NCBI GenBank assembly: GCA_036499305.1
Contig: DASYDZ010000209.1
Span: 12-64,011 of the forward strand
Origin: Candidatus Didemnitutus sp.
GTDB taxonomy: Bacteria; Verrucomicrobiota; Verrucomicrobiia; Opitutales; Opitutaceae
DNA: 64,000 nucleotides
Direction: 5' to 3'
Part shown: positions 1 to 64,000 of the stretch, piece after piece
Layout of the letters: every line of letters begins with the position of its first letter
How positions within the stretch are numbered: position 1 is the first letter of the stretch
Translations under genes and position numbers: made by a program
The notes under the pieces: generated by a model
What the model was told of the DNA's origin: nothing
Database searches by the model: none
Seen by the model: the letters and a program-made list of their open reading frames with translations, nothing else

Positions 1-136
1 CCCGGCCGACTTTCTTCGGGTGCAATCCGCTGTCGACGACGAAGTGAAAGTCGCCGAGCTGGCAATAAAGGGAGTTCGCTCCGATGCCGCCGTCGCGGTT
101 CAGATCAATCAGTTTCATTGCTTGGTCGTCAGCACC

Positions 137-520
137 TCACGCGGATGGAATCCGCATGTCAAACATCGGGATGCGGACAAAAATCCGCCGGCCCTGGTCG
201 TCGACGCCGTGGAAACTCCCGTGCGCCTGCGCGTCACAGTGCGTGACGTGATAGCTGTTGTAGGAAAAATGCTGTCCGGGCGCCAGGCAGGGGGTTTCCC
301 CGATGATTTTGTCGCCTTCGACGACAAGCTGGGTGGAATCCGCGTGCCCGACCACCCACTTCCGGCCCAGCAGCGTCACGGTGCGGTCCGAGCGATTGCG
401 GATGGTCAGATAATAGATGAAGGCGTGCGGCCGGTCCGGGGGAAGGTCGCCGCCGCCATGGCGATAGACGAGCTTGTCGAGTTCGACCAGCAGGCCGGGA
501 AGTTCCAGGGCGGCGGACAT
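137..520 (-). CDS. apaG: ApaG-domain protein
   Basis: [22 protein letters not shown]...[23 protein letters not shown] resembles the ApaG fold signature; start taken at MSAALE. Confidence 0.85.
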
Positions 521-617
521 GGCGCGAGGCAATCAGGGCCGCGGGTCGAGGGCGACAAAAAGGTTTGCGCCGGGTTTCCGGCTTGCGTCGCGCCGCGCGG
601 CCCCGCCAAAAAGTCGC

Positions 618-2177
618 ATGCCCAAGCTCGCGCTCCTTTCCGTCAGCGACAAACAGGGACTCGTCGAATTCGCCCGCGCACTGGTGGAACGTCACGGCTA
701 CCGGCTGCTTTCCACCGGCGGCACCGCGAAGCTGCTCACGGGGGCCGGGCTGCCGGTGACCGAGGTGGGCGCGCACACCGGGTTTCCCGAGATCATGGAG
801 GGTCGGGTCAAGACGCTCCACCCGAAGATTCATGGCGGTTTGCTCGCGCGCCGCGACAAGCCCGCGCATCTCGAGCAGGCCCGGGCCAATGCGATCGAGT
901 TGATCGATCTCGTGGTCGTGAACCTCTATCCGTTCGAGCGCACGGTGGCGCAGCCGGACGTGGAATGGGAGGAGGCGATCGAGAACATCGACATCGGTGG
1001 TCCGTCGATGCTGCGCAGCGCCGCCAAGAACCACGAGAGCGTCACGGTGGTCTGCGACCCCGCCGACTACGCCGCCGTCCTGGCCGCACTGGAAGCGCAG
1101 GACGAACTGGCCGCTCTGCGACGCCGGCTCGCGTTGAAGGTGTTTCAGCGAACGTCGGCCTACGATGGCGCCATCGCGGCGTATCTGGAAAAGGAGGCGG
1201 CCGAGCCGGACCTCGATGCTCTCGGCGGATTTCCGGCCCGCCTGACGCTGTCGCTGCCGAAGGCGCAGAACCTGCGCTACGGGGAGAACCCGCACCAGAA
1301 GGCCGCGTTGTACGGCTCGTTTCACGAGCACTACGAGCAGCTCCAGGGCAAGGAACTCAGCTATAACAACATTCTCGACATCACGTCCGCAACCTACCTG
1401 ATCGGCGAATTCGCGCGACCCACCGTGGCCATCCTGAAGCACACGAACCCGTGCGGCGTTGGGAGCGCGGACACGCTGCCGGCCGCGTGGGAAAAGGCCT
1501 ATGCGACGGATCGCCAGGCTCCGTTCGGCGGCATCATCATTGTCAACCAGACCCTCGACGAGGATCTCGCGCAGCAGATCAGGGAGATTTTCACCGAAGT
1601 GATCATCGCCCCGCGATTCAGCGAGGCCGCCCTGGCCATCCTCGGCAAGAAGAAGAATCTCCGGCTGATGGTCGCGAAGAGCGGCATCGCCGTGAGCGGT
1701 GCGAGCGGCGACCTGCAGGAAGTGCGCTCGGTCATCGGTGGCGTGCTACTTCAGGACCGCGACCGCGTTCTCGGCGATCTGGCTTCATTCAGGGTCGTGA
1801 CGAAACGCGCGCCGACGGACGAGGAATGGGCTTCGCTGATGTTCGGCTGGAAGGTCGGAAAACATGTGAAGTCGAACTCCATCGTTTACTGCCGCGGCGA
1901 ACAGACGCTCGGGGTCGGGGCGGGGCAGATGGCGCGGGTGGACAGCTCCCGTATCGCGGTCTGGAAGGCGGGCGAGGCGAAGCTTGATCTGCACGGTTCC
2001 ACGGTGGCCAGCGAGGCACTGTTTCCCTTTGCGGACGGCCTGATCGCCGCGGCGGAAGCCGGGGCGACGGCAGCCATCCAGCCTGGTGGCGCGATCCGTG
2101 ACCCGGAAGTGATCGCCGCAGCGGATGAGCGCGGCATGGCGATGGTCTTCACGGGCATTCGCCACTTCCGGCACTGA
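618..2177 (+). CDS. purH: Bifunctional AICAR transformylase/IMP cyclohydrolase
   Basis: [63 protein letters not shown]. Confidence 0.98.
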
Positions 2178-2371
2178 GCCGGAGCAATCCGTTGAAAAGG
2201 GAGAAAGTGTAAGGTTGAACGGGCGCGACGGTGTCAGCGGTTGAGCCGCCCGTGTGCCTGCGGACTCCCTCCGTAAAGCAACTCTCGCGGGCCGGCGATT
2301 CAGCCCACGCGCCACGCGCCGATTCGGTTGCCGGCGGGAAATCTGCGGGAGCGCCCGGACGTCGCACCGAC

Positions 2372-3325
2372 TCACGTCGTCGGCGTCGTTGGGGTGGTCG
2401 GCGGAATTGTCGTGACCGCGGGCGCAGGCTTGCCCCGGAGAGACGCCCATAACCGGCGCGCATACGCGGCGATGGCCACCACGGCGATGATGACGAGTTT
2501 CTTGAAGGCGAGAATGCCGGCGAGGAGGAGTTTGAACAAACCGGCCTTGGCCGCGATGCCGCCGGCCACGAGCGCAGCGATGCCGTAGGTGGCAACTTTG
2601 TCGGTGCCGTCGCGGTAGTCGGCATACCGATTGCCGTCGGTGAAATCGGCCATGGTGAGAAGCGTTGGCGTGGCGGTCTCGACCCGTTTCAAGTCCGGCA
2701 TGGACGCCACGACGTTCAGGTTGAGCACGCCCCGGCGGCCGAGCACCCGGATGTTGTAATTGAGGGTGTCCACGGTGTTATCGCCAAACTTCAGGTCCTT
2801 GGCCCAGTAGATCTTGTGCGCGGCCGCATCATAGCGCGGGGTGGCGGCCCATCCGACCAGGTTGATGGTGGGATAGCCGGCCTCGGTCCGCTTCTTGTTC
2901 GTCTCCTGCGCCCCCTCCTGCATCTTCTTCAGGAGGTCGGCGTAATTGATCTTCGCCGCGTCGTCGTCCTTCACGTATCCGTCCTCGTCATACGAGAGAA
3001 TCACCGCCCAGCTCTCGTCACCGAGCGGATCGAACCCGGGGGGCACGATCGTCCCGAGCGTGCCGGCGCCGGATGGGTTGCGCCAGATCCGCGTGAGGAG
3101 GGCCTCGGTGCCGGCGGCGTCGAGGTAGCGGTAGCCCTCGGGGAGTTTCAGCTGGGCAAAATCTCCCGGCAGCTTGATCGTGCCCGTCTGATACTTGAGA
3201 TTGCCGGCCGCGGTGCGCGCGGCCGCAATGCGGGCCAGTTGCGGGTCTTCCTTGGCCGGGGCATCGGCGGACCACAGGGCCGCGGGAACGAGGAGGGCGC
3301 CGAGCGCCAGGGTGGCGAATTTCAT
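2372..3325 (-). CDS. DUF2167-family membrane-anchored protein
   Basis: Signal peptide; GWATPPRY-like motif, IYWAKDLKF, NYNIRVLGRRGVLNLN, GNRYADY; C-terminal hydrophobic segment. Confidence 0.85.
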   Translation of the reverse strand: MKFATLALGALLVPAALWSADAPAKEDPQLARIAAARTAAGNLKYQTGTIKLPGDFAQLKLPEGYRYLDAAGTEALLTRIWRNPSGAGTLGTIVPPGFDPLGDESWAVILSYDEDGYVKDDDAAKINYADLLKKMQEGAQETNKKRTEAGYPTINLVGWAATPRYDAAAHKIYWAKDLKFGDNTVDTLNYNIRVLGRRGVLNLNVVASMPDLKRVETATPTLLTMADFTDGNRYADYRDGTDKVATYGIAALVAGGIAAKAGLFKLLLAGILAFKKLVIIAVVAIAAYARRLWASLRGKPAPAVTTIPPTTPTTPTT

Positions 3326-3326
3326 T

Positions 3327-4025
3327 TCACGCAAACGTGAGGTTGGGGTAAAGCACGCTGGCCACAACGTGCAGGAGCACGGGCAGAATGGGAGCAACCA
3401 GACGGGAGGCGAGGAAAATGCCGGCGTAACGGAGCACCGGCGCGCGCAGTGCCTTCTGATATGTTTCGGCCGCGCCGGCGGGCAACACGAGCAACGGCAG
3501 GCTGCCGCCATCGAGCGGGGGCAACGGCACGAGGTTGAACACCGCCAGGAAAAGATTGAGGGAAACGAACACGCTCAGGATCCGCACCGCCGCGTCCGCT
3601 GCCGCGGTGGCGCCCGTGGCCAGGCGCCAGAAGCTGATCGCGGAGGGCTCGCCGAACACGTGCCATTCGTAACCGACGCGAAGCGCGAGCGTGGCGAGGA
3701 GGGCCAGCGCGAGGTTGGTGGCCGGCCCCGCGAGGGCCATCAGCGCGGCTCGTTTGGGAAACCGACGGGCCCACTCGGGATTGTATGGGGCGCTGGCCCA
3801 GCCGAACAGGCTGCCGTTCAGCAGAAATGCGGCGAGCGGCACCACGACCATTCCGAAGGGCTCGCGGCGGATGTGCGGCCACGGATTCAAGGTCACCTGC
3901 CCGCCGCGGGCCGCGGTGTCATCGCCGAGGCGCAGCGCCGACCAGGCGTGGGCGGCCTCGTGACAGACCGTGGACAGCAGGAAAACCCCGTAGGCAACCA
4001 GTCCGCGCTCGAATTCCAGGTCCAT
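3327..4025 (-). CDS. Site-2 protease (M50) family protein
   Basis: HEAAH zinc motif, ALAGPATN, FNLVPLPPLDGG; multiple TM helices. Confidence 0.92.
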   Translation of the reverse strand: MDLEFERGLVAYGVFLLSTVCHEAAHAWSALRLGDDTAARGGQVTLNPWPHIRREPFGMVVVPLAAFLLNGSLFGWASAPYNPEWARRFPKRAALMALAGPATNLALALLATLALRVGYEWHVFGEPSAISFWRLATGATAAADAAVRILSVFVSLNLFLAVFNLVPLPPLDGGSLPLLVLPAGAAETYQKALRAPVLRYAGIFLASRLVAPILPVLLHVVASVLYPNLTFA

Positions 4026-4136
4026 GGCGTTGTCCTACCGGAACAGCCCCGACCCGAACACCAAATTCCGCCGTGCCGGGGCGGGCGCGGCACTTTCCGG
4101 CTAGCGGTCGGCCGGAACATGCGGCACCTTGTTGCC

Positions 4137-5519
4137 ATGTTCGATCCGATCGAAAAGCTGAAGGAGTACGTGCGGCAGCCGAGTGTGTCCGCCGATTCCA
4201 AGTTCAAGGAAGGCATGGCCGGCGCGCGGAAATTCCTGACCGGCATTTTTTCAGGAATGGGTTTCACCGTCGACGTCGTGCCGACGGCGCTGCATCCGGT
4301 CATCGTGGCGAAGCGTGCCGGTGACCCAAAGTTCCCACGGGTGATCGTCTACGGGCACTACGACGTCCAGCCGCCCGATCCGCTGGCGAAATGGACGACG
4401 CCGCCCTTTGAGCCGACGATCAAGGGCGGCCGGATTTATGGGCGCGGCACGGCGGACAACAAGGGACCGCTGATGGTGCACATCACCGCGGTGGCGCGCC
4501 TGCTCGAGGGGAATCCAAAGTTTCCGCTCAACATCACCTTCGTGGTCGAGGGCGAGGAGGAGATCGGCAGCAAGAATTTCAAGTCATTCCTCAAGGCGAA
4601 CAAACACCGCCTCGATGCGGACTTCATCTATCTTTCGGACAATGGCATCCAGCGGCCGGACCAGATGGTCGTGACGGTCGGCCTGCGGGGGATGCTGGCG
4701 TTCGATGTGGAGCTGACCGGCCCGCGCACCGACCTGCATTCCGGGATGCACGGTGGCGTGCTGCTGAACCCGCTCCAGGCGCTGGCCGAACTGTGCGCGT
4801 CACTCCACACGCCCGACGGTCGGGTGAACATTCCCGGTTTCTACCGCAAGGTGATCGAGCCCGAGCCATGGGAGCGCGCCCAACTGAAGAAGGCGGGATT
4901 GAAGCGCGGTGAATACGCAAAATTCCTCGGCATCTCGAAATTCCACACGCCGCCGGGATATTCGCCCTTCGAGGCTGTCCGCTTTCTGCCCACGCTCGAA
5001 TTCAACGGCTTCAGCGGCGGCTATCAGGGCGAGGGCACGAAGACGGTGATCCCGAGCAAGGCGAGCTGCAAGATCACGTGCCGGCTGGTCCCGAACCAGA
5101 CGCCCGACAACACCCGGAAGCTGGTGCTCTCCGCGATCCGGAAGCGCTGCCCGAAAGGCATCTCGCTAAAGATCACGTTGCAGCACGACGCGACACCGTA
5201 CGTGGTGATTCCGCCGGACCGCTCCAACACGCCGAAGAATCAGTCACCGGTGCTCGCGCAGTGTTTTCGCGCGCTCGACCGGGCCGCCAGGGAGATCTGG
5301 GGCAAGCCGCCGCTCTACCTTCGCGAGGGCGGCAGTGTCGGCCTGCTCGCCGACCTCAAGAGCGTGCTCGGCCTCGATGCCGTGATGATGGGCCTTTTCC
5401 TGCCGGAGGACAACCTTCACGCGCCCAACGAGAGCTTCCATCTCGGCGTGATGAAAAAGGGAATCGAGACGAGCGAGCGGGTGCTCGCAGCTCTCGCCGC
5501 GCCGCCGAAAAAGGAGTAA
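4137..5519 (+). CDS. M20/M25/M40 family metallopeptidase (dipeptidase)
   Basis: YGHYDVQP, GRGTADNKG, EGEEEIGS, HSG, NLHAPNE motifs. Confidence 0.93.
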   Translation: MFDPIEKLKEYVRQPSVSADSKFKEGMAGARKFLTGIFSGMGFTVDVVPTALHPVIVAKRAGDPKFPRVIVYGHYDVQPPDPLAKWTTPPFEPTIKGGRIYGRGTADNKGPLMVHITAVARLLEGNPKFPLNITFVVEGEEEIGSKNFKSFLKANKHRLDADFIYLSDNGIQRPDQMVVTVGLRGMLAFDVELTGPRTDLHSGMHGGVLLNPLQALAELCASLHTPDGRVNIPGFYRKVIEPEPWERAQLKKAGLKRGEYAKFLGISKFHTPPGYSPFEAVRFLPTLEFNGFSGGYQGEGTKTVIPSKASCKITCRLVPNQTPDNTRKLVLSAIRKRCPKGISLKITLQHDATPYVVIPPDRSNTPKNQSPVLAQCFRALDRAAREIWGKPPLYLREGGSVGLLADLKSVLGLDAVMMGLFLPEDNLHAPNESFHLGVMKKGIETSERVLAALAAPPKKE

Positions 5520-5539
5520 GAAGAGCCTGTGGAATAGTT

Positions 5540-5820
5540 GCCCGCGACAAGCACGAAACGACGCGACAGTCGGAAGATCGCCCGCGGAATACACCGAATA
5601 CACGGAACGAGTTTGTCCACGAAACACACGAGGGAACCCGAAAGTCAGAGGCAGATGAGCGCCCACGGAACCCACGCCGAACCCAAGGAATAGTCCGACG
5701 TTTCAGGCAGTCAAGGGAGCCCCCTTGAATCCCGGAGCACGGATCTCATTCGTTTTCCTGTCCGTGGGTTCCGTGGGAGGTCTCCGACGATTTCGTGTTC
5801 TTTCGTGGTATTCGTGGGAA
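5540..5820. repeat. Intergenic element of imperfect CCACG(G/A)A tandem units in two opposite orientations
   Basis: Forward units cccgcggaatacaccgaatacacggaa (5581), ccacgaaacacacga (5617), cccacggaacccacg (5662); reverse units ccgtgggttccgtggg (5762), ttcgtgttctttcgtggtattcgtggg (5792). Confidence 0.75.
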
Positions 5821-5835
5821 GTCATTCCGGGCAAT

Positions 5836-5864
5836 AAAAAAGGCCGCGGAAATCCGCGGCCTTT
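5836..5864 (-). terminator. Rho-independent terminator of pal
   Basis: Perfect hairpin AAAGGCCGCGG-aaat-CCGCGGCCTTT with A6 on + strand (U-tract on -). Confidence 0.85.
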
Positions 5865-5885
5865 CGATTGAAAATCGCCGGAGCC

Positions 5886-6455
5886 TTATTTCTTCAGCAC
5901 GATGAAGTCGACGCGGCGATCCTTGGCCCAGTCTTCCTTGGTGCCCGTCTGCTTCGCGTCCTGCGAGCCCTTCGAGAGAATCTCAAGGCGCTTGGTGTCG
6001 ATGCCGAGTTGTTCGAGATACCTGCGGACGGTGGTTGCACGGCGGTCGCCGAGGCCGAGATTGTACTCGGTCGTGCCGCGCCAGTCGCAGTGGCCCTCAA
6101 GCAGCACGCGCTTGTCCGGATTGTCCTTCATGTACTTGACGGCTGCGATGAGCTTCGGGCGTTCCTTGGAGGAAACGGCCGCCTGGTCGAAATCGAAATA
6201 AACCGGATCGCCCATCATGCCGCGGAACCCGACATCGTCCTCCGTCACGCCTGGCGGAAGATTGCGCGCCTCGAGATTGGTGCCCGGGGCAATGTCGGTG
6301 GCCTGCGGCTGCACCGCGACCGAGTCAGGATTGATCCCGGTGTTTCCCGTCGGCATGGCGGTCTCGGGCCCACGCATGGGCTTCTTGGAGCACGCCGTGA
6401 AAAACAGCGCGCCCGAGGCGACGATGAGGCCGAGGAGTTTCGGAAATTTCTTCAT
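5886..6455 (-). CDS. pal: Peptidoglycan-associated lipoprotein (OmpA family, Pal)
   Basis: Lipobox FTAC; VYFDFD, LEGHCDWRGTTEYNLGLGDRRA, DRRVDF. Confidence 0.9.
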   Translation of the reverse strand: MKKFPKLLGLIVASGALFFTACSKKPMRGPETAMPTGNTGINPDSVAVQPQATDIAPGTNLEARNLPPGVTEDDVGFRGMMGDPVYFDFDQAAVSSKERPKLIAAVKYMKDNPDKRVLLEGHCDWRGTTEYNLGLGDRRATTVRRYLEQLGIDTKRLEILSKGSQDAKQTGTKEDWAKDRRVDFIVLKK

Positions 6456-6540
6456 GGGCAAAGTAGGGATGGCGGAAGCCGCTTCACTAAGCGGGAAGGG
6501 CAGGGCCGGGCAAGAATTAAAACCCTGCCAGGACGCACGC

Positions 6541-7209
6541 TTACCACGTCGGCGTGCGATGATCGATGAGGCCGATTTCCAGCGCGTACCGTGTGAGGCT
6601 GGCCACGTCGTGCAGGTTCAGTTTCCGCATCAGGTTCGTGCGGTGATTGTCGACCGTTTTCACGCTGATCCCGAGCTTGCTCGCGATCTCGCGGGTGCTG
6701 TGGCTCTCGGCGACCAGCTTGAGAATCTCGCGCTCGCGATCGGTGAGCAGATCGGCGCCCGCGGTCGGGTTGTTGTTCGCAACGACATTGCGGAGCAGCG
6801 CCGCCACGCCCGGGCCGAAATACGTGCCACCATTCGCGACGCTCTCGAGGCCTTTCTTGAATTCGACGAGGCCGGCGGTTTTTTCGACAAAGCCGTGGGC
6901 GCCGGCTTCGAGCATCTCGCGCACGAGCGCGGGGCTCTCGTAGCCCGAGAAAACGAGGATGCGACTCGATTTGAGCTGTTTGCTCACGCGGCGCAGGATG
7001 TCGACGCCGCTGAGACCCGGCAGACGCGCATCGAGCACAACCACGTCGGGCTTTATTTCCACCAGCAACTCGCACGCCTTCTGGCCGTCGCCGCATTCAC
7101 CGACTATTTTGTACGCGGGATCAAAGCGAAGAATCTCGGCCAGCATCTCGCGGATGGCGGTCTGATCTTCGACGATGACGATGCGCTTAACTGGACTGCT
7201 CGCTGCCAA
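6541..7209 (-). CDS. NarL/LuxR-family response regulator
   Basis: Receiver (IVEDQ...VLDARLPG...K) plus LTDREREILKL...ISVKTVDNHRTNLMRKL HTH; TTG start. Confidence 0.95.
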   Translation of the reverse strand: MAASSPVKRIVIVEDQTAIREMLAEILRFDPAYKIVGECGDGQKACELLVEIKPDVVVLDARLPGLSGVDILRRVSKQLKSSRILVFSGYESPALVREMLEAGAHGFVEKTAGLVEFKKGLESVANGGTYFGPGVAALLRNVVANNNPTAGADLLTDREREILKLVAESHSTREIASKLGISVKTVDNHRTNLMRKLNLHDVASLTRYALEIGLIDHRTPTW

Positions 7210-7244
7210 TGATTTGAATTTGTCCGGCGGACGTTTTCCTGACG

Positions 7245-7270
7245 TTAGGGTGAATTCGGTACCACCCTAA
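7245..7270. promoter_or_regulatory. Inverted repeat upstream of the response regulator (putative operator)
   Basis: Perfect 8-bp IR TTAGGGTG-N10-CACCCTAA, 35 bp upstream of the start codon. Confidence 0.45.
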
Positions 7271-7324
7271 GGTAAAGAATAAAGAAATTGTGAAAAATCC
7301 CTTTGCTGGCCCCGGGTGAATCCA

Positions 7325-7399
7325 TGGTGGGGCGACTGGGATTCGAACCCAGAACCAATTGCTTAAAAGGCAACTGCTCTACCATTGAGCTATCGCCCC
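7325..7399 (-). tRNA. tRNA-Lys (anticodon TTT)
   Basis: Reverse complement GGGGCGATAGCTCAATGGTAGAGCAGTTGCC-TTTT-AAGCAATTGGTTCTGGGTTCGAATCCCAGTCGCCCCACCA folds as a cloverleaf with encoded CCA. Confidence 0.97.
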
Positions 7400-7455
7400 A
7401 AATCCACGGAAAGTTCAGTTATTTTTAGGGCAAAGGGCAATGCAAGGTTTAATTG

Positions 7456-7483
7456 GCAACCGGATGCATCGGGCGGCTGTCTT
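7456..7483 (+). promoter_or_regulatory. Putative ECF-sigma promoter (autoregulatory)
   Basis: GCAAC-N17-TGTC fits the generic ECF AAC...GTC consensus upstream of the ECF sigma gene. Confidence 0.4.
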
Positions 7484-7592
7484 GTCGATTGACCCGAGGA
7501 TGGAGGAGACCATCCTGCCTTCTTGAGCGTCACACCGGCACATAATCATGGGAACAATTTCGAAATTTCCCAATCCCAATCAGCCTGAGGAC

Positions 7593-8198
7593 ATGAGTGC
7601 CAAAGCTCAGGAAGTTGCGCTGGACCGTTCGCTCGTCGACCGCTTTAAAGGCGGCGATTCGAGCGCGTTTGACCAATTGGTAACGCGCTATTGGGACCGC
7701 ATTTATGCGATGACGAACCAGCTTCTGCGCAATTCGCAGGATGCCGAGGAGGTCACGCAGGACGCATTCATCCGCGCCCACCGCGGCTTGGGGAATTTTC
7801 GGGGCGACTCCGCTTTCTCGACCTGGCTTTATCAAATCGCGACGAACCTCGCCCGCAACCGGTATTGGTACTGGTGGCGCCGCAAGCGCGACAAGTCGGT
7901 GTCGTTTGATGCACCCATCAGTTCCGAGAACGACAGCACGATCGCCGAGCTCATCCCGGCGGAGCAGGAGACTCCCGAGGATGCCACGGTCACGCAGGAG
8001 TTCGTGAACCGGGTGGGCGTGTGCATGGAATTACTGAACGAAAAGCACCGTGAGATCCTGATTCTGCGCAATGTCCAGAATCTCTCGTATGAGGAAATCG
8101 CCGAGATTCTCGGCATCAGCATCGGCACTGTCAAAAGCCGTATCGCCCGCGCGCGCGAAAGCCTGCGCGAAAAGTTAGGAGGAGAATTCCAGTCATGA
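7593..8198 (+). CDS. ECF RNA polymerase sigma factor (sigma-70 family)
   Basis: DAEEVTQDAF, FSTWLYQIATNLARN, LSYEEIAEILGISIGTVKSRIARAR. Alternative start 7548. Confidence 0.95.
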   Translation: MSAKAQEVALDRSLVDRFKGGDSSAFDQLVTRYWDRIYAMTNQLLRNSQDAEEVTQDAFIRAHRGLGNFRGDSAFSTWLYQIATNLARNRYWYWWRRKRDKSVSFDAPISSENDSTIAELIPAEQETPEDATVTQEFVNRVGVCMELLNEKHREILILRNVQNLSYEEIAEILGISIGTVKSRIARARESLREKLGGEFQS

Positions 8199-8833
8199 AA
8201 GACGCACGATTCATTGAGTTGATCAACCTGTACGTCGACCGGCAGATTTCGCCGGAAGACACGGCCGAGCTGGAGGCGGAAATCCAGACCCATGCGGCGC
8301 ACCGCCGCGTGTATCAGCAGTATTGCCACATGCACCGCGCCAGCAAACTGGTGTACGAGAGCTTCCGCGCCCACGCCGAGCCGCCGGCCTCGCCGGTCGC
8401 GCAGCCGGGCAGCATCGCCTATTTCGCCCAGCGCCGCCAGCGTACGCGCCGCAATTTCCGACTCGGGTCGCTTGCGGCCCTTGCCGCAGCGGCGTGCGCC
8501 GCCGTGTATTTCGGGCGGGTCGAGTTCGCCTCGCCCGCGGCCAATCCCGCCGGTGCGATCGCCCAGCATGCGATTGTTCCCGTGACGATTCCTGTCGCGA
8601 TGGTGCCGGCGAAGGCCGTGTCCGCCCGCCAGAATTACACCGCGCTCCTGAACGATGTCCGCCGCAGCGAGGCCAATGCGTTCACGCTGAACGAAACCGC
8701 CCAGGTGCAGCCGGTATCGCTCTTCGACGATGGCGTGTTTGCCCCGGCCCAGAACCTGTCGTCCGATACGCGGCGCCTCGGGCCGGCCAAGGCCAGGACG
8801 GCGGACCAGGCGGCATTCCAGTTCCAGCGCTGA
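8195..8833 (+). CDS. Putative anti-sigma factor (single TM)
   Basis: ATGA overlap with the sigma gene; N-terminal ELINLYVDRQIS helix, basic patch, then a TM helix. Confidence 0.65.
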   Translation: MKDARFIELINLYVDRQISPEDTAELEAEIQTHAAHRRVYQQYCHMHRASKLVYESFRAHAEPPASPVAQPGSIAYFAQRRQRTRRNFRLGSLAALAAAACAAVYFGRVEFASPAANPAGAIAQHAIVPVTIPVAMVPAKAVSARQNYTALLNDVRRSEANAFTLNETAQVQPVSLFDDGVFAPAQNLSSDTRRLGPAKARTADQAAFQFQR

Positions 8834-8858
8834 CTGGACATTGATCCTTGGGTATTGT

Positions 8859-8893
8859 GAAGGCGGAGCCGATATGCTCCGCCTTCGTGTTTT
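8859..8893 (+). terminator. Terminator of sigma/anti-sigma operon
   Basis: GAAGGCGGAGC-cgatat-GCTCCGCCTTC followed by gtgtttt. Confidence 0.75.
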
Positions 8894-8956
8894 CGCGAGG
8901 ATTGCACCGTCGACGCCGGCGCTCTTCCCCAGCTCGGCGTGCGATTAGGATCGTTT

Positions 8957-9120
8957 GAGAGAGGGCATCGCCGCCCCGGGGCGCACCGAACTCACCGTCG
9001 CAATGGCCGATTGAATCTGCCGGGCGGCTTGCTGGCGGCAGCCGCGGCCGGCGCCAGCACCGGCCCTACCGGAGGCAGAATTAATTTCGTGAGTCAGTTG
9101 CGGGAGACAACTCTATCCCA
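8957..9120. ncRNA. Candidate structured ncRNA, 6S RNA-like long interrupted hairpin
   Basis: Nested pairings CGCA/TGCG, ACTCAC/GTGAGT, AATCTGCC/GGCAGAATT, TGCTGGCG/CGCCAGCA around a central asymmetric bubble. Confidence 0.4.
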
Positions 9121-9706
9121 GCGCGCGTTTGATCAAGGCCTCGGTCGAGGCGGTGGGACCGAGCGCGGTCGAGGCCTGCCGGATCGCCTTGTCGGCATCG
9201 GCGGCCTTGTAGCCCAGCGCAACCAGGGCGAGGACGGCGTCGTGCAACCGCGATTCCGGTTGTCCCGCCACGGCGGGCAAAATGGCGGCGGCTGATGACG
9301 TGCCTCCGAGCTTGTCCCGGAGCTCCACGACCAGACGCTCGGCTGTCTTGCGTCCGATGCCCGGGCACTTGGACAGGAGAGCGACGTCGCCCTGTGCAAT
9401 CGCGCCGCGCAGGACGGGCAGGGAGAGCTTGCTGAGCACGGTCAGGGCAGTCTTCGGCCCCACGCCGCTGACCTTCTCGACGAGGAGGCGGAAGAAATCG
9501 CGCTCCTCGTCGGTGGCAAAACCATACATCGTGTGCGCGTCTTCGCGGTAAACCACCAGCGTGTGCAGGATCGCAGCCTTGCCGGGCGCGGGAAGTTTTT
9601 CGGCCGTCGTGACCGGGATGTGCACCTCGTAGGCGATTCCGCCCGTTTCGATCACGGCGGTGAGCGCCGTCGCCGAAAGCAGGGTCCCCGAGATCCGCGT
9701 GATCAT
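9113..9706 (-). CDS. ruvA: Holliday junction branch migration protein RuvA
   Basis: VYREDAHTMYGF, VSGVGPKTAL, CPGIGRKTAERLVVELRDK, ALVALGY. Confidence 0.97.
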   Translation of the reverse strand: MITRISGTLLSATALTAVIETGGIAYEVHIPVTTAEKLPAPGKAAILHTLVVYREDAHTMYGFATDEERDFFRLLVEKVSGVGPKTALTVLSKLSLPVLRGAIAQGDVALLSKCPGIGRKTAERLVVELRDKLGGTSSAAAILPAVAGQPESRLHDAVLALVALGYKAADADKAIRQASTALGPTASTEALIKRALG

Positions 9707-9710
9707 CGGC

Positions 9711-10451
9711 TCAGTCCTTCAAGCCGAGCACATCCTGCATGTCGTAAAGACCCGGCGGGCGCCCGATCACCCAGGTGGCGGCGCGCAGGGCACCGCGGGC
9801 GAAAAGGGCGCGGTCGCTGGCCTTGTGGGTGAGTTCAAGTCTCTCGCCCGGACCCGCAAAGATGACCGTATGGTCCCCGATCACGTCGCCGCCCCGCACG
9901 GCATGGACGCCGATCTCGGAGCGGGTGCGCTCGCCGGTGATGCCGGAGCGACCGTGACGAAGCGCGTCGACGCCCAAGGCACGTCCCTCGCGAACCAGTT
10001 CGAGCAGGCGCACGGCAGTGCCGCTGGGCGCGTCCTTCTTCAGCCGGTGGTGCATCTCGATCAACTCCACGTCGTAGTCGTCCCCGAGCACGCGGGCCGC
10101 GCGCGCGGTGAGCGCGAACAGGAGGTTGACGCCGACCGAAAAGTTGCCCGCCCAGACCGCCGGCACGCGCGCCGCCCGGGCGGCGAGATCCTTTTTCTCC
10201 GCCGCGGAATGTCCGGTCGTTCCGATGATCAGCGGTTTCCCGGCGCCGACGGCGGCATCGATCAACGCGGCGGTCGCGGAAGGAGAGCTGAAGTCCACGA
10301 CGACGTCGCCGAGCGCGAGGGCGGCGGCGAGATTGTCCTTCACATCCACCGATGCGGCGATCGTCAGGCCAACCTCGGCGGCGGCCGTGGCGACGGCCCG
10401 GCCCATTCGACCCGCCGCGCCGTGGAGTATGACCCGCGGGGCGCTGCTCAT
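9711..10451 (-). CDS. dapB: 4-hydroxy-tetrahydrodipicolinate reductase
   Basis: GAAGRMG, VDFS, GTTG, NFSVGVN, EMHHRLKKDAPSGTA. Confidence 0.97.
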   Translation of the reverse strand: MSSAPRVILHGAAGRMGRAVATAAAEVGLTIAASVDVKDNLAAALALGDVVVDFSSPSATAALIDAAVGAGKPLIIGTTGHSAAEKKDLAARAARVPAVWAGNFSVGVNLLFALTARAARVLGDDYDVELIEMHHRLKKDAPSGTAVRLLELVREGRALGVDALRHGRSGITGERTRSEIGVHAVRGGDVIGDHTVIFAGPGERLELTHKASDRALFARGALRAATWVIGRPPGLYDMQDVLGLKD

Positions 10452-11341
10452 CGGCCTTCGAAGGTGTCGAGCACGGCAAAGAGCGTCTTGCGGCTGGTTG
10501 CAGTCAGGCCGCAGAGCGGTGAACGCACCTCCGGGGAGCTGATGATCCCCGCGCGCGCCATGGCGTCCTTGATCGGTGTCGGGTTCGATTCGATGAAGAT
10601 CGCCTTGAAGACGGGATAGAGTTTCCGATGAAGCGCCATCGCCCTAGCGTAGTCCCCGGCCAGGGCGAGCGCGGTGAGGCGTGCCACCGCCCGTGGATAG
10701 AGATTGCTCGCCACGCTGATCACGCCGCGGGCGCCAATGGCCATGAAGGGGAGGGTGAGAGGGTCGTCACCGCTCAGGACCGTGACCGAATCGCCCAAGG
10801 CCTGGGTGAGCTGATCGACGCGGTCGACCGAGCCGCCGGCCTCCTTGATGTGATTGACGTGACGGTACCGGCTGCGGAGACGCTCGACGGTGCCGACACC
10901 GATTTCGATCCCGCAGCGGCCGGGAATCGAATAAAGAATGATCGGCCGGTCGGTTGCCTCGGCGATCGCGGAAAAATGAAGGAACAGGCCTTCCTGGGTC
11001 GGCTTGTTGTAGTAGGGCGCGACGACCAGCATCGCATCCGCCCCTGCGCCGTGGGCCTCCCGGGTCAGGTAGAGCGCCTCCTTGGTGCTGTTCGAACCGG
11101 TGCCGGCGATGACCGGGACGCGACCGCGGGCCTGGTCGATCACCGTGCGGATGACCTCCAAGTGCTCCTCGTAATCGAGGGTGGGAGACTCGCCAGTGGT
11201 GCCAACCGGGACGAGGCCGTTAATTCCCTGTTTAATTTGCCAGTCCACGAGTTTCCGCAATTCGGGGTAGGCCACGGCGCCCTTGGCGAAGGGCGTGACG
11301 AGGGCGGTGATGGCTCCGGTGAACGGGCGCGAGGACTTCAT
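10448..11341 (-). CDS. dapA: 4-hydroxy-tetrahydrodipicolinate synthase
   Basis: ALVTPF, GTTGES, PYYNKPTQ, YSIPGR, catalytic IKEA, SGDD. Confidence 0.97.
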   Translation of the reverse strand: MKSSRPFTGAITALVTPFAKGAVAYPELRKLVDWQIKQGINGLVPVGTTGESPTLDYEEHLEVIRTVIDQARGRVPVIAGTGSNSTKEALYLTREAHGAGADAMLVVAPYYNKPTQEGLFLHFSAIAEATDRPIILYSIPGRCGIEIGVGTVERLRSRYRHVNHIKEAGGSVDRVDQLTQALGDSVTVLSGDDPLTLPFMAIGARGVISVASNLYPRAVARLTALALAGDYARAMALHRKLYPVFKAIFIESNPTPIKDAMARAGIISSPEVRSPLCGLTATSRKTLFAVLDTFEGR

Positions 11342-11421
11342 GAAAGTGTTACCTTGAACGAGAACAGGTAAGCCATTAGGCAAAGCACAGGTTTTAGGCC
11401 GGTTCACGCCCAAAATTCCCG

Positions 11422-12516
11422 ATGAGCATCACAATTCACACCGAGATCATGAATGACCTGTTGAAACTGGCCGTCGACAGCGCCGCCAGCGACATCGTGG
11501 TCAAGTCCAACAAGCCGGGCTACCTGCGGCTGTCCGGCCGGCTCCGGTCGGTGGAGATGGACGTCATCGCGCATGAGCAGGCCGAGGCCTGGGTGAACGA
11601 ACATGTGCCGGAGGTATTTCGATCGAACTGGGATCGCGACGGACAGGTTGACTTCGCCTACGCCGCCACGGATGTCGGCCGCTTTCGCGTCAACGCGTTC
11701 CATCAGCGAGGGACGGTGAGCATCGTCTTCCGCCACATCAAGAGCCGTCCCCCGACCTTCGAGGATCTGAAGCTCGAGTCGGAAGTGCTGATCAAGCTCT
11801 CGCAGGCCAAGGACGGAATTCTGCTGATCTGCGGAGCCACGGGCTCGGGCAAGAGCTCCACCATGGCGGCGATGATGAACTGGATCAACCAGAACATGGA
11901 CAAGCACATCGTGACGATCGAAGACCCGATCGAGTACACGTTTTCGGACGACAAGTCGCTTTTCCAGCAGCGGGAGATCGGCATCGACGTGCCCAGCTTC
12001 GAATTGGCGATCAAATCGGTGCTGCGCCAGAATCCCGACATCATCCTGATCGGTGAAATGCGCGATCGGGAGACGTTCGAGACCGCGATCTCCGCGGCCG
12101 AGACCGGTCACCTCGTGCTCTCCACCATGCACGCGGCCACGGTTGCGCAGTCGCTCACGCGCCTGTTCGAATTCTTCCCGCCGGAGCAGCTCGCGCAGGC
12201 CCGCCGCCAGATTGCGGGTTCGCTGCGTGGCTTCATCTGCCAGAAACTCATCCCCGCGATGGAGGGCGGCGGCCGATTCGCCGCCCACGAGGTCCTGGTC
12301 GCGGACACGACCGTGAGAAACCTCATTCTCGAAGGCCAGAACGACAAGATCCAGCAACTGCTCGATTCGTCGTCCGATGCGATGTCCAAGTCCTTCAACA
12401 AGGACATCTATCGCCTGATCAAGGACGGCAAGATCAGCAAGGCTGACGGATTGAGATTCTCGCCCAACCCGCCCGCCCTGGAGATGAACCTCAAGGGCAT
12501 CTTCTTCAAATCGTGA
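11422..12516 (+). CDS. PilT/PilU-family type IV pilus ATPase
   Basis: GRFRVNAF, Walker A GATGSGKSS, TIEDPIEY, ILIGEMRD, HLVLSTMHA; AIRNLIRE replaced by TVRNLILE. Confidence 0.92.
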   Translation: MSITIHTEIMNDLLKLAVDSAASDIVVKSNKPGYLRLSGRLRSVEMDVIAHEQAEAWVNEHVPEVFRSNWDRDGQVDFAYAATDVGRFRVNAFHQRGTVSIVFRHIKSRPPTFEDLKLESEVLIKLSQAKDGILLICGATGSGKSSTMAAMMNWINQNMDKHIVTIEDPIEYTFSDDKSLFQQREIGIDVPSFELAIKSVLRQNPDIILIGEMRDRETFETAISAAETGHLVLSTMHAATVAQSLTRLFEFFPPEQLAQARRQIAGSLRGFICQKLIPAMEGGGRFAAHEVLVADTTVRNLILEGQNDKIQQLLDSSSDAMSKSFNKDIYRLIKDGKISKADGLRFSPNPPALEMNLKGIFFKS

Positions 12517-13433
12517 TCCGATTTTGCGCGTTGGTGTTGCTGGCCGGCGTCACCATGGCCGGCGCGGCGGACGACGCAAAGGCGCCACTGTCGGAGACCA
12601 GCCGGCAGCTCGACCAGCTCCAGAGGCAGCCAGCCGCCGTCGCGGAGGGAGGGGATAATTCGCTCCGCAGCGCGCTGCCTGCGCTGGGCACGACGCTGAA
12701 GGGGCGCGAGGCGCTGCCTTCCACCGATCCCGGCACCGGCCTGAAGGACCGCAAGCTGAAGACTTCCAGGAAGAATCCGAATCAGAACTGGCTCGTCGAC
12801 GGTTACGAGAAGCTCGATCCCAAGGCGAACCACGACAAGGACGCGGTGCTCCTTCCGGTTGCCGCGGCACCGGCCGACGGCAGCAGGGACGACAAGACGG
12901 ACGAGACGTCCTCCACAAAAATTGACATCTTCTCGCTCTACGAAGCTGACGCCAAGGAACGCGCGTCCTCTGATCGTCCTTCCGAACACAGTCGGTCCAC
13001 CGCGGATCCATTGGCGCCATTCCTGCAGTCATGGCTGAACAAGGCGCCCGATCACGATCTGGTTTTGGCCGACGCTTCGAAGCCCGACGGTGCTCCCGGC
13101 GGCCTCCCGACGTTTGGCGCCGCTCCGGTTCCGGCGGCGGACGGGGCATCGACCGCATTGATTTTGGATTTTGGAAAAAGCGCGGGAGACGCACCATCGA
13201 ACCCGTATCTCGCCAGTCTTTCGCTTCCTTCGCTCGAAGCATTGACCCCGGCTTCGACCCCAGCGCTGGCTCCGATGCTTCCGGACTTCGGGACGCCACC
13301 TGTCCCGTCCAAAAACAATCTCGGTTTGCCGCCGGACAGCCTGCTGCCGGCGGGCAGGGTGGATGGCCGAAAACCGCCTCCTTCCCCGGCCGACGAGGAC
13401 CGCAAGTATTTCCCTCAGCTCAACCGCTTTTAG
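12513..13433 (+). CDS. Hypothetical secreted low-complexity protein
   Basis: GTGA overlap with the ATPase gene; signal peptide; P/A/S/D-rich; ends DEDRKYFPQLNRF. Confidence 0.7.
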   Translation: MIRFCALVLLAGVTMAGAADDAKAPLSETSRQLDQLQRQPAAVAEGGDNSLRSALPALGTTLKGREALPSTDPGTGLKDRKLKTSRKNPNQNWLVDGYEKLDPKANHDKDAVLLPVAAAPADGSRDDKTDETSSTKIDIFSLYEADAKERASSDRPSEHSRSTADPLAPFLQSWLNKAPDHDLVLADASKPDGAPGGLPTFGAAPVPAADGASTALILDFGKSAGDAPSNPYLASLSLPSLEALTPASTPALAPMLPDFGTPPVPSKNNLGLPPDSLLPAGRVDGRKPPPSPADEDRKYFPQLNRF

Positions 13434-13479
13434 TGCTTGGTATTTGGGTGCGGGGGCGGTTTAACCGCTCCTTTCATCT

Positions 13480-14385
13480 ATGTCGTTGGCACTACTTTTT
13501 GCCGGTCAGGGAGCTCAAAAGGTCGGCATGGGTCGAAGCCTTTGCGACGTTTCCTATTCGGCTCGAGCGCTTTACGACCAAGCGGACCAGGTGTTGGGTT
13601 GGGCGCTGTCCCAGGTCAGTTTCGAGGGCCCGGAAACGGAATTGACCCAAACCAAGGCCTGTCAGCCGGCGCTGTTCGTGCATGGGCTGGCGACGTTGGC
13701 TGCATTCCAGGAATGTGGCCACGCCAAGGACCCTAAGTTCGCATTGGGATTGAGCTTGGGCGAGGTGACAGCGCTGACCGCCGCGGGTGTATTTGATTTT
13801 GCGACCGGACTGAAGGTGGTCGCGGAACGAGGACGGTTGATGCAGATGGCGTGCGAAAAGACGACCGGTGCGATGGCGGCGGTGATCGGTGAGGAACGAG
13901 CGAAGGTGGCGGAATTGGCGGCGGACTTCGGCGTCGAAGTCGCCAACTACAATGCCCCGGGCCAGGTCATTGTGTCGGGGGAGAAGGCCTCGATCGACAG
14001 GTTGGTGGCCGCAGCCAAGGACCGCGGATTGAAGCGCGTGATGCCGCTCAATGTCGCCGGTGCCTACCACAGCAGGTTGATGGAACCGGCGCGGGCCGGG
14101 TTCGCGGATTTCCTGCGCGGGGTCGCGTTTCACGCGCCAAAATTCACGGTTTTCAGCAATACGACCGGGCGGCCCGTCACCAGCGTCGAGGAGATCCGCG
14201 AGGCTCTCGTGCGTCAGGTGGTGTCCTCCGTACTTTGGGAGGACTGCATGCGAAACTGCGCGGCCGCGGGCGCGACCGGGTTCATCGAATGCGGGCCCGG
14301 TGCGGTGCTGGCCGGCCTGGCACGGCGCACGGAAAAGTCCTGGGTCGTGAAATCGGTGTCCGAAGCGGCGGACCTCGCGGCGTGA
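13480..14385 (+). CDS. fabD: Malonyl-CoA:ACP transacylase
   Basis: FAGQGAQ, QPALF, GLSLGE (catalytic Ser), AGAYHS. Confidence 0.95.
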   Translation: MSLALLFAGQGAQKVGMGRSLCDVSYSARALYDQADQVLGWALSQVSFEGPETELTQTKACQPALFVHGLATLAAFQECGHAKDPKFALGLSLGEVTALTAAGVFDFATGLKVVAERGRLMQMACEKTTGAMAAVIGEERAKVAELAADFGVEVANYNAPGQVIVSGEKASIDRLVAAAKDRGLKRVMPLNVAGAYHSRLMEPARAGFADFLRGVAFHAPKFTVFSNTTGRPVTSVEEIREALVRQVVSSVLWEDCMRNCAAAGATGFIECGPGAVLAGLARRTEKSWVVKSVSEAADLAA

Positions 14386-14440
14386 CACCAACGTTTGCCG
14401 TCCACGCCGAAATGACCGATCCTTCGTTTCCCGATCCGCT

Positions 14441-16243
14441 TTGAACGACGCCCCCTACACCCGGAATTTCTGCATCATCGCCCATGTCGATCATGGGAAG
14501 ACGACGCTGTCCGACCGTTTGCTGGAATTCACCAGCACCATCACCAAGCGGGTGATGACCGACCAGCATCTCGACTCGATGGACCTGGAGAAGGAGCGGG
14601 GCATCACCATCAAGATGCATCCGGTGACGATGACCTACCCGGCGAAGGATGGGAAAATCTACAAGCTGAACCTGATGGACACGCCGGGCCACGTCGATTT
14701 CAGCTACGAGGTCTCGCGTTCGCTCGCGGCGTGCGAAGGCGCCCTGCTGCTCATCGACGCCGCGCAGGGGGTCGAGGCCCAGACGGTGGCAAATGCGCAC
14801 CTGGCCTTTGCGCAGGGCCTCAAGGTGATTCCGGTCATCAACAAGATCGACCTTCCCAGCGCCAACCTCGAGCTGTGCATCCGCCAACTGGAGGATATTT
14901 TGACCATTCCGGCGGAGGAGGCGATCCTGGCCAGCGGCAAGTCCGGCATCGGCATTTCCGAGATCCTCGAGGCGGTCGTGACCCGCATCCCGCCGCCACG
15001 CTGGACGGACTATCCGACGACGCGGATGCTGGTGTTCGACTCCAGATACGATTCGTACCGCGGGGTCATTTCCCACGTCCGTGTGTTTTCGGGCACCTTC
15101 CGCGCCGGCGAGATCATGATGCTGATGAGCTCGGGCCAGAAGTCCGAGATCAAGGAGGTCGGCATGTTTCATCCCGTTCCGGTGAAATGCGACAAGCTCG
15201 GCCCCGGCGACGTCGGTTACATCGTCAGCAACATCAAGAGCGTCGACGAGATCAAGGTCGGCGACACGGTGACGCATGCCAACAAACCGGCGGCGGAGAT
15301 GCTGCCCGGCTACAAGGAGGTGCACCCGATGGTGTACTGCGGACTCTACCCGCTGGAATCGAGCGACTACGAAAAACTCAAGGTGGCGCTCGGCAAGCTG
15401 CGCCTGAACGACTCGGCGCTGATCTACTCGAACGAGACCTCGGTGGCCCTTGGTTTCGGCTTCCGCTGCGGTTTCCTCGGCCTGCTGCACATGGAGGTCA
15501 TCCAGGAGCGCATTCGCCGCGAATACGACGTGGAGATCATTTCAACTTACCCGAGCGTCGTCTACCGGGTGAAGAAGCATGGCGGCGAGGTGATCGAGGT
15601 GGACAATCCGGTCAACCTGCCGGATCCGGCGAGCATCGCGGAAATTTCGGAACCCATGATCAAGGCGTCGATCCATATCCCGAACGAATATCTCGGCGAC
15701 ATGCTCAGCCTGATCATGGAGAAGCGCGGCACGTGCGATCACACCGACACCCTCGACGGTTCGCGGGTCATGTTGACGTGCACCCTGCCGCTGAACGAGA
15801 TCCTGGTGGACTTCAACGACCGGCTGAAGAGCATCACGCGCGGGTATGGCTCGATGGATTATGAACTCGGCGAATACCGGCCGTCGGACCTGGTGAAGAT
15901 GGAAATCCTGGTCAACAGCGACCCGGTCGACGCCTTCGCCAGCATCGTGCACCGTTCGAAAGCCGAAGGGCAGGGGCGCCAGCTCTGCGAAAAGCTGGCG
16001 GACATCATCCCGCCGCAGCTCTTCAAGATCGCGGTCCAGGCCGCCATTGGCGGCAAAATCATCGCGCGCGACAATGTCCGCGAAATGCGGAAGGATGTCA
16101 CCGAGAAATGCTACGGCGGCGACATCAGCCGAAAGCGGAAGTTGCTCGACAAGCAGAAGGAGGGCAAAAAGAAGATGAAGCAGATCGGCCGCGTCTCGAT
16201 TCCTCCGGACGCCTTCATCCAGGTGCTCAAGACCAACAACTAG
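14441..16243 (+). CDS. lepA: Elongation factor 4 (LepA)
   Basis: RNFCIIAHVDHGKTTL, ERGITIK, DTPGHVDF, NKID, CYGGDISRKRKLL; TTG start. Confidence 0.98.
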   Translation: MNDAPYTRNFCIIAHVDHGKTTLSDRLLEFTSTITKRVMTDQHLDSMDLEKERGITIKMHPVTMTYPAKDGKIYKLNLMDTPGHVDFSYEVSRSLAACEGALLLIDAAQGVEAQTVANAHLAFAQGLKVIPVINKIDLPSANLELCIRQLEDILTIPAEEAILASGKSGIGISEILEAVVTRIPPPRWTDYPTTRMLVFDSRYDSYRGVISHVRVFSGTFRAGEIMMLMSSGQKSEIKEVGMFHPVPVKCDKLGPGDVGYIVSNIKSVDEIKVGDTVTHANKPAAEMLPGYKEVHPMVYCGLYPLESSDYEKLKVALGKLRLNDSALIYSNETSVALGFGFRCGFLGLLHMEVIQERIRREYDVEIISTYPSVVYRVKKHGGEVIEVDNPVNLPDPASIAEISEPMIKASIHIPNEYLGDMLSLIMEKRGTCDHTDTLDGSRVMLTCTLPLNEILVDFNDRLKSITRGYGSMDYELGEYRPSDLVKMEILVNSDPVDAFASIVHRSKAEGQGRQLCEKLADIIPPQLFKIAVQAAIGGKIIARDNVREMRKDVTEKCYGGDISRKRKLLDKQKEGKKKMKQIGRVSIPPDAFIQVLKTNN

Positions 16244-16253
16244 ACCTTCCCCC

Positions 16254-17588
16254 GTGTTTTCATTCCTGTTTTCCGAGGAAAAAAAGGTGCGCGGGCATGC
16301 GGCCAACTGGCTGGAGGTGGCGAACCGGGTCTATCATTTCCGGCGCGATCTCCTGAGCGAGGTGGAACTGCGAAGGCTGACCGGGGCGCGCGATGACCTG
16401 AGGCAAAAGCTCCGGGAACACGCCAGGGTCCCGGTGCTCAAGGCCGCCGTGGAGAAGCTCGAGGCGGTCCTGCGCGAGACCGGCGGACGGCAGTACCCGG
16501 TCACGTCCATCGTCGAGAACGTCGAGTTCTTTCTCGTCGCCGCGATCGTGATCCTCGGACTGCGCGCGTATTTCGTGCAGCCCTTCAAGATTCCCACCAA
16601 CTCGATGTGGCCGACGTACAACGGCATGACCCAGGAGACATTCCGGGCGGGCGAGGCTCCCGGGCCGCTGGCGCGGGTGGGGCGCCTCATCGCGTACGGA
16701 GCGACCCGCCGGACGATCACCGCCCCGGCCGATGGCGAACTGATGGTGCCGTTCTGGGGCAATGGATACGTTGCCTACAATGAGCGGCCGGGGAAATCGA
16801 TGTACGTGTTCCCCGCGGTGGTCCGCCAATATGTTTTCCGGGTGGAGAATCGCGACGCGACCGTCGAGGTGCCGCAGGATTTCAGCGGCATGGACGCCGT
16901 GCTCGAGGACACGATGGGCGACGGCAAGGGCTCGTGGAAGGCGGGCCTGCGCGAACGGGTGTTCAAGCTGGGCCAGTCCTCGCCCGCACTGGTGCAGAAC
17001 CTGGAGGACGGTGGAAAGGAGTTTCCGGGGAATGCCATCTGGGTGCCGACCGGACGCATGGTGCACCGGGGAGAGCCGATCGCGACCTTCGACATCCTGA
17101 CCGGTGATCTGCTTTTCGTGGAGCGGATCTCTTACAATTTTATCCAGCCGAAGGTCGGTCAGGGGTTCGTGTTCAAGACCGAGAACATCCACAGCGTGCA
17201 CATGAAGAAGGGCGACGAGCAGATCCGGTCGTATTACATCAAACGGCTCGTCGGCACGCCGGGCGACACCCTGGAGGTGCGGCCGCCGGTCCTGATCCGA
17301 AACGGCAAGCCGATCGACGGCGCGGATGCGTTTCAGAAGAACGCGGTGATGGAGGGGAAATATCCCGGATACACGTTCATGAACAGCGAACGCCGGGACG
17401 GTGGCGAGACCCTGACCGGACCCGGTGCGACCGTGACCGTGCCGGACCACCGGTATTACGCCATGGGCGACAACTCTCCGATCAGCGCCGACAGCCGCTT
17501 CTGGGGCTTCGTGCCCGACAAGGACGTTGTTGGCCGTCCGCTGTTCATCTATTATCCGCTGAGCAGCCGCTGGGGACCGGCGCACTAG
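16254..17588 (+). CDS. lepB: Signal peptidase I with extended N-terminus
   Basis: QPFKIPTNSMWPT, YIKRLVG, GDN...SADSRFWGFVP; GTG start. Confidence 0.93.
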   Translation: MFSFLFSEEKKVRGHAANWLEVANRVYHFRRDLLSEVELRRLTGARDDLRQKLREHARVPVLKAAVEKLEAVLRETGGRQYPVTSIVENVEFFLVAAIVILGLRAYFVQPFKIPTNSMWPTYNGMTQETFRAGEAPGPLARVGRLIAYGATRRTITAPADGELMVPFWGNGYVAYNERPGKSMYVFPAVVRQYVFRVENRDATVEVPQDFSGMDAVLEDTMGDGKGSWKAGLRERVFKLGQSSPALVQNLEDGGKEFPGNAIWVPTGRMVHRGEPIATFDILTGDLLFVERISYNFIQPKVGQGFVFKTENIHSVHMKKGDEQIRSYYIKRLVGTPGDTLEVRPPVLIRNGKPIDGADAFQKNAVMEGKYPGYTFMNSERRDGGETLTGPGATVTVPDHRYYAMGDNSPISADSRFWGFVPDKDVVGRPLFIYYPLSSRWGPAH

Positions 17589-17589
17589 G

Positions 17590-17920
17590 TTTGCTGTGAC
17601 CGGGGCAGGTTGTAGTCGGAGGGGTCCTATCCCGGATGTCGCCCGATCTTTGGCGTCGACCCGAATCTCACGAAGCTGATGTAGCCGGGGGCGTCCGACC
17701 CCGGTGATCTCACGATGTTTGGGATCGTTCGTTGTATCCGTCAGATCGACCGGAGCGTTTGCCGGGCCCAACGGGCCCGGCTACAATCGATCCACGGTAG
17801 GGACGCTTTGTTTTGATGTAGCCGGGGCGTGACCTCGGGGTCTTATGTGCTCTGTGGGGTCGGATTGGTCTCTCAAGACTCAGGATGTGTTGGACCGGCC
17901 TCTTCGGATCCGGTTACACC
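17590..17920. repeat. Cluster of GTAG-type REP-like palindromes
   Basis: TGTAGTCGGA..., TGTAGCCGGGGGCGTCCGACCCCGG, GCCGGGCCCAACGGGCCCGGCTACA (inverted), TGTAGCCGGGGCGTGACCTCGGGG, ACCGGCCTCTTCGGATCCGGTTACA (inverted). Confidence 0.7.
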
Positions 17921-17925
17921 GCCAC

Positions 17926-17953
17926 ACAACGCACAATATATATTATGTCTAGT
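17926..17953. other. dif-like XerC/XerD chromosome dimer resolution site
   Basis: ACAACGCACAA-TATATA-TTATGTCTAGT versus E. coli dif GGTGCGCATAA-TGTATA-TTATGTTAAAT; AT-rich, intergenic, between convergent operons; KOPS polarity flips across it. Confidence 0.8.
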
Positions 17954-17979
17954 CGTTAACTGATTGGGCTATCGGCTGA

Positions 17980-18912
17980 TCAGGCGCCCAGATGCTCCCG
18001 GATCGCACCTGTCACCTGCTCCCGGCCGTCTTCGATCAGGTAATGTCCGGCGTCAGCGAGATAGTCCGCCTTCGCCTCCGGTAGAATTGCGCGCCAGCGC
18101 TCGAAATAGTGGCGGTTGAAACAGAAATCCCGCGCGCCCCAGATGATCCGGATCGGACGCTCGCGCAGCTTCGGCAGGCTGGATTCGATCCCGGCCAGCG
18201 CGGAATCGGACGCTGTCCCCTTGCCGCTTGGAATATCCCGCACGAATCGATGAACCGCGATTCGGTTGGCCCAGGAATCGTATGGAAAGAGAAATCCATC
18301 CCGGACCGGCCCCGGCAATCTCTTGGTCACGGCCATCCAGGTCGCCGGCCCGGCAAATCCGTTCAGGCCCCGCACCAGCAGTTCGCCGATCACGGGTGCG
18401 CGACACGCCCGGATCCGCAGCGGGATCTTGGTGTCGGCGAAAGCCGCGGTATTCAGGATGACCACCTTCCCGAGTTTCTCCCCGAGCGGCAGCATTGCCC
18501 CCAGCCCGATCGGCCCTCCCCAATCGTGCACGATCAGATGGATTTTGCGCAAACCGAGGCGGTCCACCAGTCCGCGCAGATTGGCGATATGATTGGGCAG
18601 CGAATAATCATAATCCTGGGGCTTGTCGGACAGGCCGCAGCCGAGATGGTCCAGCGCCACGCAACGGATTGAATCGCGCAGCGCGAGGATCACGGACCGG
18701 TAGAAAAACGACCAGGTCGGATTTCCATGCACCATCAGGACCGCTTCGTCGCCCACTCCTTCGTCCAGATAACTCATCGTTCCGGCGGGCGTCTCATGTC
18801 GGCGCGGTGAAAACGGATAGATCGCCCGCAGCCATTCGGGCAGCTCCGCCGGCGGGCGGGCCACAGATCCGGATTCACTCCGCACAGTGTCAGCGGTCAC
18901 GGCGGTTACCAT
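17980..18912 (-). CDS. oleB: OleB-like alpha/beta hydrolase (haloalkane dehalogenase-like beta-lactone decarboxylase)
   Basis: HGNPTWSFFY, HDWGG (Asp nucleophile), DAGHY; start overlaps the oleA stop. Confidence 0.82.
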   Translation of the reverse strand: MVTAVTADTVRSESGSVARPPAELPEWLRAIYPFSPRRHETPAGTMSYLDEGVGDEAVLMVHGNPTWSFFYRSVILALRDSIRCVALDHLGCGLSDKPQDYDYSLPNHIANLRGLVDRLGLRKIHLIVHDWGGPIGLGAMLPLGEKLGKVVILNTAAFADTKIPLRIRACRAPVIGELLVRGLNGFAGPATWMAVTKRLPGPVRDGFLFPYDSWANRIAVHRFVRDIPSGKGTASDSALAGIESSLPKLRERPIRIIWGARDFCFNRHYFERWRAILPEAKADYLADAGHYLIEDGREQVTGAIREHLGA

Positions 18913-19943
18913 TCGAGCGCCAGCATCAGGCTGTTGATGCCGCTGCCGATGCCGAGCAGCGCGACCTTGTTCCCCTCGGCCACCGCCCCCGCCTGCACCG
19001 CCAAGGCCAGCGTGGCCGGCAATGCCGCCGAACCGGTGTTCCCGAGCGTTTCGAAAGTCGAATGGTCCCGCGCGAGGTCGAGCTCCAGGGCTTCGTACAG
19101 CTTGCGGCGATGCGTCGAGCCGACCTGGTGACAAATGAAGCGGTCGATTTGCGCGCGGGTCCACCCGGTCTCCTGCTCGAATTTCGCCCACGTCTCGGTG
19201 GCGGCCGCAATTCCGGCGATCAGGAGCTGTTCGGAATCGGTCTGCATCTCCAGGCCGTCCCCCGCGCTGTCGCCCTGGCAGAGCTCGCTGAATTGCGTCG
19301 CGGCATGAAACGCCCCCGCGACCACGCGATGCCGGCGCGCCCCCGGCGCCAGGAGATCCTCGTGGCAGACCACGGCTGCCACCGCGGCCGACCCGATCGT
19401 GAGATTGGCGAAGTATGGCTTGATCGTCTGGCGATCGAGCGGAGCGGTCAGGAGATGTTCAATCGTGCGGTCAACCAAGGGGCGTCCGTTTTCGCCGGAG
19501 ACGACGAGTCCGCAGCGAATCTGGTCGGCATCGATCATCGCCCCGACCGTCGCGATGCCGTTGAGGAAACCGAGGCACGCGTTGGAAAGGTCGAAAAGCT
19601 GCACGTTGGCCGGCAGTCCGAGCTGGCGATGAACAAACGAGGCCGTGGCGGGCTCGAGCATGTCGCGGCAGACGGCGGAATGGATCAGGACCTCCACCCG
19701 CCCGGCGCCGACCCGCGATTGCGCCAAAGCCGCCCTGCCCGCCAGGGCGCTGGCGGCGGACGGACGCATCCCGACCGGCCACATGCGGCGCTCCCGGATG
19801 CCGGTCATCAGTTCCAACCGGCCGAATGGAAGTTTCAACCGCTCGTAGACCGGCCGCAGACGTTCCTCGATCTGCGCCGAAGTCCACGTCTCGGCGGGAA
19901 GCGCGGTCGCGATCGATTCAATGCAGACGTGCCCGAATTTCAC
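18906..19943 (-). CDS. oleA: OleA thiolase-fold head-to-head condensing enzyme (FabH-like)
   Basis: GRLELMTGIRERR, LEPATA (Glu), SNACLGF (Cys), CHQVG (His), GNTGSAA (Asn). Confidence 0.9.
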   Translation of the reverse strand: MKFGHVCIESIATALPAETWTSAQIEERLRPVYERLKLPFGRLELMTGIRERRMWPVGMRPSAASALAGRAALAQSRVGAGRVEVLIHSAVCRDMLEPATASFVHRQLGLPANVQLFDLSNACLGFLNGIATVGAMIDADQIRCGLVVSGENGRPLVDRTIEHLLTAPLDRQTIKPYFANLTIGSAAVAAVVCHEDLLAPGARRHRVVAGAFHAATQFSELCQGDSAGDGLEMQTDSEQLLIAGIAAATETWAKFEQETGWTRAQIDRFICHQVGSTHRRKLYEALELDLARDHSTFETLGNTGSAALPATLALAVQAGAVAEGNKVALLGIGSGINSLMLALEW

Positions 19944-19961
19944 GGCGAAGTGCGGGCGCGC

Positions 19962-20798
19962 TCAGGATCGCGGGCCTGATTCCGGCCGCATCGCCAGCCG
20001 GACGATCTCCTGGTCGAAATAATTGCTCCCGAGCCCGGCGTCGGTGACGAGCGTCGTTCCATTGATGCCGCTGCTTCGCTCGCTCAGCAGGAAAGCGGCG
20101 ACGTTGGCCACCTCCTGCGTGGCGAGGTTGCGCTTCCGGAAGGTCAGCTTCTCCGCATACAGGTAGCTTTCGAGGTAACCGGGTATCCCGGCCGAAGCGC
20201 TGGTCTTGAGCGGTCCCGACCCCACGACGTTGAAGCGCACTTCGCCCGCCGCATTGAACGATTTCGCCAGGAAGCGGGCCGTTGACTCGAGCGCCGCCTT
20301 GATCGGACCCATGTAGCCGTAATTGTCCGGGGTCACCAGCAGCGACGAGATTCCGATCGTGACCACCGACGCTTTCGGCGCGAGATGCGGGCGAAAGGCG
20401 CGGGCGAGTTCGACGAGCGAAAAAGCCGAGATGGCGGTCGCCTGCAGGAAGTCCGAGCGTTGCGTTTCCACGAACGGCTTGAATCCGTCGCGGTAGTTGG
20501 CGAAGGCGATCGAATGCACCAGCCCGTGCAACGGGGCGAAGCCGGCGGCCACCACGTCGGCGGCGAGGCGGTCGCACGCGCCCTCCTTTTCAACGTCGCA
20601 GACAAAGACAGGGTTTCCCGCGAGCAGGGTTTCGAGTGATTTCCGCCGTTCCTCTGATCGGACGGCATAGACCACGCGCGCGCCTTCGGCTTCGAGCGTG
20701 GCCGCGACATGCCAGGCGACGCTCTTCCGGTTGGCGACGCCCTGGACGAGAAATGTCTTTCCGGCGATCTGCAGAAAATCGGTTGCCGAAGAGGTCAC
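19962..20798 (-). CDS. fabI: Enoyl-ACP reductase (FabI-like SDR)
   Basis: GVANRKSVAW, HSIAFA, YGYMGPIKAALES, GPLKTSAS. Confidence 0.9.
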   Translation of the reverse strand: MTSSATDFLQIAGKTFLVQGVANRKSVAWHVAATLEAEGARVVYAVRSEERRKSLETLLAGNPVFVCDVEKEGACDRLAADVVAAGFAPLHGLVHSIAFANYRDGFKPFVETQRSDFLQATAISAFSLVELARAFRPHLAPKASVVTIGISSLLVTPDNYGYMGPIKAALESTARFLAKSFNAAGEVRFNVVGSGPLKTSASAGIPGYLESYLYAEKLTFRKRNLATQEVANVAAFLLSERSSGINGTTLVTDAGLGSNYFDQEIVRLAMRPESGPRS

Positions 20799-20850
20799 GG
20801 TCCGGATGCTCCCTGGATCCTGCGGTGAAGGATGAATTGTGAGCTGGCTC

Positions 20851-21306
20851 TCATGCGGGCGACGATGTCGTGACCTGCCCTTCGGGTCGTTTCCAGGCCA
20901 CGGCGAAATCCACGGTCAGGACGCGCTTGTCGCCTTTTTTCATCGTGCCCTTGAGAAAGTGGAAATCTCCCACCGTCTCTGTGCGGCGTACCTCGATGTC
21001 CGTGGTGTCGCCCGGATAAACCGGCAGCCGGAAACGCACATCGGAAACCTTGCTCAGCAACGGGACGCCGCCCGGTCCGCCCGTCCCCGCCTGCAACCGG
21101 GCCATCAGCAGCGCGCCGGCCTGGAAGACCGATTCGCACAGGAGAACACCCGGTGTGATCGGTGCGCCCGGGTAATGCCCGCGATAGAAATCCTCTTCGG
21201 CGCGCCAGGTCCGGCGCGCCACGAGTGTTTCACCCTCGCGCGAGACGATCGAATCGACAAACAGGAACGGCGGGCGGTGCGGGATGAGTTTTTCGACTTC
21301 GTTCAC
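20851..21306 (-). CDS. fabZ: 3-hydroxyacyl-ACP dehydratase (FabZ/FabA family)
   Basis: LIPHRPPFLFVD, GHYPGAPITPGVLLCES; GTG start inferred. Confidence 0.9.
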   Translation of the reverse strand: MNEVEKLIPHRPPFLFVDSIVSREGETLVARRTWRAEEDFYRGHYPGAPITPGVLLCESVFQAGALLMARLQAGTGGPGGVPLLSKVSDVRFRLPVYPGDTTDIEVRRTETVGDFHFLKGTMKKGDKRVLTVDFAVAWKRPEGQVTTSSPA

Positions 21307-21313
21307 GAGGAGA

Positions 21314-22765
21314 TCAGGTTGGAGTGACGACGGCGGGACGGGAGCGGGCGGCCAGGTACTTGTCCACCTGGTTGGCGACAATGACGCCGTAATTGATCGT
21401 GCCAAGCCAGCCCGACATGATGAGTCCCACGGAACCGGCGTGATGGAGACCCGCCACCTGCGCCGGCAGGTCCATCGAGACCTTGAGGCCCTCGAACTTG
21501 GTGCCGAAGGAGGTGCCATTCCAGTGGCGCGTGTAGTACTCGATCGTTCGCGGCGTGGCCGCCTCCGTCCAGTCGATTTTCGCGCGCACCCCGGGGATGA
21601 AGCGCTCGAGACACGTGATCGATTCGTCGATCATCCGCTGCTTTTCCGCCTGGTATTGCTCCGGCGTCAGCGCATTCCAGTCGTCATAGCGCGCATTGAG
21701 CGACACGACCACGGTATAGCGGTCCGAGCCCGGACGTGTGTCCGGGTAATACATCGAAAACGTGCGGCTCGTGGTGTGCTGGTCGGTGAGCGCCTGGCTG
21801 GAAAAATGCGGCTCGTCGGACACGAAGACCAGGTCGCCGATGTGCGGCAGTGTCTCCCCCTTGCGGATGCCCAGATACACCTGGCAGGAGCTGCTGTTGA
21901 CGCGAATGGCGCGCGTGGCGGCGACGAAGTCCGGCGAAAAGTGCTCCTCGCCGGCCAGCTTGAGCACGGTGTTCTTGACGTTGGCATTGGAGAGGACGGC
22001 ATCGCACCGGATCGTGCGGCCGTTCGCGACGACGCCGCGCACCGCCCGCCGGCCGTCGACCTCCTCCACCATGACCTTTTCCACCACCACGTGTTTGCGG
22101 ACCTCCACGCCGTTTTTCTTGAGCTCGGCCGCCATCTTGCGAATCAGGACGTCCGACCCGCCGCGGAACGTGTAGACGCCCTTGCTCATGAAATTGGAGA
22201 AAACAATTCCGAACGTGATCGCCGGATCGTCGAGGGTTGATCCGTTCGCGTAGGCAATCGGCTCCATGAGCAGGCGCTTCACATCGTCGCGTCCCGGGAA
22301 ATAGCGTTCGAACATCGCCCCGGTGGTCTCGGGGTTGTTGTCATAGAAGTTCATCGCCCGGAGATCGGCGAAAAACAACTCCACCGTCGCGTGGGGCACG
22401 CCAAATTTCTCCTGCAAAAGACGCGTGAAGTCCTCCCGGTCGAAGGTCGTGTCGATCTGGAACTGCGGGTTGATGAACCGTACGCCCTTGAGCTGCACGA
22501 TCGAATCGGCGATGTCCTGGCTCCAGTATTTGCGGACGGACTTGATCATCCCGATCGGGAACCCGTGCAGAGAGATGTCGAAGATGTGCCCGCCCTTTCG
22601 CGTGAACCAGGTGGCCAGGCCGCCCAACTGGTAATGGTGTTCGAGCAGCAGCACGCGATGGCCGCATTTGGCCAGCACGTTGGCCCCGGTCATGCCGCCC
22701 AAGCCGCTCCCGACGACCACCACGTCGTAGTGGTCGTCGATGCCTTTAAGCCAGTCGTAGCCCAT
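21314..22765 (-). CDS. Phytoene-desaturase-like (CrtI-type) FAD-dependent oxidoreductase
   Basis: VVGSGLGG dinucleotide motif, [22 protein letters not shown]; inside the fab/ole operon. Confidence 0.85.
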
Positions 22766-22802
22766 GGATGCCCGAAGCTGTGGACCTCGGGCCCCGCGCA
22801 AC

Positions 22803-23669
22803 TCAGAGTTTCAGCGCGCGGAGGTAGGCGATGCTTTCCGGAATGCACTTCAACGGGTCCGGAGTCTCGTCTTCGATGAAATAGTGACGGATCCCGATCT
22901 TCTGGGCCGTCGAGAGGACGGCTTTCCAATCGATCTCGCCCTGCCCGACCGAGACATTATCGGTGGCCGGCGAGGTGGCCCCGTGGTTGACGTCACGCGG
23001 CGCTCCCTTGCGGAGGTCCTTGACGTGCATCAGCACCCAGCGGTCCGGGTATTTCTTGAGCATCGCGACCGGGTCCTGCTCGGCGTGGTAGACCCAGAAC
23101 ACGTCCATCTCGAGGGCGAAGTTCTTCGCCGTGGTGCCCTCGATGAGGATGTCGAAGGCCGTTTTGCCGTTCTCGATGTTCGGCACGAATTCGTAGCCGT
23201 GAGGATGGTAGGCAAAGCGGATGCCAGCCTCCCGGAAGGCCGCGCCCCATTTTTCGAAATTGGCCGCCGCTTCATGGGCGAGGGCGGCGGAAAGCGCGTC
23301 GCCCTGGTGGGGAATCCACGGGACGACGACGTATTTGACCTTCAACGCCTTGGCATTGGCGAGGGCAAGAGGCAGGTCCTTCTGCAATTGCTCATAACCG
23401 AAATGCACGCTGACCGCCTCCAGTCCGCGGCTCTGCACCATCTTGAGGTATTCCGCGGCCGGAACGCTGCTGATGCCCGCGGCCTCGATTTCCCTGATGC
23501 CGTATGCCTTGATCTGGTCGAGCGCCGCACCCTGGTCCTTCTTGACGATGTCGCGCAGGCTCCAGAGCTGGAGGCCGATGTGATCATGGAAATCCACGGA
23601 GGCGAAGGCGGAGGTGGCAATGAAGCAGGCGCCGAGAGCGGCGCGCAAGGGATAACGCAGCAATTTCAT
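22803..23669 (-). CDS. Sugar phosphate isomerase/epimerase-family TIM barrel with signal peptide
   Basis: [33 protein letters not shown]; N-terminal signal peptide. Confidence 0.88.
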
Positions 23670-23698
23670 AATGGGGTTCCGGAAGTTTGAATCCCTGA

Positions 23699-25111
23699 TC
23701 ACGTCTTTTGCAAGATATGATAGTTGGCCATTGAGATCCCGCTCAGCATCGCGCCGATGATGCCGAGAAATCCCTGGTCCGTGCCGCAAAGATAGACGTT
23801 CCCCAGATTCGTCCGGCCGTCGCGAATCTTGTCCGGCGCTCCATAAATCGCGCCCTGCAGATGGCCGGTGAATTTTTCCACCGTTCGCGGCGTGAACATG
23901 TCGCTCGTGACCAGGCGCGAGGCGAGCACGCCATCGTCGACCGGCGGCAGGAAGCGGCGCGCGCTGCGCTGGATGGCGGCGAACCATCGTTCCTTCGCCG
24001 CGCGATAATCGGCCTCCCCCAGCCCAATCCAGCGATCATAGTTCGCCAGGCAGGTGGTGCGAACGAGGCCTTCGGGCAGGTGTTGGTCCCCGAAGTCGAA
24101 ATTGTTCGGCAGGCAGATCACTCCGCTGCGCGGATCGACTTCATCGCCGGGCCGCCGATAGGCAAAGCGGGCGGAGTCGTTGAAAAAGACAATCGTTTCG
24201 TCTCCCCATCCCCACGCCGCCGGTTCCGCGGAAAACACCGAGATCGTCTCGACAAACGACAGGCGCCCGATCGCGCCGGTCGTGGCCTCCAAGGACTCCC
24301 CGCAGAGCCTGCGTGTTTCCGCGGCTCCGGCGGAAGAAAGCACGTGGGCGGCGGTGACCGTTTCGCCGGTCTCGAGCTCGAGAGCCGTGGCGTGGTGCGC
24401 ATCGTGAATGATCCGGCGCACCCCGCATTTCATGCGTCGCTCGCCGCCGGCCGCCCGGAATTTCTCGAGCAGGACGCGGACGATGGTTCGCACACCCTCA
24501 AGCGGGCGGGAGAAGCCCTCGAGAAACAGCGCCTTGAACATGATCACGAACTGCGCGAAATCCATGTCATCCTCCTGCGCACTGCCATAGTACATCAGCG
24601 GGCAGAGGAGCATTTCCGTGAGAAGAGGATCAGACAGGTGTCGCGCGACGATCGCGCGAGCCGACTCCGCCTTCGCATCCAGCGCGGTGTCGTTGTATGC
24701 GCGGACCAGGGCCACCAGCGACCGCCAGCCGTCGATCTGCTGCGGAAAACGGGCCGCCACCTCGGATTCGAGCAGAGCGTAGTCATTGCTGAACCGCAGC
24801 GTGCCGTCGGGAAACGACACGCGGGAACGTTTCTGCGGACACAGGGCGAACTCCTCGCGGTCAATCCGCAGTTGCCGCAGGATTTTGCCGAGCGGTGTCC
24901 CTTTCACGCCCGGGGGAACGAAGTTGGTCAGCGCGTGCAGGCCGACATCAAACTTCCGGCCCCCGAAACTGTAGAAGCTGTTCAGGCCGCCGGGCGCGTT
25001 GTGGCGTTCGAACACGCAGACGCGTTTGCCGAAATGGGCCAGGCGGATACCGGCGGCCAATCCGGACATGCCCGAACCGATGATCGCCACATCGTAGTGG
25101 GAATCTTTCAT
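23699..25111 (-). CDS. Phytoene-desaturase-like (CrtI-type) FAD-dependent oxidoreductase
   Basis: IIGSGMSGLAAG, FERHNAPGGLN, FTPRTVEKFTGH, YLCGTDQGFLGIIGAMLSG. Confidence 0.85.
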   Translation of the reverse strand: MKDSHYDVAIIGSGMSGLAAGIRLAHFGKRVCVFERHNAPGGLNSFYSFGGRKFDVGLHALTNFVPPGVKGTPLGKILRQLRIDREEFALCPQKRSRVSFPDGTLRFSNDYALLESEVAARFPQQIDGWRSLVALVRAYNDTALDAKAESARAIVARHLSDPLLTEMLLCPLMYYGSAQEDDMDFAQFVIMFKALFLEGFSRPLEGVRTIVRVLLEKFRAAGGERRMKCGVRRIIHDAHHATALELETGETVTAAHVLSSAGAAETRRLCGESLEATTGAIGRLSFVETISVFSAEPAAWGWGDETIVFFNDSARFAYRRPGDEVDPRSGVICLPNNFDFGDQHLPEGLVRTTCLANYDRWIGLGEADYRAAKERWFAAIQRSARRFLPPVDDGVLASRLVTSDMFTPRTVEKFTGHLQGAIYGAPDKIRDGRTNLGNVYLCGTDQGFLGIIGAMLSGISMANYHILQKT

Positions 25112-25149
25112 GACCGTGGAACCGCCGAAGGGCGGCAGGCCCGCCGAAA

Positions 25150-25404
25150 TCAGGCCTTGGGCACGAACTTCGGCGTCAGGTAGTCGGCGCAGCTGTCAAG
25201 CGACGCCAATTGCGTGTAGTCCGCCTCCGGCACCTCAATGCCGTGACGTTTCCGCAATTCCATTACGATATCGAGAAAGTCCATCGAATCGAGCTGGAGC
25301 TGGTCGCGCAGGCGGACGTTCGGCTTCACATCGCTCAAGTCCTCGTCGGGCGCGATGTCAGAGATGATGTCGATTACCAGCTTCCTGCACTCGTCTTTCG
25401 TCAT
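25150..25404 (-). CDS. Acyl carrier protein
   Basis: 84 aa, acidic, LQLDSMDFLDIV (phosphopantetheinyl Ser). Confidence 0.93.
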   Translation of the reverse strand: MTKDECRKLVIDIISDIAPDEDLSDVKPNVRLRDQLQLDSMDFLDIVMELRKRHGIEVPEADYTQLASLDSCADYLTPKFVPKA

Positions 25405-25418
25405 GGATGGTCGGTGTT

Positions 25419-26657
25419 TTAGTCGGCGAAGCGCTTGATGATGAGCGTTGAATTGATTCCGAGCATACCAAAGGAATTATTAAGGATGGCGTCAACCCGT
25501 TTAACGGAGCGGGGTTGGTTGAGCACCAGGCCGGGGATATCACATTGGGGATCAAGCTCATCGACATTGATGGTCGGGTGCACCACGCGATCCTCGAAAC
25601 TGGGCAGATTGCCCGCCAATTCGAGGGCTCCGGCGGCCCCCATGGCATGGCCGATGAAGCTCTTGGTATTGTTGATTGCGGCCGGTTCCCGGCGCTCGCG
25701 GAATACCGCGGAAATCGCCACGCATTCCTGGATGTCGCCCTGCGGAGTCGAGGTGGCGTGGGTGTTGACGATGTCGATGTCGTCCACGGTCATCCGGGCC
25801 TTCGTCAGGGCGCGGCGGACGCATTCGGCCTGGCGCTCCGGATTCGGCAGCACGTAGTCGGTGGCGTCCGAATTAACGCAATAGCCCGCGAGTTCGCCAT
25901 AGATCCGGGCTCCCCTCGCCTTCGCATCGTCCAGTCGCTCGAGCGTGTAAATGCAGCCGCCTTCGGAAATGACGATGCCGTTGCGGGCCTTGTCGAACGG
26001 CCGGCTCGCCTTGGTGGGGTCCACGTGCGACGCGAGCGCATTCTGGCTTTTGAATCCGGCAAAGATCCCGAACGTCTGCGGGCTTTCGCTGACGCCGCCG
26101 CCGAACGCAAAGTCCACCTCGCCCAGGCGCAGCATTTGCGCGGCGTGGATCAGGCCCATGTTGCCGGCGGCGCAGGCCGCCCCGATCGTGTACGCGGGAC
26201 CAGTCGTGCCCAGGTTGAGCGACACCTCGCCCGCCGGGCTGTTGGCCACCGTGCGCGGGTTATGGTGGTGGGTCCAGAACTTCGTGTCGTAATTGAATTT
26301 CGAAATGTTGTAGACCTCGTTCTCGGTCTCGACGTTGCCGTGCTCGGTGATCCCGAGAAAAACACCGATCCGGCTGCGATCGCGGTTCTCGAGCGAAACC
26401 CCGGAGTCGGCGAGCGCTTCCCGCGCGCAGTAGATGCTGATGCTGCCCGCGCGCGTGCCGATCCGGACATCCTTCTTGCGCTGGTGCTTCAACGGATCGT
26501 AGCTGCACAACCCCGCCGGCCAGCGGCCCATGTAGCGCACGTCCGTCATCGAGATGCCGGAGACGCCCGCGAGCAGGTTGCGCCGGAATTCGGCGATATT
26601 GTTTCCGTTCGGCGCGGTCAGGCCGATGCCGGTGATCACGATGCGGGCGAGGTCCAT
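25419..26657 (-). CDS. fabF: Beta-ketoacyl-ACP synthase (FabF/FabB family)
   Basis: IVITGIG, AACAAG (Cys), HATST and GHAMGAAG (His/His), NNSFG. Confidence 0.92.
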   Translation of the reverse strand: MDLARIVITGIGLTAPNGNNIAEFRRNLLAGVSGISMTDVRYMGRWPAGLCSYDPLKHQRKKDVRIGTRAGSISIYCAREALADSGVSLENRDRSRIGVFLGITEHGNVETENEVYNISKFNYDTKFWTHHHNPRTVANSPAGEVSLNLGTTGPAYTIGAACAAGNMGLIHAAQMLRLGEVDFAFGGGVSESPQTFGIFAGFKSQNALASHVDPTKASRPFDKARNGIVISEGGCIYTLERLDDAKARGARIYGELAGYCVNSDATDYVLPNPERQAECVRRALTKARMTVDDIDIVNTHATSTPQGDIQECVAISAVFRERREPAAINNTKSFIGHAMGAAGALELAGNLPSFEDRVVHPTINVDELDPQCDIPGLVLNQPRSVKRVDAILNNSFGMLGINSTLIIKRFAD

Positions 26658-26723
26658 GCTCAAGGTCCGGATGAAAACAGATTTGCCTAGCCTATGGCTT
26701 CGGAAAATCAATAACTGTCTCCC

Positions 26724-27734
26724 ATGAAAGTGCTCGTCGCCGGCGGGGCCGGCTATATCGGCAGTCATTGCGTGCGCCAGCTCATGGCGGCGGGTCACGT
26801 GCCGGTTGTGGTCGACAACCTCGTCTACGGGCACCGCGCGGCGCTGCCGCCGGCGGTTCGTCTGCACGAGACGAATCTCGGCGACGGCGCGGCGATGGAG
26901 CACATCCTCACGACCGAGAAAATCGACATCGTCATGCATTTTGCGGCGTTCTGCTATGTGGGCGAATCGGTGACGAATCCGCTCAAATACTACCGCAACA
27001 ATGTCGCCGCCACGCTTTCGCTCGTGGAGGCCATGATGCGTTCCGGGGTGCGAAAGATGGTGTTCTCGTCGACCTGCGCGACGTTCGGCGTACCGGAAAA
27101 AATGCCGATGGACGAAACCCTTCCCCAGGCGCCCATCAATCCCTATGGCCAGACCAAGCTCGACGTCGAAAATCTCCTGAAGGCGACCGCGCACGCGAAC
27201 GGTCTCAGTTTCGCGGCGCTGCGCTACTTCAACGCTTCCGGGGCGGCCGAGGATGGTGCGATCGGCGAGGACCATGACCCGGAGTCGCATTTGATTCCCC
27301 TCGCGATCGGGGCGGCGCAGGGCATCCGCCCGGCGTTGAAGGTATTCGGCACGGATTATCCGACGCCGGACGGAAGCTGTCTGCGCGATTATGTCCACGT
27401 GGACGATCTGAGTCGCGCCCACATCGCCGTTTTCGAACGCCTGGCGACGCCGGGCGCGCAGCTTTTCTATAATCTTGGCACCGGGACGCCGACTTCGGTT
27501 TTCCAGGTGATCGCCGCCGTCGAAAAGGCGTCCGGGCTCAAGGTGCCCTACTCGACCGCGCCGCGACGGGAGGGCGATCCGCCGGCGTTGTATGCCGATG
27601 CGGCAAAGGCGCGCCGGGAACTCGGCTGGCAGCCCAGGTTCGCCACCATCGAGTCGATCGTCGAAACCGCCTGGCGGTGGCACAAGGCCCACCCCAAGGG
27701 ATTTGTGCGGGAGAGCGAACGGGTTTCCGGGTAA
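26724..27734 (+). CDS. galE: UDP-glucose 4-epimerase
   Basis: GGAGYIGSH, HFAA, GESV, YGQTK, LRYFNA, RDYVHVDDL. Confidence 0.95.
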   Translation: MKVLVAGGAGYIGSHCVRQLMAAGHVPVVVDNLVYGHRAALPPAVRLHETNLGDGAAMEHILTTEKIDIVMHFAAFCYVGESVTNPLKYYRNNVAATLSLVEAMMRSGVRKMVFSSTCATFGVPEKMPMDETLPQAPINPYGQTKLDVENLLKATAHANGLSFAALRYFNASGAAEDGAIGEDHDPESHLIPLAIGAAQGIRPALKVFGTDYPTPDGSCLRDYVHVDDLSRAHIAVFERLATPGAQLFYNLGTGTPTSVFQVIAAVEKASGLKVPYSTAPRREGDPPALYADAAKARRELGWQPRFATIESIVETAWRWHKAHPKGFVRESERVSG

Positions 27735-27776
27735 ACTTCCGCCGGCTCGAGGTGCGGCGTTGGGCCCGGCGCCCCG

Positions 27777-29132
27777 TCAGATCGTCTTCTTCGCCCGCTT
27801 CCTGGCCGCGGGCTTGGCCTCGCCGGGCAGGCGGCTTTCCATCGCGGCGGTGAGAGTTGCCAGTTCCTCCCCCGGATGCTGCGCGCGAAGCGCCTTCGCC
27901 AGCTTGTCGTAGAGAGCTTCGATTGGCTCGCCGGCCGCCGCGCCCGGAGCCCGCACCTCCTCGGGCAAATCCTTCGGAAGAACCGTGTCGCCCGTCGCCG
28001 CCACCGCGCTGCGATAGATCACGTTTTCGAGTTCGCGCACGTTGCCGGGCCAGCGATACCGGGAGAACAGTTCCAGCGCCTCCGGTGCGACCTTGCGCGC
28101 CCTGACCTTCTTGGCCTTGGCGAGGTTCTGCACGAAGAAATCGATGATCTGCGGAATGTCCTCCACGCGTTCGCGCAATGGCGGAAGCTTCACGCGGACG
28201 ACATTCAGGCGATAATAGAGATCCTCGCGAAACTGTTTGTCGCGGACGAGCGCCTCAAGGTCCTTGTTGGTCGCCGCGATGACACGCACGTTGATCTTGA
28301 TCGTCTCGACGCCGCCCACGCGCTGGATCTCGCCGCCCTGCAGCACGCGCAGGATCTTGGTCTGCGTGGTCGGCGTCATGTCGCCGATTTCATCGAGGAA
28401 GATGGTCCCGCCATCACACAACTCGAACTTGCCGAGGCGCTGCGCGGTCGCGCCGGTGAATGATCCGCGTTCATGGCCGAAGAGCTCGCTCTCGATCAGG
28501 TTTTCCGGGATCGCCGCGCAGTTGACCGCGACAAACGGCTTGGCCGACCGGTGACTGTGCCGGTGGAGGCTGCGGGCCACGAGTTCCTTGCCCGTGCCGC
28601 TTTCGCCGGTGATCATGACGGAGGCGTCGCTCGCGGCAAACTGGCCGATGACCTTGAAGACCTGCTGCATGGCGGGCGACACGCCGACGATCCCTTCCTT
28701 GTGCTCCTCCGTGTTGACCACGGGCTGATAACCGGCGGCCGACCGGCTGTCGGCCTGGGTGCGCAGGGCGCTCTCCACCAGTGCGAGCAACTTGGTTGGA
28801 TCGAATGGCTTCACCACGTAATCGTAGGCGCCGAATTTCATCGCCTCGATCGCGGTCTGGGCCGTGCCGAACGCCGTCATGAAGATGACCAACTGCTTGG
28901 GATTGGCCGCCCGGATGTGCTGGAGCGTTTCGAGGCCGCTCATCCCTCCCATCCGGTTGTCGAGCAGGACCACGTCGGGCGCCTGTTTCTTGACCGCCGC
29001 CACCCCCTCGTCGCCGCTCGCAGCCTCCTGCACCCGATAATGTTGCGAGGACAGCACCCGGTTCAGCGAATAGCGCACCTCCGTGTCGTCATCGATCACG
29101 AGAACGGTGGGTGCGGTGGATTCGGCGGACAT
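27777..29132 (-). CDS. Sigma-54-dependent response regulator (NtrC family)
   Basis: Receiver domain; [37 protein letters not shown]. Confidence 0.95.
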
Positions 29133-29175
29133 GTCGGGATTATGTTAGCGCTGGGGCCAAAGCTGGTTCTACTTA

Positions 29176-29961
29176 GTGTCCATGCTGGGCTGGTCAATTA
29201 ACTTGTTTCGCATCTTCGGCATACAGCTTTCGGTCCACGCGAGCTTTGCGCTGCTCCTGGCCTACGAAGCGTATGAAGGATGGCAGAGCGGCGGAGCGGC
29301 GGGCATGGGCTGGCAGGTCCTGCTCGTCCTGCTGTTTTTTGTCTGCGTGGTGCTGCATGAACTGGGCCATAGCCTGACGGCGCGCCGCTACGGCGTTCAG
29401 GTGCCGCGCATCCTCCTCATGCCGATCGGCGGCATGGCGGAGTTCGACCGGATTCCGCGTGAGCCCAGTGCCGAGTTGCTGATCACGATCGCGGGTCCGG
29501 CGGTGAATTTCGTCATCTTCGCGGCGATGCTGCCGTTCTTTTGGAGCACGCTCATGAGTGACCAGACTTTTTCCGAACAGTCCTGGCTGGGCGTCGGCAC
29601 GTTGCTGGCCGCCGCCAACCTCGTGATGGGGATCTTCAACCTGCTCCCCGTCTATCCGATGGACGGCGGACGAATCCTCCGGGCGCTGCTCGCGTTGCGG
29701 TTTCCCTACATGAAGGCGACCCGCTACGCGGTCATGACGGCCCGGATCCTGGCTCCGGTTTTCGCCGTCATCGCGTTTCTCGTGCTGCACTGGACCCTGG
29801 TCGGGGTCCTCTTCATTTTCATCTTTTTCGCCGGTGACGCCGAATATCGGCTCCTGGTGCGACGCGAGCAGGAAGCCGCCTATTGGGCGGATATGGCGCG
29901 GCGCGTGGCCGCGGCCAGCGAGCCGACCGAACCTCCCCTGCTCCATCATGGTCCGAACTGA
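29176..29961 (+). CDS. Site-2 protease (M50) family protein
   Basis: HELGH, AGPAVN, FNLLPVYPMDGGR; no CBS domains. Confidence 0.92.
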   Translation: MSMLGWSINLFRIFGIQLSVHASFALLLAYEAYEGWQSGGAAGMGWQVLLVLLFFVCVVLHELGHSLTARRYGVQVPRILLMPIGGMAEFDRIPREPSAELLITIAGPAVNFVIFAAMLPFFWSTLMSDQTFSEQSWLGVGTLLAAANLVMGIFNLLPVYPMDGGRILRALLALRFPYMKATRYAVMTARILAPVFAVIAFLVLHWTLVGVLFIFIFFAGDAEYRLLVRREQEAAYWADMARRVAAASEPTEPPLLHHGPN

Positions 29962-30123
29962 GGCGACGCCCGCATTGAACGTTGCGGGTTGAGAGACCCG
30001 GAAGCTTCCGGCGGGTCTGTTGGCCGGAACGATGCCGTAGGTGAGCGTCGGTTTCCATCCCGATGCCGCTGTAGCCGATGTGGAAATCGGCGACCACCTT
30101 TGTCGCCCGTCCGTCGCCGCGCG
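29962..30123. repeat. Degenerate REP-like intergenic palindromes
   Basis: TGTAGCCGATGTGGAAATCGGC and GACCCGGAAGCTTCCGGCGGGTC hairpins between convergent genes. Confidence 0.35.
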
Positions 30124-31512
30124 TCAGTAGGCGCTGGGCGGTGGCAAAAAGATCTGCAGCAACGTGCGGGCGGCGATCTGGACGTCGAGCCAGAGCGACC
30201 AGTGCCCGAGGTAGTAGAGGTCGAGGCGGACGCGCTCGTGCAGTTGCTCCGGGGTGACAATCTCGCCGCGGAACCCACGACTTTGCGCCAGACCCGTGAT
30301 GCCCGGCCGGATCAGGTGCCGCGTCCTGTACGAACGGGCCTGGCGCTCGAATTCCTCGTCCAGCAGCGGCATGACGGGCCGAGGGCCGACGATGCTCATT
30401 TCGCCGACCAGCACGTTCCAGAACTGCGGGAACTCGTCCAGGCTGTGGCGCCGCAGGAAATGTCCGAACGGATAAATGCGCTGATCATCGCGCGCCGCCT
30501 GCCGCCGCTCGTCGGATTCGCTCGCGGGCGCAAGATGCATGGTCCGGAACTTCACCATCGGAAATGGCGCCCGCTTCTCTCCCGACCGCGGCCGAATGTG
30601 AAACAGCGGTCCGGGCGACTGAAACCGCTGCATCAGCCAGACCAACGTGCACAGTGGCGGCAGGACGAGCACGACGAGCGGTAGCGAGACCGCGAGGTCG
30701 AAGAGCCGTTTGACCGCGCGGTTCAGGGGCTCTTCCAGCGGCTCGTCGTGCAGCGTGAAATAGTGATGGCCCTCCTCCGCGATCGACGCGACCGGATGCC
30801 CGAGACGCTCCTCGATGTCGTGGTGCAGCAGCAGCCGGCAGCCGCGGGCCTGGCACGCCTCCACCACGGCACGGGCCCGGGCGTTTTGCGCCGGCAACTC
30901 CATCAGGACGACCTGTCCGATATTCCGTCCGGCCATCGCCTCCGCCACGGTTTCCGCCGCCGCATCGGACTCGAGCGTGACATATCCGGCCATCTGCAAT
31001 CCCAGGTGGGTTCGCTGCCGCAGCCATTCGTCCGCCTCGGTCCGTCCGTCGCCGCGACCGATGAACAACGTCGGTATCGGTTGTCCGCGCCCGAAAAAAC
31101 GCCGGGCCAGCCACGAAGGCAGCATGAGGTGCAGGACGATCAGGCCCAGCCACGCCAGGACGAGATACGAGCCGAGGAAAAGGCGGCTGATGCTGCGGTC
31201 CTGCGTCGCAAACATCAGGCCGAATGTCACGACGGCCACGATGACCATCTGCCGCGTGGCCAGCCCGGCCGCCTCGCCGCCGGCAAGCCGGGCGAGCCGC
31301 GGACCGACCGCGGTAAGTTGGCCCCAGCCCAAAACGAGGCCGACGACGACCGACAGAAAGTAAGGCACCGGATTCGCCTCCCGGGTCAGGCGGATGCTGT
31401 GGGAGAACCAGGTGATGATCGTTTCCGCGTACAGCCAGTAAAATGCCGCCAGGATGAGCAGCACCAGGGCACCGTGCAGATTCGTCAGACCGCGGTTTCG
31501 ATTGAGAAGCAT
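30124..31512 (-). CDS. Polyprenyl glycosylphosphotransferase (WcaJ/sugar transferase family)
   Basis: N-terminal TMs; KRLFDL, KFRTM, SLDEFPQF, SIVGPRP, PGITGLAQ. Confidence 0.93.
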   Translation of the reverse strand: MLLNRNRGLTNLHGALVLLILAAFYWLYAETIITWFSHSIRLTREANPVPYFLSVVVGLVLGWGQLTAVGPRLARLAGGEAAGLATRQMVIVAVVTFGLMFATQDRSISRLFLGSYLVLAWLGLIVLHLMLPSWLARRFFGRGQPIPTLFIGRGDGRTEADEWLRQRTHLGLQMAGYVTLESDAAAETVAEAMAGRNIGQVVLMELPAQNARARAVVEACQARGCRLLLHHDIEERLGHPVASIAEEGHHYFTLHDEPLEEPLNRAVKRLFDLAVSLPLVVLVLPPLCTLVWLMQRFQSPGPLFHIRPRSGEKRAPFPMVKFRTMHLAPASESDERRQAARDDQRIYPFGHFLRRHSLDEFPQFWNVLVGEMSIVGPRPVMPLLDEEFERQARSYRTRHLIRPGITGLAQSRGFRGEIVTPEQLHERVRLDLYYLGHWSLWLDVQIAARTLLQIFLPPPSAY

Positions 31513-31575
31513 CGCCAGTTGCGCGCGCGAGGTAACAGGGTCCCGCGGTCGCCCGCAAGCGTGCGTCGGCCCAGC

Positions 31576-33342
31576 CTAACGGCCCGCCTTCGCCGCGAGC
31601 ACCGTGCGGATGCCGGCGAGGGGCCGGGTTGTGACGACGTGCGCGGGGGTCAGCCAGCCCTTGCGCGCCGCACCGACGCCAATCTCATAGTACGCGAGCT
31701 GACCGACCGAGTGCGCATCCGGGTTGATGGAGGTCAGGACGCCTTTTTCCGCGGCCCGCCGCCAGTGGCGCCAATCCATGTCGAGCCGGAGGGGATTCGC
31801 GTTGAGTTCGATGATGACGCGATTCGCCGCGGCCGCGTCGATCACCTTGTCCACGTCGACGTCGTAACCCTCGCGTTCGAGCAGAATCCGCCCGGTCAGA
31901 TGCCCGAGCATCGTGACACGCGGGTGCTCAATCGCCCGGATGATCCGTCGGGTCATGTCGGCGCGCGACTGCTGGAAGGATGAGTGCACCGACACGACCA
32001 CATAGTCGAGCTGGGCCAGGACATCGTCCGGAAAATCAAGCCGCCCGTCCGGCAGGATGTCGCATTCGCTGCCGCTGAACACCCAGGTCTTGAACTTCTT
32101 CGCGGCGTTGAGCGCCCGGATCTCCGCGACCTGGGCCGCGAGGCGGACCTCGTCGAGCCCTCGGGCCTGGAAGCTCGACTTGGAATGGTCGGAAATGCCG
32201 AGGTATTCCAAGCCGAGCGTCTCCGCCGCCGCCGTCATCTCCTCGAGCGTGTTGTGACCGTCGGATGCCGTGGTGTGATTGTGGAAAACACCGCGGATGT
32301 CCCGCACGGTGATCAAATGGGGAAGTTCGCCCTTTTCGGCCGCCTCGATCTCGCCCTGGCCCTCCCGCAGCTCGGGCGGAATGAAGGCCAGCCCGAGTTT
32401 GCGGAACAGGGTTTCCTCGGAGTCGACGTCGGTTTTCCGCCCCTGGTCCTCCGCTTTCTGCTTCGCGGTCCCCTCGCCTTCGGCCGCCACGAGGCCCCAC
32501 TCGCTCAGGGACAATCCACGCGCCAGAGCCCGCTGGCGCATCTGGACGTTGTGATCCTTCGACCCCGTGAAATGATGGAGCGCAAAGACAAACTGTTCGG
32601 GCGGCACGAGGCGCAGGTCGGCCTGGATGCCCGACTGCAGCCTGACGCTCGCCTTTGTCTCGCCGTGAGCGGTGACTTCGCGGACACCCTCCCGCGCCAC
32701 GAACCAGTCCCCCACCGGTTTCGGCTCGCGCGTCGCGACCAGGAAATCCAGGTCGCCCACCGTTTCCACGCGTCGCCGCAGACTGCCTGCGTGCTCGGCC
32801 CGCAACACCTGCGGCAGCGAACGCAATCCCGCGAGAATGGGTTCCGCGACCGTCCAGGCGGCAAACCAGATGTGCCGGTTGCCGTAGCGCTCGCGGTTCC
32901 GGATGCCGGCCAGAATTTTCTCCTGCGTCTTTTCCCCGAAGCCCTCGAGTGCGGCAACGCGGCCGTCCGCGCAGGCCGCCTGAAGCTTCTCGATCGAGTC
33001 GATGCCCAGCCGCTCGTGCAGCGCCCTCACCTTCTTCGGGCCGACGCCGGGAATCCCCAGCAGGTCCACGAGATCGGGCGGAAGCGACGTCTTCAGCTTT
33101 TCATAAAACTCAAGGCGGCCGGTCGTGGCCAGTTCGGTGACCTTTTGCCCCAGCGCCTCACCGATCCCCTTGACGTCCTGAAGTGTTCCGTCGGCGACCC
33201 GTTTTTGGAGCTCATCCTCGGCCAGGCCCTCGATCGCGCGCGCGCCCGTCTGGTAGGCGCGGACCTTGAAGGGATTTTCCCCCTTGAGTTCGAGGAGCAC
33301 GCCAATGTCGGTCAAAACCGACGCGATTTCAGACTTGGTCAC
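31576..33342 (-). CDS. polX: DNA polymerase X with C-terminal PHP domain
   Basis: FKVRAY, IPGVGPKK, AGSLRR, GDLD, FTGSKDHN, HNHTTASDG, HLTGR. Confidence 0.95.
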   Translation of the reverse strand: MTKSEIASVLTDIGVLLELKGENPFKVRAYQTGARAIEGLAEDELQKRVADGTLQDVKGIGEALGQKVTELATTGRLEFYEKLKTSLPPDLVDLLGIPGVGPKKVRALHERLGIDSIEKLQAACADGRVAALEGFGEKTQEKILAGIRNRERYGNRHIWFAAWTVAEPILAGLRSLPQVLRAEHAGSLRRRVETVGDLDFLVATREPKPVGDWFVAREGVREVTAHGETKASVRLQSGIQADLRLVPPEQFVFALHHFTGSKDHNVQMRQRALARGLSLSEWGLVAAEGEGTAKQKAEDQGRKTDVDSEETLFRKLGLAFIPPELREGQGEIEAAEKGELPHLITVRDIRGVFHNHTTASDGHNTLEEMTAAAETLGLEYLGISDHSKSSFQARGLDEVRLAAQVAEIRALNAAKKFKTWVFSGSECDILPDGRLDFPDDVLAQLDYVVVSVHSSFQQSRADMTRRIIRAIEHPRVTMLGHLTGRILLEREGYDVDVDKVIDAAAANRVIIELNANPLRLDMDWRHWRRAAEKGVLTSINPDAHSVGQLAYYEIGVGAARKGWLTPAHVVTTRPLAGIRTVLAAKAGR

Positions 33343-33412
33343 CCCGCAAACGAAACAGTGAATCGACGCCCGCGCAAAGCATTCCGCAGTCCCCGTGGAA
33401 ACACCGGACAGC

Positions 33413-33555
33413 TAAGCCGGACTCATGCAGTTGGGGGTGGAACGCGTTGTCTCAACACGTTCGCGAAACGAAGCGCGTTGAGGACAACACGCTCCACCAT
33501 TTGATTCGCAGTTTCATAGAGCCAATCGAGTGTTCAATTGCATGAGTCCGGCTAA
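33413..33555. mobile_element. 137-bp MITE-like element (33416-33552) with 18-bp TIRs and TAA target duplication, carrying a REP pair
   Basis: Left TIR GCCGGACTCATGCAGTTG; right TIR reverse complement GCCGGACTCATGCAATTG (17/18); TAA on both outer sides; internal inverted GGTGG...CCACC pair at 33436-33498. Confidence 0.75.
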
Positions 33556-34778
33556 GCGATGCTGCCCGCGAGCGACCGGATGATCTCGCTTCGCCGGACC
33601 TTCCCGTTGTCCGACCGAGGCCAGTCCGAAAGGGCGATGTAGCGCTTGGGATGTTTGAATTTCGCCAGGGCCGCGAGCAGGGTCGCCTGCACTCTGGCCA
33701 GATCCGGTTCTTGTCCGGACGCGTAGGCCGCCACCACTTCCTGGCCCCATTCCCGGTGCGGCAGTCCAACCACGACGACGTCGGTGAATTGCCCGGTTGC
33801 CCGCAGGGCCGCCTCCACTTCGTCGGGGAAGACCTTTTCCCCTCCGGTGATAATCACGCCATCGCGACGACCGAGCACGTGCAGCCGGCGGTTTTCGTCG
33901 ATCGAACCCAGGTCTTCCGTGACAAAACTGCGGCCCGCGGAGAAGTCGGGGAAATAGCCGCGACACACCGATTCACCGGTAATGGCAATCACACCGTCGG
34001 CGCCGACGGCGATGTGCGCATGCGGGAGCGCGCGCCCGGAGCTGCGATCGCCGCGAAGGAAATCCTCCGGCCGCACGGCCGAGACCATGGCCGCGGTCTC
34101 GGTCATGCCATAGCCCACCGAAACCGGCAGCGACGCCTCGGCCGCCCGATCCAGCAGCGACGACCAGGCGGGAGCGCCACCGACAAGGATCACGCGAAAC
34201 CGGTGCAGCCAGTCAAGTCCATCGGCTCGCGCGAGCAGTCGCTCCAGTTGCGTAGGAACCAGCGACAGCAACCATCCGTCCGTTCGTTCGGGCGGGATCG
34301 GCAACACACCCGACGAGATCTCCCGCCAGTCGCCCGCCAGAAAGTCGCCCCCGGTGAGGACGTTGCGCATCCACGCCATCAAGCCGCCGACATGAAACAA
34401 GGGCAGAACCCCGAACACGTTCACTTTGCCGAGGCCGAAATGGGAAGTGAACCCCTGCACCGCCGCCGCGATCGTCGCGCCATCGTGCCGGGCAAAACGA
34501 ATGCTTCCGGATGAACCGCCGGTCGGGATCATCAGCCATCCGCGATCGCCCGCCGCCGGACCGGCCTGATTCGCGATGGCATCCGCCGCCGTCCGTTCCG
34601 CGGCACTCCACGCCGGATTCCCCAGGAACACATCGCGGCGTCCGGCCAGCGCGGCGGCGAATCCCGCGCGGAATTCATCCGCCGAGGCTTCAACCACGAG
34701 ATTGGACGAGGAACCCGTGGCCGACGGAATCCGACCGAGGGAACGCATGACCGCCGCGGTCAACTCAGCGCGTTCCAC
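33552..34778 (-). CDS. menE: MenE-like AMP-binding enzyme (o-succinylbenzoate-CoA ligase)
   Basis: PTGGSSG, YGMTETA, TEDLG, GRRD...ITGGEKV, FKHPK; follows the menC-like gene; GTG start inferred. Confidence 0.78.
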   Translation of the reverse strand: MERAELTAAVMRSLGRIPSATGSSSNLVVEASADEFRAGFAAALAGRRDVFLGNPAWSAAERTAADAIANQAGPAAGDRGWLMIPTGGSSGSIRFARHDGATIAAAVQGFTSHFGLGKVNVFGVLPLFHVGGLMAWMRNVLTGGDFLAGDWREISSGVLPIPPERTDGWLLSLVPTQLERLLARADGLDWLHRFRVILVGGAPAWSSLLDRAAEASLPVSVGYGMTETAAMVSAVRPEDFLRGDRSSGRALPHAHIAVGADGVIAITGESVCRGYFPDFSAGRSFVTEDLGSIDENRRLHVLGRRDGVIITGGEKVFPDEVEAALRATGQFTDVVVVGLPHREWGQEVVAAYASGQEPDLARVQATLLAALAKFKHPKRYIALSDWPRSDNGKVRRSEIIRSLAGSIA

Positions 34779-35749
34779 AGGGCCTCCGGGGAAACCGCGT
34801 TGATCCACGTTGCGTCGAGCAGCGGCGCCATGGCCGGTCCGTTCCATCCCTCATCGACGAAAATGGGCCCCACGCCCAGGCCGGCCGCCCGTCGTGTCAC
34901 TTTTTCGTCGCACGCGAGACGAACAAGCGCGGTCCGCCCCACCGCGGTTTCAATCGAGCTCGATATCACCACGTCGGCCCCGCTGCGGGCGACCCACTCC
35001 GTGATTTCGTCGGGCGGTCCCGCGAGCGCTGGTTTTATCACGAAGATCCCGCGCCACCCGCGTTCCTGCCACTCCCGGGCGGCGGCCAGCGTGGCCACCG
35101 ATTCGTCAAGCGCCAGTGTCACCGGATAATCGGCGGCCAGCCCGAGCAACCCGTCGACATCCTCCGGGCTCAGCGGCTGTTCGAAAAACTCCACCGGCCG
35201 CCCGGCCCCGCGATCCAGCCACCGCGCGGCCGTGCGGCGGTCCCACGCGCCGTTCGCGTCGACGCGTAATCGTGCGTACGCGGGCAGCGCGGCGAGCAGA
35301 TCGTCGAGCATCGCCATCTCGTCGGCGGGCGCCTCGACACCGACCTTCCATTTGAACGAGAGGAATCCATCGGCGAGCCGGTCGGGCAGCATCTCGATCG
35401 CAGCCCGCCCGGCCGGCAGCAGCGCCGTGACCGGCCGACGCCCGGGAGGCATCGTCACCGGCGCCAGGGCGCAGGCCAGCGCAAACCGCACACAGCCGAA
35501 ACGCGCCGGCACCGCCTGCAGCAAGTCCGCCGCCGGCCGATCTCCCAGGCCCGCGAGGCGGGCGTCGGCTTCGGCCAGTGTTTCGGTCCCGAACCACGGA
35601 ATGGGCGCCGCCTCGCCGAATCCGGTGACTCCCGACGGCGATTCGAGGCGCACCAGGATTCCCTCCCGCTTGCTCCATGAACCGTGGGCCGTGCGCAGCG
35701 CATGGCGCATCGGCAGGCGGTATGACTTGCGGGCCAGGCGATATTCCAT
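34760..35749 (-). CDS. menC: o-succinylbenzoate synthase (enolase superfamily)
   Basis: GEAAP, FKWKVG, RVDANG, EQP, LDES, IKP, SSSIET. Confidence 0.85.
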   Translation of the reverse strand: MEYRLARKSYRLPMRHALRTAHGSWSKREGILVRLESPSGVTGFGEAAPIPWFGTETLAEADARLAGLGDRPAADLLQAVPARFGCVRFALACALAPVTMPPGRRPVTALLPAGRAAIEMLPDRLADGFLSFKWKVGVEAPADEMAMLDDLLAALPAYARLRVDANGAWDRRTAARWLDRGAGRPVEFFEQPLSPEDVDGLLGLAADYPVTLALDESVATLAAAREWQERGWRGIFVIKPALAGPPDEITEWVARSGADVVISSSIETAVGRTALVRLACDEKVTRRAAGLGVGPIFVDEGWNGPAMAPLLDATWINAVSPEALWNALS

Positions 35750-35861
35750 CTCCACCCAGACAAGCAGCGTGAAGGCCGAAAGGAAAGCGGCGAAGGCGGC
35801 GCGGTCCGCGCGAAATAAACGTTGAGGTTTGCGGCGAGCGGAGTATTTCGTCCACGGCAAC

Positions 35862-37424
35862 ATGACCAAGACTGTTGCTGCAGACGGTGAGTATTATCTG
35901 CCGGCGAATCGCTTTTTCGCCCTCAATCAACCGGTCGCGCTGACCTATGACGATGTCTCGCTCGCGACCGCATACAGCGAGGTCCTGCCCAAGGATGCCG
36001 ACCTGGCCACGGAGCTGTCCGACTCGCTGCGACTCCAGATCCCGATCGTGTCCTCCGACATGGACACCGTCACGGAGTCCGGCATGGCGATCGCGATGGC
36101 GCTCAACGGCGGCCTGGGACTGATCCACTGCAATCTGCCGCCCAACGACCAGGTGAAGGAAGTGGCCCGCGTGAAACGCCACATCCACGGACTCATCCAG
36201 GACCCGATCACCGTGGCCCCCGATTCCTCGGTCGGCGACGTCCTCGCCCTGATCGAGCAGCGCCGGTTTGATTTTCGGACGTTCCCGGTCGCCGACAGCG
36301 AGGGTCGCCTGGTCGGGTTGCTGTCCGGCAATCTGGTCAAGGAGCGATACAAGGCGCGGCGGGTCGCCGACGTGATGACACCGCGCAAGCAGCTCGTCAC
36401 CGTTCCGCACAAACGCATGTCCGCGGACCCGATCAAGGAGGCGGACCGCTTCTTCAACGAGAACGTCGGTCTCCACAAAATCCTCGTCGTGGACGAGCAG
36501 GATCGCCTGCGGGGGCTGGTCACAATTTCCGATGTCGAACGCATCACCACCGAGGCCAAGTCGCATCGGAAGCCGGCGCGCGACAGCCAGTTTCGCCTCG
36601 TCGCCGGAGCCGCCATCGCGCCGGTGCGCCGTCCAACGGGCGAACTGCATCGCGACCGGATAATCTCCCAGGTCGGGGCGCTGGTTGACGAGGCGGTCGA
36701 TGTCGTGGCGGTCTCCACCGCCCACGGGCACACCGCCGGCGTCGGTGACATGGTGAAGATGATCCGCCGGGAATTCAAAAACCTCACGATCATCGCGGGC
36801 AACGTGACCTCGGCCTCCGGCGTGGAATACCTGGCCGCCTGCGGCGCCGACGCGATCAAGATCGGCCAGGGCCCGGGCTCGATCTGCACGACTCGGCTGG
36901 TCGCGGGGGTGGGCATCCCACAGCTCACGGCGCTTTACGTGGCCAGCCGGGCGGCCGCGAAAAGGCGTGTCCGTCTTCTTGCCGACGGAGGAATCACGAA
37001 GTCGGGCGATATTGTGAAGGCCCTCACTCTCGCGGATGCCGTCATCCTCGGCGGCTTGCTGGCCGGTTGCCGCGAAGCGCCCGGAGAAGTGCTCGAGATC
37101 TCGGGCAAGCTCTACAAGCAATATCGCGGAATGGGCAGCGCGGCGGCGATGAAGGCGGGCTCCGCGGCGCGCTATGGCCACGACAGGACTGACACGAACC
37201 GCAAGGTGGCGGCCGAGGGCATCGAGGCCCTGAAGGAGGTTTCCGGCTCGGCGGACGATGTCCTGGGCACCCTTCTGGGTGGCGTGCAGTCGGGCATGGG
37301 ATATCTCGGTGCGCGAACCCTGGGCGAAATCAAGGCCCGCGCCCGCTACGTCCGGGTCACGCCGGCGGGACAAAAGGAAGCGGCGCCGCACGACGTGATT
37401 GAAGTGGCGACCCGCAAAGGTTAA
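35862..37424 (+). CDS. guaB: IMP dehydrogenase with CBS domains
   Basis: [30 protein letters not shown] (Cys), YRGMGS, EGIE. Confidence 0.95.
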
Positions 37425-38043
37425 GCCGCGGACCTTCGGCGCCGTGTCCGCGAAAACCGCTGTCCGCCGTTTTCGGCGCGTTCCCAGGGTTACCCTGGGG
37501 CTCGCGATCGCGACAATCGCCATTCACGCGTCGGGCATCGGTCCGGACCTGCTCTATCAGCGATCGAACATCCTGCATGGCGCCATCTGGCGTGCCTGGA
37601 CCGGGCATTTCGTGCATTTCAATCTGAGCCACTTGTTCTGGAATCTTTGCGTCTTCATCCCCGCTGGAGGATGGTTTGAACTCATTCACCCGCGGGCCGC
37701 CCGATGGTTTTACCTTCTTTCGCCCGTCTTCATCTCGGCCGTTCTCCTGGCCGCCGAGCCGGGGCTGCTGGCCTATGGCGGGCTCTCGGGGGTCGCCACC
37801 GGCATCCTGGTATGCCTCGCCTGCTCCCAGGTCGGAACGCAATCCTCCAGTCCGGCGTGGTTCTGGTGGGGCGTCCTCGTCATCGTCGCGGCCAAGATCA
37901 CGGTCGAATCGGTTTCCGGACAAGCCATGCTGGTGACCGGGATCCGCGACGTGCCGCTGGCGCATGTCGCCGGGGCGGCGGTGGGAGTCATCTTCGGATT
38001 GGCGGCCCGCCGCGGCGGGGGCGCCGAGCGTCATGCCGGATGA
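37399..38043 (+). CDS. Rhombosortase-like rhomboid intramembrane serine protease
   Basis: [21 protein letters not shown] (Ser), PLAHVAG (His); start uncertain. Confidence 0.8.
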
Positions 38044-38118
38044 TTTGCCTTGCCGCATGCCGGGCGGTCGCGTTTTTGCTTTTCGGCAACCGGGACCGCT
38101 TCGGCTGCCATCCATCGC

Positions 38119-39651
38119 ATGTCGCTCCCCCCTTTCAGCAGCCGGCTCATCGCGGATGTCGGCATTTCCTTCGGTGACGAAGGCAAGGGGCGCCTGATTC
38201 CGGAGGTGGTCGAGGAGCTGCGTTCGACCCCCGCCGCGGTCTCCGTGGTCTTCAAGGTCAATGGCGGCTCGAACTCCGGCCACACGGCGGGCGGGCTGAA
38301 GCTTAACCTCCTGCCCGCAGGTGTGGTCGAGGAATCCGTCCGCCACCTTTGCCTCGGGGCCGGGGTCGTGGCCGATCCCCGGAAGATCCTGTGGGAATCG
38401 GTGCCGTTGGAGAAAAAGGGCTACCGGATCTTTTCGCGCCTGCTCGTGGACGAACGGGCCATGTGCTCCGATCTCTCGCATCGCCTCCTCGACCTCGCAT
38501 GGGAGGACTACCGCGTCAACATCCTGCAGGAGGAGCCGCGCGGTTCCACCGGGCGCGGGATCACGCCCGCGTACCAGGACGAGACCGGGCAGTGGCAGAT
38601 CACGTTCGCCGATTTTCTCGGCGGGCCGAACTTTTTCGCGCGCAAACTCGCCCAGCGCGCGGATCGGGCCCTGCGGACGATCCAGCACGTCTGCCGGACC
38701 AGCGCGGCCGTTTGGGACGGATTCTTTGAACGGCTGACGACGGCCGAGACGCGCGCGCATGCCGAGCTGATCGAGGCGGGCCTATTCGCACGCGAGGAAT
38801 TCGATTTCGGGCGTTTCCGCGGGCCCGAGCCCTTCACGCTGGATCTGGAAAAACTGACGGCCGCCTACTGGGAGGCGGGCCAGCGCCTGCGGACGTGCAT
38901 CGGCGACGTGCGCGAACTCGCGCTCGGCGAGCTGGCCGCCGGCCGATCCATCATCGGCGAGTTCGGGCAGGCCTTCTGGCTCGACAAGCGGCACGGTTTC
39001 TCGCCGAACGTGACGGCCTCGCATACCTTCACGCCGGAATTTTTCTCGAGCGCCGGCCTGCCGGTCCAGCCGGTGCACACGTTTGCGGTGGCCAAGGCCT
39101 ATGACACCAAGGTCGGAACGCACACCTTCATCACGCAGATGGAGGACGGGCAGCCGCTCGGCCAGCGCCTGAAGCAGCTCGAGTTTGGCACGACGACGGG
39201 ACGGCAGCGCATGGTGGGCTGGTATGATGCGGTCGAAAAAGGCGACGCCCTGCGCTACGGCGGATTCCAGGATTTGATGATCAACAAGATCGACGCGCTG
39301 ACCGGCGGCGAGGAGTTGCGCGTTTGCATTGCCTACGAGGACGAGTCGGGCCGCCGCCTCGCGCATGTGCCGCGGAACGAGGCGCTGCGCCGCACGCTGC
39401 GGCCCGTATATACAACCCATCCGGGATGGACCGAGGATATTTCCCGGGTCCGCCGGTTCGGCGATCTTCCGCGCGCGGCCCAACGCTATGCCGCGGCGAT
39501 GGTGCGCAGCGTGGTGGCGGTCGCGTACGGCGATCGCCTGCCCGGCACCCTGCCCAATCTTCGCTATCTCGGGGTCGGTCCGGCGCCGTCGCAGATCATC
39601 CGCGACGTGCCGTCCACGACCGCGCTGCTCGCCCTGGACCGCGGGCAATAA
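38119..39651 (+). CDS. purA: Adenylosuccinate synthetase (with internal insertion)
   Basis: [38 protein letters not shown]. Confidence 0.92.
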
Positions 39652-39714
39652 AAACCCCTGCCGGAGCGAACAAAGTTCGCCCGGGCCGGGGAGTACGAAG
39701 CAACGAACGCGGCC

Positions 39715-40059
39715 TCAGCCGCGCTTCTTCACCAAGCCGAGCTCGCGCTTGATGTTCTGCACGCTCGGCAGCGATATGCCGAGCTGCGCGGCAATCTGCT
39801 TGCCGGTCTTCTTGGCGCCGACCAGGGACTTGACCTTCTGCTTGGTCTCCGGGGTGATCTTCGCGCGCCGACGGCGACCGGGTTTGCCGCCGCCACCCTT
39901 CTCGGCCCGACGCAATTCCTTGATGAAGGCCGCCATGGAGGCAAAGCCGTGTTTTCCGGGCAGAGCGATGAGCTCGTGCCGCATGCCCTCGATTTCCTTG
40001 CGCAGAGCATCAACCTTCTGCTCGTAAGCCTGCAAGGCCCTTAGTTTTGATGTGACCAT
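39715..40059 (-). CDS. Small basic DNA-binding protein: coiled coil + linker + C-terminal HTH
   Basis: QAYEQKVDALRKEIE coiled coil; GKPGRRRRAK linker; KQIAAQLGISLPSVQNIKR HTH. Confidence 0.8.
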   Translation of the reverse strand: MVTSKLRALQAYEQKVDALRKEIEGMRHELIALPGKHGFASMAAFIKELRRAEKGGGGKPGRRRRAKITPETKQKVKSLVGAKKTGKQIAAQLGISLPSVQNIKRELGLVKKRG

Positions 40060-40106
40060 GTATATAAGGTGCTATCTTTTGGAGAGAGGACAAGCCTCTA
40101 TTCATT

Positions 40107-41417
40107 TCAGAAATCCTGCAGGCGGGCTTCCTGGCCACCCCGGCCGGGTTCAATCCTCTCCAATATTTCGCCGAGCAGATAGAGGGAGCCCGTTATCACA
40201 ACGATATCCCCGGGGGTGCCAATCGCGCAGTAGTCACTGGTGGGGAACACTTCGTCCACGGTGGATCGGCGCAGGCGGTCACGATATGCCGCCGGGGCCG
40301 CCTCCTCCAGTTGCGCGTAGGTACAGGCCCGGGCGGTGTGCGGGGGAACCAGATATATTTCCCGCGCATGCCGGCAGGCGACCTCGAGCAATGCCCGGGC
40401 GCGATATTCGCCGAGCGCGCCGGTCACCACGACCGGCGCCCGCCCCGTCTCCGCGACGAGCCGAGTGAGGTTCGCGTCGAGCACCGCGGCTCCCTCCAGG
40501 TTGTGCGAGGCGTCAAGTATGACCACGCGGTCGCCCACGCGGGTGCGTTGCCATCGTCCCGGCCACGAGACCTGCTGCAGTCCGCGGGCAACGATGTCGT
40601 CGGCCAGGCCGAAGCGCGCCGCCAGTATCCGTGAAGCCAGCACGGCAGTCGCGGCATTCCAGCGCTGGTATTCACCCTCCAGGTTGGTCTGCGGATACGA
40701 ATTGATGTCGTCGCCGAACGTGGCGCGCACGGAATGCACCGGCGCATTCCGGGCCGCCGCGATCTCCCGGACCGTGTGTTCCGCTTCCGCGGGCAGGCGT
40801 CCGATGATCACCGGCCTTCCCTCCTTGATGATGCCGGCCTTTTCCGCCGCGATCTGCGCGAGGCTGTCTCCGAGATACTCCATGTGGTCGAAGCCGATCG
40901 AGGTGATGATGGAGACCTCGGGTGTGACAATATTGGTCGCGTCGAGACGGCCGCCCATGCCGGTTTCGATGACGGCCGCCGCCACCCGGGCGCGCGCAAA
41001 CTTCAGGAAGGCCATCGCGGTCATGAACTCGAAAAAGGTCGGATGCTCGTCGGGCCCGTCGTCCGCGAGGCGCCGCGCGATCGGGGCCAGTTCGGAGACG
41101 AAGGCCACGATCTCCTCCTCGGCCAGGATGCGGCGGTCGACCTGGACGCGCTCCCCGAGTTTCACGAGGTGCGGCGAGGTATACATCCCGGTGCGATGAC
41201 CGGCCGCGCGCAGGATCGACTCCAGCATTGCGGCCACGGAACCCTTGCCGTTGGTGCCCGCCAGGTGGATCACCGGATACAGGCGTTCGGGGTGCCCGAT
41301 GGCCTCGGCCAGCCGGGCCATTCGTTCGACGCCGAAGCGAACCCCGGAGCTCTTGAGACCGACAAGGTGCTCGGCGACCGACGCGTAGTCGGCCAGCGAC
41401 GATGCGGGCAGCGGCAT
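40107..41417 (-). CDS. folC: Folylpolyglutamate synthase/dihydrofolate synthase
   Basis: HLAGTNGKGS, YTSPHL, ETGMGGRLDATN, WPGRW, LDASHN. Confidence 0.95.
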   Translation of the reverse strand: MPLPASSLADYASVAEHLVGLKSSGVRFGVERMARLAEAIGHPERLYPVIHLAGTNGKGSVAAMLESILRAAGHRTGMYTSPHLVKLGERVQVDRRILAEEEIVAFVSELAPIARRLADDGPDEHPTFFEFMTAMAFLKFARARVAAAVIETGMGGRLDATNIVTPEVSIITSIGFDHMEYLGDSLAQIAAEKAGIIKEGRPVIIGRLPAEAEHTVREIAAARNAPVHSVRATFGDDINSYPQTNLEGEYQRWNAATAVLASRILAARFGLADDIVARGLQQVSWPGRWQRTRVGDRVVILDASHNLEGAAVLDANLTRLVAETGRAPVVVTGALGEYRARALLEVACRHAREIYLVPPHTARACTYAQLEEAAPAAYRDRLRRSTVDEVFPTSDYCAIGTPGDIVVITGSLYLLGEILERIEPGRGGQEARLQDF

Positions 41418-41430
41418 GCGGCGACGGCGG

Positions 41431-42303
41431 CTATCCGACGGCGGCGGCCATCGCCTTCGCCTTCCGGCGTCCATGCAGTCCGGTGAGCAGCGCCCCGAGG
41501 CGGTCCCTCATCTCGAGGCGGCTGACAATCTGGTCGATCAGGCCGTGCTTGAGCAGAAACTCGGCGGTCTGGAAGCCCGGGGGCAGGGTTTGCTTCGTGG
41601 TCTCCTTGATCACGCGCGCACCGGCGAAACCGATCATCGCCCCGGGCTCGGCGAGGATGATGTCCCCCAGCGTCGCGAAGCTGGCGGTGACGCCGCCGGT
41701 GGTCGGATGAGTCAGGACGGAAATGTACGGCTGCCTGGCCTCGGACAACCGGCCGAGCGCCGCGCTCGTCTTGGCCATCTGCATGAGGCTGAAAATCCCC
41801 TCCTGCATCCGCGCGCCGCCGGACGAACTGACAACGATGCACGGAATCTTCCGTTCCCGGGCGCGTTCGATCGCGCGCGTGATCTTCTCCCCGACCGCCG
41901 CGCCCATCGCGCCGCCGCAGAAGCGGAAATCCATCACGGACAGCGAAACCGTGTGGCCGTGAATCTTGCCGACGCCGCAGATCACGGCCTCGGGCAATCC
42001 GCTTTCACTTTCGTAGCGTTTGAGGCGGTCCGGGTACTTCGCCGAGTCCACAAACTTCAGCGGGTCGGCCGATTTCACCCCGGCGTCGTGTTCCTCGAAA
42101 ACGCCGTCGTCGACCAGGGAGGTGATCCGCTGCCGGCAGCCAATCGGGAAATGATAGCCGCTCTTCGGCACCACCATCAGGTTCTGCTCCAGGTCCTTGT
42201 TGAACACGATCTCGTCCGAGATCGGGCACTTGGTCCAGAGTCCTTCCGGGATGTTCTTGCGCTTCCTGGGCGCCGACATCGGAGGTTTCGTAAAATGCGT
42301 CAT
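41431..42303 (-). CDS. accD: Acetyl-CoA carboxylase carboxyltransferase beta subunit
   Basis: LWTKCP, MDFRFCGGAMG, SGGARMQEG, PTTGGVTASFA. Confidence 0.97.
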   Translation of the reverse strand: MTHFTKPPMSAPRKRKNIPEGLWTKCPISDEIVFNKDLEQNLMVVPKSGYHFPIGCRQRITSLVDDGVFEEHDAGVKSADPLKFVDSAKYPDRLKRYESESGLPEAVICGVGKIHGHTVSLSVMDFRFCGGAMGAAVGEKITRAIERARERKIPCIVVSSSGGARMQEGIFSLMQMAKTSAALGRLSEARQPYISVLTHPTTGGVTASFATLGDIILAEPGAMIGFAGARVIKETTKQTLPPGFQTAEFLLKHGLIDQIVSRLEMRDRLGALLTGLHGRRKAKAMAAAVG

Positions 42304-42312
42304 GACGACAAC

Positions 42313-43050
42313 TTAACCGTGACCGAAGGTAAGGACGTCAACGTTCAATGCACCCGCACGCCGGAGAACAGCGGCGCAGGAATTGAACGTGGAGCCCGTG
42401 GTGAAAACGTCATCTACGATAAGATAGCGTGTGGGAGGACTAATGACCGTCCCGGGAGCCAACGCAAAGGCATTTTTGAGGTTCGCCTGCCGGGCTTCCC
42501 GATTGAAGGCGGTCTGCGACGCGGTGTCGGCGACACGAACGAGAACGGGGGCCCGATGGGTTTCCGCACTGGCCCTGGCGACGCAGTCGGCGAGCAGTTC
42601 ACTCTGATTGTAACCCCGCTCCCGCTGTTTGCGCGGATGCAGCGGCACCGGTACCAGCGCGGCTCCCCGCGCGAAGTCCGCATAGCCGGGGCAGGCCCGC
42701 ATGATGGCGACAATGTCCGCGAGCACATGCAGGCCGTGATGGTATTTCAGGACATGCACCAGTGACCTCGCCGGTCCGCGCAGCAGCACCGCCGTCCGGC
42801 CCTCGCCAAACACCGGCTCCAGCCTTTCGCAATGCGGACATCGCCGCCCGACATCCATCATGCCGGAAAACGGATGCCCGCAGGTCGTGCAGCAGGCGCC
42901 CGTGGCCCAGTGAATCCGCGCCTCACACGGCCTGCAGATGTTTTGATACATCCCCTCCTCCACCGCACTGCTGCAGTGCACGCAGCTCCGGGGATACAGC
43001 AGCGTTGCCGCCGCCCGTCCCAGGATCCGCATCGTGTTCCCCGCTCCCAT
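42313..43050 (-). CDS. ComF-family phosphoribosyltransferase-like protein
   Basis: Two Cys clusters; VPVPLH, RGYNQS, IVDDVFTTGST. Confidence 0.92.
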   Translation of the reverse strand: MGAGNTMRILGRAAATLLYPRSCVHCSSAVEEGMYQNICRPCEARIHWATGACCTTCGHPFSGMMDVGRRCPHCERLEPVFGEGRTAVLLRGPARSLVHVLKYHHGLHVLADIVAIMRACPGYADFARGAALVPVPLHPRKQRERGYNQSELLADCVARASAETHRAPVLVRVADTASQTAFNREARQANLKNAFALAPGTVISPPTRYLIVDDVFTTGSTFNSCAAVLRRAGALNVDVLTFGHG

Positions 43051-43081
43051 TTCGGTCGGCGCGCGATTTCGCCGTCTTCCG

Positions 43082-43837
43082 TCAATAGATCACCCGCACG
43101 AGAAATAATCCTTCCGGCGGCGCGGTTTGGACTTCGGGAATTCGCCGGCCCGTGCGAAGCAGCTCCGCGATGTCACAGGAATCGAGTTTGCCCGAACCGA
43201 CGGCGACGAGGGCACCGGTGAGGCCGCGGGCCATCTTGAACAAAAATCCGTCGGCCTCCAGGGTCAGCCGAATCCGTCGTCCCGAGCGATGGAGCACGAG
43301 GCGTTTGAGCGTGCGAATGGTCGACTCCCGGCGGGTGCCGTTTTCTGCCGAAAAGGCCCAGAAGTCATGGGTGCCCCGTAGGAGCTCCGCGGCCGCTTGC
43401 ATGCGATCCCAGTCCAGTGGCGCCCGGACCGACCAGCTAAAAGGCGCGGTAAAGGGGTCCGCGTCGCCGCACACGATCTGGTAGCGATAGATTTTCCCGC
43501 GGGCCGAAAAGCGGGCGTGAAAGGTCGCCGGCGCCCGGCGCAGCGACTTCAGTTGAATGGAACGGGGCAATCCCGCCTGCAGCGCGAGGCGCAGTTTGTC
43601 CGCTCCATGGCTCCAGGGCGCGTCGAAATGGAAGACCTGGCCGAGGGCATGGACACCGGAATCGGTCCGTCCGCTGCCATGGACGCGCAGTGGCTGATGC
43701 ACGACCTTCGCGAGCTGGCGTTCGATCACGTCCTGGATCGCGTTCCCGGTGGGCTGGCTCTGCCACCCATGGAATGGCGTGCCGTCATAGGCGCACACGA
43801 CCTTCCATCGAGTGGAAGCCGGCACCGTCCCGGTCAT
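43082..43837 (-). CDS. truA: tRNA pseudouridine(38-40) synthase
   Basis: YDGTPFHGWQ, GSGRTDSGVHA, FHARFSA, GFLFKMAR. Confidence 0.96.
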   Translation of the reverse strand: MTGTVPASTRWKVVCAYDGTPFHGWQSQPTGNAIQDVIERQLAKVVHQPLRVHGSGRTDSGVHALGQVFHFDAPWSHGADKLRLALQAGLPRSIQLKSLRRAPATFHARFSARGKIYRYQIVCGDADPFTAPFSWSVRAPLDWDRMQAAAELLRGTHDFWAFSAENGTRRESTIRTLKRLVLHRSGRRIRLTLEADGFLFKMARGLTGALVAVGSGKLDSCDIAELLRTGRRIPEVQTAPPEGLFLVRVIY

Positions 43838-43925
43838 GGCCGGCGGGACTCCGCGGTGGATCGGTTCGTGGTCACCATGACCATCGTTTCAAGGCCGCGC
43901 GGCCGGCAAATGGCCAGCGCGAAAT

Positions 43926-44339
43926 CTACGCCGTTGACCGATGGTCGAGAAAATCCTGCAGGATCAGGCATGCCGCGCGCGAATCGACGAGCCCGCTGCT
44001 CCGCACCGCGCGCCGCGATTTTCGAGCAATCGATTCCTCCGCCGCATGACTGGTGAGCGTCTCGTCGACGAGATGCACGGGCAGGCCAAAATCCGCCTTG
44101 AGACCGGCGACAAAGGCATCCACTTCGCGCGCCTTGAAGCCGACCGTGCCGTCCATGTTGAACGGATAACCGACGACGAGGTCGGTGACGCGCCGCTGCC
44201 GGATCAATTCACCGATCCGCTCCCGGCGTTTCCCGGGTGGAACGCCGATCAGGGCCGGCAGCGGCATGGCCACCCCGACCTCGTCACCATGACTCAGCCC
44301 GATCCGCTTTGTGCCGTAATCGATGCCGAGGCACCGCAT
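43926..44339 (-). CDS. ruvX: Holliday junction resolvase-like/pre-16S rRNA nuclease RuvX (YqgF)
   Basis: LGIDYGTKRIG, VVGYP, DETLTS, VDSRAACLILQ. Confidence 0.93.
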   Translation of the reverse strand: MRCLGIDYGTKRIGLSHGDEVGVAMPLPALIGVPPGKRRERIGELIRQRRVTDLVVGYPFNMDGTVGFKAREVDAFVAGLKADFGLPVHLVDETLTSHAAEESIARKSRRAVRSSGLVDSRAACLILQDFLDHRSTA

Positions 44340-44341
44340 GG

Positions 44342-45427
44342 TCAGAGAAATTCGGCTTTGCCAGGGTCGGCCCGCAGACGCTCGAGCAGTTTCTTGATCT
44401 CCTGCGCGCGGGCGCGCGGAACGACCAGCGTTGCGTCCGGGGTATGCACGACGATCAGGTCGCTCGCGCCCACGACAGCCGTCAGGTGGCCGTCCTCCGA
44501 CACGACGATGTTTCCCGTGCCGCCTTCGACGAGGCCGCTGCCCCGGATCACATTGCCTCCGGCATCCTTGGGAAAATGATTGGCGACGGCCGGCCACGCG
44601 CCCACGTCGTCCCAGTCAAAGGTGGCGGGCAACACCACGACGTTCGGAGATTTCTCCATCAGCGCGTAGTCGACCGAAATTTTCGGCAATCGCGGATGCA
44701 CTTCGCGCAAGGCGTCATCCCACGACCCCTGGGCGACGGCACGTTCGAGGTCCGCGAGTCCGGCATTCAATTCCGGCGCGTGGCGAGCGAAGGCCTCGGC
44801 CACCACCGGCACCCGCCACACGAACATGCCCGCGTTCCAAAAATAGTCGCCGGACGCGAGATAACCCGTGGCCGTGGCGAGATTGGGCTTTTCAACAAAA
44901 CGCCGCACCCGGAACAAGGTCCGGCCGTCGAACTGCTTCCAGGTCGCGCCGCGCTGGATGTAGCCGAATCCAGTTTCCGGTCCGGAGGGCTGGATGCCGA
45001 GCGTCACCATGACGTCATCCGATTCGGCGGCCGCAAAGGCGGAGGCGAGCACCGAGTTGTACTCCGCGGTGTTGTGGATGACGTGGTCGGCCGGCAGCAT
45101 CGCGAACGCGGCCAGAGGATTCAGGCGCTTGATCAGAAGCATCGCGACCCCGGTGGCCGCCGCGGTGTCGCGTCCTTCGTGCTCGGCGACAATGTTGCCC
45201 GGCGGGAGACCCGGGCAGGCCGCGCGACAGCCGTCGAACTGGGCCCGCGTCGTGATCACGCAGATGTTTTCGCGCGGGACGCTGCGCGCCACGCGCTCGA
45301 CCGTCTGCGCCAGCATCGACGTTTCGCCGACGATCGGCAGGAGATGTTTCGGGCGGTTGCGCCGGCTTTGCGGCCAGAAGCGCTCTCCGCTTCCGCCGGC
45401 CATGATCACGATGAATCTATCCCCCAT
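44342..45427 (-). CDS. manC: Mannose-1-phosphate guanylyltransferase
   Basis: MAGGSGERFWPQSR, PKHLL, PADH, WNAGMF, SVDYA, WDDVG. Confidence 0.93.
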   Translation of the reverse strand: MGDRFIVIMAGGSGERFWPQSRRNRPKHLLPIVGETSMLAQTVERVARSVPRENICVITTRAQFDGCRAACPGLPPGNIVAEHEGRDTAAATGVAMLLIKRLNPLAAFAMLPADHVIHNTAEYNSVLASAFAAAESDDVMVTLGIQPSGPETGFGYIQRGATWKQFDGRTLFRVRRFVEKPNLATATGYLASGDYFWNAGMFVWRVPVVAEAFARHAPELNAGLADLERAVAQGSWDDALREVHPRLPKISVDYALMEKSPNVVVLPATFDWDDVGAWPAVANHFPKDAGGNVIRGSGLVEGGTGNIVVSEDGHLTAVVGASDLIVVHTPDATLVVPRARAQEIKKLLERLRADPGKAEFL

Positions 45428-45513
45428 TCCTTTACACCAATGGCCGCGCGACCAGCGTCAACGGCGAAACGGGGAGTTGCCAAAAGGGCGGACCGGAGAC
45501 AACCGTTCCGCCA

Positions 45514-45834
45514 ATGGATTTGCCGCTGGAAATCGACGTCGCCACCGCCGCCCGCATGATGTCCGAGGGCGCGGCGCTGGTGGATGTGCGCGAGCCGTGG
45601 GAACTGGCGATCAGCCAGATTTCCGGATGCATCGCGATTCCCATGCGCGAAATCCCGGCGCAGGCCGATTCGCTGCCGCAGGGGATTCCCCTCCTGATCC
45701 TCTGCCAGGCCGGTGTCCGCAGCCGGCATGTCGCCGCCTACCTGCGCTCCCGCGGCCGCCAGGATGTTACGAATGTGGCCGGTGGCATCCAGGCCTGGGC
45801 CGAACAGATCGATCATTCCCTGACAAAATACTGA
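45514..45834 (+). CDS. Single-domain rhodanese (sulfurtransferase)
   Basis: LVDVREPWE, active loop LCQAGVRS, VAGGIQAW. Confidence 0.92.
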   Translation: MDLPLEIDVATAARMMSEGAALVDVREPWELAISQISGCIAIPMREIPAQADSLPQGIPLLILCQAGVRSRHVAAYLRSRGRQDVTNVAGGIQAWAEQIDHSLTKY

Positions 45835-45859
45835 CGTCTCCGCGCCTTCGCGGCCCCGC

Positions 45860-46117
45860 ATGTCTCCGCGCCTTCACTTGTCATCGGTTGCTGTCGTGGC
45901 GGCCGCTTTCCTCGGCTTGGGCTCGGGCTGCCAGGAGCCGGTGAAACAGGTCGACGGGCATGACGTCACGGCGACGAAGCACGTGAACGGCAAGACGGTC
46001 AATTTCATCAAGGATGACGAGAGCGCCCGCCAGGAGACGGTCGAGCAGGCCAAGGACCTGAAGAAAACCGCTGACCAGGTTCAGTTTACGCCGGACGAAC
46101 AGGCGGCGCACAAATAG
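45860..46117 (+). CDS. Hypothetical small lipoprotein
   Basis: Hydrophobic N-terminus ending GSGC (lipobox-like); codon pattern fits the genome. Confidence 0.6.
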   Translation: MSPRLHLSSVAVVAAAFLGLGSGCQEPVKQVDGHDVTATKHVNGKTVNFIKDDESARQETVEQAKDLKKTADQVQFTPDEQAAHK

Positions 46118-46178
46118 TGCGCGGCGCTTGACTCCCGTCGGGGGTCTGCGTCACAAATGACCCTTCATCCAATCATCT

Positions 46179-46277
46179 ATGGGCAAGCAATACAACAAGG
46201 TCATCAAGAAGAAGCGGCGGGTGGCACTGAAGAAGCGCCGCAAGGCCAAGGTCAACGCCGCCCGCAAGAAGAAGTAG
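46179..46277 (+). CDS. 32-aa Lys/Arg-rich small protein (not in ORF track)
   Basis: ATG...TAG gives MGKQYNKVIKKKRRVALKKRRKAKVNAARKKK; AAG/GC3-biased codons as in neighbouring genes; fills the gap before rimO. Confidence 0.75.
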   Translation: MGKQYNKVIKKKRRVALKKRRKAKVNAARKKK

Positions 46278-46334
46278 TCGGCGCGCACGTCCGTCATTTT
46301 CATGCGCCTGCCCTCGCGCAGGCGCGTTTCGTTT

Positions 46335-47750
46335 ATGTCGATCAAGGTCAGCCTTATTTCGCTCGGATGCGCCAAGAATCTCGTCGATAGCGAGATCATG
46401 ATCGGCCACCTGCACCAGGCCGGCATGACGGTCATCCCCGAGGCCGAGAAGGCCGACGTGGTCATCGTCAATACGTGCTCGTTCATCGATTCTTCGAAGG
46501 AGGAGTCGATCAGCCACATCCTCGAGGCGCACCAGGGCCGGGGGATGCGCAAACGCCGGCGGGACCAGAAGCTCATCGTCGCCGGGTGCATGTCGCAGCG
46601 GTTTTCGAAGGACCTGCCCGGCGCCCTGCCCGAGGTCGATGCGTTCATCGGCCTCGACCAGGTGACCAAGGTGGCGCCTATCATCGCCGGCCTCTTCGCC
46701 CGCGAGCGGGGGCGCAATGATCCGCCGGTGTCCTTCATCGAGGGCCGGTCGACGTTCATCCCCGATTACGACACGCCGAGATTCCGGCTCACGCCGAGGC
46801 ATTTTGCGTACATCAAGATCGCCGAGGGCTGCAATCATCCGTGCACGTTCTGCATCATTCCCCGGATCCGCGGCCGGCATCGGAGCCGCACGGTCGAGAG
46901 CGTCGTGGCCGAGGCGCGCCAGCTCGTTCGCGAGGGCGTGCGCGAGATCAACCTGATTTCCCAGGACACGACCTTTTTCGGCATGGACACGTGGGAACAG
47001 CGGCCCAGCCCGCGTTCGCCCGTCGACTCCACCCGCGGCACGGCGCTGACCACCCTGCTCCGCGAACTCAATGCCATCGAGGGCGATTTCTGGGTCCGTC
47101 TGCTGTACACGCATCCGGCCCACTGGAGCGACGAGTTGATCCGGACGATAGCGGAGTGCCCCAAGGTGGCGCGCTACATCGACATTCCGCTGCAGCACAT
47201 CAGCGACCGGATGCTCGGCCTGATGCAGCGCGAGACCTCCGGCGCCTACATCCGCGACCTTCTGCATCGCATTCGCGCGGGCATCCCTGGCATCGCAATC
47301 CGCACCACTTTCATTGTCGGGTTTCCCGGTGAAACCGAGGCCGATGTCGATGAGCTGGCCACGTTCATCCAGGAGACCCGTTTCGAGCGGCTCGGCATAT
47401 TCCGCTATTCGCAGGAGGAAGGAACCCGCGCGGGAAAGATGGCCGACCAGATTCCAGCCAAGGTGAAGGAGACCCGCTGGCACCGGCTGATGGCGCTCCA
47501 GCAGTCGATCGCGCGCGATGTGTCGCGCTCGCGCGTGGGCGACACGCTCAGGGTTCTCGTGGAGGAGCCGGGCGTGGCCCGTGGCGAGGCGGATGCCCCG
47601 GATATCGACGGACGCATCTATGTCTCCCGCGACCTGCCGGTGGGCGAATTTGCCGAGGCCAGGATATCGTCGTTCCACGACTACGACCTGCTGTCCCTTC
47701 CCGTCGGCGAGGAGCCCGTGGTCTACAAGGTCGCCAAACAGGCCCAGTGA
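46335..47750 (+). CDS. rimO: Ribosomal protein S12 methylthiotransferase
   Basis: SLGCAKNLVDSE, NTCSF, radical SAM CNHPCTFC, C-terminal TRAM with APDIDG. Confidence 0.96.
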   Translation: MSIKVSLISLGCAKNLVDSEIMIGHLHQAGMTVIPEAEKADVVIVNTCSFIDSSKEESISHILEAHQGRGMRKRRRDQKLIVAGCMSQRFSKDLPGALPEVDAFIGLDQVTKVAPIIAGLFARERGRNDPPVSFIEGRSTFIPDYDTPRFRLTPRHFAYIKIAEGCNHPCTFCIIPRIRGRHRSRTVESVVAEARQLVREGVREINLISQDTTFFGMDTWEQRPSPRSPVDSTRGTALTTLLRELNAIEGDFWVRLLYTHPAHWSDELIRTIAECPKVARYIDIPLQHISDRMLGLMQRETSGAYIRDLLHRIRAGIPGIAIRTTFIVGFPGETEADVDELATFIQETRFERLGIFRYSQEEGTRAGKMADQIPAKVKETRWHRLMALQQSIARDVSRSRVGDTLRVLVEEPGVARGEADAPDIDGRIYVSRDLPVGEFAEARISSFHDYDLLSLPVGEEPVVYKVAKQAQ

Positions 47751-47751
47751 C

Positions 47752-48285
47752 ATGGGTCAACCGCTCACGGCGAACGTCATCGCCGCCGCGACGCTGGCAA
47801 TCGCCGGCCTGTTGATCGGTTGCAGCCCGCGCGATCCGGACCCGTTGACCTGGCAGGTCGAGGCCGGTTCACCGGAAAAGCTCACCGCTTGGTGCGACGA
47901 AAATCTGAAGCTGATGCCAGGCCCGTTGCGACGGGAATTCACCATGGCCTTCAACAACATCGTGGCCAAGACCCCGGACTGGCAGGCTAGGTCCAGCGGC
48001 CAGGTCAACAACCCCGTCTGCCTGCACCTCGACCGGCGCTCCGTACGCGACGTCGTCATTGAGGGTCTTCAGCTCACGCGCGATGAAATCGGCCTGCACC
48101 TGGACATGATGGAGCACAACGATCTGACCCTGCTGCAGGCATTGGGAAAAGGAACGGATCGCGAGGAGGATCTGCTGGAGAAGCGGGAACAGCAGTATCG
48201 CAGCCTGGTCGACGAGATCAGGAAGCAGCGCGATTCGGTCCAGAAACGAATCGACGAATTGATGGCCGCGCCGGCGAAGACGTGA
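47752..48285 (+). CDS. Hypothetical lipoprotein with C-terminal coiled coil
   Basis: Signal ending LIGC; heptad-like C-terminus. Confidence 0.65.
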   Translation: MGQPLTANVIAAATLAIAGLLIGCSPRDPDPLTWQVEAGSPEKLTAWCDENLKLMPGPLRREFTMAFNNIVAKTPDWQARSSGQVNNPVCLHLDRRSVRDVVIEGLQLTRDEIGLHLDMMEHNDLTLLQALGKGTDREEDLLEKREQQYRSLVDEIRKQRDSVQKRIDELMAAPAKT

Positions 48286-48301
48286 GTCGCCCGGCCGGAG
48301 G

Positions 48302-49762
48302 CTATCGGCTGGCGGCCACAAACGCCGGGATGATGCCGTCGAACGACCCGTTGGTGAAGAACACCACCAGGGCCGGCCGCTCCGTTTCGTCGCGGACTCC
48401 CTGCTTCAACTGTTCCAGCAGTTCCGCATTCGTCGGGGCGGAGTGAGCGGTCACACCCTGGGTTTCGAGGTGCTGCGCCACCGCCTCCGCATCGAACCGC
48501 TCGCTCTCCTTCAACGGCTGCGCACGGTCGATCGCCCCGAGGTAAACCTCGTCGGCCTGCGCGAGTGCCCGCATGAATCCCGCCTGCATGACCTTCGTGC
48601 GCGAGGTGTTGCTGCGGGGCTCGAATGCCGCGTGGATGGCGTGATCCGGATAGCGCGCGCGGAACGAAAGCAGTGTTTCCGCGAGCGCTGTCGGATGGTG
48701 CCCGAAATCCTCCACCACCTTCAGGCGCGGCGTATCGACCAGCAGCTCCTGCCGTCGTTTCACTCCGCGGAATCGAGCCAGCGGCGCCAGTTTGATCGCG
48801 TTCGATCCGCCCTCGAGCATCGCGCGGCCGACCTCGTCGGGCGAAACCTCCCGGGGAAGCACCGCCAGTTGCGCGGCGAGCGCGGCCATGGCGGCGTTTC
48901 GGGCGTTGTAGAGTCCGGGTTGCGCCCACGTGACCCGGGTCCACGGCCGGCCGCGCCACGAAAGGTCGAAGCTGGCCGTGCGCGCATCCTCGCCAAACTG
49001 GCTGAGCCGAAGATCATTTCCCTCGCCGGTGCCGACGCGCAGGACGCGGGTCCAGGGCATCGCCCCGAGCGCGCGCAGGTTGCTGTCGTCGCCGTTCATC
49101 ACGATCCAGCCCTGACGCGGCACGATGCGGGTCAGGTGCAAAAAGGTCCGCTGCACGTCCTGCAGGTCGCGAAAGATGTCCGCGTGGTCGAACTCGAGAT
49201 TGTTCAGGACGGCGATCGACGGCAGATAATGGATGAACTTGCTCCGCTTGTCGAAAAACGCGCTGTCGTATTCATCCCCCTCGATCACGAACGGATCGGC
49301 GACCGCCCCGAGATGACTGCCGGTGGGAGGATCCTGCGGCACACCGCCGATCAGGAAGCCCGGATCGCGTCCGTTTTCCCGCAGCAGGAACGCCGCCAGC
49401 GCGGTCGTGGTGGTCTTGCCATGGGTGCCGCAGACGACGAGGTTGCGGCGACCGGCGAGGATGCGGCGCGAAAGATACTCCGGCAGCGATTCGAACGGCA
49501 ACGATCGGGCATCGAGCAGCCATTCGACCTCGGGATTGCCCCGGGACATCGCATTGCCGATGACGACCAGGTCGGGTTTGATCCGCTCGAGTCGCACCGG
49601 ATCGTAGCCCTCGTGCAGCTCGACGCCGGCGGCCGCGAGGACCGTGCTCATCGGCGGATAGACACCCAGGTCGGCTCCCAACACCTCGTCGCCCGCCGCC
49701 CGTGCCAGCAGCGCGGCGTTCCCCATCGCCGTTCCGCATATTCCCATGAAGTAGACGCGCAT
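48302..49762 (-). CDS. mpl: Murein peptide ligase (Mpl/MurC family)
   Basis: GICGTAMG, GTHGKTTT, EGDEYDSAFFDKRSKF, EDFGHHPTA, FEPRSNT. Confidence 0.93.
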   Translation of the reverse strand: MRVYFMGICGTAMGNAALLARAAGDEVLGADLGVYPPMSTVLAAAGVELHEGYDPVRLERIKPDLVVIGNAMSRGNPEVEWLLDARSLPFESLPEYLSRRILAGRRNLVVCGTHGKTTTTALAAFLLRENGRDPGFLIGGVPQDPPTGSHLGAVADPFVIEGDEYDSAFFDKRSKFIHYLPSIAVLNNLEFDHADIFRDLQDVQRTFLHLTRIVPRQGWIVMNGDDSNLRALGAMPWTRVLRVGTGEGNDLRLSQFGEDARTASFDLSWRGRPWTRVTWAQPGLYNARNAAMAALAAQLAVLPREVSPDEVGRAMLEGGSNAIKLAPLARFRGVKRRQELLVDTPRLKVVEDFGHHPTALAETLLSFRARYPDHAIHAAFEPRSNTSRTKVMQAGFMRALAQADEVYLGAIDRAQPLKESERFDAEAVAQHLETQGVTAHSAPTNAELLEQLKQGVRDETERPALVVFFTNGSFDGIIPAFVAASR

Positions 49763-49879
49763 CTATTTCAGTTTCGTTCTATTTGTTTCCGTAGAGTGAA
49801 AACGCGAGGTAAGGCATTTCAGTTGTTATCCGTTAAATGCCACTTCATGCGGTGGTGTGGCATAACAGGAGTGGCATAA

Positions 49880-50629
49880 TCATCCCTCAGCTCGGCGGGC
49901 GGGACCGACATCTGTTTTGAGGATTCCGCGTTTGATGATCCTTTCCAGTGCCTCCTCCACGGAGGGATAGGGCTGACGCGGCGCGAGAACCATACTTAAG
50001 GGCGTGACAACCGTCATGGTCGATGTGGCTTTCGACCCCATCGATGCCCAGACCGTATCCATTCGCTCGCGGCCCAACTCCCGGCAGGATTCGATCATTT
50101 CGGCTTTGATTTGGTCGACCAGTGGAAGAATTAGGCCGTGCACATGCTCTAGATATTCGAGAGCCTTTTCACGAGTGGGGATCGTGCCCTTGTGGATAAC
50201 CGCATTTCGAAATTCGATCTGCTTTTGATCCAAAAGGGTTGGCTCGGTCCGGTTGTGAAGGACGTACGCTCCTACGAACATTCCGAGCTGTCGTTCAGAT
50301 TGCTTGCTCACAAGTTTCCATGCTTTTCCCACGTGAGAACCTGAGATTTTATGCTCCCGAAAAACCACCTTCGTGTAATACTCATAAAAGCGCTCCAGGG
50401 ATGAGGTAGCAGATGAGACCGCTTCCCTGTGGTAGGAATCTGCTATCGCGTTGAGCGCTATCTCGAAAAGCACCTCGAATTTGTCCTCTTGCCGGACCAC
50501 CACGTTTTTGTGCCCGACGCCGCATTCAAATTCGTACACGGAGGCTTCATTTGCGGGAAGAGAAACGAGATCGCGCTTCGCTCCCTCGGATTCAAAAAAA
50601 CATTTGGTGCAATAGAATCTTAACTTCAT
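49880..50629 (-). CDS. Hypothetical low-GC protein with N-terminal Zn-ribbon-like Cys/His and HEPN-like RNAVIH motif
   Basis: CTKC...CGVGH; helical core; FRNAVIH (R-x4-H). Confidence 0.7.
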   Translation of the reverse strand: MKLRFYCTKCFFESEGAKRDLVSLPANEASVYEFECGVGHKNVVVRQEDKFEVLFEIALNAIADSYHREAVSSATSSLERFYEYYTKVVFREHKISGSHVGKAWKLVSKQSERQLGMFVGAYVLHNRTEPTLLDQKQIEFRNAVIHKGTIPTREKALEYLEHVHGLILPLVDQIKAEMIESCRELGRERMDTVWASMGSKATSTMTVVTPLSMVLAPRQPYPSVEEALERIIKRGILKTDVGPARRAEG

Positions 50630-50931
50630 CGCCGCTCTCGCATACCTTGTCAGCGCGGCTGTCGAGTTCAACAAAAACCCCGCCGCGCGCACCAGACAAA
50701 TTCTTGGCCGTGGACGGTGCCAGCCGGGCGTCCTTCAACGCCGCCGGTCCCTCCGCCATATTCGAAGCCCGCGGCGCCAAGGCCTTGAGCGAGGGCACCG
50801 AAGTAGCCCGACGTAGGCAACCTCCAATCGCCAACTGCTTGGTTGCTACCCATCCATGAGGCAATTATCTCGAGGATCTACGGGTCGCGCCCAGAGCACC
50901 AACCAGTATAAACCGCGCAAGAAAGCCAGTT

Positions 50932-51510
50932 ATGGAAACACTTTATAAATTTCTTTTGTCGAGCGGCACCGTCATTGCCATTGGGACCGCCATGTTGGTG
51001 TTTCTTGGCATCCGCTCGGAGCATAGCTGTTGGACCGGTTTTGGCCTACCATTCTATCAGTTCCTGCCATCGACCAGGGATCTAGCATTTAAAGGCTTTG
51101 AAATCGCAAAGAAGGCATTTTGGCCAGCACACTTGATTTGGAGACTGTTCCTCGTAATTGGAATTCCGCCACTTTGTTTCGCGGCGTACTGGCTGAGTGG
51201 TTCAGAGTATCGCGAGGAATGGTTTGCGGGAATTATAATCCTGCCGGTACTGCTTTTCTGGCGCGCGTTGCATGCAGCCGCCAAACACGGCGAAAACAAC
51301 CAAAAAACTCTTAGAGAAGAGGGTCTGGATTGCACTTTCGTTCTTAAGGATCTTACGAAGGTGAAAGGATGCTTTCTTCTTTTTGGAAATGGGTATTATG
51401 TGATGAAAATTGAAAGCGGGTCCGATCTTCTTATTTTTCCGTCGGCAGAGGTAAAAAGCGTCTTGCTCCAATCTCGTAACAAATCCCAGGAACCGCCCGT
51501 GGTACTCTAA
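50932..51510 (+). CDS. Hypothetical low-GC membrane protein
   Basis: About three hydrophobic segments plus a beta-rich soluble C-terminus; AT-rich codons. Confidence 0.65.
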   Translation: METLYKFLLSSGTVIAIGTAMLVFLGIRSEHSCWTGFGLPFYQFLPSTRDLAFKGFEIAKKAFWPAHLIWRLFLVIGIPPLCFAAYWLSGSEYREEWFAGIIILPVLLFWRALHAAAKHGENNQKTLREEGLDCTFVLKDLTKVKGCFLLFGNGYYVMKIESGSDLLIFPSAEVKSVLLQSRNKSQEPPVVL

Positions 51511-51918
51511 AGCGCCGCCATATTGCCTGCAGGTAGAACTCTTCGGGGTCCACCGATTTGATAGTCGGCGGGATAGCCGGTGTCGTCTTCGTAAAGCGCG
51601 ATGATCGGCACCGTGGGGTCCGATCCGGCTGAGAATGTGTTTCCTTCGATCACGCCCGATCCCCGCGAATCTGCCTCCAGTTCGATTGCCCGCTATTGGT
51701 CGGGCAGTCGAAGGCGTTGGCGTGGATTTCCCACCAGCATGCGCCCAAGCTTCCCAAGGGGCACAAAGACTCAAACCAAGAGTGCGCGCCCGCACCTCGA
51801 TGCCGCTCGGATCCAACGCGCGCGGCCGGGTCGCACCGACGGAAGCGCGGCGGATGTTTGAGCGGAGGCTGGCGACCGGTCTACACCCGCCCAGGCCTCA
51901 AACCGAACGCGCGTTCGC

Positions 51919-53313
51919 TCAGTATCCGCTTTGGGCTTCCTTGGCCGCTCCTTCGCCTTCCTTCGGGCCCGCCATCCAGTCACGCGTCCCGTAGCGGGCA
52001 TAGAAGGCGACCCGCTCGCGAACCGAATCGTCAGCCATCTTCCGGGCCGCCTCGCGGTTCCCCTTGAAATGATGCTCGATCAGCCATTTTCGGCCGTACT
52101 TCACATGCGTGACTTCATCGGACCAGTCGAAGTCCTGAAAGGTCGTCATCAAGGGATGCCGGGCGACGTCGCGGCAGAACTCCCATTCTCCGCGCTTGCC
52201 GCCCGGATGCGCCATGGTCCCGGCCTCAATGGCAAGAGAGAGATGAGCCAGGGCTTTTTGTGGCGACTCGGCCAGCGCATGGATCCCGAAGCCGACCCAG
52301 CTTTCGAGGTCCGGAAGAGCGATGCCCTCCTGCTCCAGCGCGGCCTGCCCCATGAGAGAATGCCGGGTTTCATCCCAGCAATGGCGGGCCAGGTCGACCA
52401 CGGCTTCGGACGGCAGGTCGTCCCATTCGGCAAGGATCACCGCCACGGTTTCGGCCGCGCACATTTCCTGGGATCGAACCCACATCATTTGCCGCAGCTT
52501 TTCGTCGCCGCCGAGTTTCTCCGGGAGTCGCTTGGGAATGGCGGCGGTGAACCGCTTGTCGCGCGCAAACTCGTGGGTGACCTGATAACGCTCGACCGCC
52601 CGCGGGACGGGCCGGCGGTCCGCCGAAGGCACCGGGTCGCGGCCCAGGACGCCACCGGCGTGGTGAAGAAACTGTTCGAAATGGGCGCGCCACTCCGCCC
52701 GGACCTGGCCGCCACCGGGGACCGAGGCAAAGGCATCGAGGAATCGCTGTCCCAAAACCTGCCGTTCGCGTTCCTCGGCCAGGATGGTTTTGAGAATGCG
52801 AACGGTGGGAAAGTCCACCAAAGGCTGCGTCTCGGCCACGTACCACTCGAGCGCGCGGATCAAAGCGGGCCCGATCACGTCAAGAAGTCCGGTGCAAAGC
52901 TCGAGGGAACCCGGGCTGTGCAGAACCTCGGTCAGCAAGTCCCCCAGTTGGTAGGAGAGCACCTTTCCCACTTCGAACTTGTTGGAGCGAAGTTCGGTGA
53001 GCCGGTCTTCCAGCGCCTTGAAATGCGTGGCATCCTCCCACATCCAGCGGGCCAGCGCCGCCTTCAATTCCCACTCCGGCGTATCGGGCATGCGCGATGA
53101 ATAAATCGACACGCATCCCCTCTTGAGCGCGGCAAGGCGGGCCACCATTCGCGCACACTCGTCGACCGGCAGGCCCGGACGCGAGACCTCGTCGATGCCC
53201 GCGTAACGGGGAAGCTGGTCCAGGAAGGCGAGCCCCGATCGGCGATGATCAATACCCTTCTGACGGATGGGAGGCAGAAATTCGGGCGACGAATCAGCTT
53301 GGGGAGTATTCAT
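51919..53313 (-). CDS. Tandem ferritin-like (DUF455-like) protein
   Basis: WEDATH in the N-half; QEMCAAE, WDETRH, IEAG, DEVTH in the C-half. Confidence 0.75.
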   Translation of the reverse strand: MNTPQADSSPEFLPPIRQKGIDHRRSGLAFLDQLPRYAGIDEVSRPGLPVDECARMVARLAALKRGCVSIYSSRMPDTPEWELKAALARWMWEDATHFKALEDRLTELRSNKFEVGKVLSYQLGDLLTEVLHSPGSLELCTGLLDVIGPALIRALEWYVAETQPLVDFPTVRILKTILAEERERQVLGQRFLDAFASVPGGGQVRAEWRAHFEQFLHHAGGVLGRDPVPSADRRPVPRAVERYQVTHEFARDKRFTAAIPKRLPEKLGGDEKLRQMMWVRSQEMCAAETVAVILAEWDDLPSEAVVDLARHCWDETRHSLMGQAALEQEGIALPDLESWVGFGIHALAESPQKALAHLSLAIEAGTMAHPGGKRGEWEFCRDVARHPLMTTFQDFDWSDEVTHVKYGRKWLIEHHFKGNREAARKMADDSVRERVAFYARYGTRDWMAGPKEGEGAAKEAQSGY

Positions 53314-53670
53314 GAAAATGATTTGAACCGACCCGATGCGGCGGGTGTGTCCCGCCCGTGACGTTCCCTTTGGCGCTGGCTACGAAAATATCATCGTCGA
53401 AAGGAACGTCGAGGCAGGTTTGCCGGGGCGCGCAAGAATATCGGAGCGGGTCGTAAATCATGAGGATTTTCCCGCCGCCGCTTGGGATTTATTCGACCGG
53501 GCCCGCCCGCGACGTGGGCAAACGGGGACATCCGTGTTTGGGATAATCGTAAAACTCCCAACGGGGACAGCCGCAGCGATGCGGACCGCCGGGACGGGGT
53601 GCCGACTGGCCGAATATTCGCGAATAGCAGAGAGCCGTCCGGATCGCGGCATCAGCCGCACCGGCCGTTT

Positions 53671-54453
53671 TCAGGTCACCAATTCCCGATTGATCGCTTC
53701 CGCATGGCGCAGGCCGAAAAGCACGAGTTCGGGAACGACTTCGTCAAACAGCTTCTCGCTTTCCAGAAGGCGCGAAAAGCCACCGGTGCCGATGACGACA
53801 GGTGCCTTGGTGCCAAAGGCCTCGCGCGCGAGTTCGCCCACGAGATGGCGGATGGCCCCGACCTGGCCGTGAAACAGGCCGGACTGGATGCTCTCGACCG
53901 TGCTCCGTCCCAACGCCGACTCCGGGCGCACGATCTCCACCGCGGGCAGCCGGGCGGTGCGCGACGCCAGGCACTCGGCCGAGATTCCGAGCCCGGGGAG
54001 GATGGCGCCTCCCAAATAATCCCCCACGCCGGCCACCACGTCAAAAGTCGTGGCCGTGCCGCAGTCGACCACCACAACGTCTCGCCCCGGATGGCGCTGC
54101 ACCGCGGCGATGGCGTTGGCGATGCGGTCGGCGCCCACTTCGGTGGGATTGCGATAGCGGACGCGCAGCCCGGTCTTGACCCCCGCCTGCAGCACGAACG
54201 GCTCCCGGCGAAAATATTTCAGGCAGGCGGCGCGCAGCGGATAGGAGGTGGGCGGCACCACGGAACACATCGCCACCTGCGAGATTTCGGCGGGGTCGAG
54301 GCCATTTTCCCTCAGGACATTGAGAAAGAATACCCCGAGCTCATCCGATGAACCGATGGGATGGGTCGATTTGCGAAATTGAAGGCGCAGGCCTTCGCCG
54401 GAAAAAACACCGCCGTGGATCTGGGTGTTTCCGACGTCGAGACAAAGGATCAT
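53671..54453 (-). CDS. coaX: Type III pantothenate kinase
   Basis: LDVGNT, VGADR, VDCGTATT, GGAILPG, GTGG. Confidence 0.96.
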   Translation of the reverse strand: MILCLDVGNTQIHGGVFSGEGLRLQFRKSTHPIGSSDELGVFFLNVLRENGLDPAEISQVAMCSVVPPTSYPLRAACLKYFRREPFVLQAGVKTGLRVRYRNPTEVGADRIANAIAAVQRHPGRDVVVVDCGTATTFDVVAGVGDYLGGAILPGLGISAECLASRTARLPAVEIVRPESALGRSTVESIQSGLFHGQVGAIRHLVGELAREAFGTKAPVVIGTGGFSRLLESEKLFDEVVPELVLFGLRHAEAINRELVT

Positions 54454-54462
54454 CGGGACACG

Positions 54463-55686
54463 CTAGACCGCCGTCCGTCGATTGACCAGCACCTGTTCCA
54501 GAACCGCGGCCATCGCCTGACGCTCGGGGCAATGGGCGACCAGGTGGCCACTGGCATCGTAGATATCCGCCGGGAAGGCGGTGCCCTTCCCGCGCGCCCG
54601 TTCGTCGTTGTGCACGACCCAGTCGGGATGGGATTCGTCCAGGAGGCCTCGAACCTCGTCCAGCGCCTCCCCCGGGTCCGCGCCCGTCGTCAGCTTGAAC
54701 GCCACGATCTGCGTGCGGGGACCGCCGAGCTCGCGCAGCCGGCCGAGAAGTTTGGGATTCGGGCGCAGGTGCAACGCGGCGGGCCGCCGGGAGTCCAGCT
54801 TGCCCGTCCCCGCTGCGATCACGGACCCGGCGATCTCGATATGGTCGAGGGCGAAGTCACCCACCGCCGCGGCATGGATTACGACGTCGAATGATCCCGG
54901 GCGGACCAGCCGTTCGAGCGCGCCCTGCAGTTCGGTGAAGGTCTCGAACGTTTCCTCGTCTCCGCTGGAGGCGGACCGCCGCGCGCCGGTCGCACGGAGC
55001 AGGGTGACCGCATCGCCTCGTTTTCGAAAATGATCGGCGAGCAGCGCCCCGGTCGCCCCGGTGCTTCGATTCGTAATGACGCGGACGCGGTCGATCGGCT
55101 CCGCCGTCCCGCCGCTCGTGATGAGGATGTTCAGGCGCGATTCCGCCGGAACCAGGGTCTGCTCGATCGCCGCCAGAATCTGCTCGGGCTCCGCCATCCT
55201 GCCCTCGCCCATCTCACCACAGGCGGTGGCACCGGTCCCGATCGGAACCAAGCGCACTCCCCAGGAGGTTAACTTGTCGACGGACGACTGCGTCGCCGGA
55301 TGACTCCACATGGCGGGATTCATCGCGGGCGTCACAAGCCACGGCTTCGTCCGGTCGCCGGCGAGAAACAGCGCACCGGGAAGATCATCGGCCAGGCCGG
55401 CCGCCATGCGATTGAGCGTGTTCGCCGTCGCCGGACAGGTGATGACGAGGTCGGCCCAGCGGGTCAGCCGGATGTGCTCCAAAGCGGCACCGGACGCGAA
55501 GAGATCGGAAAGCACCGGTGCCCCCGCGAGACCCTCAAGCGTCGCCGGTCCGACGAACCGGAGCGCCGATGGCGACGCGACCACCCGCACCTCGTGTCCG
55601 CGCTGCACGAGCCCCGAAATCACGGTGCAGGCCTTGTACGCCGCGATGGAGCCCGTGACGATGAACAGGATTCTAGAGTGCGACAT
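54463..55686 (-). CDS. coaBC: Bifunctional PPC decarboxylase/synthetase
   Basis: TGSIAAYK, EHI, PATAN, PAMN, ITSGGTAEPIDRVRVITNRSTG, AAAVGDF. Confidence 0.94.
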   Translation of the reverse strand: MSHSRILFIVTGSIAAYKACTVISGLVQRGHEVRVVASPSALRFVGPATLEGLAGAPVLSDLFASGAALEHIRLTRWADLVITCPATANTLNRMAAGLADDLPGALFLAGDRTKPWLVTPAMNPAMWSHPATQSSVDKLTSWGVRLVPIGTGATACGEMGEGRMAEPEQILAAIEQTLVPAESRLNILITSGGTAEPIDRVRVITNRSTGATGALLADHFRKRGDAVTLLRATGARRSASSGDEETFETFTELQGALERLVRPGSFDVVIHAAAVGDFALDHIEIAGSVIAAGTGKLDSRRPAALHLRPNPKLLGRLRELGGPRTQIVAFKLTTGADPGEALDEVRGLLDESHPDWVVHNDERARGKGTAFPADIYDASGHLVAHCPERQAMAAVLEQVLVNRRTAV

Positions 55687-56431
55687 TGTCGATCAAGCGG
55701 ACGCCCTCCAGGCGGATGGCTCCCAGGCGACGTCCGCGGTCATCGACCACATAGTCGACGCCGAAACCCGCCTCGCTCAGCGCAACGGCGGCGATCGGCG
55801 CGGTGGCGGCCGATCTCAGAATGGCCGGGAAGGCGGTCGCGCGCGCGCGTCCGGCGGTCGAAAGCCGGCGATTGCGCGAGCTCATCGCGAGGCCATCGGG
55901 ATCGCGAACGGTTGGGCACGCCACGATTTCGCCGGGGACGAGCAATGCGTCGACCATGGCGCGGACCAACTGGAGCTGCTGCCAGTCCTTCTCCCCAAAA
56001 TACGACCGCTCCGGACGAACCAGATTCAGCAACTTGAGCACCACCGTCAGCACGCCCTCGAAGTGTCCGGGCCGATGGGCCCCTTCCAATTCCTGGCTGG
56101 CGGCAGTCTCGGCCACGCGGAATTTGTATCCATCCGGATACAGCGCGGCGGCATCGGGCGCGATCACGTCGTCCACCAGTCCGGAAACCAGCGCGCAATC
56201 GGCCTCCAGCGTTCGAGGGTACAGATCGAGATCCGACGGCTCGTTGAATTGGGTCGGGTTGACAAAGATGCTGAGCACCACGCGACCGGACTCGCGTCGC
56301 GCCTTCGCGACCAACGCGCGGTGGCCCTCGTGCAGCGCGCCCATGGTCGGCACGAAACCGACGGTTTGCCCTCGATAATCCGCCGATGCCCGAACCCGGC
56401 GCCAGCTCTCCAGCGTGCGATGAACCCTCAC
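55673..56431 (-). CDS. panC: Pantoate--beta-alanine ligase
   Basis: VPTMGALHEGH, SIFVNPTQF, RPGHF, FGEKDWQQ, MSSRN, RLIDN; GTG start overlapping the panB stop. Confidence 0.96.
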   Translation of the reverse strand: MRVHRTLESWRRVRASADYRGQTVGFVPTMGALHEGHRALVAKARRESGRVVLSIFVNPTQFNEPSDLDLYPRTLEADCALVSGLVDDVIAPDAAALYPDGYKFRVAETAASQELEGAHRPGHFEGVLTVVLKLLNLVRPERSYFGEKDWQQLQLVRAMVDALLVPGEIVACPTVRDPDGLAMSSRNRRLSTAGRARATAFPAILRSAATAPIAAVALSEAGFGVDYVVDDRGRRLGAIRLEGVRLIDNVAL

Positions 56432-57219
56432 GCCAGGACCTCCTCGCGGGCGGGAAACCGGGCGCCGCGCACGTCGGCGACGAATCGGTTGAGCGATGAA
56501 ACAACCAGGCGGTGGCCGTCGAGATACGACCGCGCAAAACGCGGCCGAAAATCCGGATCCAGTCCGAGCAGGTCGGTCAGCACCAGAACCTGGCCGGAGG
56601 TCGCCGAACCGGCTCCGATCCCGATCGTGGGAATCGACAACTCCGCCGTTACCGCCGCCGCCAATCCGGCGGGAATGCATTCCAGCACGAGGCCGAAGGC
56701 ACCCGCCGCCTCCATCGCGGCGCTCTCGCGGCGCAAACGCAAGGCGTCGTCCGCCGAGCGCCCTTGGAAGCGGTGGCCGCCGAGGGCATTGACCGACTGG
56801 GGCGTCAGCCCGAGATGCCCCATCACGGGAATGCCGCTGACCACGAGGTGGCGGATCAGATCATCGTGACCGGCAAGCCCCTCGATTTTCACCGCGTTGG
56901 CGCCCGCCTGGATGAGCATTCCCGCGGCATCCACGCCGGCGGCGAGACCGCGCCGGGTCGAAAGAAACGGCAGATCGGCGATCAGCAGCAGGTCGGCCGC
57001 GCCGCGCCGGACCGCCGCCGTGTGCAGGCACATCATTTCGAGTGTCGCGTGGACGGTCGACGGATGTCCATGCACGACCATGGCCACGCTGTCACCCACG
57101 AGGATCGCGTCGGCTTCGGACGCGGCCACCGCGCGCGCCATCAGGACATCGTAGGCCGTGACGACGGCGATCGGGCGCGCCTCATGGCGGGCGCGGGCAA
57201 AATCGAGGATCGTCTTCAT
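56428..57219 (-). CDS. panB: 3-methyl-2-oxobutanoate hydroxymethyltransferase
   Basis: [38 protein letters not shown]. Confidence 0.97.
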   Translation of the reverse strand: MKTILDFARARHEARPIAVVTAYDVLMARAVAASEADAILVGDSVAMVVHGHPSTVHATLEMMCLHTAAVRRGAADLLLIADLPFLSTRRGLAAGVDAAGMLIQAGANAVKIEGLAGHDDLIRHLVVSGIPVMGHLGLTPQSVNALGGHRFQGRSADDALRLRRESAAMEAAGAFGLVLECIPAGLAAAVTAELSIPTIGIGAGSATSGQVLVLTDLLGLDPDFRPRFARSYLDGHRLVVSSLNRFVADVRGARFPAREEVLA

Positions 57220-57221
57220 CG

Positions 57222-57272
57222 CGCCGACCTGGAGGTCCGGCGGCGATCGAATGACGGGGAGATCAAGTCATC
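57222..57272 (-). promoter_or_regulatory. Two-hairpin leader directly upstream of panB
   Basis: Sense strand GATGAC-loop-GTCATT and CGCC-G-GACC-TCCA-GGTC-GGCG, ending 2 nt before the ATG. Confidence 0.4.
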
Positions 57273-57461
57273 GGGTGCTTGTCGCATGGCGATCAGGCCT
57301 CGGTTAAACGGGAATGGTGGATTGATTCCGGTCGCGAGCGGGTTCGCGCCGAAGCACAGAAACGTGCTCATTGCATGGGTCCGCGCAACCGAATTCGCGC
57401 CCTGGAATCGCCGCCGCGTCTCCTGTCACCGGCCAACCGTCGTCCCCACTTTGGCGTCCGG

Positions 57462-58262
57462 CTATTTCTTTCCGCCGGCCTCGGCCGGCGCCGCATTTTC
57501 GGGCACGATTCCGATGATCTTGATCTCACCGGCCTTGACCTGCCCCTCGGAAAGCTGGTCGGTGTCCACCAACACCGGTTTATCGGAAGGTCGTCCAATG
57601 GCGGGTCCGGCGGAGGTCAGCATCGTCGGCAGCGCCTGGGCCATTGATTTTCCATTCGCGGGGAGGCCGATGCGGGTCTGCCAGTAGATGACCGCCCGGG
57701 AAGTGTCCATCGACTTGTATTCGAAGGCCGTGATGATGATCCCGTAGATGGGATCGTTGGCGTTTTCGAGAATGGTCTCGACGGTCCGGGAGCGCATGTT
57801 GCGCCGGAAAACCTCGGGACCCAATTGTCCCGGAAGGACCGGACTGGCGATATCCTGGCTCGGGTTGTAGCCGAGAAACCACAGGAGATCATTGCTGCGC
57901 GGTTCGAGGTAGCCCCACTGCACGATGATGAAAACGGTGGGGGCACGCGCCGGAACCTTGGGATCGCCGGCGAGGTAGCCCTGCTTCGCGAGGATCCCTG
58001 TGATCAGGCGGTCGAATTCCTGTTGATCGGGCTCGTCGTCACCCCCGATCGAACCCAGCCGATGACCGAGCGAGCGTCCAAGAAAATACACCGGCTGCGC
58101 CGGGCTTGGGGGAGAAAGCTTTTCGCCCTCCGGGGTCGTGTCGGTGGCGACAATCGCGCTGCCCCAGTAGTTCGTGAACAGACCGCCGCGGACCGGGGGC
58201 ACGATGCCCGCTCCGAGCAGCAGCAAAGCAGAGGTCAGAAGGCCAGGGCGCGGCAATCGCAT
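57462..58262 (-). CDS. Hypothetical exported protein (DUF4136-like layout)
   Basis: Signal peptide; ILAKQGY, IIVQWG, YWQTRIG alpha/beta pattern. Confidence 0.65.
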   Translation of the reverse strand: MRLPRPGLLTSALLLLGAGIVPPVRGGLFTNYWGSAIVATDTTPEGEKLSPPSPAQPVYFLGRSLGHRLGSIGGDDEPDQQEFDRLITGILAKQGYLAGDPKVPARAPTVFIIVQWGYLEPRSNDLLWFLGYNPSQDIASPVLPGQLGPEVFRRNMRSRTVETILENANDPIYGIIITAFEYKSMDTSRAVIYWQTRIGLPANGKSMAQALPTMLTSAGPAIGRPSDKPVLVDTDQLSEGQVKAGEIKIIGIVPENAAPAEAGGKK

Positions 58263-58467
58263 CGCCGGCCAGTTTATGAGCCGGCGGCGTCCAGTCAAAT
58301 GGGGTCCTCGCCAAGGCGACGCGACGGCCCCCATTTCCAAACCGTAACGATGCAGCAGAAGCTGGTTTTGCTTTAAGATCGACGGGTCCTTTGGTGGTCG
58401 CCGATTTCCCCCTCGACGACAGAGACGTCGGAATGGAAGCCGACGCCCACCTGCCGCATCGTTCCCG

Positions 58468-60720
58468 CTAAACCAGGCTCGTCGGATCGACGTCGAACGC
58501 CTGGATCACATCGTCCGGCCACGGAAAACCGGCCTCGAGGCCGACCAGCAGCGTCACGGCCTTGGTGACCCGCGCGGTGAAATACCAGACCTGAAAACGG
58601 TACTCGTCCTTCACCTTCTCGATCGGTGCGGCCACCGGACCGCGCACCTCGATCAGTCCGCCGGCGGCCGCCTCGACCCTTTTCGCCCACTGCTCGGCCG
58701 CGAACATCACCTTGTCCGGATTGCGTCCGCGAAACTGGTGGTGAATCAGGTGCCGGCACGGAGGGTAGCCGAATTTTTTCCGGACGGCCAGTTCCTCGGC
58801 GGCGAAGCCGTCGAAATCCGCGTGGCGGGCAAACTGGATCGCGGCGGCCTGCGGGGTGAAGGTCTGCACGACCACTTCGCCCGCGCGGTCCCCCCGCCCC
58901 GCCCGGCCGGCCACCTGCACCAGAAGTTGGAAGGTGCGCTCGTTCGCCCGGAAATCGGGCACGTGCATCGACAGGTCGGCGTCGATCAGGCCCACCAGCG
59001 TGACGTTTGGAAAATCGAGGCCTTTCCCGATCATCTGGGTGCCCACCAGCACGTCGATGCGACCCGCCCGGAAATCGGCGAGAATCTCCCGGAAGCGGTG
59101 GCGTTTCACCATGGTGTCCGCATCCATGCGCTCAAGCCGGGCGCGCGGCAGGATCCGCCGCACCGCCTCCTCGACGCGTTGGGTTCCCAAACCGCGCCAC
59201 CGGATGTCCGGCGCCGCGCATTGCGGGCAGACCGCCGGCGCTCCGCGCTCGTGCCCGCAAAGATGGCACTTCAGGGTTTCATCCGCGCGATGATACGTCA
59301 TCGCCACGCTGCAGTGGGGGCAGGTCTCGACATGACCGCACTTGCGGCACAGCAATCCCGATGCATAACCCCGGCGGTTGATGAACAGGATGGTCTGCTC
59401 GCGGCGTTCAAACCGCTGCTGCATGTGGTCGACGAGCAGACGCGACAGAGTGACCGTGCCCCGTTGCCGCATCAACTCCACGCGCATGTCGACCACCTGG
59501 ATGTCCGGGAGTCGGCGGTCATCGACGCGCCGCGTCAAACGCAGGCAGCGATACTTGCCGGCCTCGACATTGGCGATCGATTCGAGGGACGGTGTCGCCG
59601 AGCCGAGGAGACAGACCGCGCCCGCCAGCTTCGCGCGAACGACGGCGACATCCCGTCCGTGATACCGCGGGGTTTCGTCCTGCTTGTAGGCGGGCTCGTG
59701 CTCCTCATCGACCACGATGAGCCGCAGGTTCTGCACCGGGGCGAAGATCGCGGAGCGCGCTCCGACCACGACGCGCGCGCGTCCGGATGCGAGGGCGGTC
59801 CAGCCGTCCAGGCGTTCGCCATCGCTCAAATGGCTGTGCCACACGACCGGCCGGTGTCCCGACGCCTCGAATCGTCCCCGGAGGCGCGACACGCTCTGCG
59901 GCGTCAGCGCCACCTCGGGCACGAGGTAGATCGCACTGCCGCCGGCGGCGAGGACACTCTCGACGGCCCGCAAATAGACCTCCGTCTTTCCGGACCCGGT
60001 GACGCCGTGAAGCAGATGAACGGCAAACTTGCCCGCCTGCAGGCTGGCGGTCACGACGTCCACCGCGGCCTGCTGCTCTTCATTCAGGCGGGGAGGCACC
60101 TGGGCCATCACCTCGTGTTCGCTGTCACGATCGGCCCGGCCCGCCCGGTCCACCGCGCGGATCTCCTCGCGCACCAGCCCGCGCCGGATCAGCGCTGCGG
60201 CCACGGCCGGCCCCAGTTGCAACCGCGAGAGCGCCAGCGGGCGCGAAACCGGGCGGAACTGCTGGGCCAGAAACTGCACGAGGCGCGCCTGCTGGGGTGC
60301 GCGGCGCGCGAGCGTTTCGAGTGCGGTTGGGTCGACGGGGCCGGCCAGGGCGAGCAGGCGCTCGGTTTTCAACCGCGCGGTCCCGCGGACGGCGGAGGGC
60401 ACCATCGCCTCGAAGGTGGTCGACAGACGCGCCGCGTAGTAGCCCTGGATCCAGCGCGCCAATTCGAGGAGGTCGGGGGTCAGCGCCGGGAACTCCCGCA
60501 CGACGGAGCTCAGGTTTTTCAACCGCGACTCGGCCACGTCGGGAACAACGCCGGTCTCGAGGACAACCGCCGTCTGCACGCGCTTGAGGATCGGCACGCG
60601 GACCAGCGACCCCGGCGAGACCTGACCCTCGAGCTCCGCCGGGACGCGGTAGTGGAGGATCTTGTCGAAGCCGGCGAGGGGCTGGACGGACACGGTCACG
60701 CCCCAGTGATTGGGCCGCAT
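58468..60720 (-). CDS. priA: Primosomal protein N'
   Basis: [34 protein letters not shown], four CxxC pairs, [19 protein letters not shown]. Confidence 0.97.
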
Positions 60721-60807
60721 GCGTGGACTGGCAACGTGTTTTGCGGGCGGCGCGGACCGGTCCGTTCCGCATTGACAGTCGAAAATCCGACGCCTGACAC
60801 TGCGCCC

Positions 60808-61272
60808 GTGACAGTCGAGTCCCCCCGCGCAAAGTTCCAAACCTATCTCTCGGAAAAGGGCCTGCGCGTGACCAGCCAGCGGATGGCGATCTTCGATGCC
60901 GCGTTCGCCCAGAAGGAGCATTTCACCGCCGAGGAACTGCTGGACCACGCGCGGGAGCTGGACGACTCCGTCTCGCGGGCGACGGTTTACCGGACCCTTC
61001 CGATCATGACCGAAAGCCACCTCCTGCGCGAGGTGGACATCGGCAAGGGCGAGAAATTCTATCTGGCCGCCGGCGGCAGCACGCAGGTCGCCCAGGTCGT
61101 GTGCGAAGATTGCAACCGCATCTTCGAGATCAGCGCGCCGTTCATGGAATGGTATGGCAGCACGGTCTCCTCGAAGCTCGGTCTGAGGCCCGTCTCGCAG
61201 CGCCTCCAGGTGACGGCGCAATGCATCGCCTTTCGCACGCACGGGCGCTGCCCGAACCGGTCGAAGAAATAA
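60808..61272 (+). CDS. Fur-family transcriptional regulator (atypical metal site)
   Basis: [27 protein letters not shown]; tail of the long shadow ORF 58738..61272; GTG start inferred. Confidence 0.88.
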
Positions 61273-61274
61273 GC

Positions 61275-61649
61275 ATGTCCCGCCCGCCGAAGATCGATCC
61301 CGTTTTCGACATCGCGTTCTACGAGCGCGTGCACTCGCGCGTGCCGGACTACGTCGACGTGATCGAGCTGCTCGGGGGCCTGTACACGAAGGCCGGCCGC
61401 ATCTCGGACGGACTCCGCATGGACCGCAAGCTCGTCCGGCTGCAGCCCGACAACGCGACCGCGCACTACAATCTCGCCTGCAGCCTGGCGCTGAGCAAAC
61501 GCCGCGCCGACGCGCTGCGCGCGCTGCGCAAGGCCGTCTCGCTCGGCTATTCGGACCTGGACTGGATGATGCGCGACCCCGACCTCGAGAACCTGAAGGA
61601 AGATCCCGAGTTCAAGAAGCTGATCGGCAAGCTGACACCGCAGAGCTGA
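61275..61649 (+). CDS. TPR-like protein
   Basis: PDNATAHYNLACSLAL...ALRKAVSLGYSD...DPDLENL. Confidence 0.8.
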   Translation: MSRPPKIDPVFDIAFYERVHSRVPDYVDVIELLGGLYTKAGRISDGLRMDRKLVRLQPDNATAHYNLACSLALSKRRADALRALRKAVSLGYSDLDWMMRDPDLENLKEDPEFKKLIGKLTPQS

Positions 61650-61661
61650 GCCCGCCCGCGC

Positions 61662-62633
61662 ATGTCGCACATCCTCGTCACGGGCGCGGCGGGTTTCATC
61701 GCGGCACGCACCTGCGAGATCCTCCTCGGCGACGGCCACACCGTCGCGGGGATCGACAACCTGAATGACTATTACGATGTCCGGCTGAAACAGCATCGCC
61801 TGGCGCGACTGCGGGAAAGTCCGGGGTTTTCCTTCCGGCAGGCGGATATCGAAAACGCGTCCGCGCTCGACGAGGCGCTGAATGAGCGCCGGCCCGATGC
61901 CATCGTGAACCTCGCGGCCCGCGCCGGCGTCCGCCCGAGCATCGAGCAGCCGGAGCCCTACGTGGCCACGAACATTCTCGGCACGCTGCGGATCCTGGAG
62001 GCGATGCGCCGCCATGGAGTGAAAAAGCTGGTGCTGGCGTCGTCGTCCTCGCTCTACGCCGGCCAACCGATGCCTTTTCTCGAAACCCTGCCGGTGAATT
62101 CCCCGCGGTCACCGTACGCCGCCACCAAGAAGGCGGCCGAAATGCTGGCGACGAGTTATCATCATCTGCAGGGAATCGATTGTTCCATCCTTCGCTATTT
62201 CACGGTCTACGGCCCCGCCGGCCGGCCCGACATGGCGGTGCTTCGCTTCTGCCGGCTGATCGACGAGGGGCAGCCACTCGAGATCCTGGGTGACGGCAGC
62301 CAGGCGCGCGATTTCACCTTCATCGACGACATCGCCCGCGGCACGATCGCCGCGCTGCGTCCGGTCGGCTTGGAGATCATCAATCTCGGCGGCGGCCGCA
62401 ATCCGGTCACGCTCACCGATGTGGTGGCGAGGCTCGAAGCACTGCTCGGACGCAAGGCGATCATGGAGTGCCGGCCGTTTCACCCCGCCGACCTGCACGC
62501 CACCTGGGCGGATATCGACAAGGCCCGGATGATTCTCGACTGGCAGCCGACGGTGGGCCTCGACGAGGGTCTCCAGCGCACCGTGGAATGGTATCAGGCG
62601 AACCGCGACTTCGTCCGCAGCCTGAAGATGTAG
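61662..62633 (+). CDS. NAD-dependent epimerase (UDP-glucuronate 4-epimerase-like)
   Basis: TGAAGFIA, NLAARAGVR, ASSSSLY, YAATKK, RYFTVYGPAGRPDMA. Confidence 0.92.
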   Translation: MSHILVTGAAGFIAARTCEILLGDGHTVAGIDNLNDYYDVRLKQHRLARLRESPGFSFRQADIENASALDEALNERRPDAIVNLAARAGVRPSIEQPEPYVATNILGTLRILEAMRRHGVKKLVLASSSSLYAGQPMPFLETLPVNSPRSPYAATKKAAEMLATSYHHLQGIDCSILRYFTVYGPAGRPDMAVLRFCRLIDEGQPLEILGDGSQARDFTFIDDIARGTIAALRPVGLEIINLGGGRNPVTLTDVVARLEALLGRKAIMECRPFHPADLHATWADIDKARMILDWQPTVGLDEGLQRTVEWYQANRDFVRSLKM

Positions 62634-62793
62634 GACGCAACCGGGTTCGCCTGGGAGAGACACCAGGCATTCGGTGCCACTGTGCTTCTCTCCGCGCGTT
62701 GGAGGTGGTCGTCGATGTCCCCATCGACGATATCCCGCGCCGGTGTGGAACACGACGCCTCCCCAAGCCGGATGGCCTTTTCGCGCCGGTTGC

Positions 62794-63825
62794 TCACCGC
62801 ACTCCAAATAGAATCTGGAGAACCGTTTCGAGGTCGCTTCCGGGCTCGTAGGAACCATGATGCTCCCGGACGAGCGACTTGCAGTGCCAGGCCCGGATGG
62901 CGGGCATGTCCACGGCGACGATCTTTACCGCTCCGCCGCGCAGCGAACCGAGTTCCGCGGCGGTCAGCGGAGTCCACGCGAACGGCAGGCCCGTCGAGTC
63001 GCATTCGAGTTCCCAGCCGGCGATCAGCGAAAGTCCCGAAGCGACGGGACGGCGGAGGAGCGATGGATAGCGGGTGATGAAGTCGGGGACCCGCGACGAC
63101 GCGATGCGCAACCGCACCACCGGATGGCGCTGATCGAAGAATTGCTGGAAGTCCCCCACCCGCCGGCTGCGCCATTGGCGGAGAAAATCCAGCGGATCGA
63201 CGCCCATCAGGTTCATGCCATTCCAGACGCCGTGTTCGTTCGGGCTGCCGAACCCGCGCCGGCGATACCAGCCGTCAAACGAATCGCTGAGGCGCAGGCC
63301 GATTTCGAAATGAAGATGGGCGCGCTCCTTCGGGACCGCGGTGCTGCCCTCGCTCCGGCCCATCAGCGCGATGACGTCGCCCGCCTTCACGGGAAGGCCC
63401 GGACGAATGCCGGTCCCGATGCTCGCGAGATGGGCGTACAGTGTGTAGACAGCGGGCAGGAGATCGGGATGCTCGATCACGATGTAGCGCCCGTAGTTGC
63501 TCGCACCCGGGCGCGGGTTCACATAGCGAACGACGCCGGACATCGCGGCCGAAACCAGGTCCGCGGGCTCGCCGGAGCGGTCATGGGAGATCGCCTTGAT
63601 GTCGATGCCCTCATGGAACTGACCGCCGGCGCTGCGAATGCAGCCAAATGTGCCCGATTCGGGGTCACCCGAGATCGTGGGCTGAATGTAGTCCTCGATG
63701 GGTTTCCCCATTTCCCAGGCGCGATTCGGCGTCGGCCATCGAAATTCCACCCGCGATGCCGGCTGCGCCCCCACCATGGAGCTGGTAAGCAGGAATAATG
63801 CAGCCAGGCGGTGCAGAATATTCAT
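62794..63825 (-). CDS. M23-family metallopeptidase
   Basis: Signal peptide; HEGID (HxxxD), YAHL, HLHFE. Confidence 0.9.
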   Translation of the reverse strand: MNILHRLAALFLLTSSMVGAQPASRVEFRWPTPNRAWEMGKPIEDYIQPTISGDPESGTFGCIRSAGGQFHEGIDIKAISHDRSGEPADLVSAAMSGVVRYVNPRPGASNYGRYIVIEHPDLLPAVYTLYAHLASIGTGIRPGLPVKAGDVIALMGRSEGSTAVPKERAHLHFEIGLRLSDSFDGWYRRRGFGSPNEHGVWNGMNLMGVDPLDFLRQWRSRRVGDFQQFFDQRHPVVRLRIASSRVPDFITRYPSLLRRPVASGLSLIAGWELECDSTGLPFAWTPLTAAELGSLRGGAVKIVAVDMPAIRAWHCKSLVREHHGSYEPGSDLETVLQILFGVR

Positions 63826-64000
63826 CGGGAACAGCGACGTTCGGGAGCGTGGGCGGGAATCCGGCCGGCGCAAACGATATGCCGGCCGCGGACTCCGCGC
63901 GAAGCGTTTTCACGCTCCGCGAATCCCCGACCCGGTGGCGCTCTCACGCGTGCGCCGGCACGGAGGCGTGTTTTTGCAACCGGGCGATGCCCGACTGCAG

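Follow-up and report, generated by a model that had tools for sequence, protein, structure and literature searches.

The dif site of E. coli, GGTGCGCATAA-TGTATA-TTATGTTAAAT, is the target of the XerC/XerD/FtsK system. In the same organism, GGGNAGGG is the FtsK-orienting (KOPS) motif. Inversion of KOPS at dif is described as the structural hallmark of the system (PMC13342612). Among the Verrucomicrobia, dif sites have been predicted for Methylacidiphilum infernorum (ACTTCGCACAATATATGTTATGTAAAAT), Akkermansia muciniphila (ACTTCGCATAATATATGTAATGCCAAAT) and Opitutus terrae PB90-1 (GCTCCGCATCATGCATGTGATGCGAACA); all three are given in the supplementary table of Kono et al. 2011 (PMC3025954). The dif-to-skew offset of O. 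terrae is 15.8, far above the values of 4.5 and 0.6 listed for the two remaining Verrucomicrobia. Opitutus terrae is also listed among the genomes harbouring XerCD, and the same paper quotes a predicted actinobacterial dif, that of Frankia alni (CACGCCGATAATGCACATTATGTCAAGT) (PMC3025954). Sites of this kind are exploited by Xer-dependent integrative elements (IMEX). Described attP sites are those of CTXphi, VGJphi and TLCphi of Vibrio, and of dif-type double jelly-roll phages (PMC12715192).

We analysed a stretch of 64,000 nucleotides from Candidatus Didemnitutus sp., referred to here as the window. It spans nearly all of a 64,063-bp contig of a fragmented assembly. A 28-bp site, ACAACGCACAATATATATTATGTCTAGT, occupies positions 17926-17953 of the + strand. 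Its letters and 11-6-11 layout are exactly those that a previous sequence-only reading had described. The left arm, ACAACGCACAA (17926-17936, +), aligns with the XerC arms of E. coli and M. infernorum and is the putative XerC-binding arm. It is followed by TATATA (17937-17942, +), the predicted strand-exchange region. The right arm, TTATGTCTAGT (17943-17953, +), aligns with the corresponding arms of E. coli and Frankia and is the putative XerD-binding arm. Around the 6-bp centre the arms are symmetric at 7 of 11 positions, with CACAA and TTATG innermost.

The site is unique in the window. When up to three mismatches were allowed, it was the single match in 64 kb, compared to none expected from 100 dinucleotide-preserving shuffles. 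Neither a further full site nor a half site was found there. The resemblance to E. coli dif, also proposed previously, holds. The site is the top-scoring 28-mer of the window against E. coli dif (19 of 28 positions; runner-up, with both strands searched, 16 of 28). The same is true against the predicted M. infernorum dif (22 of 28; runner-up 17). Rfam returned no family between positions 17300 and 18300. Tyrosine-recombinase box motifs were absent from the window in a regular-expression search of all six frames. We consider it very likely that this 28-mer is the chromosomal dif of an Opitutaceae bacterium, at which XerC and XerD would resolve chromosome dimers near the terminus. The nearest named relative of the window is Candidatus Didemnitutus.

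The site lies in an intergenic gap between converging genes, 337 bp past the lepB stop codon and 26 bp before the stop codon of a hydrolase gene. To the left, lepB (16254-17588, +) encodes signal peptidase I (PF10502, Peptidase_S26, E 4.7e-31) and is preceded by lepA (14441-16243, +). To the right, an OleB-like alpha/beta hydrolase (PF00561 and PF12697) is encoded by 17980-18870 on the - strand; its start is approximate. Both flanking genes converge on the site. They terminate two longer runs, as the sequence-only reading had noted. The + strand run (11422-17588) comprises T2SSE, fabD, lepA and lepB. The - strand run (17980-29132) includes, besides the hydrolase gene, genes for an OleA-like KAS III, an enoyl reductase, a FabA-like dehydratase and a flavoprotein. 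Chromosomal housekeeping genes in the window are ruvA, dapA, dapB, fabD, lepA and lepB.

The spacer between lepB and the site is filled by GTAG-headed, REP-like palindromes (17590-17900, no strand assigned). The motif GTAGCCGGG occurs at 17681 (+), 17818 (+) and 17776 (-), and a GC-rich hairpin follows each copy. This cluster covers about 300 bp to the left of the site. In L213 the equivalent spacer measures about 250 bp, and at other loci (L039, L085, L088, L089, L129-L131, L214 and L215) about 30-110 bp. Since the spacer is shorter in relatives, the REP cluster was inserted locally and does not belong to dif. No RAYT transposase gene was found in the window.

Cumulative GC skew climbs over the first 18 kb, stays level up to 32 kb and then declines to the end of the window at 64 kb. 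The corresponding segment values are +0.034 (0-17.9 kb), +0.004 (17.9-32 kb) and -0.021 (32-64 kb). Skew differs between the two sides of the site (Mann-Whitney p = 1.7e-5). Single change points at 30.5 kb (SSE 0.3034) and 18.0 kb (SSE 0.3046) are essentially tied, with the former marginally best; the value with no split is 0.3601. Skew changes sign within the window. It places the shift there without pinpointing the site, the two being no more than about 13 kb apart. The gene-strand bias switches at the site itself.

The distribution of GGGNAGGG is polarised on either side of the site. Six copies are found to the left, all on the + strand and all directed toward the site (6493, 6498, 9416, 10748, 13352 and 15968; range 6493-15975). 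None occurs on the - strand of this portion. Eight copies to the right are on the - strand and are likewise directed toward the site (18514, 19733, 22939, 27118, 39548, 46624, 47695 and 54584; range 18514-54591). The sole exception in the window is a + strand copy to the right of the site, at 41581. Hence, 14 of 15 motifs point toward the site (binomial p = 4.9e-4) and the strand switch falls between 15968 and 18514. Two of the left motifs are antisense within - strand genes (ruvA and dapA) and two are intergenic. Three of the eight right motifs are antisense within + strand genes. KOPS polarity is therefore not a coding-strand effect: of the 14 concordant motifs, 5 run antisense to the gene in which they lie and two fall between genes.

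The same polarity was seen at related loci. Counts of GGGNAGGG toward and away from the site were 17 and 2 at LepB-ascertained loci (defined below), 21 and 5 at other Opitutia loci, and 36 and 2 at other loci of the Planctomycetes-Verrucomicrobia-Chlamydiae (PVC) superphylum. The pooled set, which includes the 14 and 1 of the window, has 93 motifs directed toward the site and 10 directed away. Four further LepB-ascertained loci add 24 and 1. As compositional controls we used all octamers made up, in any order, of six Gs, a single A and a single N. These octamers were also polarised, with a pooled median of 77% toward the site versus 90% for GGGNAGGG, which was by far the most abundant of the octamers compared. 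Since the controls are polarised too, part of the KOPS signal is general strand asymmetry. General leading-strand G-richness itself marks a replichore switch. An unbiased polarity analysis of 6-8-mers had too little power, in one window, for a KOPS motif to be proposed de novo. The site lies at the replichore junction and fixes the position of this junction in the contig.

Conservation was assessed in two ways. A pattern scan of species-representative genomes with CGCAYAATATATRTTATGT recovered at least 120 loci, a sample and not a census. Of the 28 positions, 19 are dictated by the search pattern; consequently, only loci ascertained through LepB are an unbiased test. The LepB of the window is 84% identical to that of Candidatus Didemnitutus sp., and 53-59% identical to Opitutus, Lacunisphaera and Opitutaceae proteins. 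The LepB-ascertained set has seven Opitutaceae taxa, with LepB 53-84% identical: Opitutus sp. GAS368, Ca. Didemnitutus, Lacunisphaera, two NCBI metagenome-assembled genomes (MAGs) and two JGI metagenome populations. An exact look-up of the window's LepB gave no match; a look-up via FabD gave one JGI contig, which ends inside lepA.

All seven LepB-ascertained taxa have GCACAA-TA(T/G)ATA-TTATGTCT between lepB and the hydrolase gene. That is, a comparison with relatives finds the same core in the same gap in every case. In Opitutus sp. GAS368 (LT629735.1), the predicted position of the site is about 3,820,474 of 4,150,883. The DNA flanking the site cannot be aligned among these relatives, and each host locus has one site only. 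The centre is TATATA in the window and in five of the seven taxa; TAGATA is found in L213 and L214. GCACAA is invariant in all Opitutaceae loci while the outer 4-5 bases of the XerC arm vary. Similarly, TTATGTCT is invariant in relatives and the last 3 bases of the XerD arm vary. The site is under strong purifying selection across the family. The proposal that dif here is near the terminus is supported by the sign change in skew, the KOPS switch that brackets the site, and presence of the site in 7 of 7 LepB-ascertained relatives.

Gene order around the site is also retained. Directly upstream, lepA-lepB is present at L039, L085, L088, L089, L124, L125, L129-L132 and L213-L216. Hydrolase homologues of 265-294 amino acids occupy the same position in relatives. 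Across the sampled Opitutaceae (window 9113-17588; L129-L132 and L213-L216), the order is ruvA-dapB-dapA / T2SSE-ATPase-fabD-lepA-lepB, then dif, then oleB-oleA and the FAS operon. The arrangement of lepA-lepB and dif is retained even where LepB is only 35-41% identical (L124 and L125). Hence, lepA-lepB-dif is a deeply conserved neighbourhood, and more stable than is usual near a terminus.

The site is kept beside inserted genes. A gene encoding 1250-1268 amino acids, with no Pfam match, sits to the right of dif, before the OleB-like hydrolase gene, in L213 (11669-15475) and L215 (11643-15392). Neither the window nor five other relatives have it. In L216, one Opitutaceae population, two transposase genes (Transposase_mut and DDE_Tnp_1; 11442-13905) lie to the left, between lepB and dif. 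The terminus junction gathers insertions and dif itself is retained.

Beyond the Opitutaceae, among the matches listed, the same core was found in other Opitutales and Puniceicoccales loci lacking synteny, with GC contents of 31-63%. Loci L024, L037, L040, L083, L091 and L103 have neither a lepB nor a hydrolase neighbour. The 21-nt core is invariant across genomes of 31-64% GC with flanks that cannot be aligned. Matches listed from the pattern scan were mostly from Proteobacteria with the canonical TTATGTTAAAT arm. Ten of those listed were from Opitutales, Opitutia, Puniceicoccales or Verrucomicrobia. In these the XerD arm is TTATGTC(T/C), either as TTATGTCTAAT or ending CTAGT, CTATA or CTGGT, with CCAAT in L103. 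The XerC arm of the same ten has CGCACAA in seven, and CGCATAA in two Puniceicoccales and L103. The XerD arm of L091, from Puniceicoccales, is identical to TTATGTCTAGT of the window. Pontiella (Kiritimatiellota) has its XerD arm in common with the Opitutia type. Seven metagenome contigs (33-43% GC) carry CGCACAATATATATTATGTCTAGT exactly and likewise have the XerD arm of the window; two of these have lepA-lepB directly upstream.

The sequence-only reading had considered the XerD arm atypical, with CTAGT in place of TAAAT, and possibly lineage-specific. This stands for the C and T at arm positions 7 and 8, but not for the terminal A-G-T. C7-T8 (TTATGTCTA) recurs across the sampled Opitutia and Puniceicoccales among the matches listed. 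The terminal three bases of the arm are ATA, ACT, AAT, CAT or AGT among close relatives, and because of this variation the G of A-G-T carries no lineage signal. The other lineage-specific feature, C at XerC-arm position 9 (CGCACAA; CACAA versus CATAA), is also present in the predicted Methylacidiphilum dif. On the basis of these alignments, the "divergent" arm is mostly the class norm of the Opitutia. The class-specific C7-T8 could serve as a natural experiment on the sequence specificity of XerD.

By homology with E. coli and B. subtilis, binding partners and recombination chemistry can be proposed. Briefly, XerC would occupy ACAACGCACAA on the left and XerD TTATGTCTAGT on the right. Following replication, FtsK anchored at the septum would read the converging GGGNAGGG motifs and translocate toward the site. 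On arrival, FtsK would activate XerD-first strand exchange across TATATA. The expected outcome is conversion of chromosome dimers to monomers, and assistance in the unlinking of sister termini.

A matching site is carried by a group of phages. We scanned IMG/VR for the 21-nt core and recovered one contig, L133, with the site at 330-357. The contig is a fragment of a T7-like phage encoding an RNA polymerase (phrog_414, E 5e-160), a gp2.5-like SSB and endonuclease I. Its 28-mer matches the dif of L088, a low-GC verrucomicrobial genome, at 28 of 28 positions; the two have nothing else in common. We obtained 80 phage relatives via the RNA polymerase, at 70-100% identity (clade loci L136-L211). The nearest RNA polymerases of cultured phages are less than 30% identical. 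Among 31 phage loci in which the sequence preceding the polymerase gene is 4.5 kb or longer, 27 have a dif-like 28-bp site. In these sites the XerD arm is the Opitutia-specific TTATGTC(T/C)AAT, the XerC arm approximates TTCGCACAA and the centre is variable. The position is always the same: the large terminase gene (terL) and a small ORF lie on one side, the early genes on the other. Three 10-mers tie as the most conserved of this region, being present in 25 of 30 distinct phage sequences, and those of the XerD arm belong to this group. Another conserved element outside coding sequence, AAAAATCTGA...TTACGCTATATACGC, was observed about 70 bp upstream of the dif-like site (L133:230-300 and homologous positions in related phage loci; 21-25 of 30 distinct sequences). 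It might act as a promoter or a packaging signal of the phage, or as accessory sequence.

Four long phage loci were inspected for an integrase. No integrase family was present among the best 25 of 35 Pfam families matched by 31 ORFs of at least 130 amino acids. All 15 ORFs of L204 were included; the three other loci contributed only ORFs that do not duplicate the L204 gene set. The phage 28-mers resemble IMEX attP sites in that their Xer-binding arms are conserved and their centre diverges, and in that the portion of phage sequence read yielded no integrase. Unlike the known IMEX phages, which are filamentous or tail-less, the carriers here are T7-like tailed phages known from sequence alone. 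We found no relevant literature on Xer use by T7-like or tailed phages; Xer exploitation was described only for filamentous and tail-less phages.

We regard the phage clade as a candidate for Xer exploitation, in which the site may serve integration at dif or multimer resolution. It is quite possible, though we would not presume it, that the clade exploits the Opitutia-type dif (XerD arm TTATGTCTAAT) and either integrates at, or is resolved through, host XerC/XerD. The matching site would link the phage clade to Opitutia hosts. If the proposal is true, these would be the first Autographivirales-type phages with an IMEX-like lifestyle, and their hosts would be marine or estuarine Opitutia. If confirmed, it would extend Xer exploitation to tailed phages. 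For the host site, the existence of phages that mimic precisely this dif variant supports the view that it is a working Xer target.

The phages bear on a different interpretation of the window. Given that a T7-like clade has dif-like sites of the same type, and that IS elements and a large orphan gene adjoin the site in some relatives, the 28-mer might be the junction or attachment site of an IMEX or prophage and not the primary dif of the host. Such a junction would be expected to come with a second, hybrid dif-like site and with mobile-element genes between the two. Instead, neither the window nor any host locus has another site, full or half, no phage genes flank the site, and no mobile-element genes lie between lepB and the hydrolase gene in the window. 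The order of lepB, site and hydrolase is the same in 7 of 7 relatives. In a tblastx comparison of the phage contig with all host loci, only the 28-mer was in common. An attachment site is thus extremely unlikely. Plasmid multimer-resolution sites of the cer/psi type, which lie on plasmids and have about 180 bp of accessory sequence next to the core, were also considered, but do not fit the chromosomal housekeeping context and unconserved flanks.

The constant company of lepB and the hydrolase gene in many relatives, and the distance of only 26 bp to the hydrolase stop codon, would also suit a conserved cis-regulatory element that merely looks like dif, such as an operator or bidirectional terminator of lepB or the ole/FAS operon. 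We consider this very unlikely. The core is also found in the six Opitutales and Puniceicoccales loci that lack both genes. Where insertions have separated the neighbours, the site stays with lepB in two cases (L213 and L215) but with the hydrolase gene in another (L216). Moreover, it is an AT-rich 11-6-11 sequence, not a GC-rich hairpin with a T-run, and has no Rfam match. Regulation of either gene would leave KOPS convergence unexplained. AT content is higher between genes than within coding DNA, and palindromes of the TATATA type are common in intergenic sequence, so a chance AT-rich palindrome in a GC-rich intergenic region was weighed as well. The absence of expected matches in 100 shuffles, and conservation of the 21-nt core in genomes of widely differing GC content with flanks that cannot be aligned, effectively refute this explanation; its probability is negligible. 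A chromosomal dif is the interpretation that we prefer.

As dif, the site provides a usable consensus for the Opitutia, nnnn(C/G)GCACAA-TA(T/G)ATA-TTATGTCTAnn, which can orient MAG contigs. The consensus can also be applied to re-examine the outlying prediction for O. terrae. The predicted sequence, GCTCCGCATCATGCATGTGATGCGAACA, is unlike the site in the 7 LepB-ascertained Opitutaceae taxa and several metagenome contigs. It is also unlike the site in 11 further pattern-ascertained PVC loci listed, 10 of which are from Opitutia or Puniceicoccales. Because the Opitutaceae site is uniform here and differs from GCTCCGCATCATGCATGTGATGCGAACA, the published O. terrae prediction is, judged by sequence, probably wrong and a false positive.

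Comparison with the remaining described sites places the window's dif within a known type. The predicted site of M. infernorum, from the same phylum, shares the CGCACAA XerC arm and the TATAT centre. Its XerC arm, ACTTCGCACAA, matches ACAACGCACAA at 9 of 11 positions, whereas E. coli GGTGCGCATAA matches at 6 of 11. The XerD arms differ, with GTCTA here and GTAAA in the M. infernorum prediction. The XerD arm of Frankia, TTATGTCAAGT, ends in CAAGT and matches TTATGTCTAGT at 10 of 11 positions, compared to 8 of 11 for E. coli TTATGTTAAAT. Hence, an arm ending C-N-A-G-T is not unprecedented. The XerC arm and centre of Frankia alni, which is from another phylum, are unrelated (4 of 11 and 3 of 6 positions, respectively). 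Differences from E. coli dif are CACAA for CATAA, C-T for T-A at XerD-arm positions 7-8, and TATATA for TGTATA. Conversely, the 11-6-11 layout, the inner TTATG / (C/T)AA half-palindrome, the AT-rich centre, the intergenic gap at a replichore junction and the converging polarity of GGGNAGGG are common to both. We conclude that this is an ordinary feature, a known type of site in a class-typical sequence variant.

Follow-up and report, generated by a model that had tools for sequence, protein, structure and literature searches.

A nine-gene operon at positions 17980-26657 of the window (the whole stretch of DNA analysed, 64 kb long and from Opitutaceae, Verrucomicrobia) probably encodes a dedicated fatty acid synthase that supplies the olefin pathway. 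We propose that it specifies a self-contained type II FAS module that builds acyl chains on an acyl carrier protein (ACP) and feeds OleA and OleB. Its parts would be a β-ketoacyl-ACP synthase (KS), its own ACP, a FabZ-type dehydratase (DH), a FabI-type enoyl-ACP reductase (ER) and two CrtI-fold flavoproteins, FAD1 and FAD2, that process enoyl-ACP; the predicted product is a polyunsaturated hydrocarbon. Taken whole, we give this reading an even chance of being right. Protein and gene-order comparisons speak for a dedicated, ACP-based synthase that feeds Ole condensation; the polyunsaturated product, and the isomerase or desaturase roles of the flavoproteins, are our inference. The cassette is the best candidate route to polyunsaturated hydrocarbons in bacteria without a large PUFA synthase, and is worth experiments. 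An earlier note on this DNA made a similar proposal, and its gene set and grouping stand, except that a TIM-barrel protein listed in the operon is outside the system; the Ole set here is incomplete.

All nine open reading frames lie on the minus strand. Because the gaps between successive genes are tight (14, 38, 29, 37, 7, 52, 18 and -7 nt), we regard them as one operon, as the earlier note did. The first gene encodes the KS (25419-26657; 412 aa) and diverges from galE, a layout kept across Opitutales. The 66 bp between the two (26658-26723) presumably contain the operon promoter; a scan of this interval for σ70-type consensus sequences gave no match. The galE neighbour was also considered as a possible OleD and rejected, being a true GalE (TIGR01179, 410 bits). 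Housekeeping fabD (13480-14385, plus strand) and accD (41431-42303, minus strand) lie elsewhere in the window, and the operon is thus separate from both, as had been claimed.

The synthase proteins carry intact motifs—again as reported earlier—but the KS, DH and ER score below the equivalog or housekeeping cut-offs. The FabF-like KS has N- and C-terminal ketoacyl-synt domains (Pfam), scores 310 bits against the fabF model (equivalog cut-off, 494), and retains the catalytic Cys/His/His and Lys in its translation. The KS proteins of this cassette in four other phyla share 63-66% identity with it. The ACP (25150-25404; 84 aa, PP-binding domain) has the serine motif DSM, read likewise from the translation, and is ~62% identical to the ACPs of Smithella and Planctomycetota cassettes. 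The DH (20851-21306; 151 aa, GTG start) has a FabA-family (FabA/FabZ) Pfam match, scores ~90 bits against FabZ models, under the equivalog cut-offs, and is additionally flagged as ApeI-like in the JGI annotation. Its His...Glu motif is intact, its PDB matches are FabZ proteins, and it is 40-46% identical to the cassette DH in other genomes. The ER (19962-20798; 278 aa) matches adh_short_C2 (193 bits) and, under the housekeeping cut-offs, FabI models (125-164 bits); its translation retains Tyr-x6-Lys, and its identity to the cassette ER elsewhere is 52-58%. No ketoreductase (KR) is encoded in the operon or elsewhere in the 64-kb window, and the cassette must therefore borrow FabG.

FAD1 (23699-25111; 470 aa), the proposed enoyl-ACP isomerase or desaturase, and FAD2 (21314-22765; 483 aa), a second CrtI/CrtISO-like flavoprotein, both consist of Amino_oxidase and NAD_binding_8 domains with a GxGxxG motif evident in the translations. 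They are distant paralogues, 25% identical to each other. FAD2 is 54-62% identical to the cassette FAD2 in five other lineages. The AF2 model of FAD1 (pLDDT 92.6) has a predicted CrtI/CrtD fold; its best PDB matches are 4REP, a carotenoid desaturase (TM 0.76), and 4DGK (CrtI). The best-matching named families of the two proteins—carotenoid isomerase, crtI_fam and CrtD among NCBIfam models, together with HpnE—would suit conventional carotenoid- or squalene-type enzymes that sit beside lipid genes by chance. All of these matches are far under their cut-offs, however: FAD1 scores 60.6 bits against crtI_fam (cut-off 238), FAD2 scores 106 bits against carot_isom and 94 against CrtD, and the range as a whole is 61-106 bits against cut-offs of 238-587. 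The window contains no crtB, crtE or hpn gene, and no carotenoid genes at all. The low crtI scores of both flavoproteins and the lack of neighbouring carotenoid genes make a carotenoid role unlikely. With the synteny to KS and ACP genes across five phyla, and the failure of anammox PDH-like genes to complement crtI (PMC4790861), we consider chance neighbours of this kind exceedingly improbable.

The strongest genomic tie of FAD1 is to the carrier protein. Almost all lineages examined have the ACP gene immediately upstream of FAD1, and it also adjoins a FAD1 relative of only 34% identity; the exception is a Planctomycetota locus (L085) in which a KASIII and a KS gene intervene. In 58 of 66 Opitutales loci, the KS and ACP genes together directly precede FAD1. 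This adjacency, the family's most conserved feature, bears on whether the flavoproteins might act after the Ole enzymes, on the finished long-chain olefin in the manner of phytoene, rather than on ACP-bound intermediates. CrtI-fold enzymes do work on long free hydrocarbons, and in two clusters, described below, the oleABCD genes are flanked by FAD1 and FAD2. Against such late action, FAD1 and FAD2 are kept with KS, ACP, DH and ER where no ole genes are nearby. Moreover, as a matter of general chemistry, methylene groups that are isolated and unactivated are not readily dehydrogenated by flavins. We think late action very unlikely.

The last two genes link the synthase to head-to-head condensation. 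OleA (18906-19943; 345 aa), a thiolase of the KASIII type and the putative Claisen condensing enzyme, scores 435 bits against NF006720 and gives full-length matches to Xanthomonas campestris OleA structures (E 3e-60, versus ~1e-18 for FabH). The equivalents of Glu117, Cys143, His285 and Asn315 are conserved. OleB (17980-18912; 310 aa), an α/β-hydrolase with Abhydrolase_1/6 domains, is haloalkane-dehalogenase-like, under the cut-offs of those families; the Asp of HDWGG and the His of GHY are present in its translation. Its gene begins inside oleA, with an overlap of 7 nt, and the two genes are adjacent in all 30 of 30 Opitutales loci. OleA is 47% identical, and OleB 46-49%, to their counterparts in the complete oleABCD sets of two deltaproteobacterial MAGs, one of Smithella (L086) and one other (L091). 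Neither oleC nor oleD is present in the operon, in the 64-kb window or within ±10 kb of 80 Opitutales loci; the oleA-oleB pair of the earlier note is confirmed, while KR, oleC and oleD are missing. On the preferred reading, the genes for OleC and OleD would lie in another part of the genome. OleA accepts acyl-ACP in vivo (PMC6463001), and both oleABCD genes and olefin production have been reported from Verrucomicrobia, including Opitutae (PMC5673642, PMC7158056).

The missing oleC and oleD leave some room for a different specialised acyl chain, such as a conjugated polyene made by CrtI-like dehydrogenation, or a modified lipid tail. The OleA-like KASIII, where OleBCD are missing, would then be a priming or chain-joining enzyme instead of an olefin OleA. 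CrtI-type enzymes normally extend conjugation, the closest folds to FAD1 are desaturases, and UfaD, of furan fatty-acid synthesis, dehydrogenates beside an existing double bond. One cassette (L090) includes an OleA-like gene without OleBCD, and the Planctomycetota exception above reads KS-ACP-OleA-like-KS-FAD1-FAD2 and lacks OleB, OleC and OleD. In the window, though, the gene coupled translationally to oleA encodes an OleB orthologue, the OleA catalytic residues, Glu117 among them, are intact, and the only OleB substrate that we know of is the β-lactone made by OleC. The conserved ER, too, speaks for chains that are partly reduced and not fully conjugated. A specialised chain of this sort seems to us unlikely.

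Between FAD1 and FAD2 lies a gene (22803-23669; 288 aa) for a xylose-isomerase-like TIM barrel with an AP_endonuc_2 domain and weak similarity to IolE, which the earlier note had listed within the operon. Its N-terminus (23 residues) resembles a signal peptide. The gene occurs at this junction in 7 of 37 Opitutales loci (46-54% identity) and is absent from the cassette loci examined in all other phyla. Since it is one of many unrelated genes inserted at the FAD1-FAD2 junction in various genomes, it is a co-transcribed passenger, encoding a presumably secreted protein, and lies outside the system.

The cassette itself recurs in five phyla, Verrucomicrobia counted. A core of KS-ACP-FAD1-FAD2-(KR)-DH-ER, 40-66% identical to the window proteins, is found in Planctomycetota, Chloroflexi (together with a PPTase), Nitrospinota, Syntrophales-like Deltaproteobacteria and a Planctomycetota-like genome of 8.7 Mb. 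Identities to the window across the Chloroflexi, Nitrospinota, Planctomycetota and Planctomycetota-like members are 64-66% for KS, 59-62% for FAD2 and 54-58% for ER. L086 and L091 both read KS-ACP-FAD1-OleA-OleB-OleC-OleD-FAD2-KR-DH-ER, and all eight window proteins, the TIM barrel aside, have orthologues there (42-63% identity) in one cluster each, which bears out the earlier claim that the FAS genes, flavoproteins and OleA/OleB belong together. In L086, OleC and OleD score 490 and 401 bits, respectively, against the NCBIfam models for olefin β-lactone synthetase and 2-alkyl-3-oxoalkanoate reductase; in L091 they were assigned by matching gene sizes and Pfam domains. No ole genes occur near the cassette in Chloroflexi, Nitrospinota or one Planctomycetota-like genome. 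Within Opitutales, the FAD2-DH-ER-OleA-OleB half does not flank KS-ACP-FAD1 in 20 of 45 loci, and the halves are therefore separable. For both reasons, we regard the Ole coupling as lineage-specific.

This distribution also bears on a plainer reading, in which the cassette is a general anaerobic route to monounsaturated fatty acids that replaces FabA/FabB, FabM or FabX. In that case, the FabF-like KS would elongate cis-3-enoyl-ACP made by one flavoprotein or by both, and the chains condensed by OleA/OleB would be ordinary saturated or monoenoic ones, giving C27-C31 products with one to three double bonds like those of Xanthomonas or Chloroflexus. FAD1, whose family comprises 292 clusters (50% identity, E<1e-30), is nearly universal in Opitutales: in the GTDB species genomes scanned, at least 597 matching stretches were confirmed, and the best 80 are all from Opitutales. 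Identity across the family is ~70%, as expected of a core function, and cassettes without ole genes exist in several phyla. There is precedent, too, in FabX, a flavoenzyme that makes cis-3-decenoyl-ACP. Isotope data from Desulfotalea psychrophila tie its hydrocarbons to C16:1 and C18:1, but the same organism, which has no Pfa synthase, makes C31:8 and C31:9 (PMC2649909). Housekeeping synthesis of unsaturated fatty acids needs neither a private ACP, DH and ER nor two distinct flavoproteins conserved as a pair across phyla, and oleABCD is embedded within the cassette in L086 and L091. We doubt that a monounsaturated route is the explanation.

Under the preferred reading, the polyunsaturated route, FAD1 and FAD2 would be what makes the product special, since everything else in the module belongs to a minimal elongation cycle. 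Most economically, they would act on the trans-2-enoyl-ACP released by the DH. The established precursor of C31:9 is 16:4(4,7,10,13), an n-3 methylene-interrupted chain. In every three elongation cycles, such a chain needs a 2E→3Z shift, a 2E→2Z isomerisation and a complete reduction once each, and these three enoyl-processing steps could be divided 1:1:1 among FAD1, FAD2 and ER—an argument from logic, not data. In Pfa synthases, FabA-like DH domains perform both isomerisations; the window DH, in contrast, is of the FabZ type. Redox-neutral, flavin-dependent double-bond isomerisation is familiar from CrtISO and type 2 IPP isomerase, and the polyenoic fatty-acid isomerase of P. acnes performs flavin isomerisation in the same fold class. 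Alternatively, the flavoproteins might be O2-independent dehydrogenases (desaturases), as CrtI is. The acyl-ACP product would pass to OleA for head-to-head condensation and then to OleB. For Opitutaceae, we predict that the pathway ends in a long-chain polyunsaturated hydrocarbon of the C31:9 type; a true lack of OleC and OleD would give the corresponding ketone instead. The 64-kb window includes no Pfa gene, and Verrucomicrobia do not appear in a published survey of pfa-like synthases (PMC3098273).

Several known systems resemble this one in part. The closest for the last two genes is OleABCD of Xanthomonas, Shewanella and Micrococcus. Along its full length, the window OleA shares ~40% identity with X. 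campestris OleA, a haloalkane-dehalogenase-like OleB directly follows it, and the orthologous clusters L086 and L091 have all four genes. The window differs in holding oleA and oleB only, joined in one operon with a private KS, ACP, DH and ER and two flavoproteins, an arrangement not described in PMC6463001, PMC7064751 or PMC7158056. Coupling of Pfa to Ole makes C31:9 in Shewanella and Geobacter bemidjiensis (PMC6463001, PMC3098273, PMC4882568). There, too, the synthase is a dedicated one that has a carrier protein of its own, lies beside ole and presumably hands OleA a special acyl chain directly on ACP, and the catalytic inventory (KS, ACP, KR, DH and ER) is shared, except that the window cassette itself has no KR. 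Our cassette comprises discrete type II proteins, however, rather than a multidomain megasynthase; it has no tandem ACPs, chain-length factor (CLF) or FabA-like DH domains, and two CrtI-fold flavoproteins take the place of the isomerising DH domains.

The hypothesis of an anaerobic PUFA route is not new. Rattray et al. proposed it in 2009 for clusters of Desulfotalea and anammox bacteria (PMC2649909), and the earlier note correctly pointed to such FAS II/phytoene-desaturase-like clusters for anammox ladderanes (PMC2649909, PMC4790861). D. psychrophila makes its C31:8 and C31:9 hydrocarbons with no PKS-type PUFA genes, and its FASII cluster has adjacent amine-oxidase flavoproteins, DP2405 and DP2406 (PMC2649909). 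Those clusters, like ours, combine FabF, ACP and FabZ with pfam01593 flavoproteins (PMC2649909), and FAD1 and FAD2 are likened to Kuste3336/3607 and DP2405/2406 by description. The window differs in having no radical-SAM, methyltransferase, membrane-protein or phenylacetyl-CoA-ligase genes, and a connection with oleABCD had yet to be recognised in 2009. Anammox homologues expressed in E. coli gave no polyunsaturated fatty acids (PMC4790861, PMC10139942), a result that counts against the proposed function to the extent that the anammox proteins are orthologues of FAD1 and FAD2. With CrtI, CrtD and CrtISO, finally, the two flavoproteins share an FAD-binding Rossmann domain and the amine-oxidase/CrtI fold. 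They differ in their identity to solved structures (14-18%), in scores that fall 3- to 8-fold under the family cut-offs, and in the company they keep: their genomic partners are KS and ACP, rather than crtB and crtE.

The nine genes of the operon lie on the minus strand between positions 17980 and 26657 of the window, and are separated by 14, 38, 29, 37, 7, 52, 18 and -7 nt. In order, they encode a FabF-like ketosynthase (KS; 25419-26657, 412 aa), an acyl carrier protein (ACP; 25150-25404, 84 aa), a flavoprotein (FAD1; 23699-25111, 470 aa), a xylose-isomerase-like TIM barrel (22803-23669, 288 aa), a second flavoprotein (FAD2; 21314-22765, 483 aa), a FabZ-type dehydratase (DH; 20851-21306, 151 aa), a FabI-type enoyl reductase (ER; 19962-20798, 278 aa), an OleA-type thiolase (18906-19943, 345 aa) and an OleB-type α/β-hydrolase (17980-18912, 310 aa). 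All are single-domain proteins; the largest ORF of the window is that of PriA, at 924 aa. Pfam and NCBIfam agree with the families to which the earlier note had assigned these genes, and its observation of one operon with intact motifs is confirmed. [quoted passage not shown] The FAS-like proteins score well under the housekeeping equivalog cut-offs of NCBIfam (e.g. 310 versus 494 bits for fabF), and housekeeping fabD (13480-14385) and accD (41431-42303) are located elsewhere in the window, as the note had also held. The best NCBIfam matches of DH are FabZ models; a PDB search with its sequence did not tell anammox FabZ from ordinary FabZ. The operon contains no malonyl transferase, and tblastn found no ketoreductase (KR) in the cluster or in the 80 Opitutales loci compared with it.

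The remainder of the window, which has a GC content of ~64%, consists of housekeeping genes (purH, dapA/dapB, ruvA, lepA/lepB, guaB, purA, miaB, mpl, coaX/coaBC/panB/panC, priA and others). Rfam and tRNA scans returned tRNA-Lys only, a scan for promoters and terminators yielded nothing informative, and no PKS or pfa gene occurs within the 64 kb. The CoA/pantothenate genes coaX, coaBC, panC and panB are contiguous (53671-57219, minus strand) and ordinary, and supply the precursor of the ACP phosphopantetheine. Several ORFs with coding-like GC3 have no Pfam match (12513-13433, plus strand, between a PilT-like ATPase gene and fabD; 7832-8569 and 57462-58340, both minus strand). Between mpl and a DUF455 gene is an island of low GC (49880-51900; 0.55 versus ~0.64-0.67 around it), possibly horizontally acquired, whose ORFs also have no Pfam match (49880-50692, minus strand, 270 aa; 50932-51510, plus strand, 192 aa).

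FAD1 and FAD2 are 25% identical to one another, and both possess a GxGxxG FAD motif and an Amino_oxidase domain. The earlier note termed them 'CrtI-like', and at the level of fold this is correct, because a model of FAD1 (AlphaFold, AF2, from a 23-sequence alignment; pLDDT 92.6) best matches the carotenoid desaturase 4REP (TM 0.76), CrtI (4DGK) and plant PDS. The FAD Rossmann domain and the CrtI-type fold are present in the FAD1 model; FAD2 was judged by sequence alone, and PDB sequence searches with either protein gave Rossmann-level matches only. The label does not extend to membership of the carotenoid families. The best named matches of the two (carotenoid isomerase, CrtD and crtI_fam) reach 61-106 bits against NCBIfam cut-offs of 238-587, and for TIGR02734, the crtI family, which has a threshold of 238 bits, FAD1 scores 60.6 bits and FAD2 77.2 bits. 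No crt genes occur within the window. By score and by genomic context, neither flavoprotein belongs to a carotenoid family, and a carotenoid function, for all that the fold and the names of the matches recall one, is very improbable. The closest relatives of FAD1 are found in Didemnitutus (80% identity) and in Lacunisphaera, Opitutus and Oleiharenicola (~71-73%). Its family comprises 292 clusters at 50% identity (E<1e-30), and a scan of GTDB species genomes with a diverse FAD1 alignment gave at least 597 confirmed matching stretches, the best 80 of which are from Opitutales throughout. Cultured carriers include Oleiharenicola sp. Vm1 (NZ_CP180537), which has the full operon at 2.479-2.501 Mb, Lacunisphaera limnophila, which has a FAD1 homologue, and Opitutus sp. 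GAS368. We found no characterization of flavoproteins of the FAD1 or FAD2 type in the literature.

The 80 Opitutales loci were compared by tblastn. KS and ACP are immediately upstream of FAD1 in 58 of the 66 that have enough flank, and a divergent galE is always adjacent. Where at least 8 kb of downstream flank is available (45 loci), the block FAD2-DH-ER-OleA-OleB follows in 24 and is missing from the flank in 20, mostly Puniceicoccaceae, Cerasicoccus and Pelagicoccus, with some Opitutaceae. The TIM-barrel gene is present in 7 of the 37 loci that have both flavoproteins, at 46-54% identity, versus ~70% for the neighboring genes. Its product has an AP_endonuc_2 domain and an N-terminus that resembles a signal peptide. 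Because of this N-terminus and its sporadic presence, the gene is a passenger, although the note had listed it within the operon; other genes are found at the same junction. We considered whether the TIM barrel might be a flavin-dependent enoyl reductase or isomerase like FabK or FabX, and rejected this in view of the AP_endonuc_2 domain, the signal peptide and the sporadic occurrence. The junction between FAD1 and FAD2 is an insertion hot spot in Opitutales loci L009-L046, and may contain a secreted protein of ~440 aa, a membrane protein, a response regulator, an unrelated 5-kb block or the TIM barrel (e.g. inserts L012:11447-12766, L017:7200-12650 and L046:11434-12354). A JGI metagenome contig (L001) is nearly identical to the window; near its end the two diverge at DH (L001:13806-14408 versus window 20700-21306; 89% identity, different stop position), which points to strain variation or a contig-edge assembly artefact.

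The KASIII protein of the operon is an OleA rather than a FabH: over its full length it aligns with the X. campestris OleA structures 3ROW and 4KU2 with an E-value of 3e-60, versus ~1e-18 for FabH, and the equivalents of Glu117, Cys143, His285 and Asn315 align and are conserved. OleB, a haloalkane-dehalogenase-like α/β-hydrolase, has the HDWGG (Asp nucleophile) and GHY (His) motifs and is 46-49% identical to the OleB of complete ole sets; its gene adjoins oleA, and the two are neighbors in 30/30 Opitutales loci. A tblastn search with OleC from a Smithella MAG (L086) gave no match, either in the window or among the 80 loci from Opitutales, and the sole AMP-binding gene of the window adjoins menC; the same search with Smithella OleD found galE-level similarity only. 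Over the window and 91 loci, tblastn with the Smithella proteins located oleC and oleD in deltaproteobacterial clusters only. The divergent epimerase gene at 26724-27734 was rejected as a displaced OleD, since it is a true GalE (TIGR01179, 410 bits; OleD model, 58 bits). With oleA and oleB present here and oleC and oleD absent, the operon might make a different specialized chain, with an OleA-like enzyme working outside the classical Ole pathway; we consider this unlikely. According to published surveys, Verrucomicrobia, including Opitutae MAGs, carry oleABCD (PMC5673642, PMC7158056), and for this reason the oleC and oleD genes of the Opitutaceae host are probably located elsewhere in its genome.

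Distant loci were found with a profile of distant FAD1 relatives, and then from the contigs that encode the matches. This wider synteny survey, which the earlier note had called for, showed that the cassette recurs in Smithella and other Deltaproteobacteria, Planctomycetota, Nitrospinota and Chloroflexi. In the Smithella MAG (L086) and a Deltaproteobacteria MAG (L091), the gene order is KS-ACP-FAD1-OleA-OleB-OleC-OleD-FAD2-KR-DH-ER, and in a 1.3-Mb metagenome contig with Smithella-like gene order (L090) it is KS-ACP-FAD1-OleA-FAD2-KR-DH-ER. The order is KS-ACP-FAD1-FAD2-KR-DH-ER-PPTase in Chloroflexi (L087), KS-ACP-FAD1-FAD2-DH-ER in an 8.7-Mb Planctomycetota-like genome (L088), KS-ACP-FAD1-FAD2-KR in Nitrospinota (L089) and KS-ACP-OleA-like-KS-FAD1-FAD2 in Planctomycetota (L085). 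The KR, present in L086, L087, L089, L090 and L091, is of the FabG type. In NCBIfam, OleC of L086 scores 490 and 482 bits with olefin β-lactone synthetase models, and OleD 401 and 368 bits with 2-alkyl-3-oxoalkanoate reductase models. The window proteins are identical to their cassette orthologues to the extent of 63-66% (KS), ~62% (ACP), 48-53% (FAD1), 54-62% (FAD2), 40-46% (DH), 52-58% (ER), 42-47% (OleA) and 46-49% (OleB).

A complete ole operon between the halves of the cassette is strong gene-neighborhood evidence that cassette and Ole enzymes act on the same metabolite. Such proximity would also suit flavoproteins that act on the finished olefin, a reading that we regard as distinctly improbable. 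The Ole coupling is lineage-specific, since the cassette also occurs without ole genes, and the core unit is KS-ACP-FAD1-FAD2-(KR)-DH-ER. Individual loci vary around this core. Just upstream of the cassette in L086 are two extra, divergent KS-like genes (L086:4368-6846, minus strand; 411 and 416 aa), which share 29% and 31% identity with KS of the cassette and may be a KS/chain-length-factor-like pair. In L085 (5821-12713), a short KS (324 aa), an ACP and an OleA-like KASIII, 42% identical to OleA of the window, precede KS-FAD1-FAD2, and genes for DH, ER and OleB/C/D are all missing from the vicinity; in some lineages, the OleA-like enzyme may thus work as part of the synthase itself. L090 retains OleA between FAD1 and FAD2 (11383-12414), and OleB, OleC and OleD are missing there. 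The gene next after ER is MobB-like (molybdopterin-guanine dinucleotide biosynthesis) in L086 (19297-19800), L090 (15904-16398) and L091 (19391-19885).

To our knowledge, only two general ways of making polyunsaturated acyl chains are established, one through O2-dependent membrane desaturases and the other through the Pfa megasynthase. Flavin-dependent isomerization of double bonds can be redox-neutral, both in the fold class of these flavoproteins and outside it; examples are CrtISO, type 2 IPP isomerase and the polyenoic fatty-acid isomerase of P. acnes. Planctomycetes make C31:9, and Opitutaceae strain TAV2 is reported to do so. We suggest that the cassette would be an elongation module that acts on an ACP of its own, with FabD, and in Opitutales FabG, borrowed from outside. 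FAD1 and FAD2 would create the distinguishing feature of the chain, because they are the only non-standard parts of the cassette. An n-3 skipped polyene, e.g. 16:4(4,7,10,13), would call, in every three cycles, for one 2E→3Z shift, one 2E→2Z isomerization and one full enoyl reduction, and FAD1, FAD2 and ER would be exactly three conserved enoyl-processing candidates for those steps. The cassette has no FabA-like isomerizing dehydratase, its DH being of the FabZ type; that it is a general monoene pathway, replacing FabA/FabB, has a low probability in our estimation. The alternative chemistry for the flavoproteins is dehydrogenation linked to quinone or O2, of the kind that CrtI and UfaD carry out, and this would tend towards conjugated systems. 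OleA would condense two of the chains made by the module, and OleD, OleC and OleB would turn the resulting β-keto acid into an olefin.

We give the model as a whole, in which a dedicated synthase provides Ole with an unsaturated chain, an even chance of being correct. More tentatively, FAD1 and FAD2 could be the first discrete flavin-dependent enoyl-ACP 2,3-/2,2-isomerases (or O2-independent acyl-ACP desaturases), and with the FabZ-type DH, the FabI-type ER, KS and the private ACP could constitute a type II synthase that makes methylene-interrupted polyunsaturated chains independently of PKS. The earlier note had proposed a dedicated type II FAS whose two flavoproteins feed OleA, as a PKS-independent route to polyunsaturated lipids or hydrocarbons. 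This interpretation is partly supported: there is strong support, from synteny and from the oleABCD genes embedded in the cassette, for the functional linkage, while the chemistry and the product are still hypothetical. Three corrections are needed: the Ole set lacks members here, as the cassette lacks a KR; the TIM barrel is a passenger; and the idea itself dates from a paper of 2009. If true, the synthase would explain C31:9-type hydrocarbons in Pfa-free bacteria (Desulfotalea, and Opitutaceae and many Planctomycetes should they lack Pfa), and would be a third, anaerobic route to polyunsaturated chains, encoded by just seven or eight genes in a portable cassette. A flavoprotein family that counts hundreds of sequence clusters in at least five phyla would also gain its first function, and so would the 'phytoene dehydrogenase-like' genes in the lipid clusters of anammox bacteria, with a bearing on the ladderane problem; in addition, the engineering of polyunsaturated lipids or hydrocarbons would have compact parts to draw on. 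Synteny makes the question directly testable, through the embedded oleABCD, the conserved FAD1-FAD2-ER trio and the cultured carriers.

The finding is real and well delimited, and the system falls among the type II FAS, PUFA and Ole pathways. The idea of a FASII and flavoprotein PUFA route is not new. Rattray et al. 2009 reported that FASII clusters of both Kuenenia (Kuste3336 and Kuste3607) and Desulfotalea psychrophila (DP1860, and DP2405 and DP2406, which are adjacent) include pfam01593 'phytoene dehydrogenase-like' genes; they showed that D. psychrophila makes C31:8 and C31:9 hydrocarbons, noted that it has no PKS-type PUFA genes, and put forward a novel anaerobic PUFA route (PMC2649909). 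In the work of Javidpour et al. 2016 (PMC4790861), the anammox genes of this kind failed to complement crtI, and no new lipids were detected in E. coli; in 2023 their function was still described as unknown (PMC10139942). In Shewanella, C31:9 arises when OleA, whose substrate in vivo is acyl-ACP, condenses two Pfa-made 16:4(n-3) chains (PMC6463001, PMC4882568). A 2011 survey of pfa-like synthases included Geobacter and Gemmata, but not Verrucomicrobia, Desulfotalea or Rhodopirellula (PMC3098273). The features of the Pfa synthase (multidomain PfaA, tandem ACPs, KS-CLF and FabA-like DH domains) have no counterpart in the window. With the Ole pathway, the window shares OleA and OleB, but not OleC and OleD. 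The window operon has no radical-SAM gene, MiaB (46302-47750) being unrelated; judged by their published description (PMC2649909), the anammox and Desulfotalea clusters have in common with the window FabF, ACP, FabZ and the pfam01593 flavoproteins.

What the first reader, a model, noticed from the sequence alone, without database searches (positions are those of the whole stretch)
49880..50629. Zn-ribbon + HEPN-like (RNAVIH) protein
Seen: N-terminal CTKC...CGVGH, a helical core (FEVLFEIALNAIADSYHREAVSSATSSLERF) and FRNAVIH. Established: R-x4-H is the HEPN RNase catalytic motif of toxins and abortive-infection effectors. No antitoxin is evident, which suggests trigger-dependent activation, perhaps through the Zn ribbon (inference).
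Basis: partly seen in the sequence, partly recalled or inferred. Interest (0 to 1): 0.65.

Follow-up and report, generated by a model that had tools for sequence, protein, structure and literature searches.

The report
Solo zinc-domain HEPN RNase-like gene
This gene encodes a small zinc-binding domain fused to a HEPN (RNase-type) domain; it belongs to a large, unnamed family carried by prophages, integron cassettes, plasmids and defence islands, so it is most likely an untested one-gene anti-phage suicide RNase.

Summary
Window 49880-50629 (- strand) is an intact 249-aa ORF with C7-x2-C10 ... C36-x3-H40 and FRNAVIH (R141-N142-x3-H146).

- **Family:** it has at least 1,638 clusters at 50% identity and no Pfam, NCBIfam or PADLOC model. 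Its only match is PHROG 19381, "unknown function".
- **Conservation:** in 111 diverse members, R141 is kept in 111/111, N142 and H146 in 110/111, E79 in 111/111, and the four zinc ligands in 110-111 each.
- **Fold:** AlphaFold2 models are confident (pLDDT 92.7 and 96.8). The three best PDB fold matches of the helical domain are all HEPN proteins (2q00 chains A and B, 2hsb; TM 0.5-0.7), though Foldseek E-values are weak.
- **Context:** across more than 90 loci no partner gene is conserved. Members sit in Acinetobacter and Pseudomonas prophages, SPbeta-like phages, 41 IMG/VR contigs, plasmids, defence islands and integrons. One lies beside a RAZR/PD-T7-4 homologue, and in two integrons the gene is the first cassette.
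- **In this window:** the gene lies in a 1.8-kb low-GC islet between housekeeping genes.

Best reading: a stand-alone, trigger-activated HEPN RNase for phage defence. It has the same design as RAZR but is not detectably related to it by sequence. No member has been tested experimentally.

The parts
49880..50629 (-). Complete gene, 249 aa plus stop: zinc domain + HEPN-like domain + variable C-terminal tail
   Evidence: ORF and translation; 302 homologues; 1,638 representatives at 50% identity; phrog_19381, E 9e-57.
50492..50629 (-). N-terminal zinc-binding beta domain, residues 1-46. Ligands are C7, C10, C36 and H40 (CCCH); it is zinc-ribbon-like, but the exact class was not determined.
   Evidence: Ligands conserved in 110-111 of 111 members. 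The AF2 model has strands 2-6, 21-25, 31-35 and 41-46 and helix 8-13. A few members give weak Pfam hits to Zn_ribbon_Brz and Zn_ribbon_8 (E about 0.004).
50096..50491 (-). HEPN-like all-alpha domain, residues 47-178. Helices: 50-63, 67-92, 97-107, 111-126, 135-145, 153-177.
   Evidence: AF2 pLDDT 96.8 for residues 47-200. Foldseek top hits 2q00_A/B and 2hsb are HEPN-T proteins (classified as such in PMC3710099). This is the most conserved part of the protein (entropy 1.92 bits).
50192..50209 (-). RNAVIH = R141-N142-x3-H146, the predicted catalytic Rx4H motif at the end of helix 135-145
   Evidence: sequence; R 111/111, N 110/111, H 110/111; position in the model.
50381..50401 (-). S-L-E-R-F-Y-E (residues 77-83) in the long second helix; E79 is invariant and is a candidate for the conserved helix-2 acidic residue of HEPN domains
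   Evidence: E79 111/111, R80 107/111, E83 107/111. PMC3710099 describes a conserved acidic residue in helix 2. Its 3-D proximity to R141/H146 was not tested.
50282..50302 (-). Q-S-E-R-Q-L-G (residues 110-116), a family-specific, nearly invariant motif at the start of helix 111-126
   Evidence: S111, E112, R113 and Q114 each 109/111; G116 111/111.
49883..50095 (-). Variable C-terminal part, residues 179-249: helix 179-197, short strand 203-205, helix 224-236, disordered end
   Evidence: model; entropy 3.3-3.5 bits, the least conserved part.
49763..51600 (.). Low-GC islet (about 48-58% GC against about 65% in the flanks) that holds this gene and a divergent orphan ORF. It lies between mpl (48302-49762, -) and a ferritin-like gene (51919-53313, -).
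   Evidence: composition; ORFs; the mpl product's cluster is named UDP-N-acetylmuramate:L-alanyl-gamma-D-glutamyl-meso-diaminopimelate ligase by a source.

Best explanation
The gene encodes a stand-alone, single-protein abortive-infection / phage-defence effector.

Shown here:
- It is an intact member of a very large, horizontally mobile family.
- It has a CCCH zinc-binding N-terminal domain.
- It has a HEPN-fold helical domain with an invariant R-N-x3-H motif and an invariant glutamate in the preceding long helix.
- No partner gene is conserved.

Inferred:
- The HEPN domains dimerise or oligomerise to form a composite, metal-independent RNase site, as in other HEPN RNases.
- The enzyme is kept inactive in uninfected cells.
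- A phage-derived cue, sensed by the variable zinc domain and/or the variable C-terminal tail, switches it on.
- Active enzyme cleaves cellular and phage RNA, stops translation, and aborts the infection.

This is the design experimentally established for RAZR (PD-T7-4), but it is built here from a different HEPN family. In this genome the gene arrived by horizontal transfer as part of a 1.8-kb low-GC islet.
For: Motif and ligand conservation:
- R141 111/111, N142 and H146 110/111, E79 111/111; zinc ligands 110-111 of 111.

Fold:
- AF2 pLDDT is 92.7 for the full protein and 96.8 for the domain.
- The top three PDB hits of the domain are HEPN proteins 2q00_A, 2q00_B and 2hsb (probability 1.00/1.00/0.96, TMq 0.47-0.58, TMt 0.56-0.70).
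- Lower hits include Csx1, Csx1-Crn2, a toxin-antitoxin complex (7bxo), AbiV and LinB.
- The motif lies at the end of helix 135-145, followed by a loop and helix 153-177. This matches the HEPN definition in PMC3710099.
- Weak sub-threshold sequence signals all point to HEPN families: HEPN_RiboL-PSP in 7 members, HEPN_MAE_28990, and the PADLOC Csx1/Csm6 and Cas13a models.

Mobile and defence context:
- Acinetobacter and Pseudomonas prophages.
- SPbeta-like and Lacticaseibacillus phages.
- 41 IMG/VR contigs, with 16 of 40 genes in the terminal 10% of the contig against about 8 expected.
- Plasmids.
- Directly beside a PD-T7-4/RAZR homologue, beside putAbiC + ParE/Phd, and beside AAA_21 + RloB.
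- Near integron integrases in 7 of 80 species loci, with attC-like sites in the six examined; the gene is the first cassette in L029 and L084.

No conserved partner in more than 90 loci.

Sporadic, multi-phylum distribution: 171 hits among 185,579 species genomes.

Precedents for single-gene HEPN + zinc-domain defences: RAZR (PMC13017515) and HEC-08 (bioRxiv 10.1101/2024.01.29.577857).
Against: - No member of the family has been tested experimentally, and none matches any PADLOC model.
- Foldseek E-values are weak (0.1-0.65). The fold assignment rests on probability, TM-score and motif placement.
- No Pfam HEPN-clan model reaches threshold.
- Profile-profile comparison with a RAZR-like alignment gives a probability below 1%.
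- In this window the gene is not in a prophage or a recognisable defence island. It sits between housekeeping genes, and its only islet companion is an orphan ORF.
- Dimerisation, zinc binding and the 3-D proximity of E79 to R141/H146 could not be checked, because no coordinates or multimer prediction were available.
- There are no transcription data: only one DNA run, a soil metagenome, holds the sequence.
Confidence: 0.55

Rival explanations
1. It is an addiction or stabilisation toxin of mobile elements (integron arrays, prophages, plasmids). Its antidote would be something not recognised here: a small or fast-evolving neighbouring ORF, an antisense or cis RNA, or an intramolecular inhibitory segment. 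Its main role would be element maintenance rather than phage defence.
For: - The gene is found as an integron cassette, and toxin-antitoxin systems are known to stabilise chromosomal integrons (bioRxiv 10.1101/2024.07.02.601686).
- HEPN toxins of TA pairs exist; the toxin-antitoxin complex 7bxo is among the fold hits.
- In the window, a divergent orphan ORF and two short unsupported ORFs lie upstream.
Against: - No neighbour is conserved in more than 90 loci.
- No Rfam RNA or tandem repeat lies nearby.
- ORF2 has no relative in 5.8 billion protein clusters.
- One relative (L002) sits with housekeeping genes on both sides and no recognisable defence or mobile-element gene nearby.
Confidence: 0.12
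2. It is a phage-serving gene carried by temperate phages for their own benefit, for example a host-takeover or anti-defence RNase, or a regulator of lysis/lysogeny. Non-phage copies would then be relics.
For: Presence in PHROG 19381, in sequenced phages and in 41 IMG/VR contigs.
Against: - Many copies lie outside phages: integron cassettes, plasmids, defence islands, plain chromosome.
- In prophages it sits in cargo positions, often near contig ends or between lysis and terminase genes, rather than in conserved functional modules.
- Some prophage copies are oriented against their neighbours.
Confidence: 0.1
3. It is a catalytically inert or non-nuclease HEPN protein: a nucleotide-, ligand- or RNA-binding adaptor or regulator, like the substrate-binding HEPN domains attached to nucleotidyltransferases.
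For: - The closest structural matches (2q00, 2hsb) are HEPN-T proteins from families whose motif is incomplete. According to PMC3710099, the 2q00 family lacks the R and the 2hsb family typically lacks the H.
- LinB, a nucleotidyltransferase, also appears among the hits.
Against: Non-catalytic HEPN domains typically lose the Rx4-6H motif (PMC3710099). Here R, the polar N after it, and H are all essentially invariant, as is a helix-2 glutamate.
Confidence: 0.08
4. It is a housekeeping RNA-processing enzyme of this organism.
For: Here and in one relative (L002) it is flanked by housekeeping genes.
Against: - It lies in a low-GC islet.
- Its distribution is sporadic: 171 of 185,579 species genomes.
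- Its contexts are overwhelmingly mobile elements.
Confidence: 0.03

Closest known systems
RAZR (ring-activated zinc-finger RNase) = PD-T7-4, E. coli (Zhang et al., Nature 2026, PMC13017515)
   Same: - One-protein system of similar size.
- N-terminal zinc-binding domain followed by a divergent HEPN RNase domain with conserved catalytic Arg and His.
- No antitoxin.
- Carried on mobile or defence loci.
- One family member (P0051, Oceanobacter) lies directly beside a PD-T7-4 homologue.
   Different: - No match to DUF4145 (PF13643) or to the PADLOC PD-T7-4 model, although the neighbouring P0264 matches that model at 1e-10 as a positive control.
- hhalign against a RAZR-like alignment gives a probability below 1%.
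- Motif spacing is R-x4-H here, against R146...H154 (x7) in RAZR.
- Zinc ligands are CCCH in about 46 residues, against a Cys4 ribbon in about 65.
- RAZR structures do not appear among the top 50 fold hits.
- The most variable part here is the C-terminal tail, not the zinc domain alone.
HEPN-T minimal HEPN proteins (PF05168 / PaREP1-8; PDB 2hsb, 2q00)
   Same: Best structural matches of the helical domain (TMt 0.56-0.70). Both are classified as HEPN in PMC3710099.
   Different: - No sequence match.
- Those proteins are about 120 residues, have no zinc domain, and have incomplete motifs (the 2q00 family lacks the R; the 2hsb family typically lacks the H).
- Here the full RNxxxH is invariant, and the domain carries an extra helical insert and a C-terminal extension.
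[quoted passage not shown]
   Same: A single protein combining a HEPN domain (Rx4-6H needed for defence) with zinc-binding modules.
   Different: The domain order is reversed (HEPN N-terminal, zinc domains C-terminal). DUF3644 is not matched by this family.
Integron-cassette HEPN family (PDB 3jrt) and 'Esos' (a V. cholerae integron cassette with only a HEPN-like domain, bioRxiv 10.1101/2024.07.02.601686)
   Same: Solo HEPN-type genes carried as integron cassettes. Esos is reported to protect against phage by growth arrest or cell death.
   Different: - 3jrt is not matched by the family profile in the PDB sequence search (E up to 10) and is not among the top 50 fold hits.
AbiD/AbiF (Abi_2) and RiboL-PSP-HEPN clade of abortive-infection HEPN proteins
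   Same: Solo Abi-type HEPN proteins. 7 of 111 members give weak hits to PF18735 HEPN_RiboL-PSP (best E 0.011).
   Different: All hits are below threshold, and the family consensus gives no hit. Those families have no CCCH zinc domain as a rule.

Membership tests
HEPN superfamily | Conserved Rx4-6H motif with a polar residue (N/D/H) directly after the Arg | tested here: met
   R141-N142-A-V-I-H146; R 111/111, N 110/111, H 110/111. Definition from PMC3710099.
HEPN superfamily | [quoted passage not shown] | tested here: met
   The AF2 model (pLDDT 96.8) has helices 50-63 and 67-92, an insert of helices 97-107 and 111-126, then helices 135-145 and 153-177.
HEPN superfamily | [quoted passage not shown] | tested here: met
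   Helix 135-145 ends at I145, H146 begins the loop (HKGTIP), and the next helix starts at 153.
HEPN superfamily | Conserved acidic residue in helix 2, near the active site | tested here: inconclusive
   E79 is invariant (111/111) in helix 67-92. Its spatial proximity to R141/H146 could not be measured.
HEPN superfamily | Structural similarity to solved HEPN domains | tested here: met
   The domain model's top 3 PDB hits are 2q00_A, 2q00_B and 2hsb (probability 1.00/1.00/0.96; TMq 0.51/0.58/0.47; TMt 0.63/0.70/0.56). Foldseek E-values are only 0.11-0.65.
HEPN superfamily | Significant sequence-profile match to a curated HEPN-clan family | tested here: not met
   No Pfam, NCBIfam or PADLOC hit above threshold for the protein, for 111 members or for the consensus. 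Only sub-threshold hits were seen: HEPN_RiboL-PSP, HEPN_MAE_28990, Csx1/Csm6 and Cas13a. HHpred against Pfam/PDB was not available.
HEPN superfamily | Metal-independent RNase activity dependent on the R and H of the motif | not testable with these tools
   Needs biochemistry.
RAZR / PD-T7-4 | C-terminal DUF4145-type HEPN domain (PF13643) | tested here: not met
   No PF13643 hit for the protein or any of 111 members. A RAZR-like neighbour gene in L006 does carry PF13643.
RAZR / PD-T7-4 | Match to the PADLOC PD-T7-4 model | tested here: not met
   0 hits for P0001, P0017 and P0003, and no PD-T7-4 hit for P0045 or P0024. Positive control P0264 matches at E 1.1e-10.
RAZR / PD-T7-4 | Profile-profile homology to RAZR-like proteins | tested here: not met
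   hhalign of A2 against A4 (24 RAZR-like sequences) gives probability 0.94% over 27 columns.
RAZR / PD-T7-4 | N-terminal zinc-binding domain preceding the HEPN domain in a single antitoxin-less protein | tested here: met
   The architecture is shared. Ligands are CCCH here, whereas the paper describes a Cys4 ribbon.
RAZR / PD-T7-4 | Activation by assembly around ring-shaped phage proteins (portal, recombinase) | not testable with these tools
   Needs phage escape genetics and structural work.
HEPN-MNT type II toxin-antitoxin | Adjacent minimal nucleotidyltransferase (MNT) antitoxin gene | tested here: not met
   No conserved neighbour of any kind in 10 + 80 loci. No nucleotidyltransferase was called in the listed neighbourhoods.
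Integron-cassette HEPN (PDB 3jrt) | Sequence or fold match to 3jrt | tested here: not met
   The profile search of PDB sequences found nothing at E up to 10. 3jrt is absent from the 50 listed hits of both fold searches.

The most novel reading that the evidence does not exclude
The family is an independent, second lineage of antitoxin-free 'assembly-sensing' immune RNases. A CCCH zinc domain, packed together with a hypervariable C-terminal tail, would recognise a multimeric phage structure. That recognition would drive the HEPN domains into an active oligomer, convergent with RAZR but built on an unrelated HEPN scaffold. The scaffold's extra invariant motifs (DGYxRE, SLERFYE, QSERQLG) might confer a specific RNA target such as a tRNA. 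Its spread as first integron cassettes and prophage cargo would make it one of the more common unrecognised defence genes.
Probability: 0.2. Interest if true: 0.7.

Novelty: new variant of a known kind. Interest (0 to 1): 0.5.

Why it matters
If confirmed, this would add a widespread defence family that current defence-annotation resources miss entirely: at least 1,638 clusters at 50% identity, spread across many bacterial phyla and some archaea, phages, plasmids and integrons. It would also provide a second, sequence-unrelated example of the "zinc domain + HEPN, no antitoxin" design. That would allow a test of whether RAZR's activation-by-assembly principle is general. Tractable homologues exist in laboratory systems, including SPbeta-like phages of Bacillus subtilis and prophages of Acinetobacter and Pseudomonas.

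Tried and rejected
1. Direct family assignment failed. Pfam, NCBIfam, PADLOC and PDB sequence searches found nothing with the protein, with 111 members, with the family consensus or with the family profile.
2. RAZR membership is rejected: no DUF4145 or PD-T7-4 match, and hhalign probability is below 1%.
3. A two-gene module with the divergent ORF2 (50932-51510) is rejected as a conserved system. ORF2 has no relative in the 5.8-billion-cluster database and none in 92 loci.
4. A small upstream ORF as antitoxin (61 aa at 50668-50853, or 90 aa at 50592-50864) has no homologue in any locus. It is unsupported.
5. An RNA antitoxin or repeat array (type III TA style) is not indicated: no Rfam match and no meaningful tandem repeat.
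6. Flanking direct repeats, a tRNA target or an integrase for the islet were not found.
7. An attC site downstream of the window's gene was not found. There is only a short hairpin with the core-like boxes in the wrong order (read), unlike the clear attC-like sites in L028, L029 and L084.
8. The full-length fold search against viral structures (BFVD) gave nothing meaningful.
9. The promoter/terminator scan was no better than shuffles.
Full report
**1. The observation**

The - strand of window 49880-50629 holds an intact ORF of 249 codons plus stop.
- C7-T-K-C10 and C36-G-V-G-H40;
- the helical stretch FEVLFEIALNAIADSYHREAVSSATSSLERF;
- FRNAVIH (R141-N142-A-V-I-H146, window 50192-50209).

The longest frame begins at GTG 50692 (270 aa), and one public gene call is an N-terminally shortened 219-aa version (P0002). 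Homologues all start at an MKL/MRL that aligns with ATG 50629 and include the first CxxC.

A single R-x4-H is not informative in itself. It turns up in 45% of shuffles of this protein, and RNx3H in 1.2%. Its weight comes from conservation, described below.

**2. A large, unnamed family**

- The protein matches no Pfam, NCBIfam or PADLOC model and no PDB sequence.
- It does match PHROG 19381, "unknown function", at E 9e-57.
- The word-indexed protein search gave 302 relatives. All that carry a source name are called "hypothetical", apart from one generic "phasin" label.
- The exhaustive search of 50%-identity representatives gave 1,638 hits at E <= 1e-3, of which 1,366 are at E <= 1e-10.

In an alignment of 111 representatives (about 35% identity to the query; A2) the following residues are essentially fixed:

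| Residue | Conserved in |
|---|---|
| C7 | 110/110 |
| C10 | 111/111 |
| C36 | 110/111 |
| H40 | 110/111 |
| D64 | 109/111 |
| Y66 | 108/111 |
| R68 | 108/111 |
| E79 | 111/111 |
| R80 | 107/111 |
| E83 | 107/111 |
| W104 | 108/111 |
| S111, E112, R113, Q114 | 109/111 each |
| G116 | 111/111 |
| R141 | 111/111 |
| N142 | 110/111 |
| H146 | 110/111 |
| G148 | 110/111 |
| P151 | 110/111 |

By region, mean column entropy is:
- helical domain, residues 47-178: 1.92 bits (best conserved);
- zinc domain, residues 1-46: 2.67 bits;
- last about 70 residues: 3.3-3.5 bits (least conserved).

**3. Fold**

AlphaFold2 with the 111-sequence alignment gives a confident model (pLDDT 92.7, pTM 0.89). It has three parts:
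- a small beta domain (strands 2-6, 21-25, 31-35, 41-46) carrying the four zinc ligands;
- an all-alpha domain (helices 50-63, 67-92, 97-107, 111-126, 135-145, 153-177, 179-197);
- a tail with a short strand and one more helix.

Fold search results:
- Foldseek of the full model against the PDB put the Sulfolobus protein 2q00 first (probability 0.96). AbiV (9bj7) and LinB (3jyy) appeared lower down.
- I then modelled residues 47-200 alone (pLDDT 96.8).
- Its three best PDB hits are 2q00_A, 2q00_B and 2hsb. Probabilities are 1.00, 1.00 and 0.96; TM normalised by the query is 0.51, 0.58 and 0.47; TM normalised by the target is 0.63, 0.70 and 0.56; rmsd is 4.0-4.5 A.
- Both 2q00 and 2hsb are classified as HEPN-T proteins in the reference analysis of the superfamily (PMC3710099).
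- The other listed hits with fold-like rmsd (below about 8 A) are Csx1-Crn2 (8y7f) and a toxin-antitoxin complex (7bxo). The Csx1 (6qzt) and LinB hits have rmsd near 14 A. The remaining hits are TPR or 14-3-3 proteins with rmsd of 15-21 A, which is noise.
- Foldseek E-values (0.1-0.65) are not significant on their own, as is usual for small helical bundles.

Independent support comes from the position of the motif. [quoted passage not shown] It also describes a conserved acidic residue in helix 2 and an insert between helices 2 and 3. In the model:
- RNAVIH ends helix 135-145, and H146 opens the loop before helix 153-177;
- invariant E79 lies in the long helix 67-92;
- two extra helices lie in between.

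I could not measure distances because coordinates are not exposed.

Sub-threshold sequence signals also point only to HEPN families:
- PF18735 HEPN_RiboL-PSP in 7 of 111 members and PF18737 HEPN_MAE_28990 in one;
- the PADLOC Csx1/Csm6 and Cas13a models.

I conclude that the domain is a HEPN domain of a family not yet represented in the curated libraries.

**4. Zinc domain**

The CCCH ligands are as conserved as the catalytic motif. The first pair (C7, C10) lies at a strand-to-helix junction and the second (C36, H40) in a beta-hairpin turn. A few members give weak hits to zinc-ribbon models. I call it zinc-ribbon-like and leave the exact class open.

**5. Context in the window**

- The gene lies in a 1.8-kb stretch of 48-58% GC within a region of about 65% GC.
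- The stretch sits between mpl (48302-49762) and a ferritin-like gene (51919-53313).
- The only other ORF of the islet is divergent: 50932-51510, 192 aa, three hydrophobic helices. It matches nothing but itself in 5.8 billion protein clusters and nothing in any related locus.
- There is no tRNA, integrase or flanking repeat.
- There is no Rfam RNA or repeat array.
- No promoter signal stands out above shuffles.
- The sequence comes from a soil metagenome. The closest relatives of the protein are in Spartobacteria and Chthoniobacterales MAGs (47% and 45% identity).

**6. Context elsewhere**

*Phages and prophages*
- Acinetobacter prophages, next to lysis/tail genes and a umuDC-SRAP cargo cluster (L001, L008, L009).
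- A Pseudomonas prophage, between the terminase region and the holin, on the opposite strand (L004).
- SPbeta-like Bacillus phages L4 and L6, and Lacticaseibacillus phages.
- 41 IMG/VR contigs. In these, 16 of 40 genes fall in the terminal 10% of the contig (about 8 expected if uniform) and 25 of 40 lie within 5 kb of an end. Contig ends are not necessarily prophage ends.

*Plasmids*
- Sphingobium, Paenibacillus, Bacillus, Rhizobium and Methylobacter plasmids.

*Defence-type neighbourhoods*
- Immediately upstream of a zinc-ribbon + DUF4145 protein that matches PADLOC PD-T7-4 at 1e-10 (Oceanobacter L006).
- Beside putAbiC and Phd/ParE (L010).
- Beside AAA_21 + RloB (L011).

*Species genomes*
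- A scan of one genome per species found 171 relatives in 185,579 species.
- These span Proteobacteria, Bacteroidota, Firmicutes, Cyanobacteria, Nitrospirota, Planctomycetota, Verrucomicrobiota, Acidobacteriota, Patescibacteria and an archaeon, Geoglobus.
- I clustered all ORFs within 3 kb in 80 of these loci. The only recurrent neighbour is an integron integrase, in 7 loci (TIGR02249, 483-495 bits against a cut-off of 265).
- In L029 and L084 the integrase is divergent and directly upstream, so the gene is the first cassette.
- attC-like sites (…TAAC… palindrome …GTTAGG…) follow the gene in the six loci examined.

No other partner recurs. The family is therefore a self-contained, horizontally mobile, one-gene module.

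**7. Mechanism proposed**

Shown:
- the architecture, the invariant HEPN catalytic triad-like set (E79, R141-N142, H146) and the zinc ligands;
- mobility and the absence of a partner gene.

Inferred from established HEPN biology (PMC3710099) and from RAZR (PMC13017515):
- HEPN domains pair to make a composite, metal-independent RNase site.
- The protein is inactive until infection.
- A phage cue, read by the variable zinc domain and/or the still more variable C-terminal tail, rearranges the oligomer.
- RNA cleavage then halts translation and aborts infection.

I put this at about 0.55. The rivals are:
- an addiction toxin with an unseen antidote (0.12);
- a phage-serving function (0.10);
- a non-catalytic HEPN (0.08);
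- a housekeeping RNase (0.03).

The remainder is unassigned.

**8. Comparison with known systems**

- **RAZR/PD-T7-4** is the closest by design: an N-terminal zinc domain plus a divergent HEPN domain, no antitoxin, abortive infection. This protein fails each sequence-based membership test. It has no DUF4145 match and no PD-T7-4 model match, although the neighbouring gene passes that model as a positive control. hhalign probability is below 1%. It also differs in motif spacing (x4 against x7) and in ligands (CCCH against Cys4).
- **HEC-08** has the reverse domain order and a DUF3644 HEPN domain.
- **The integron-cassette HEPN family 3jrt** is not matched.
- **'Esos'**, a V. cholerae integron cassette with "only a HEPN-like domain" that arrests growth on infection, could be related.

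**9. Verdict**

Its interpretation is supported as far as computation can go. This is a new, well-defined HEPN family with a zinc domain, that is, a new variant of a known kind of defence. It is not a new kind of system, and it has no experimental support yet. Interest is moderate (0.5). The family is large, invisible to present defence annotation, and easy to test in laboratory strains.

Noticed in passing
window 50932-51510 (+): A divergent 192-aa ORF shares the low-GC islet. It has three predicted hydrophobic helices and a soluble C-terminal half. It matches nothing but itself in the 5.8-billion-cluster protein database and nothing in 92 related loci, so it is an orphan of unknown status.
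   Followed up: yes
window 49826-49879: Directly 3' of the gene's stop lies GTTAAATGCCAC-N13-GTGGCATAAC, an imperfect inverted repeat. A second GTGGCATAA follows 14 nt later (D9). The arms resemble integron or Xer core boxes (GTTRRRY / RYYYAAC), but they are in the wrong order for an attC site. It could be a terminator hairpin or a recombination scar.
   Followed up: partly
L006 6001-7595 (Oceanobacter kriegii): A member of this family and a RAZR/PD-T7-4 homologue (zinc ribbon + DUF4145, PADLOC E 1e-10) lie in tandem on the same strand, 95 bp apart. These are two unrelated zinc-domain HEPN genes side by side.
   Followed up: partly
L029 2817-4726 and L084 2884-4732: In a beta-proteobacterial MAG and a Pseudomonas isolate, the family gene is the first cassette next to a divergent integron integrase (TIGR02249), and an attC-like palindrome follows it. 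Five further loci (L027, L028, L031, L043, L058) also have an integron integrase within 3 kb.
   Followed up: partly
L005 5001-5726 (Bacillus phage SPbetaL4, CDS WIT27454.1; also SPbetaL6): Two SPbeta-like phages carry a family member (35% identity over residues 1-176), annotated as hypothetical. It lies on the opposite strand to its neighbours. This is a convenient laboratory model for testing the family.
   Followed up: no
window 50592-50864 (-): Two overlapping short ORFs (61 aa Gly-rich, and 90 aa) lie upstream of the gene in the slightly GC-richer middle of the islet. Neither has a homologue in any related locus, so they are probably not genes.
   Followed up: yes
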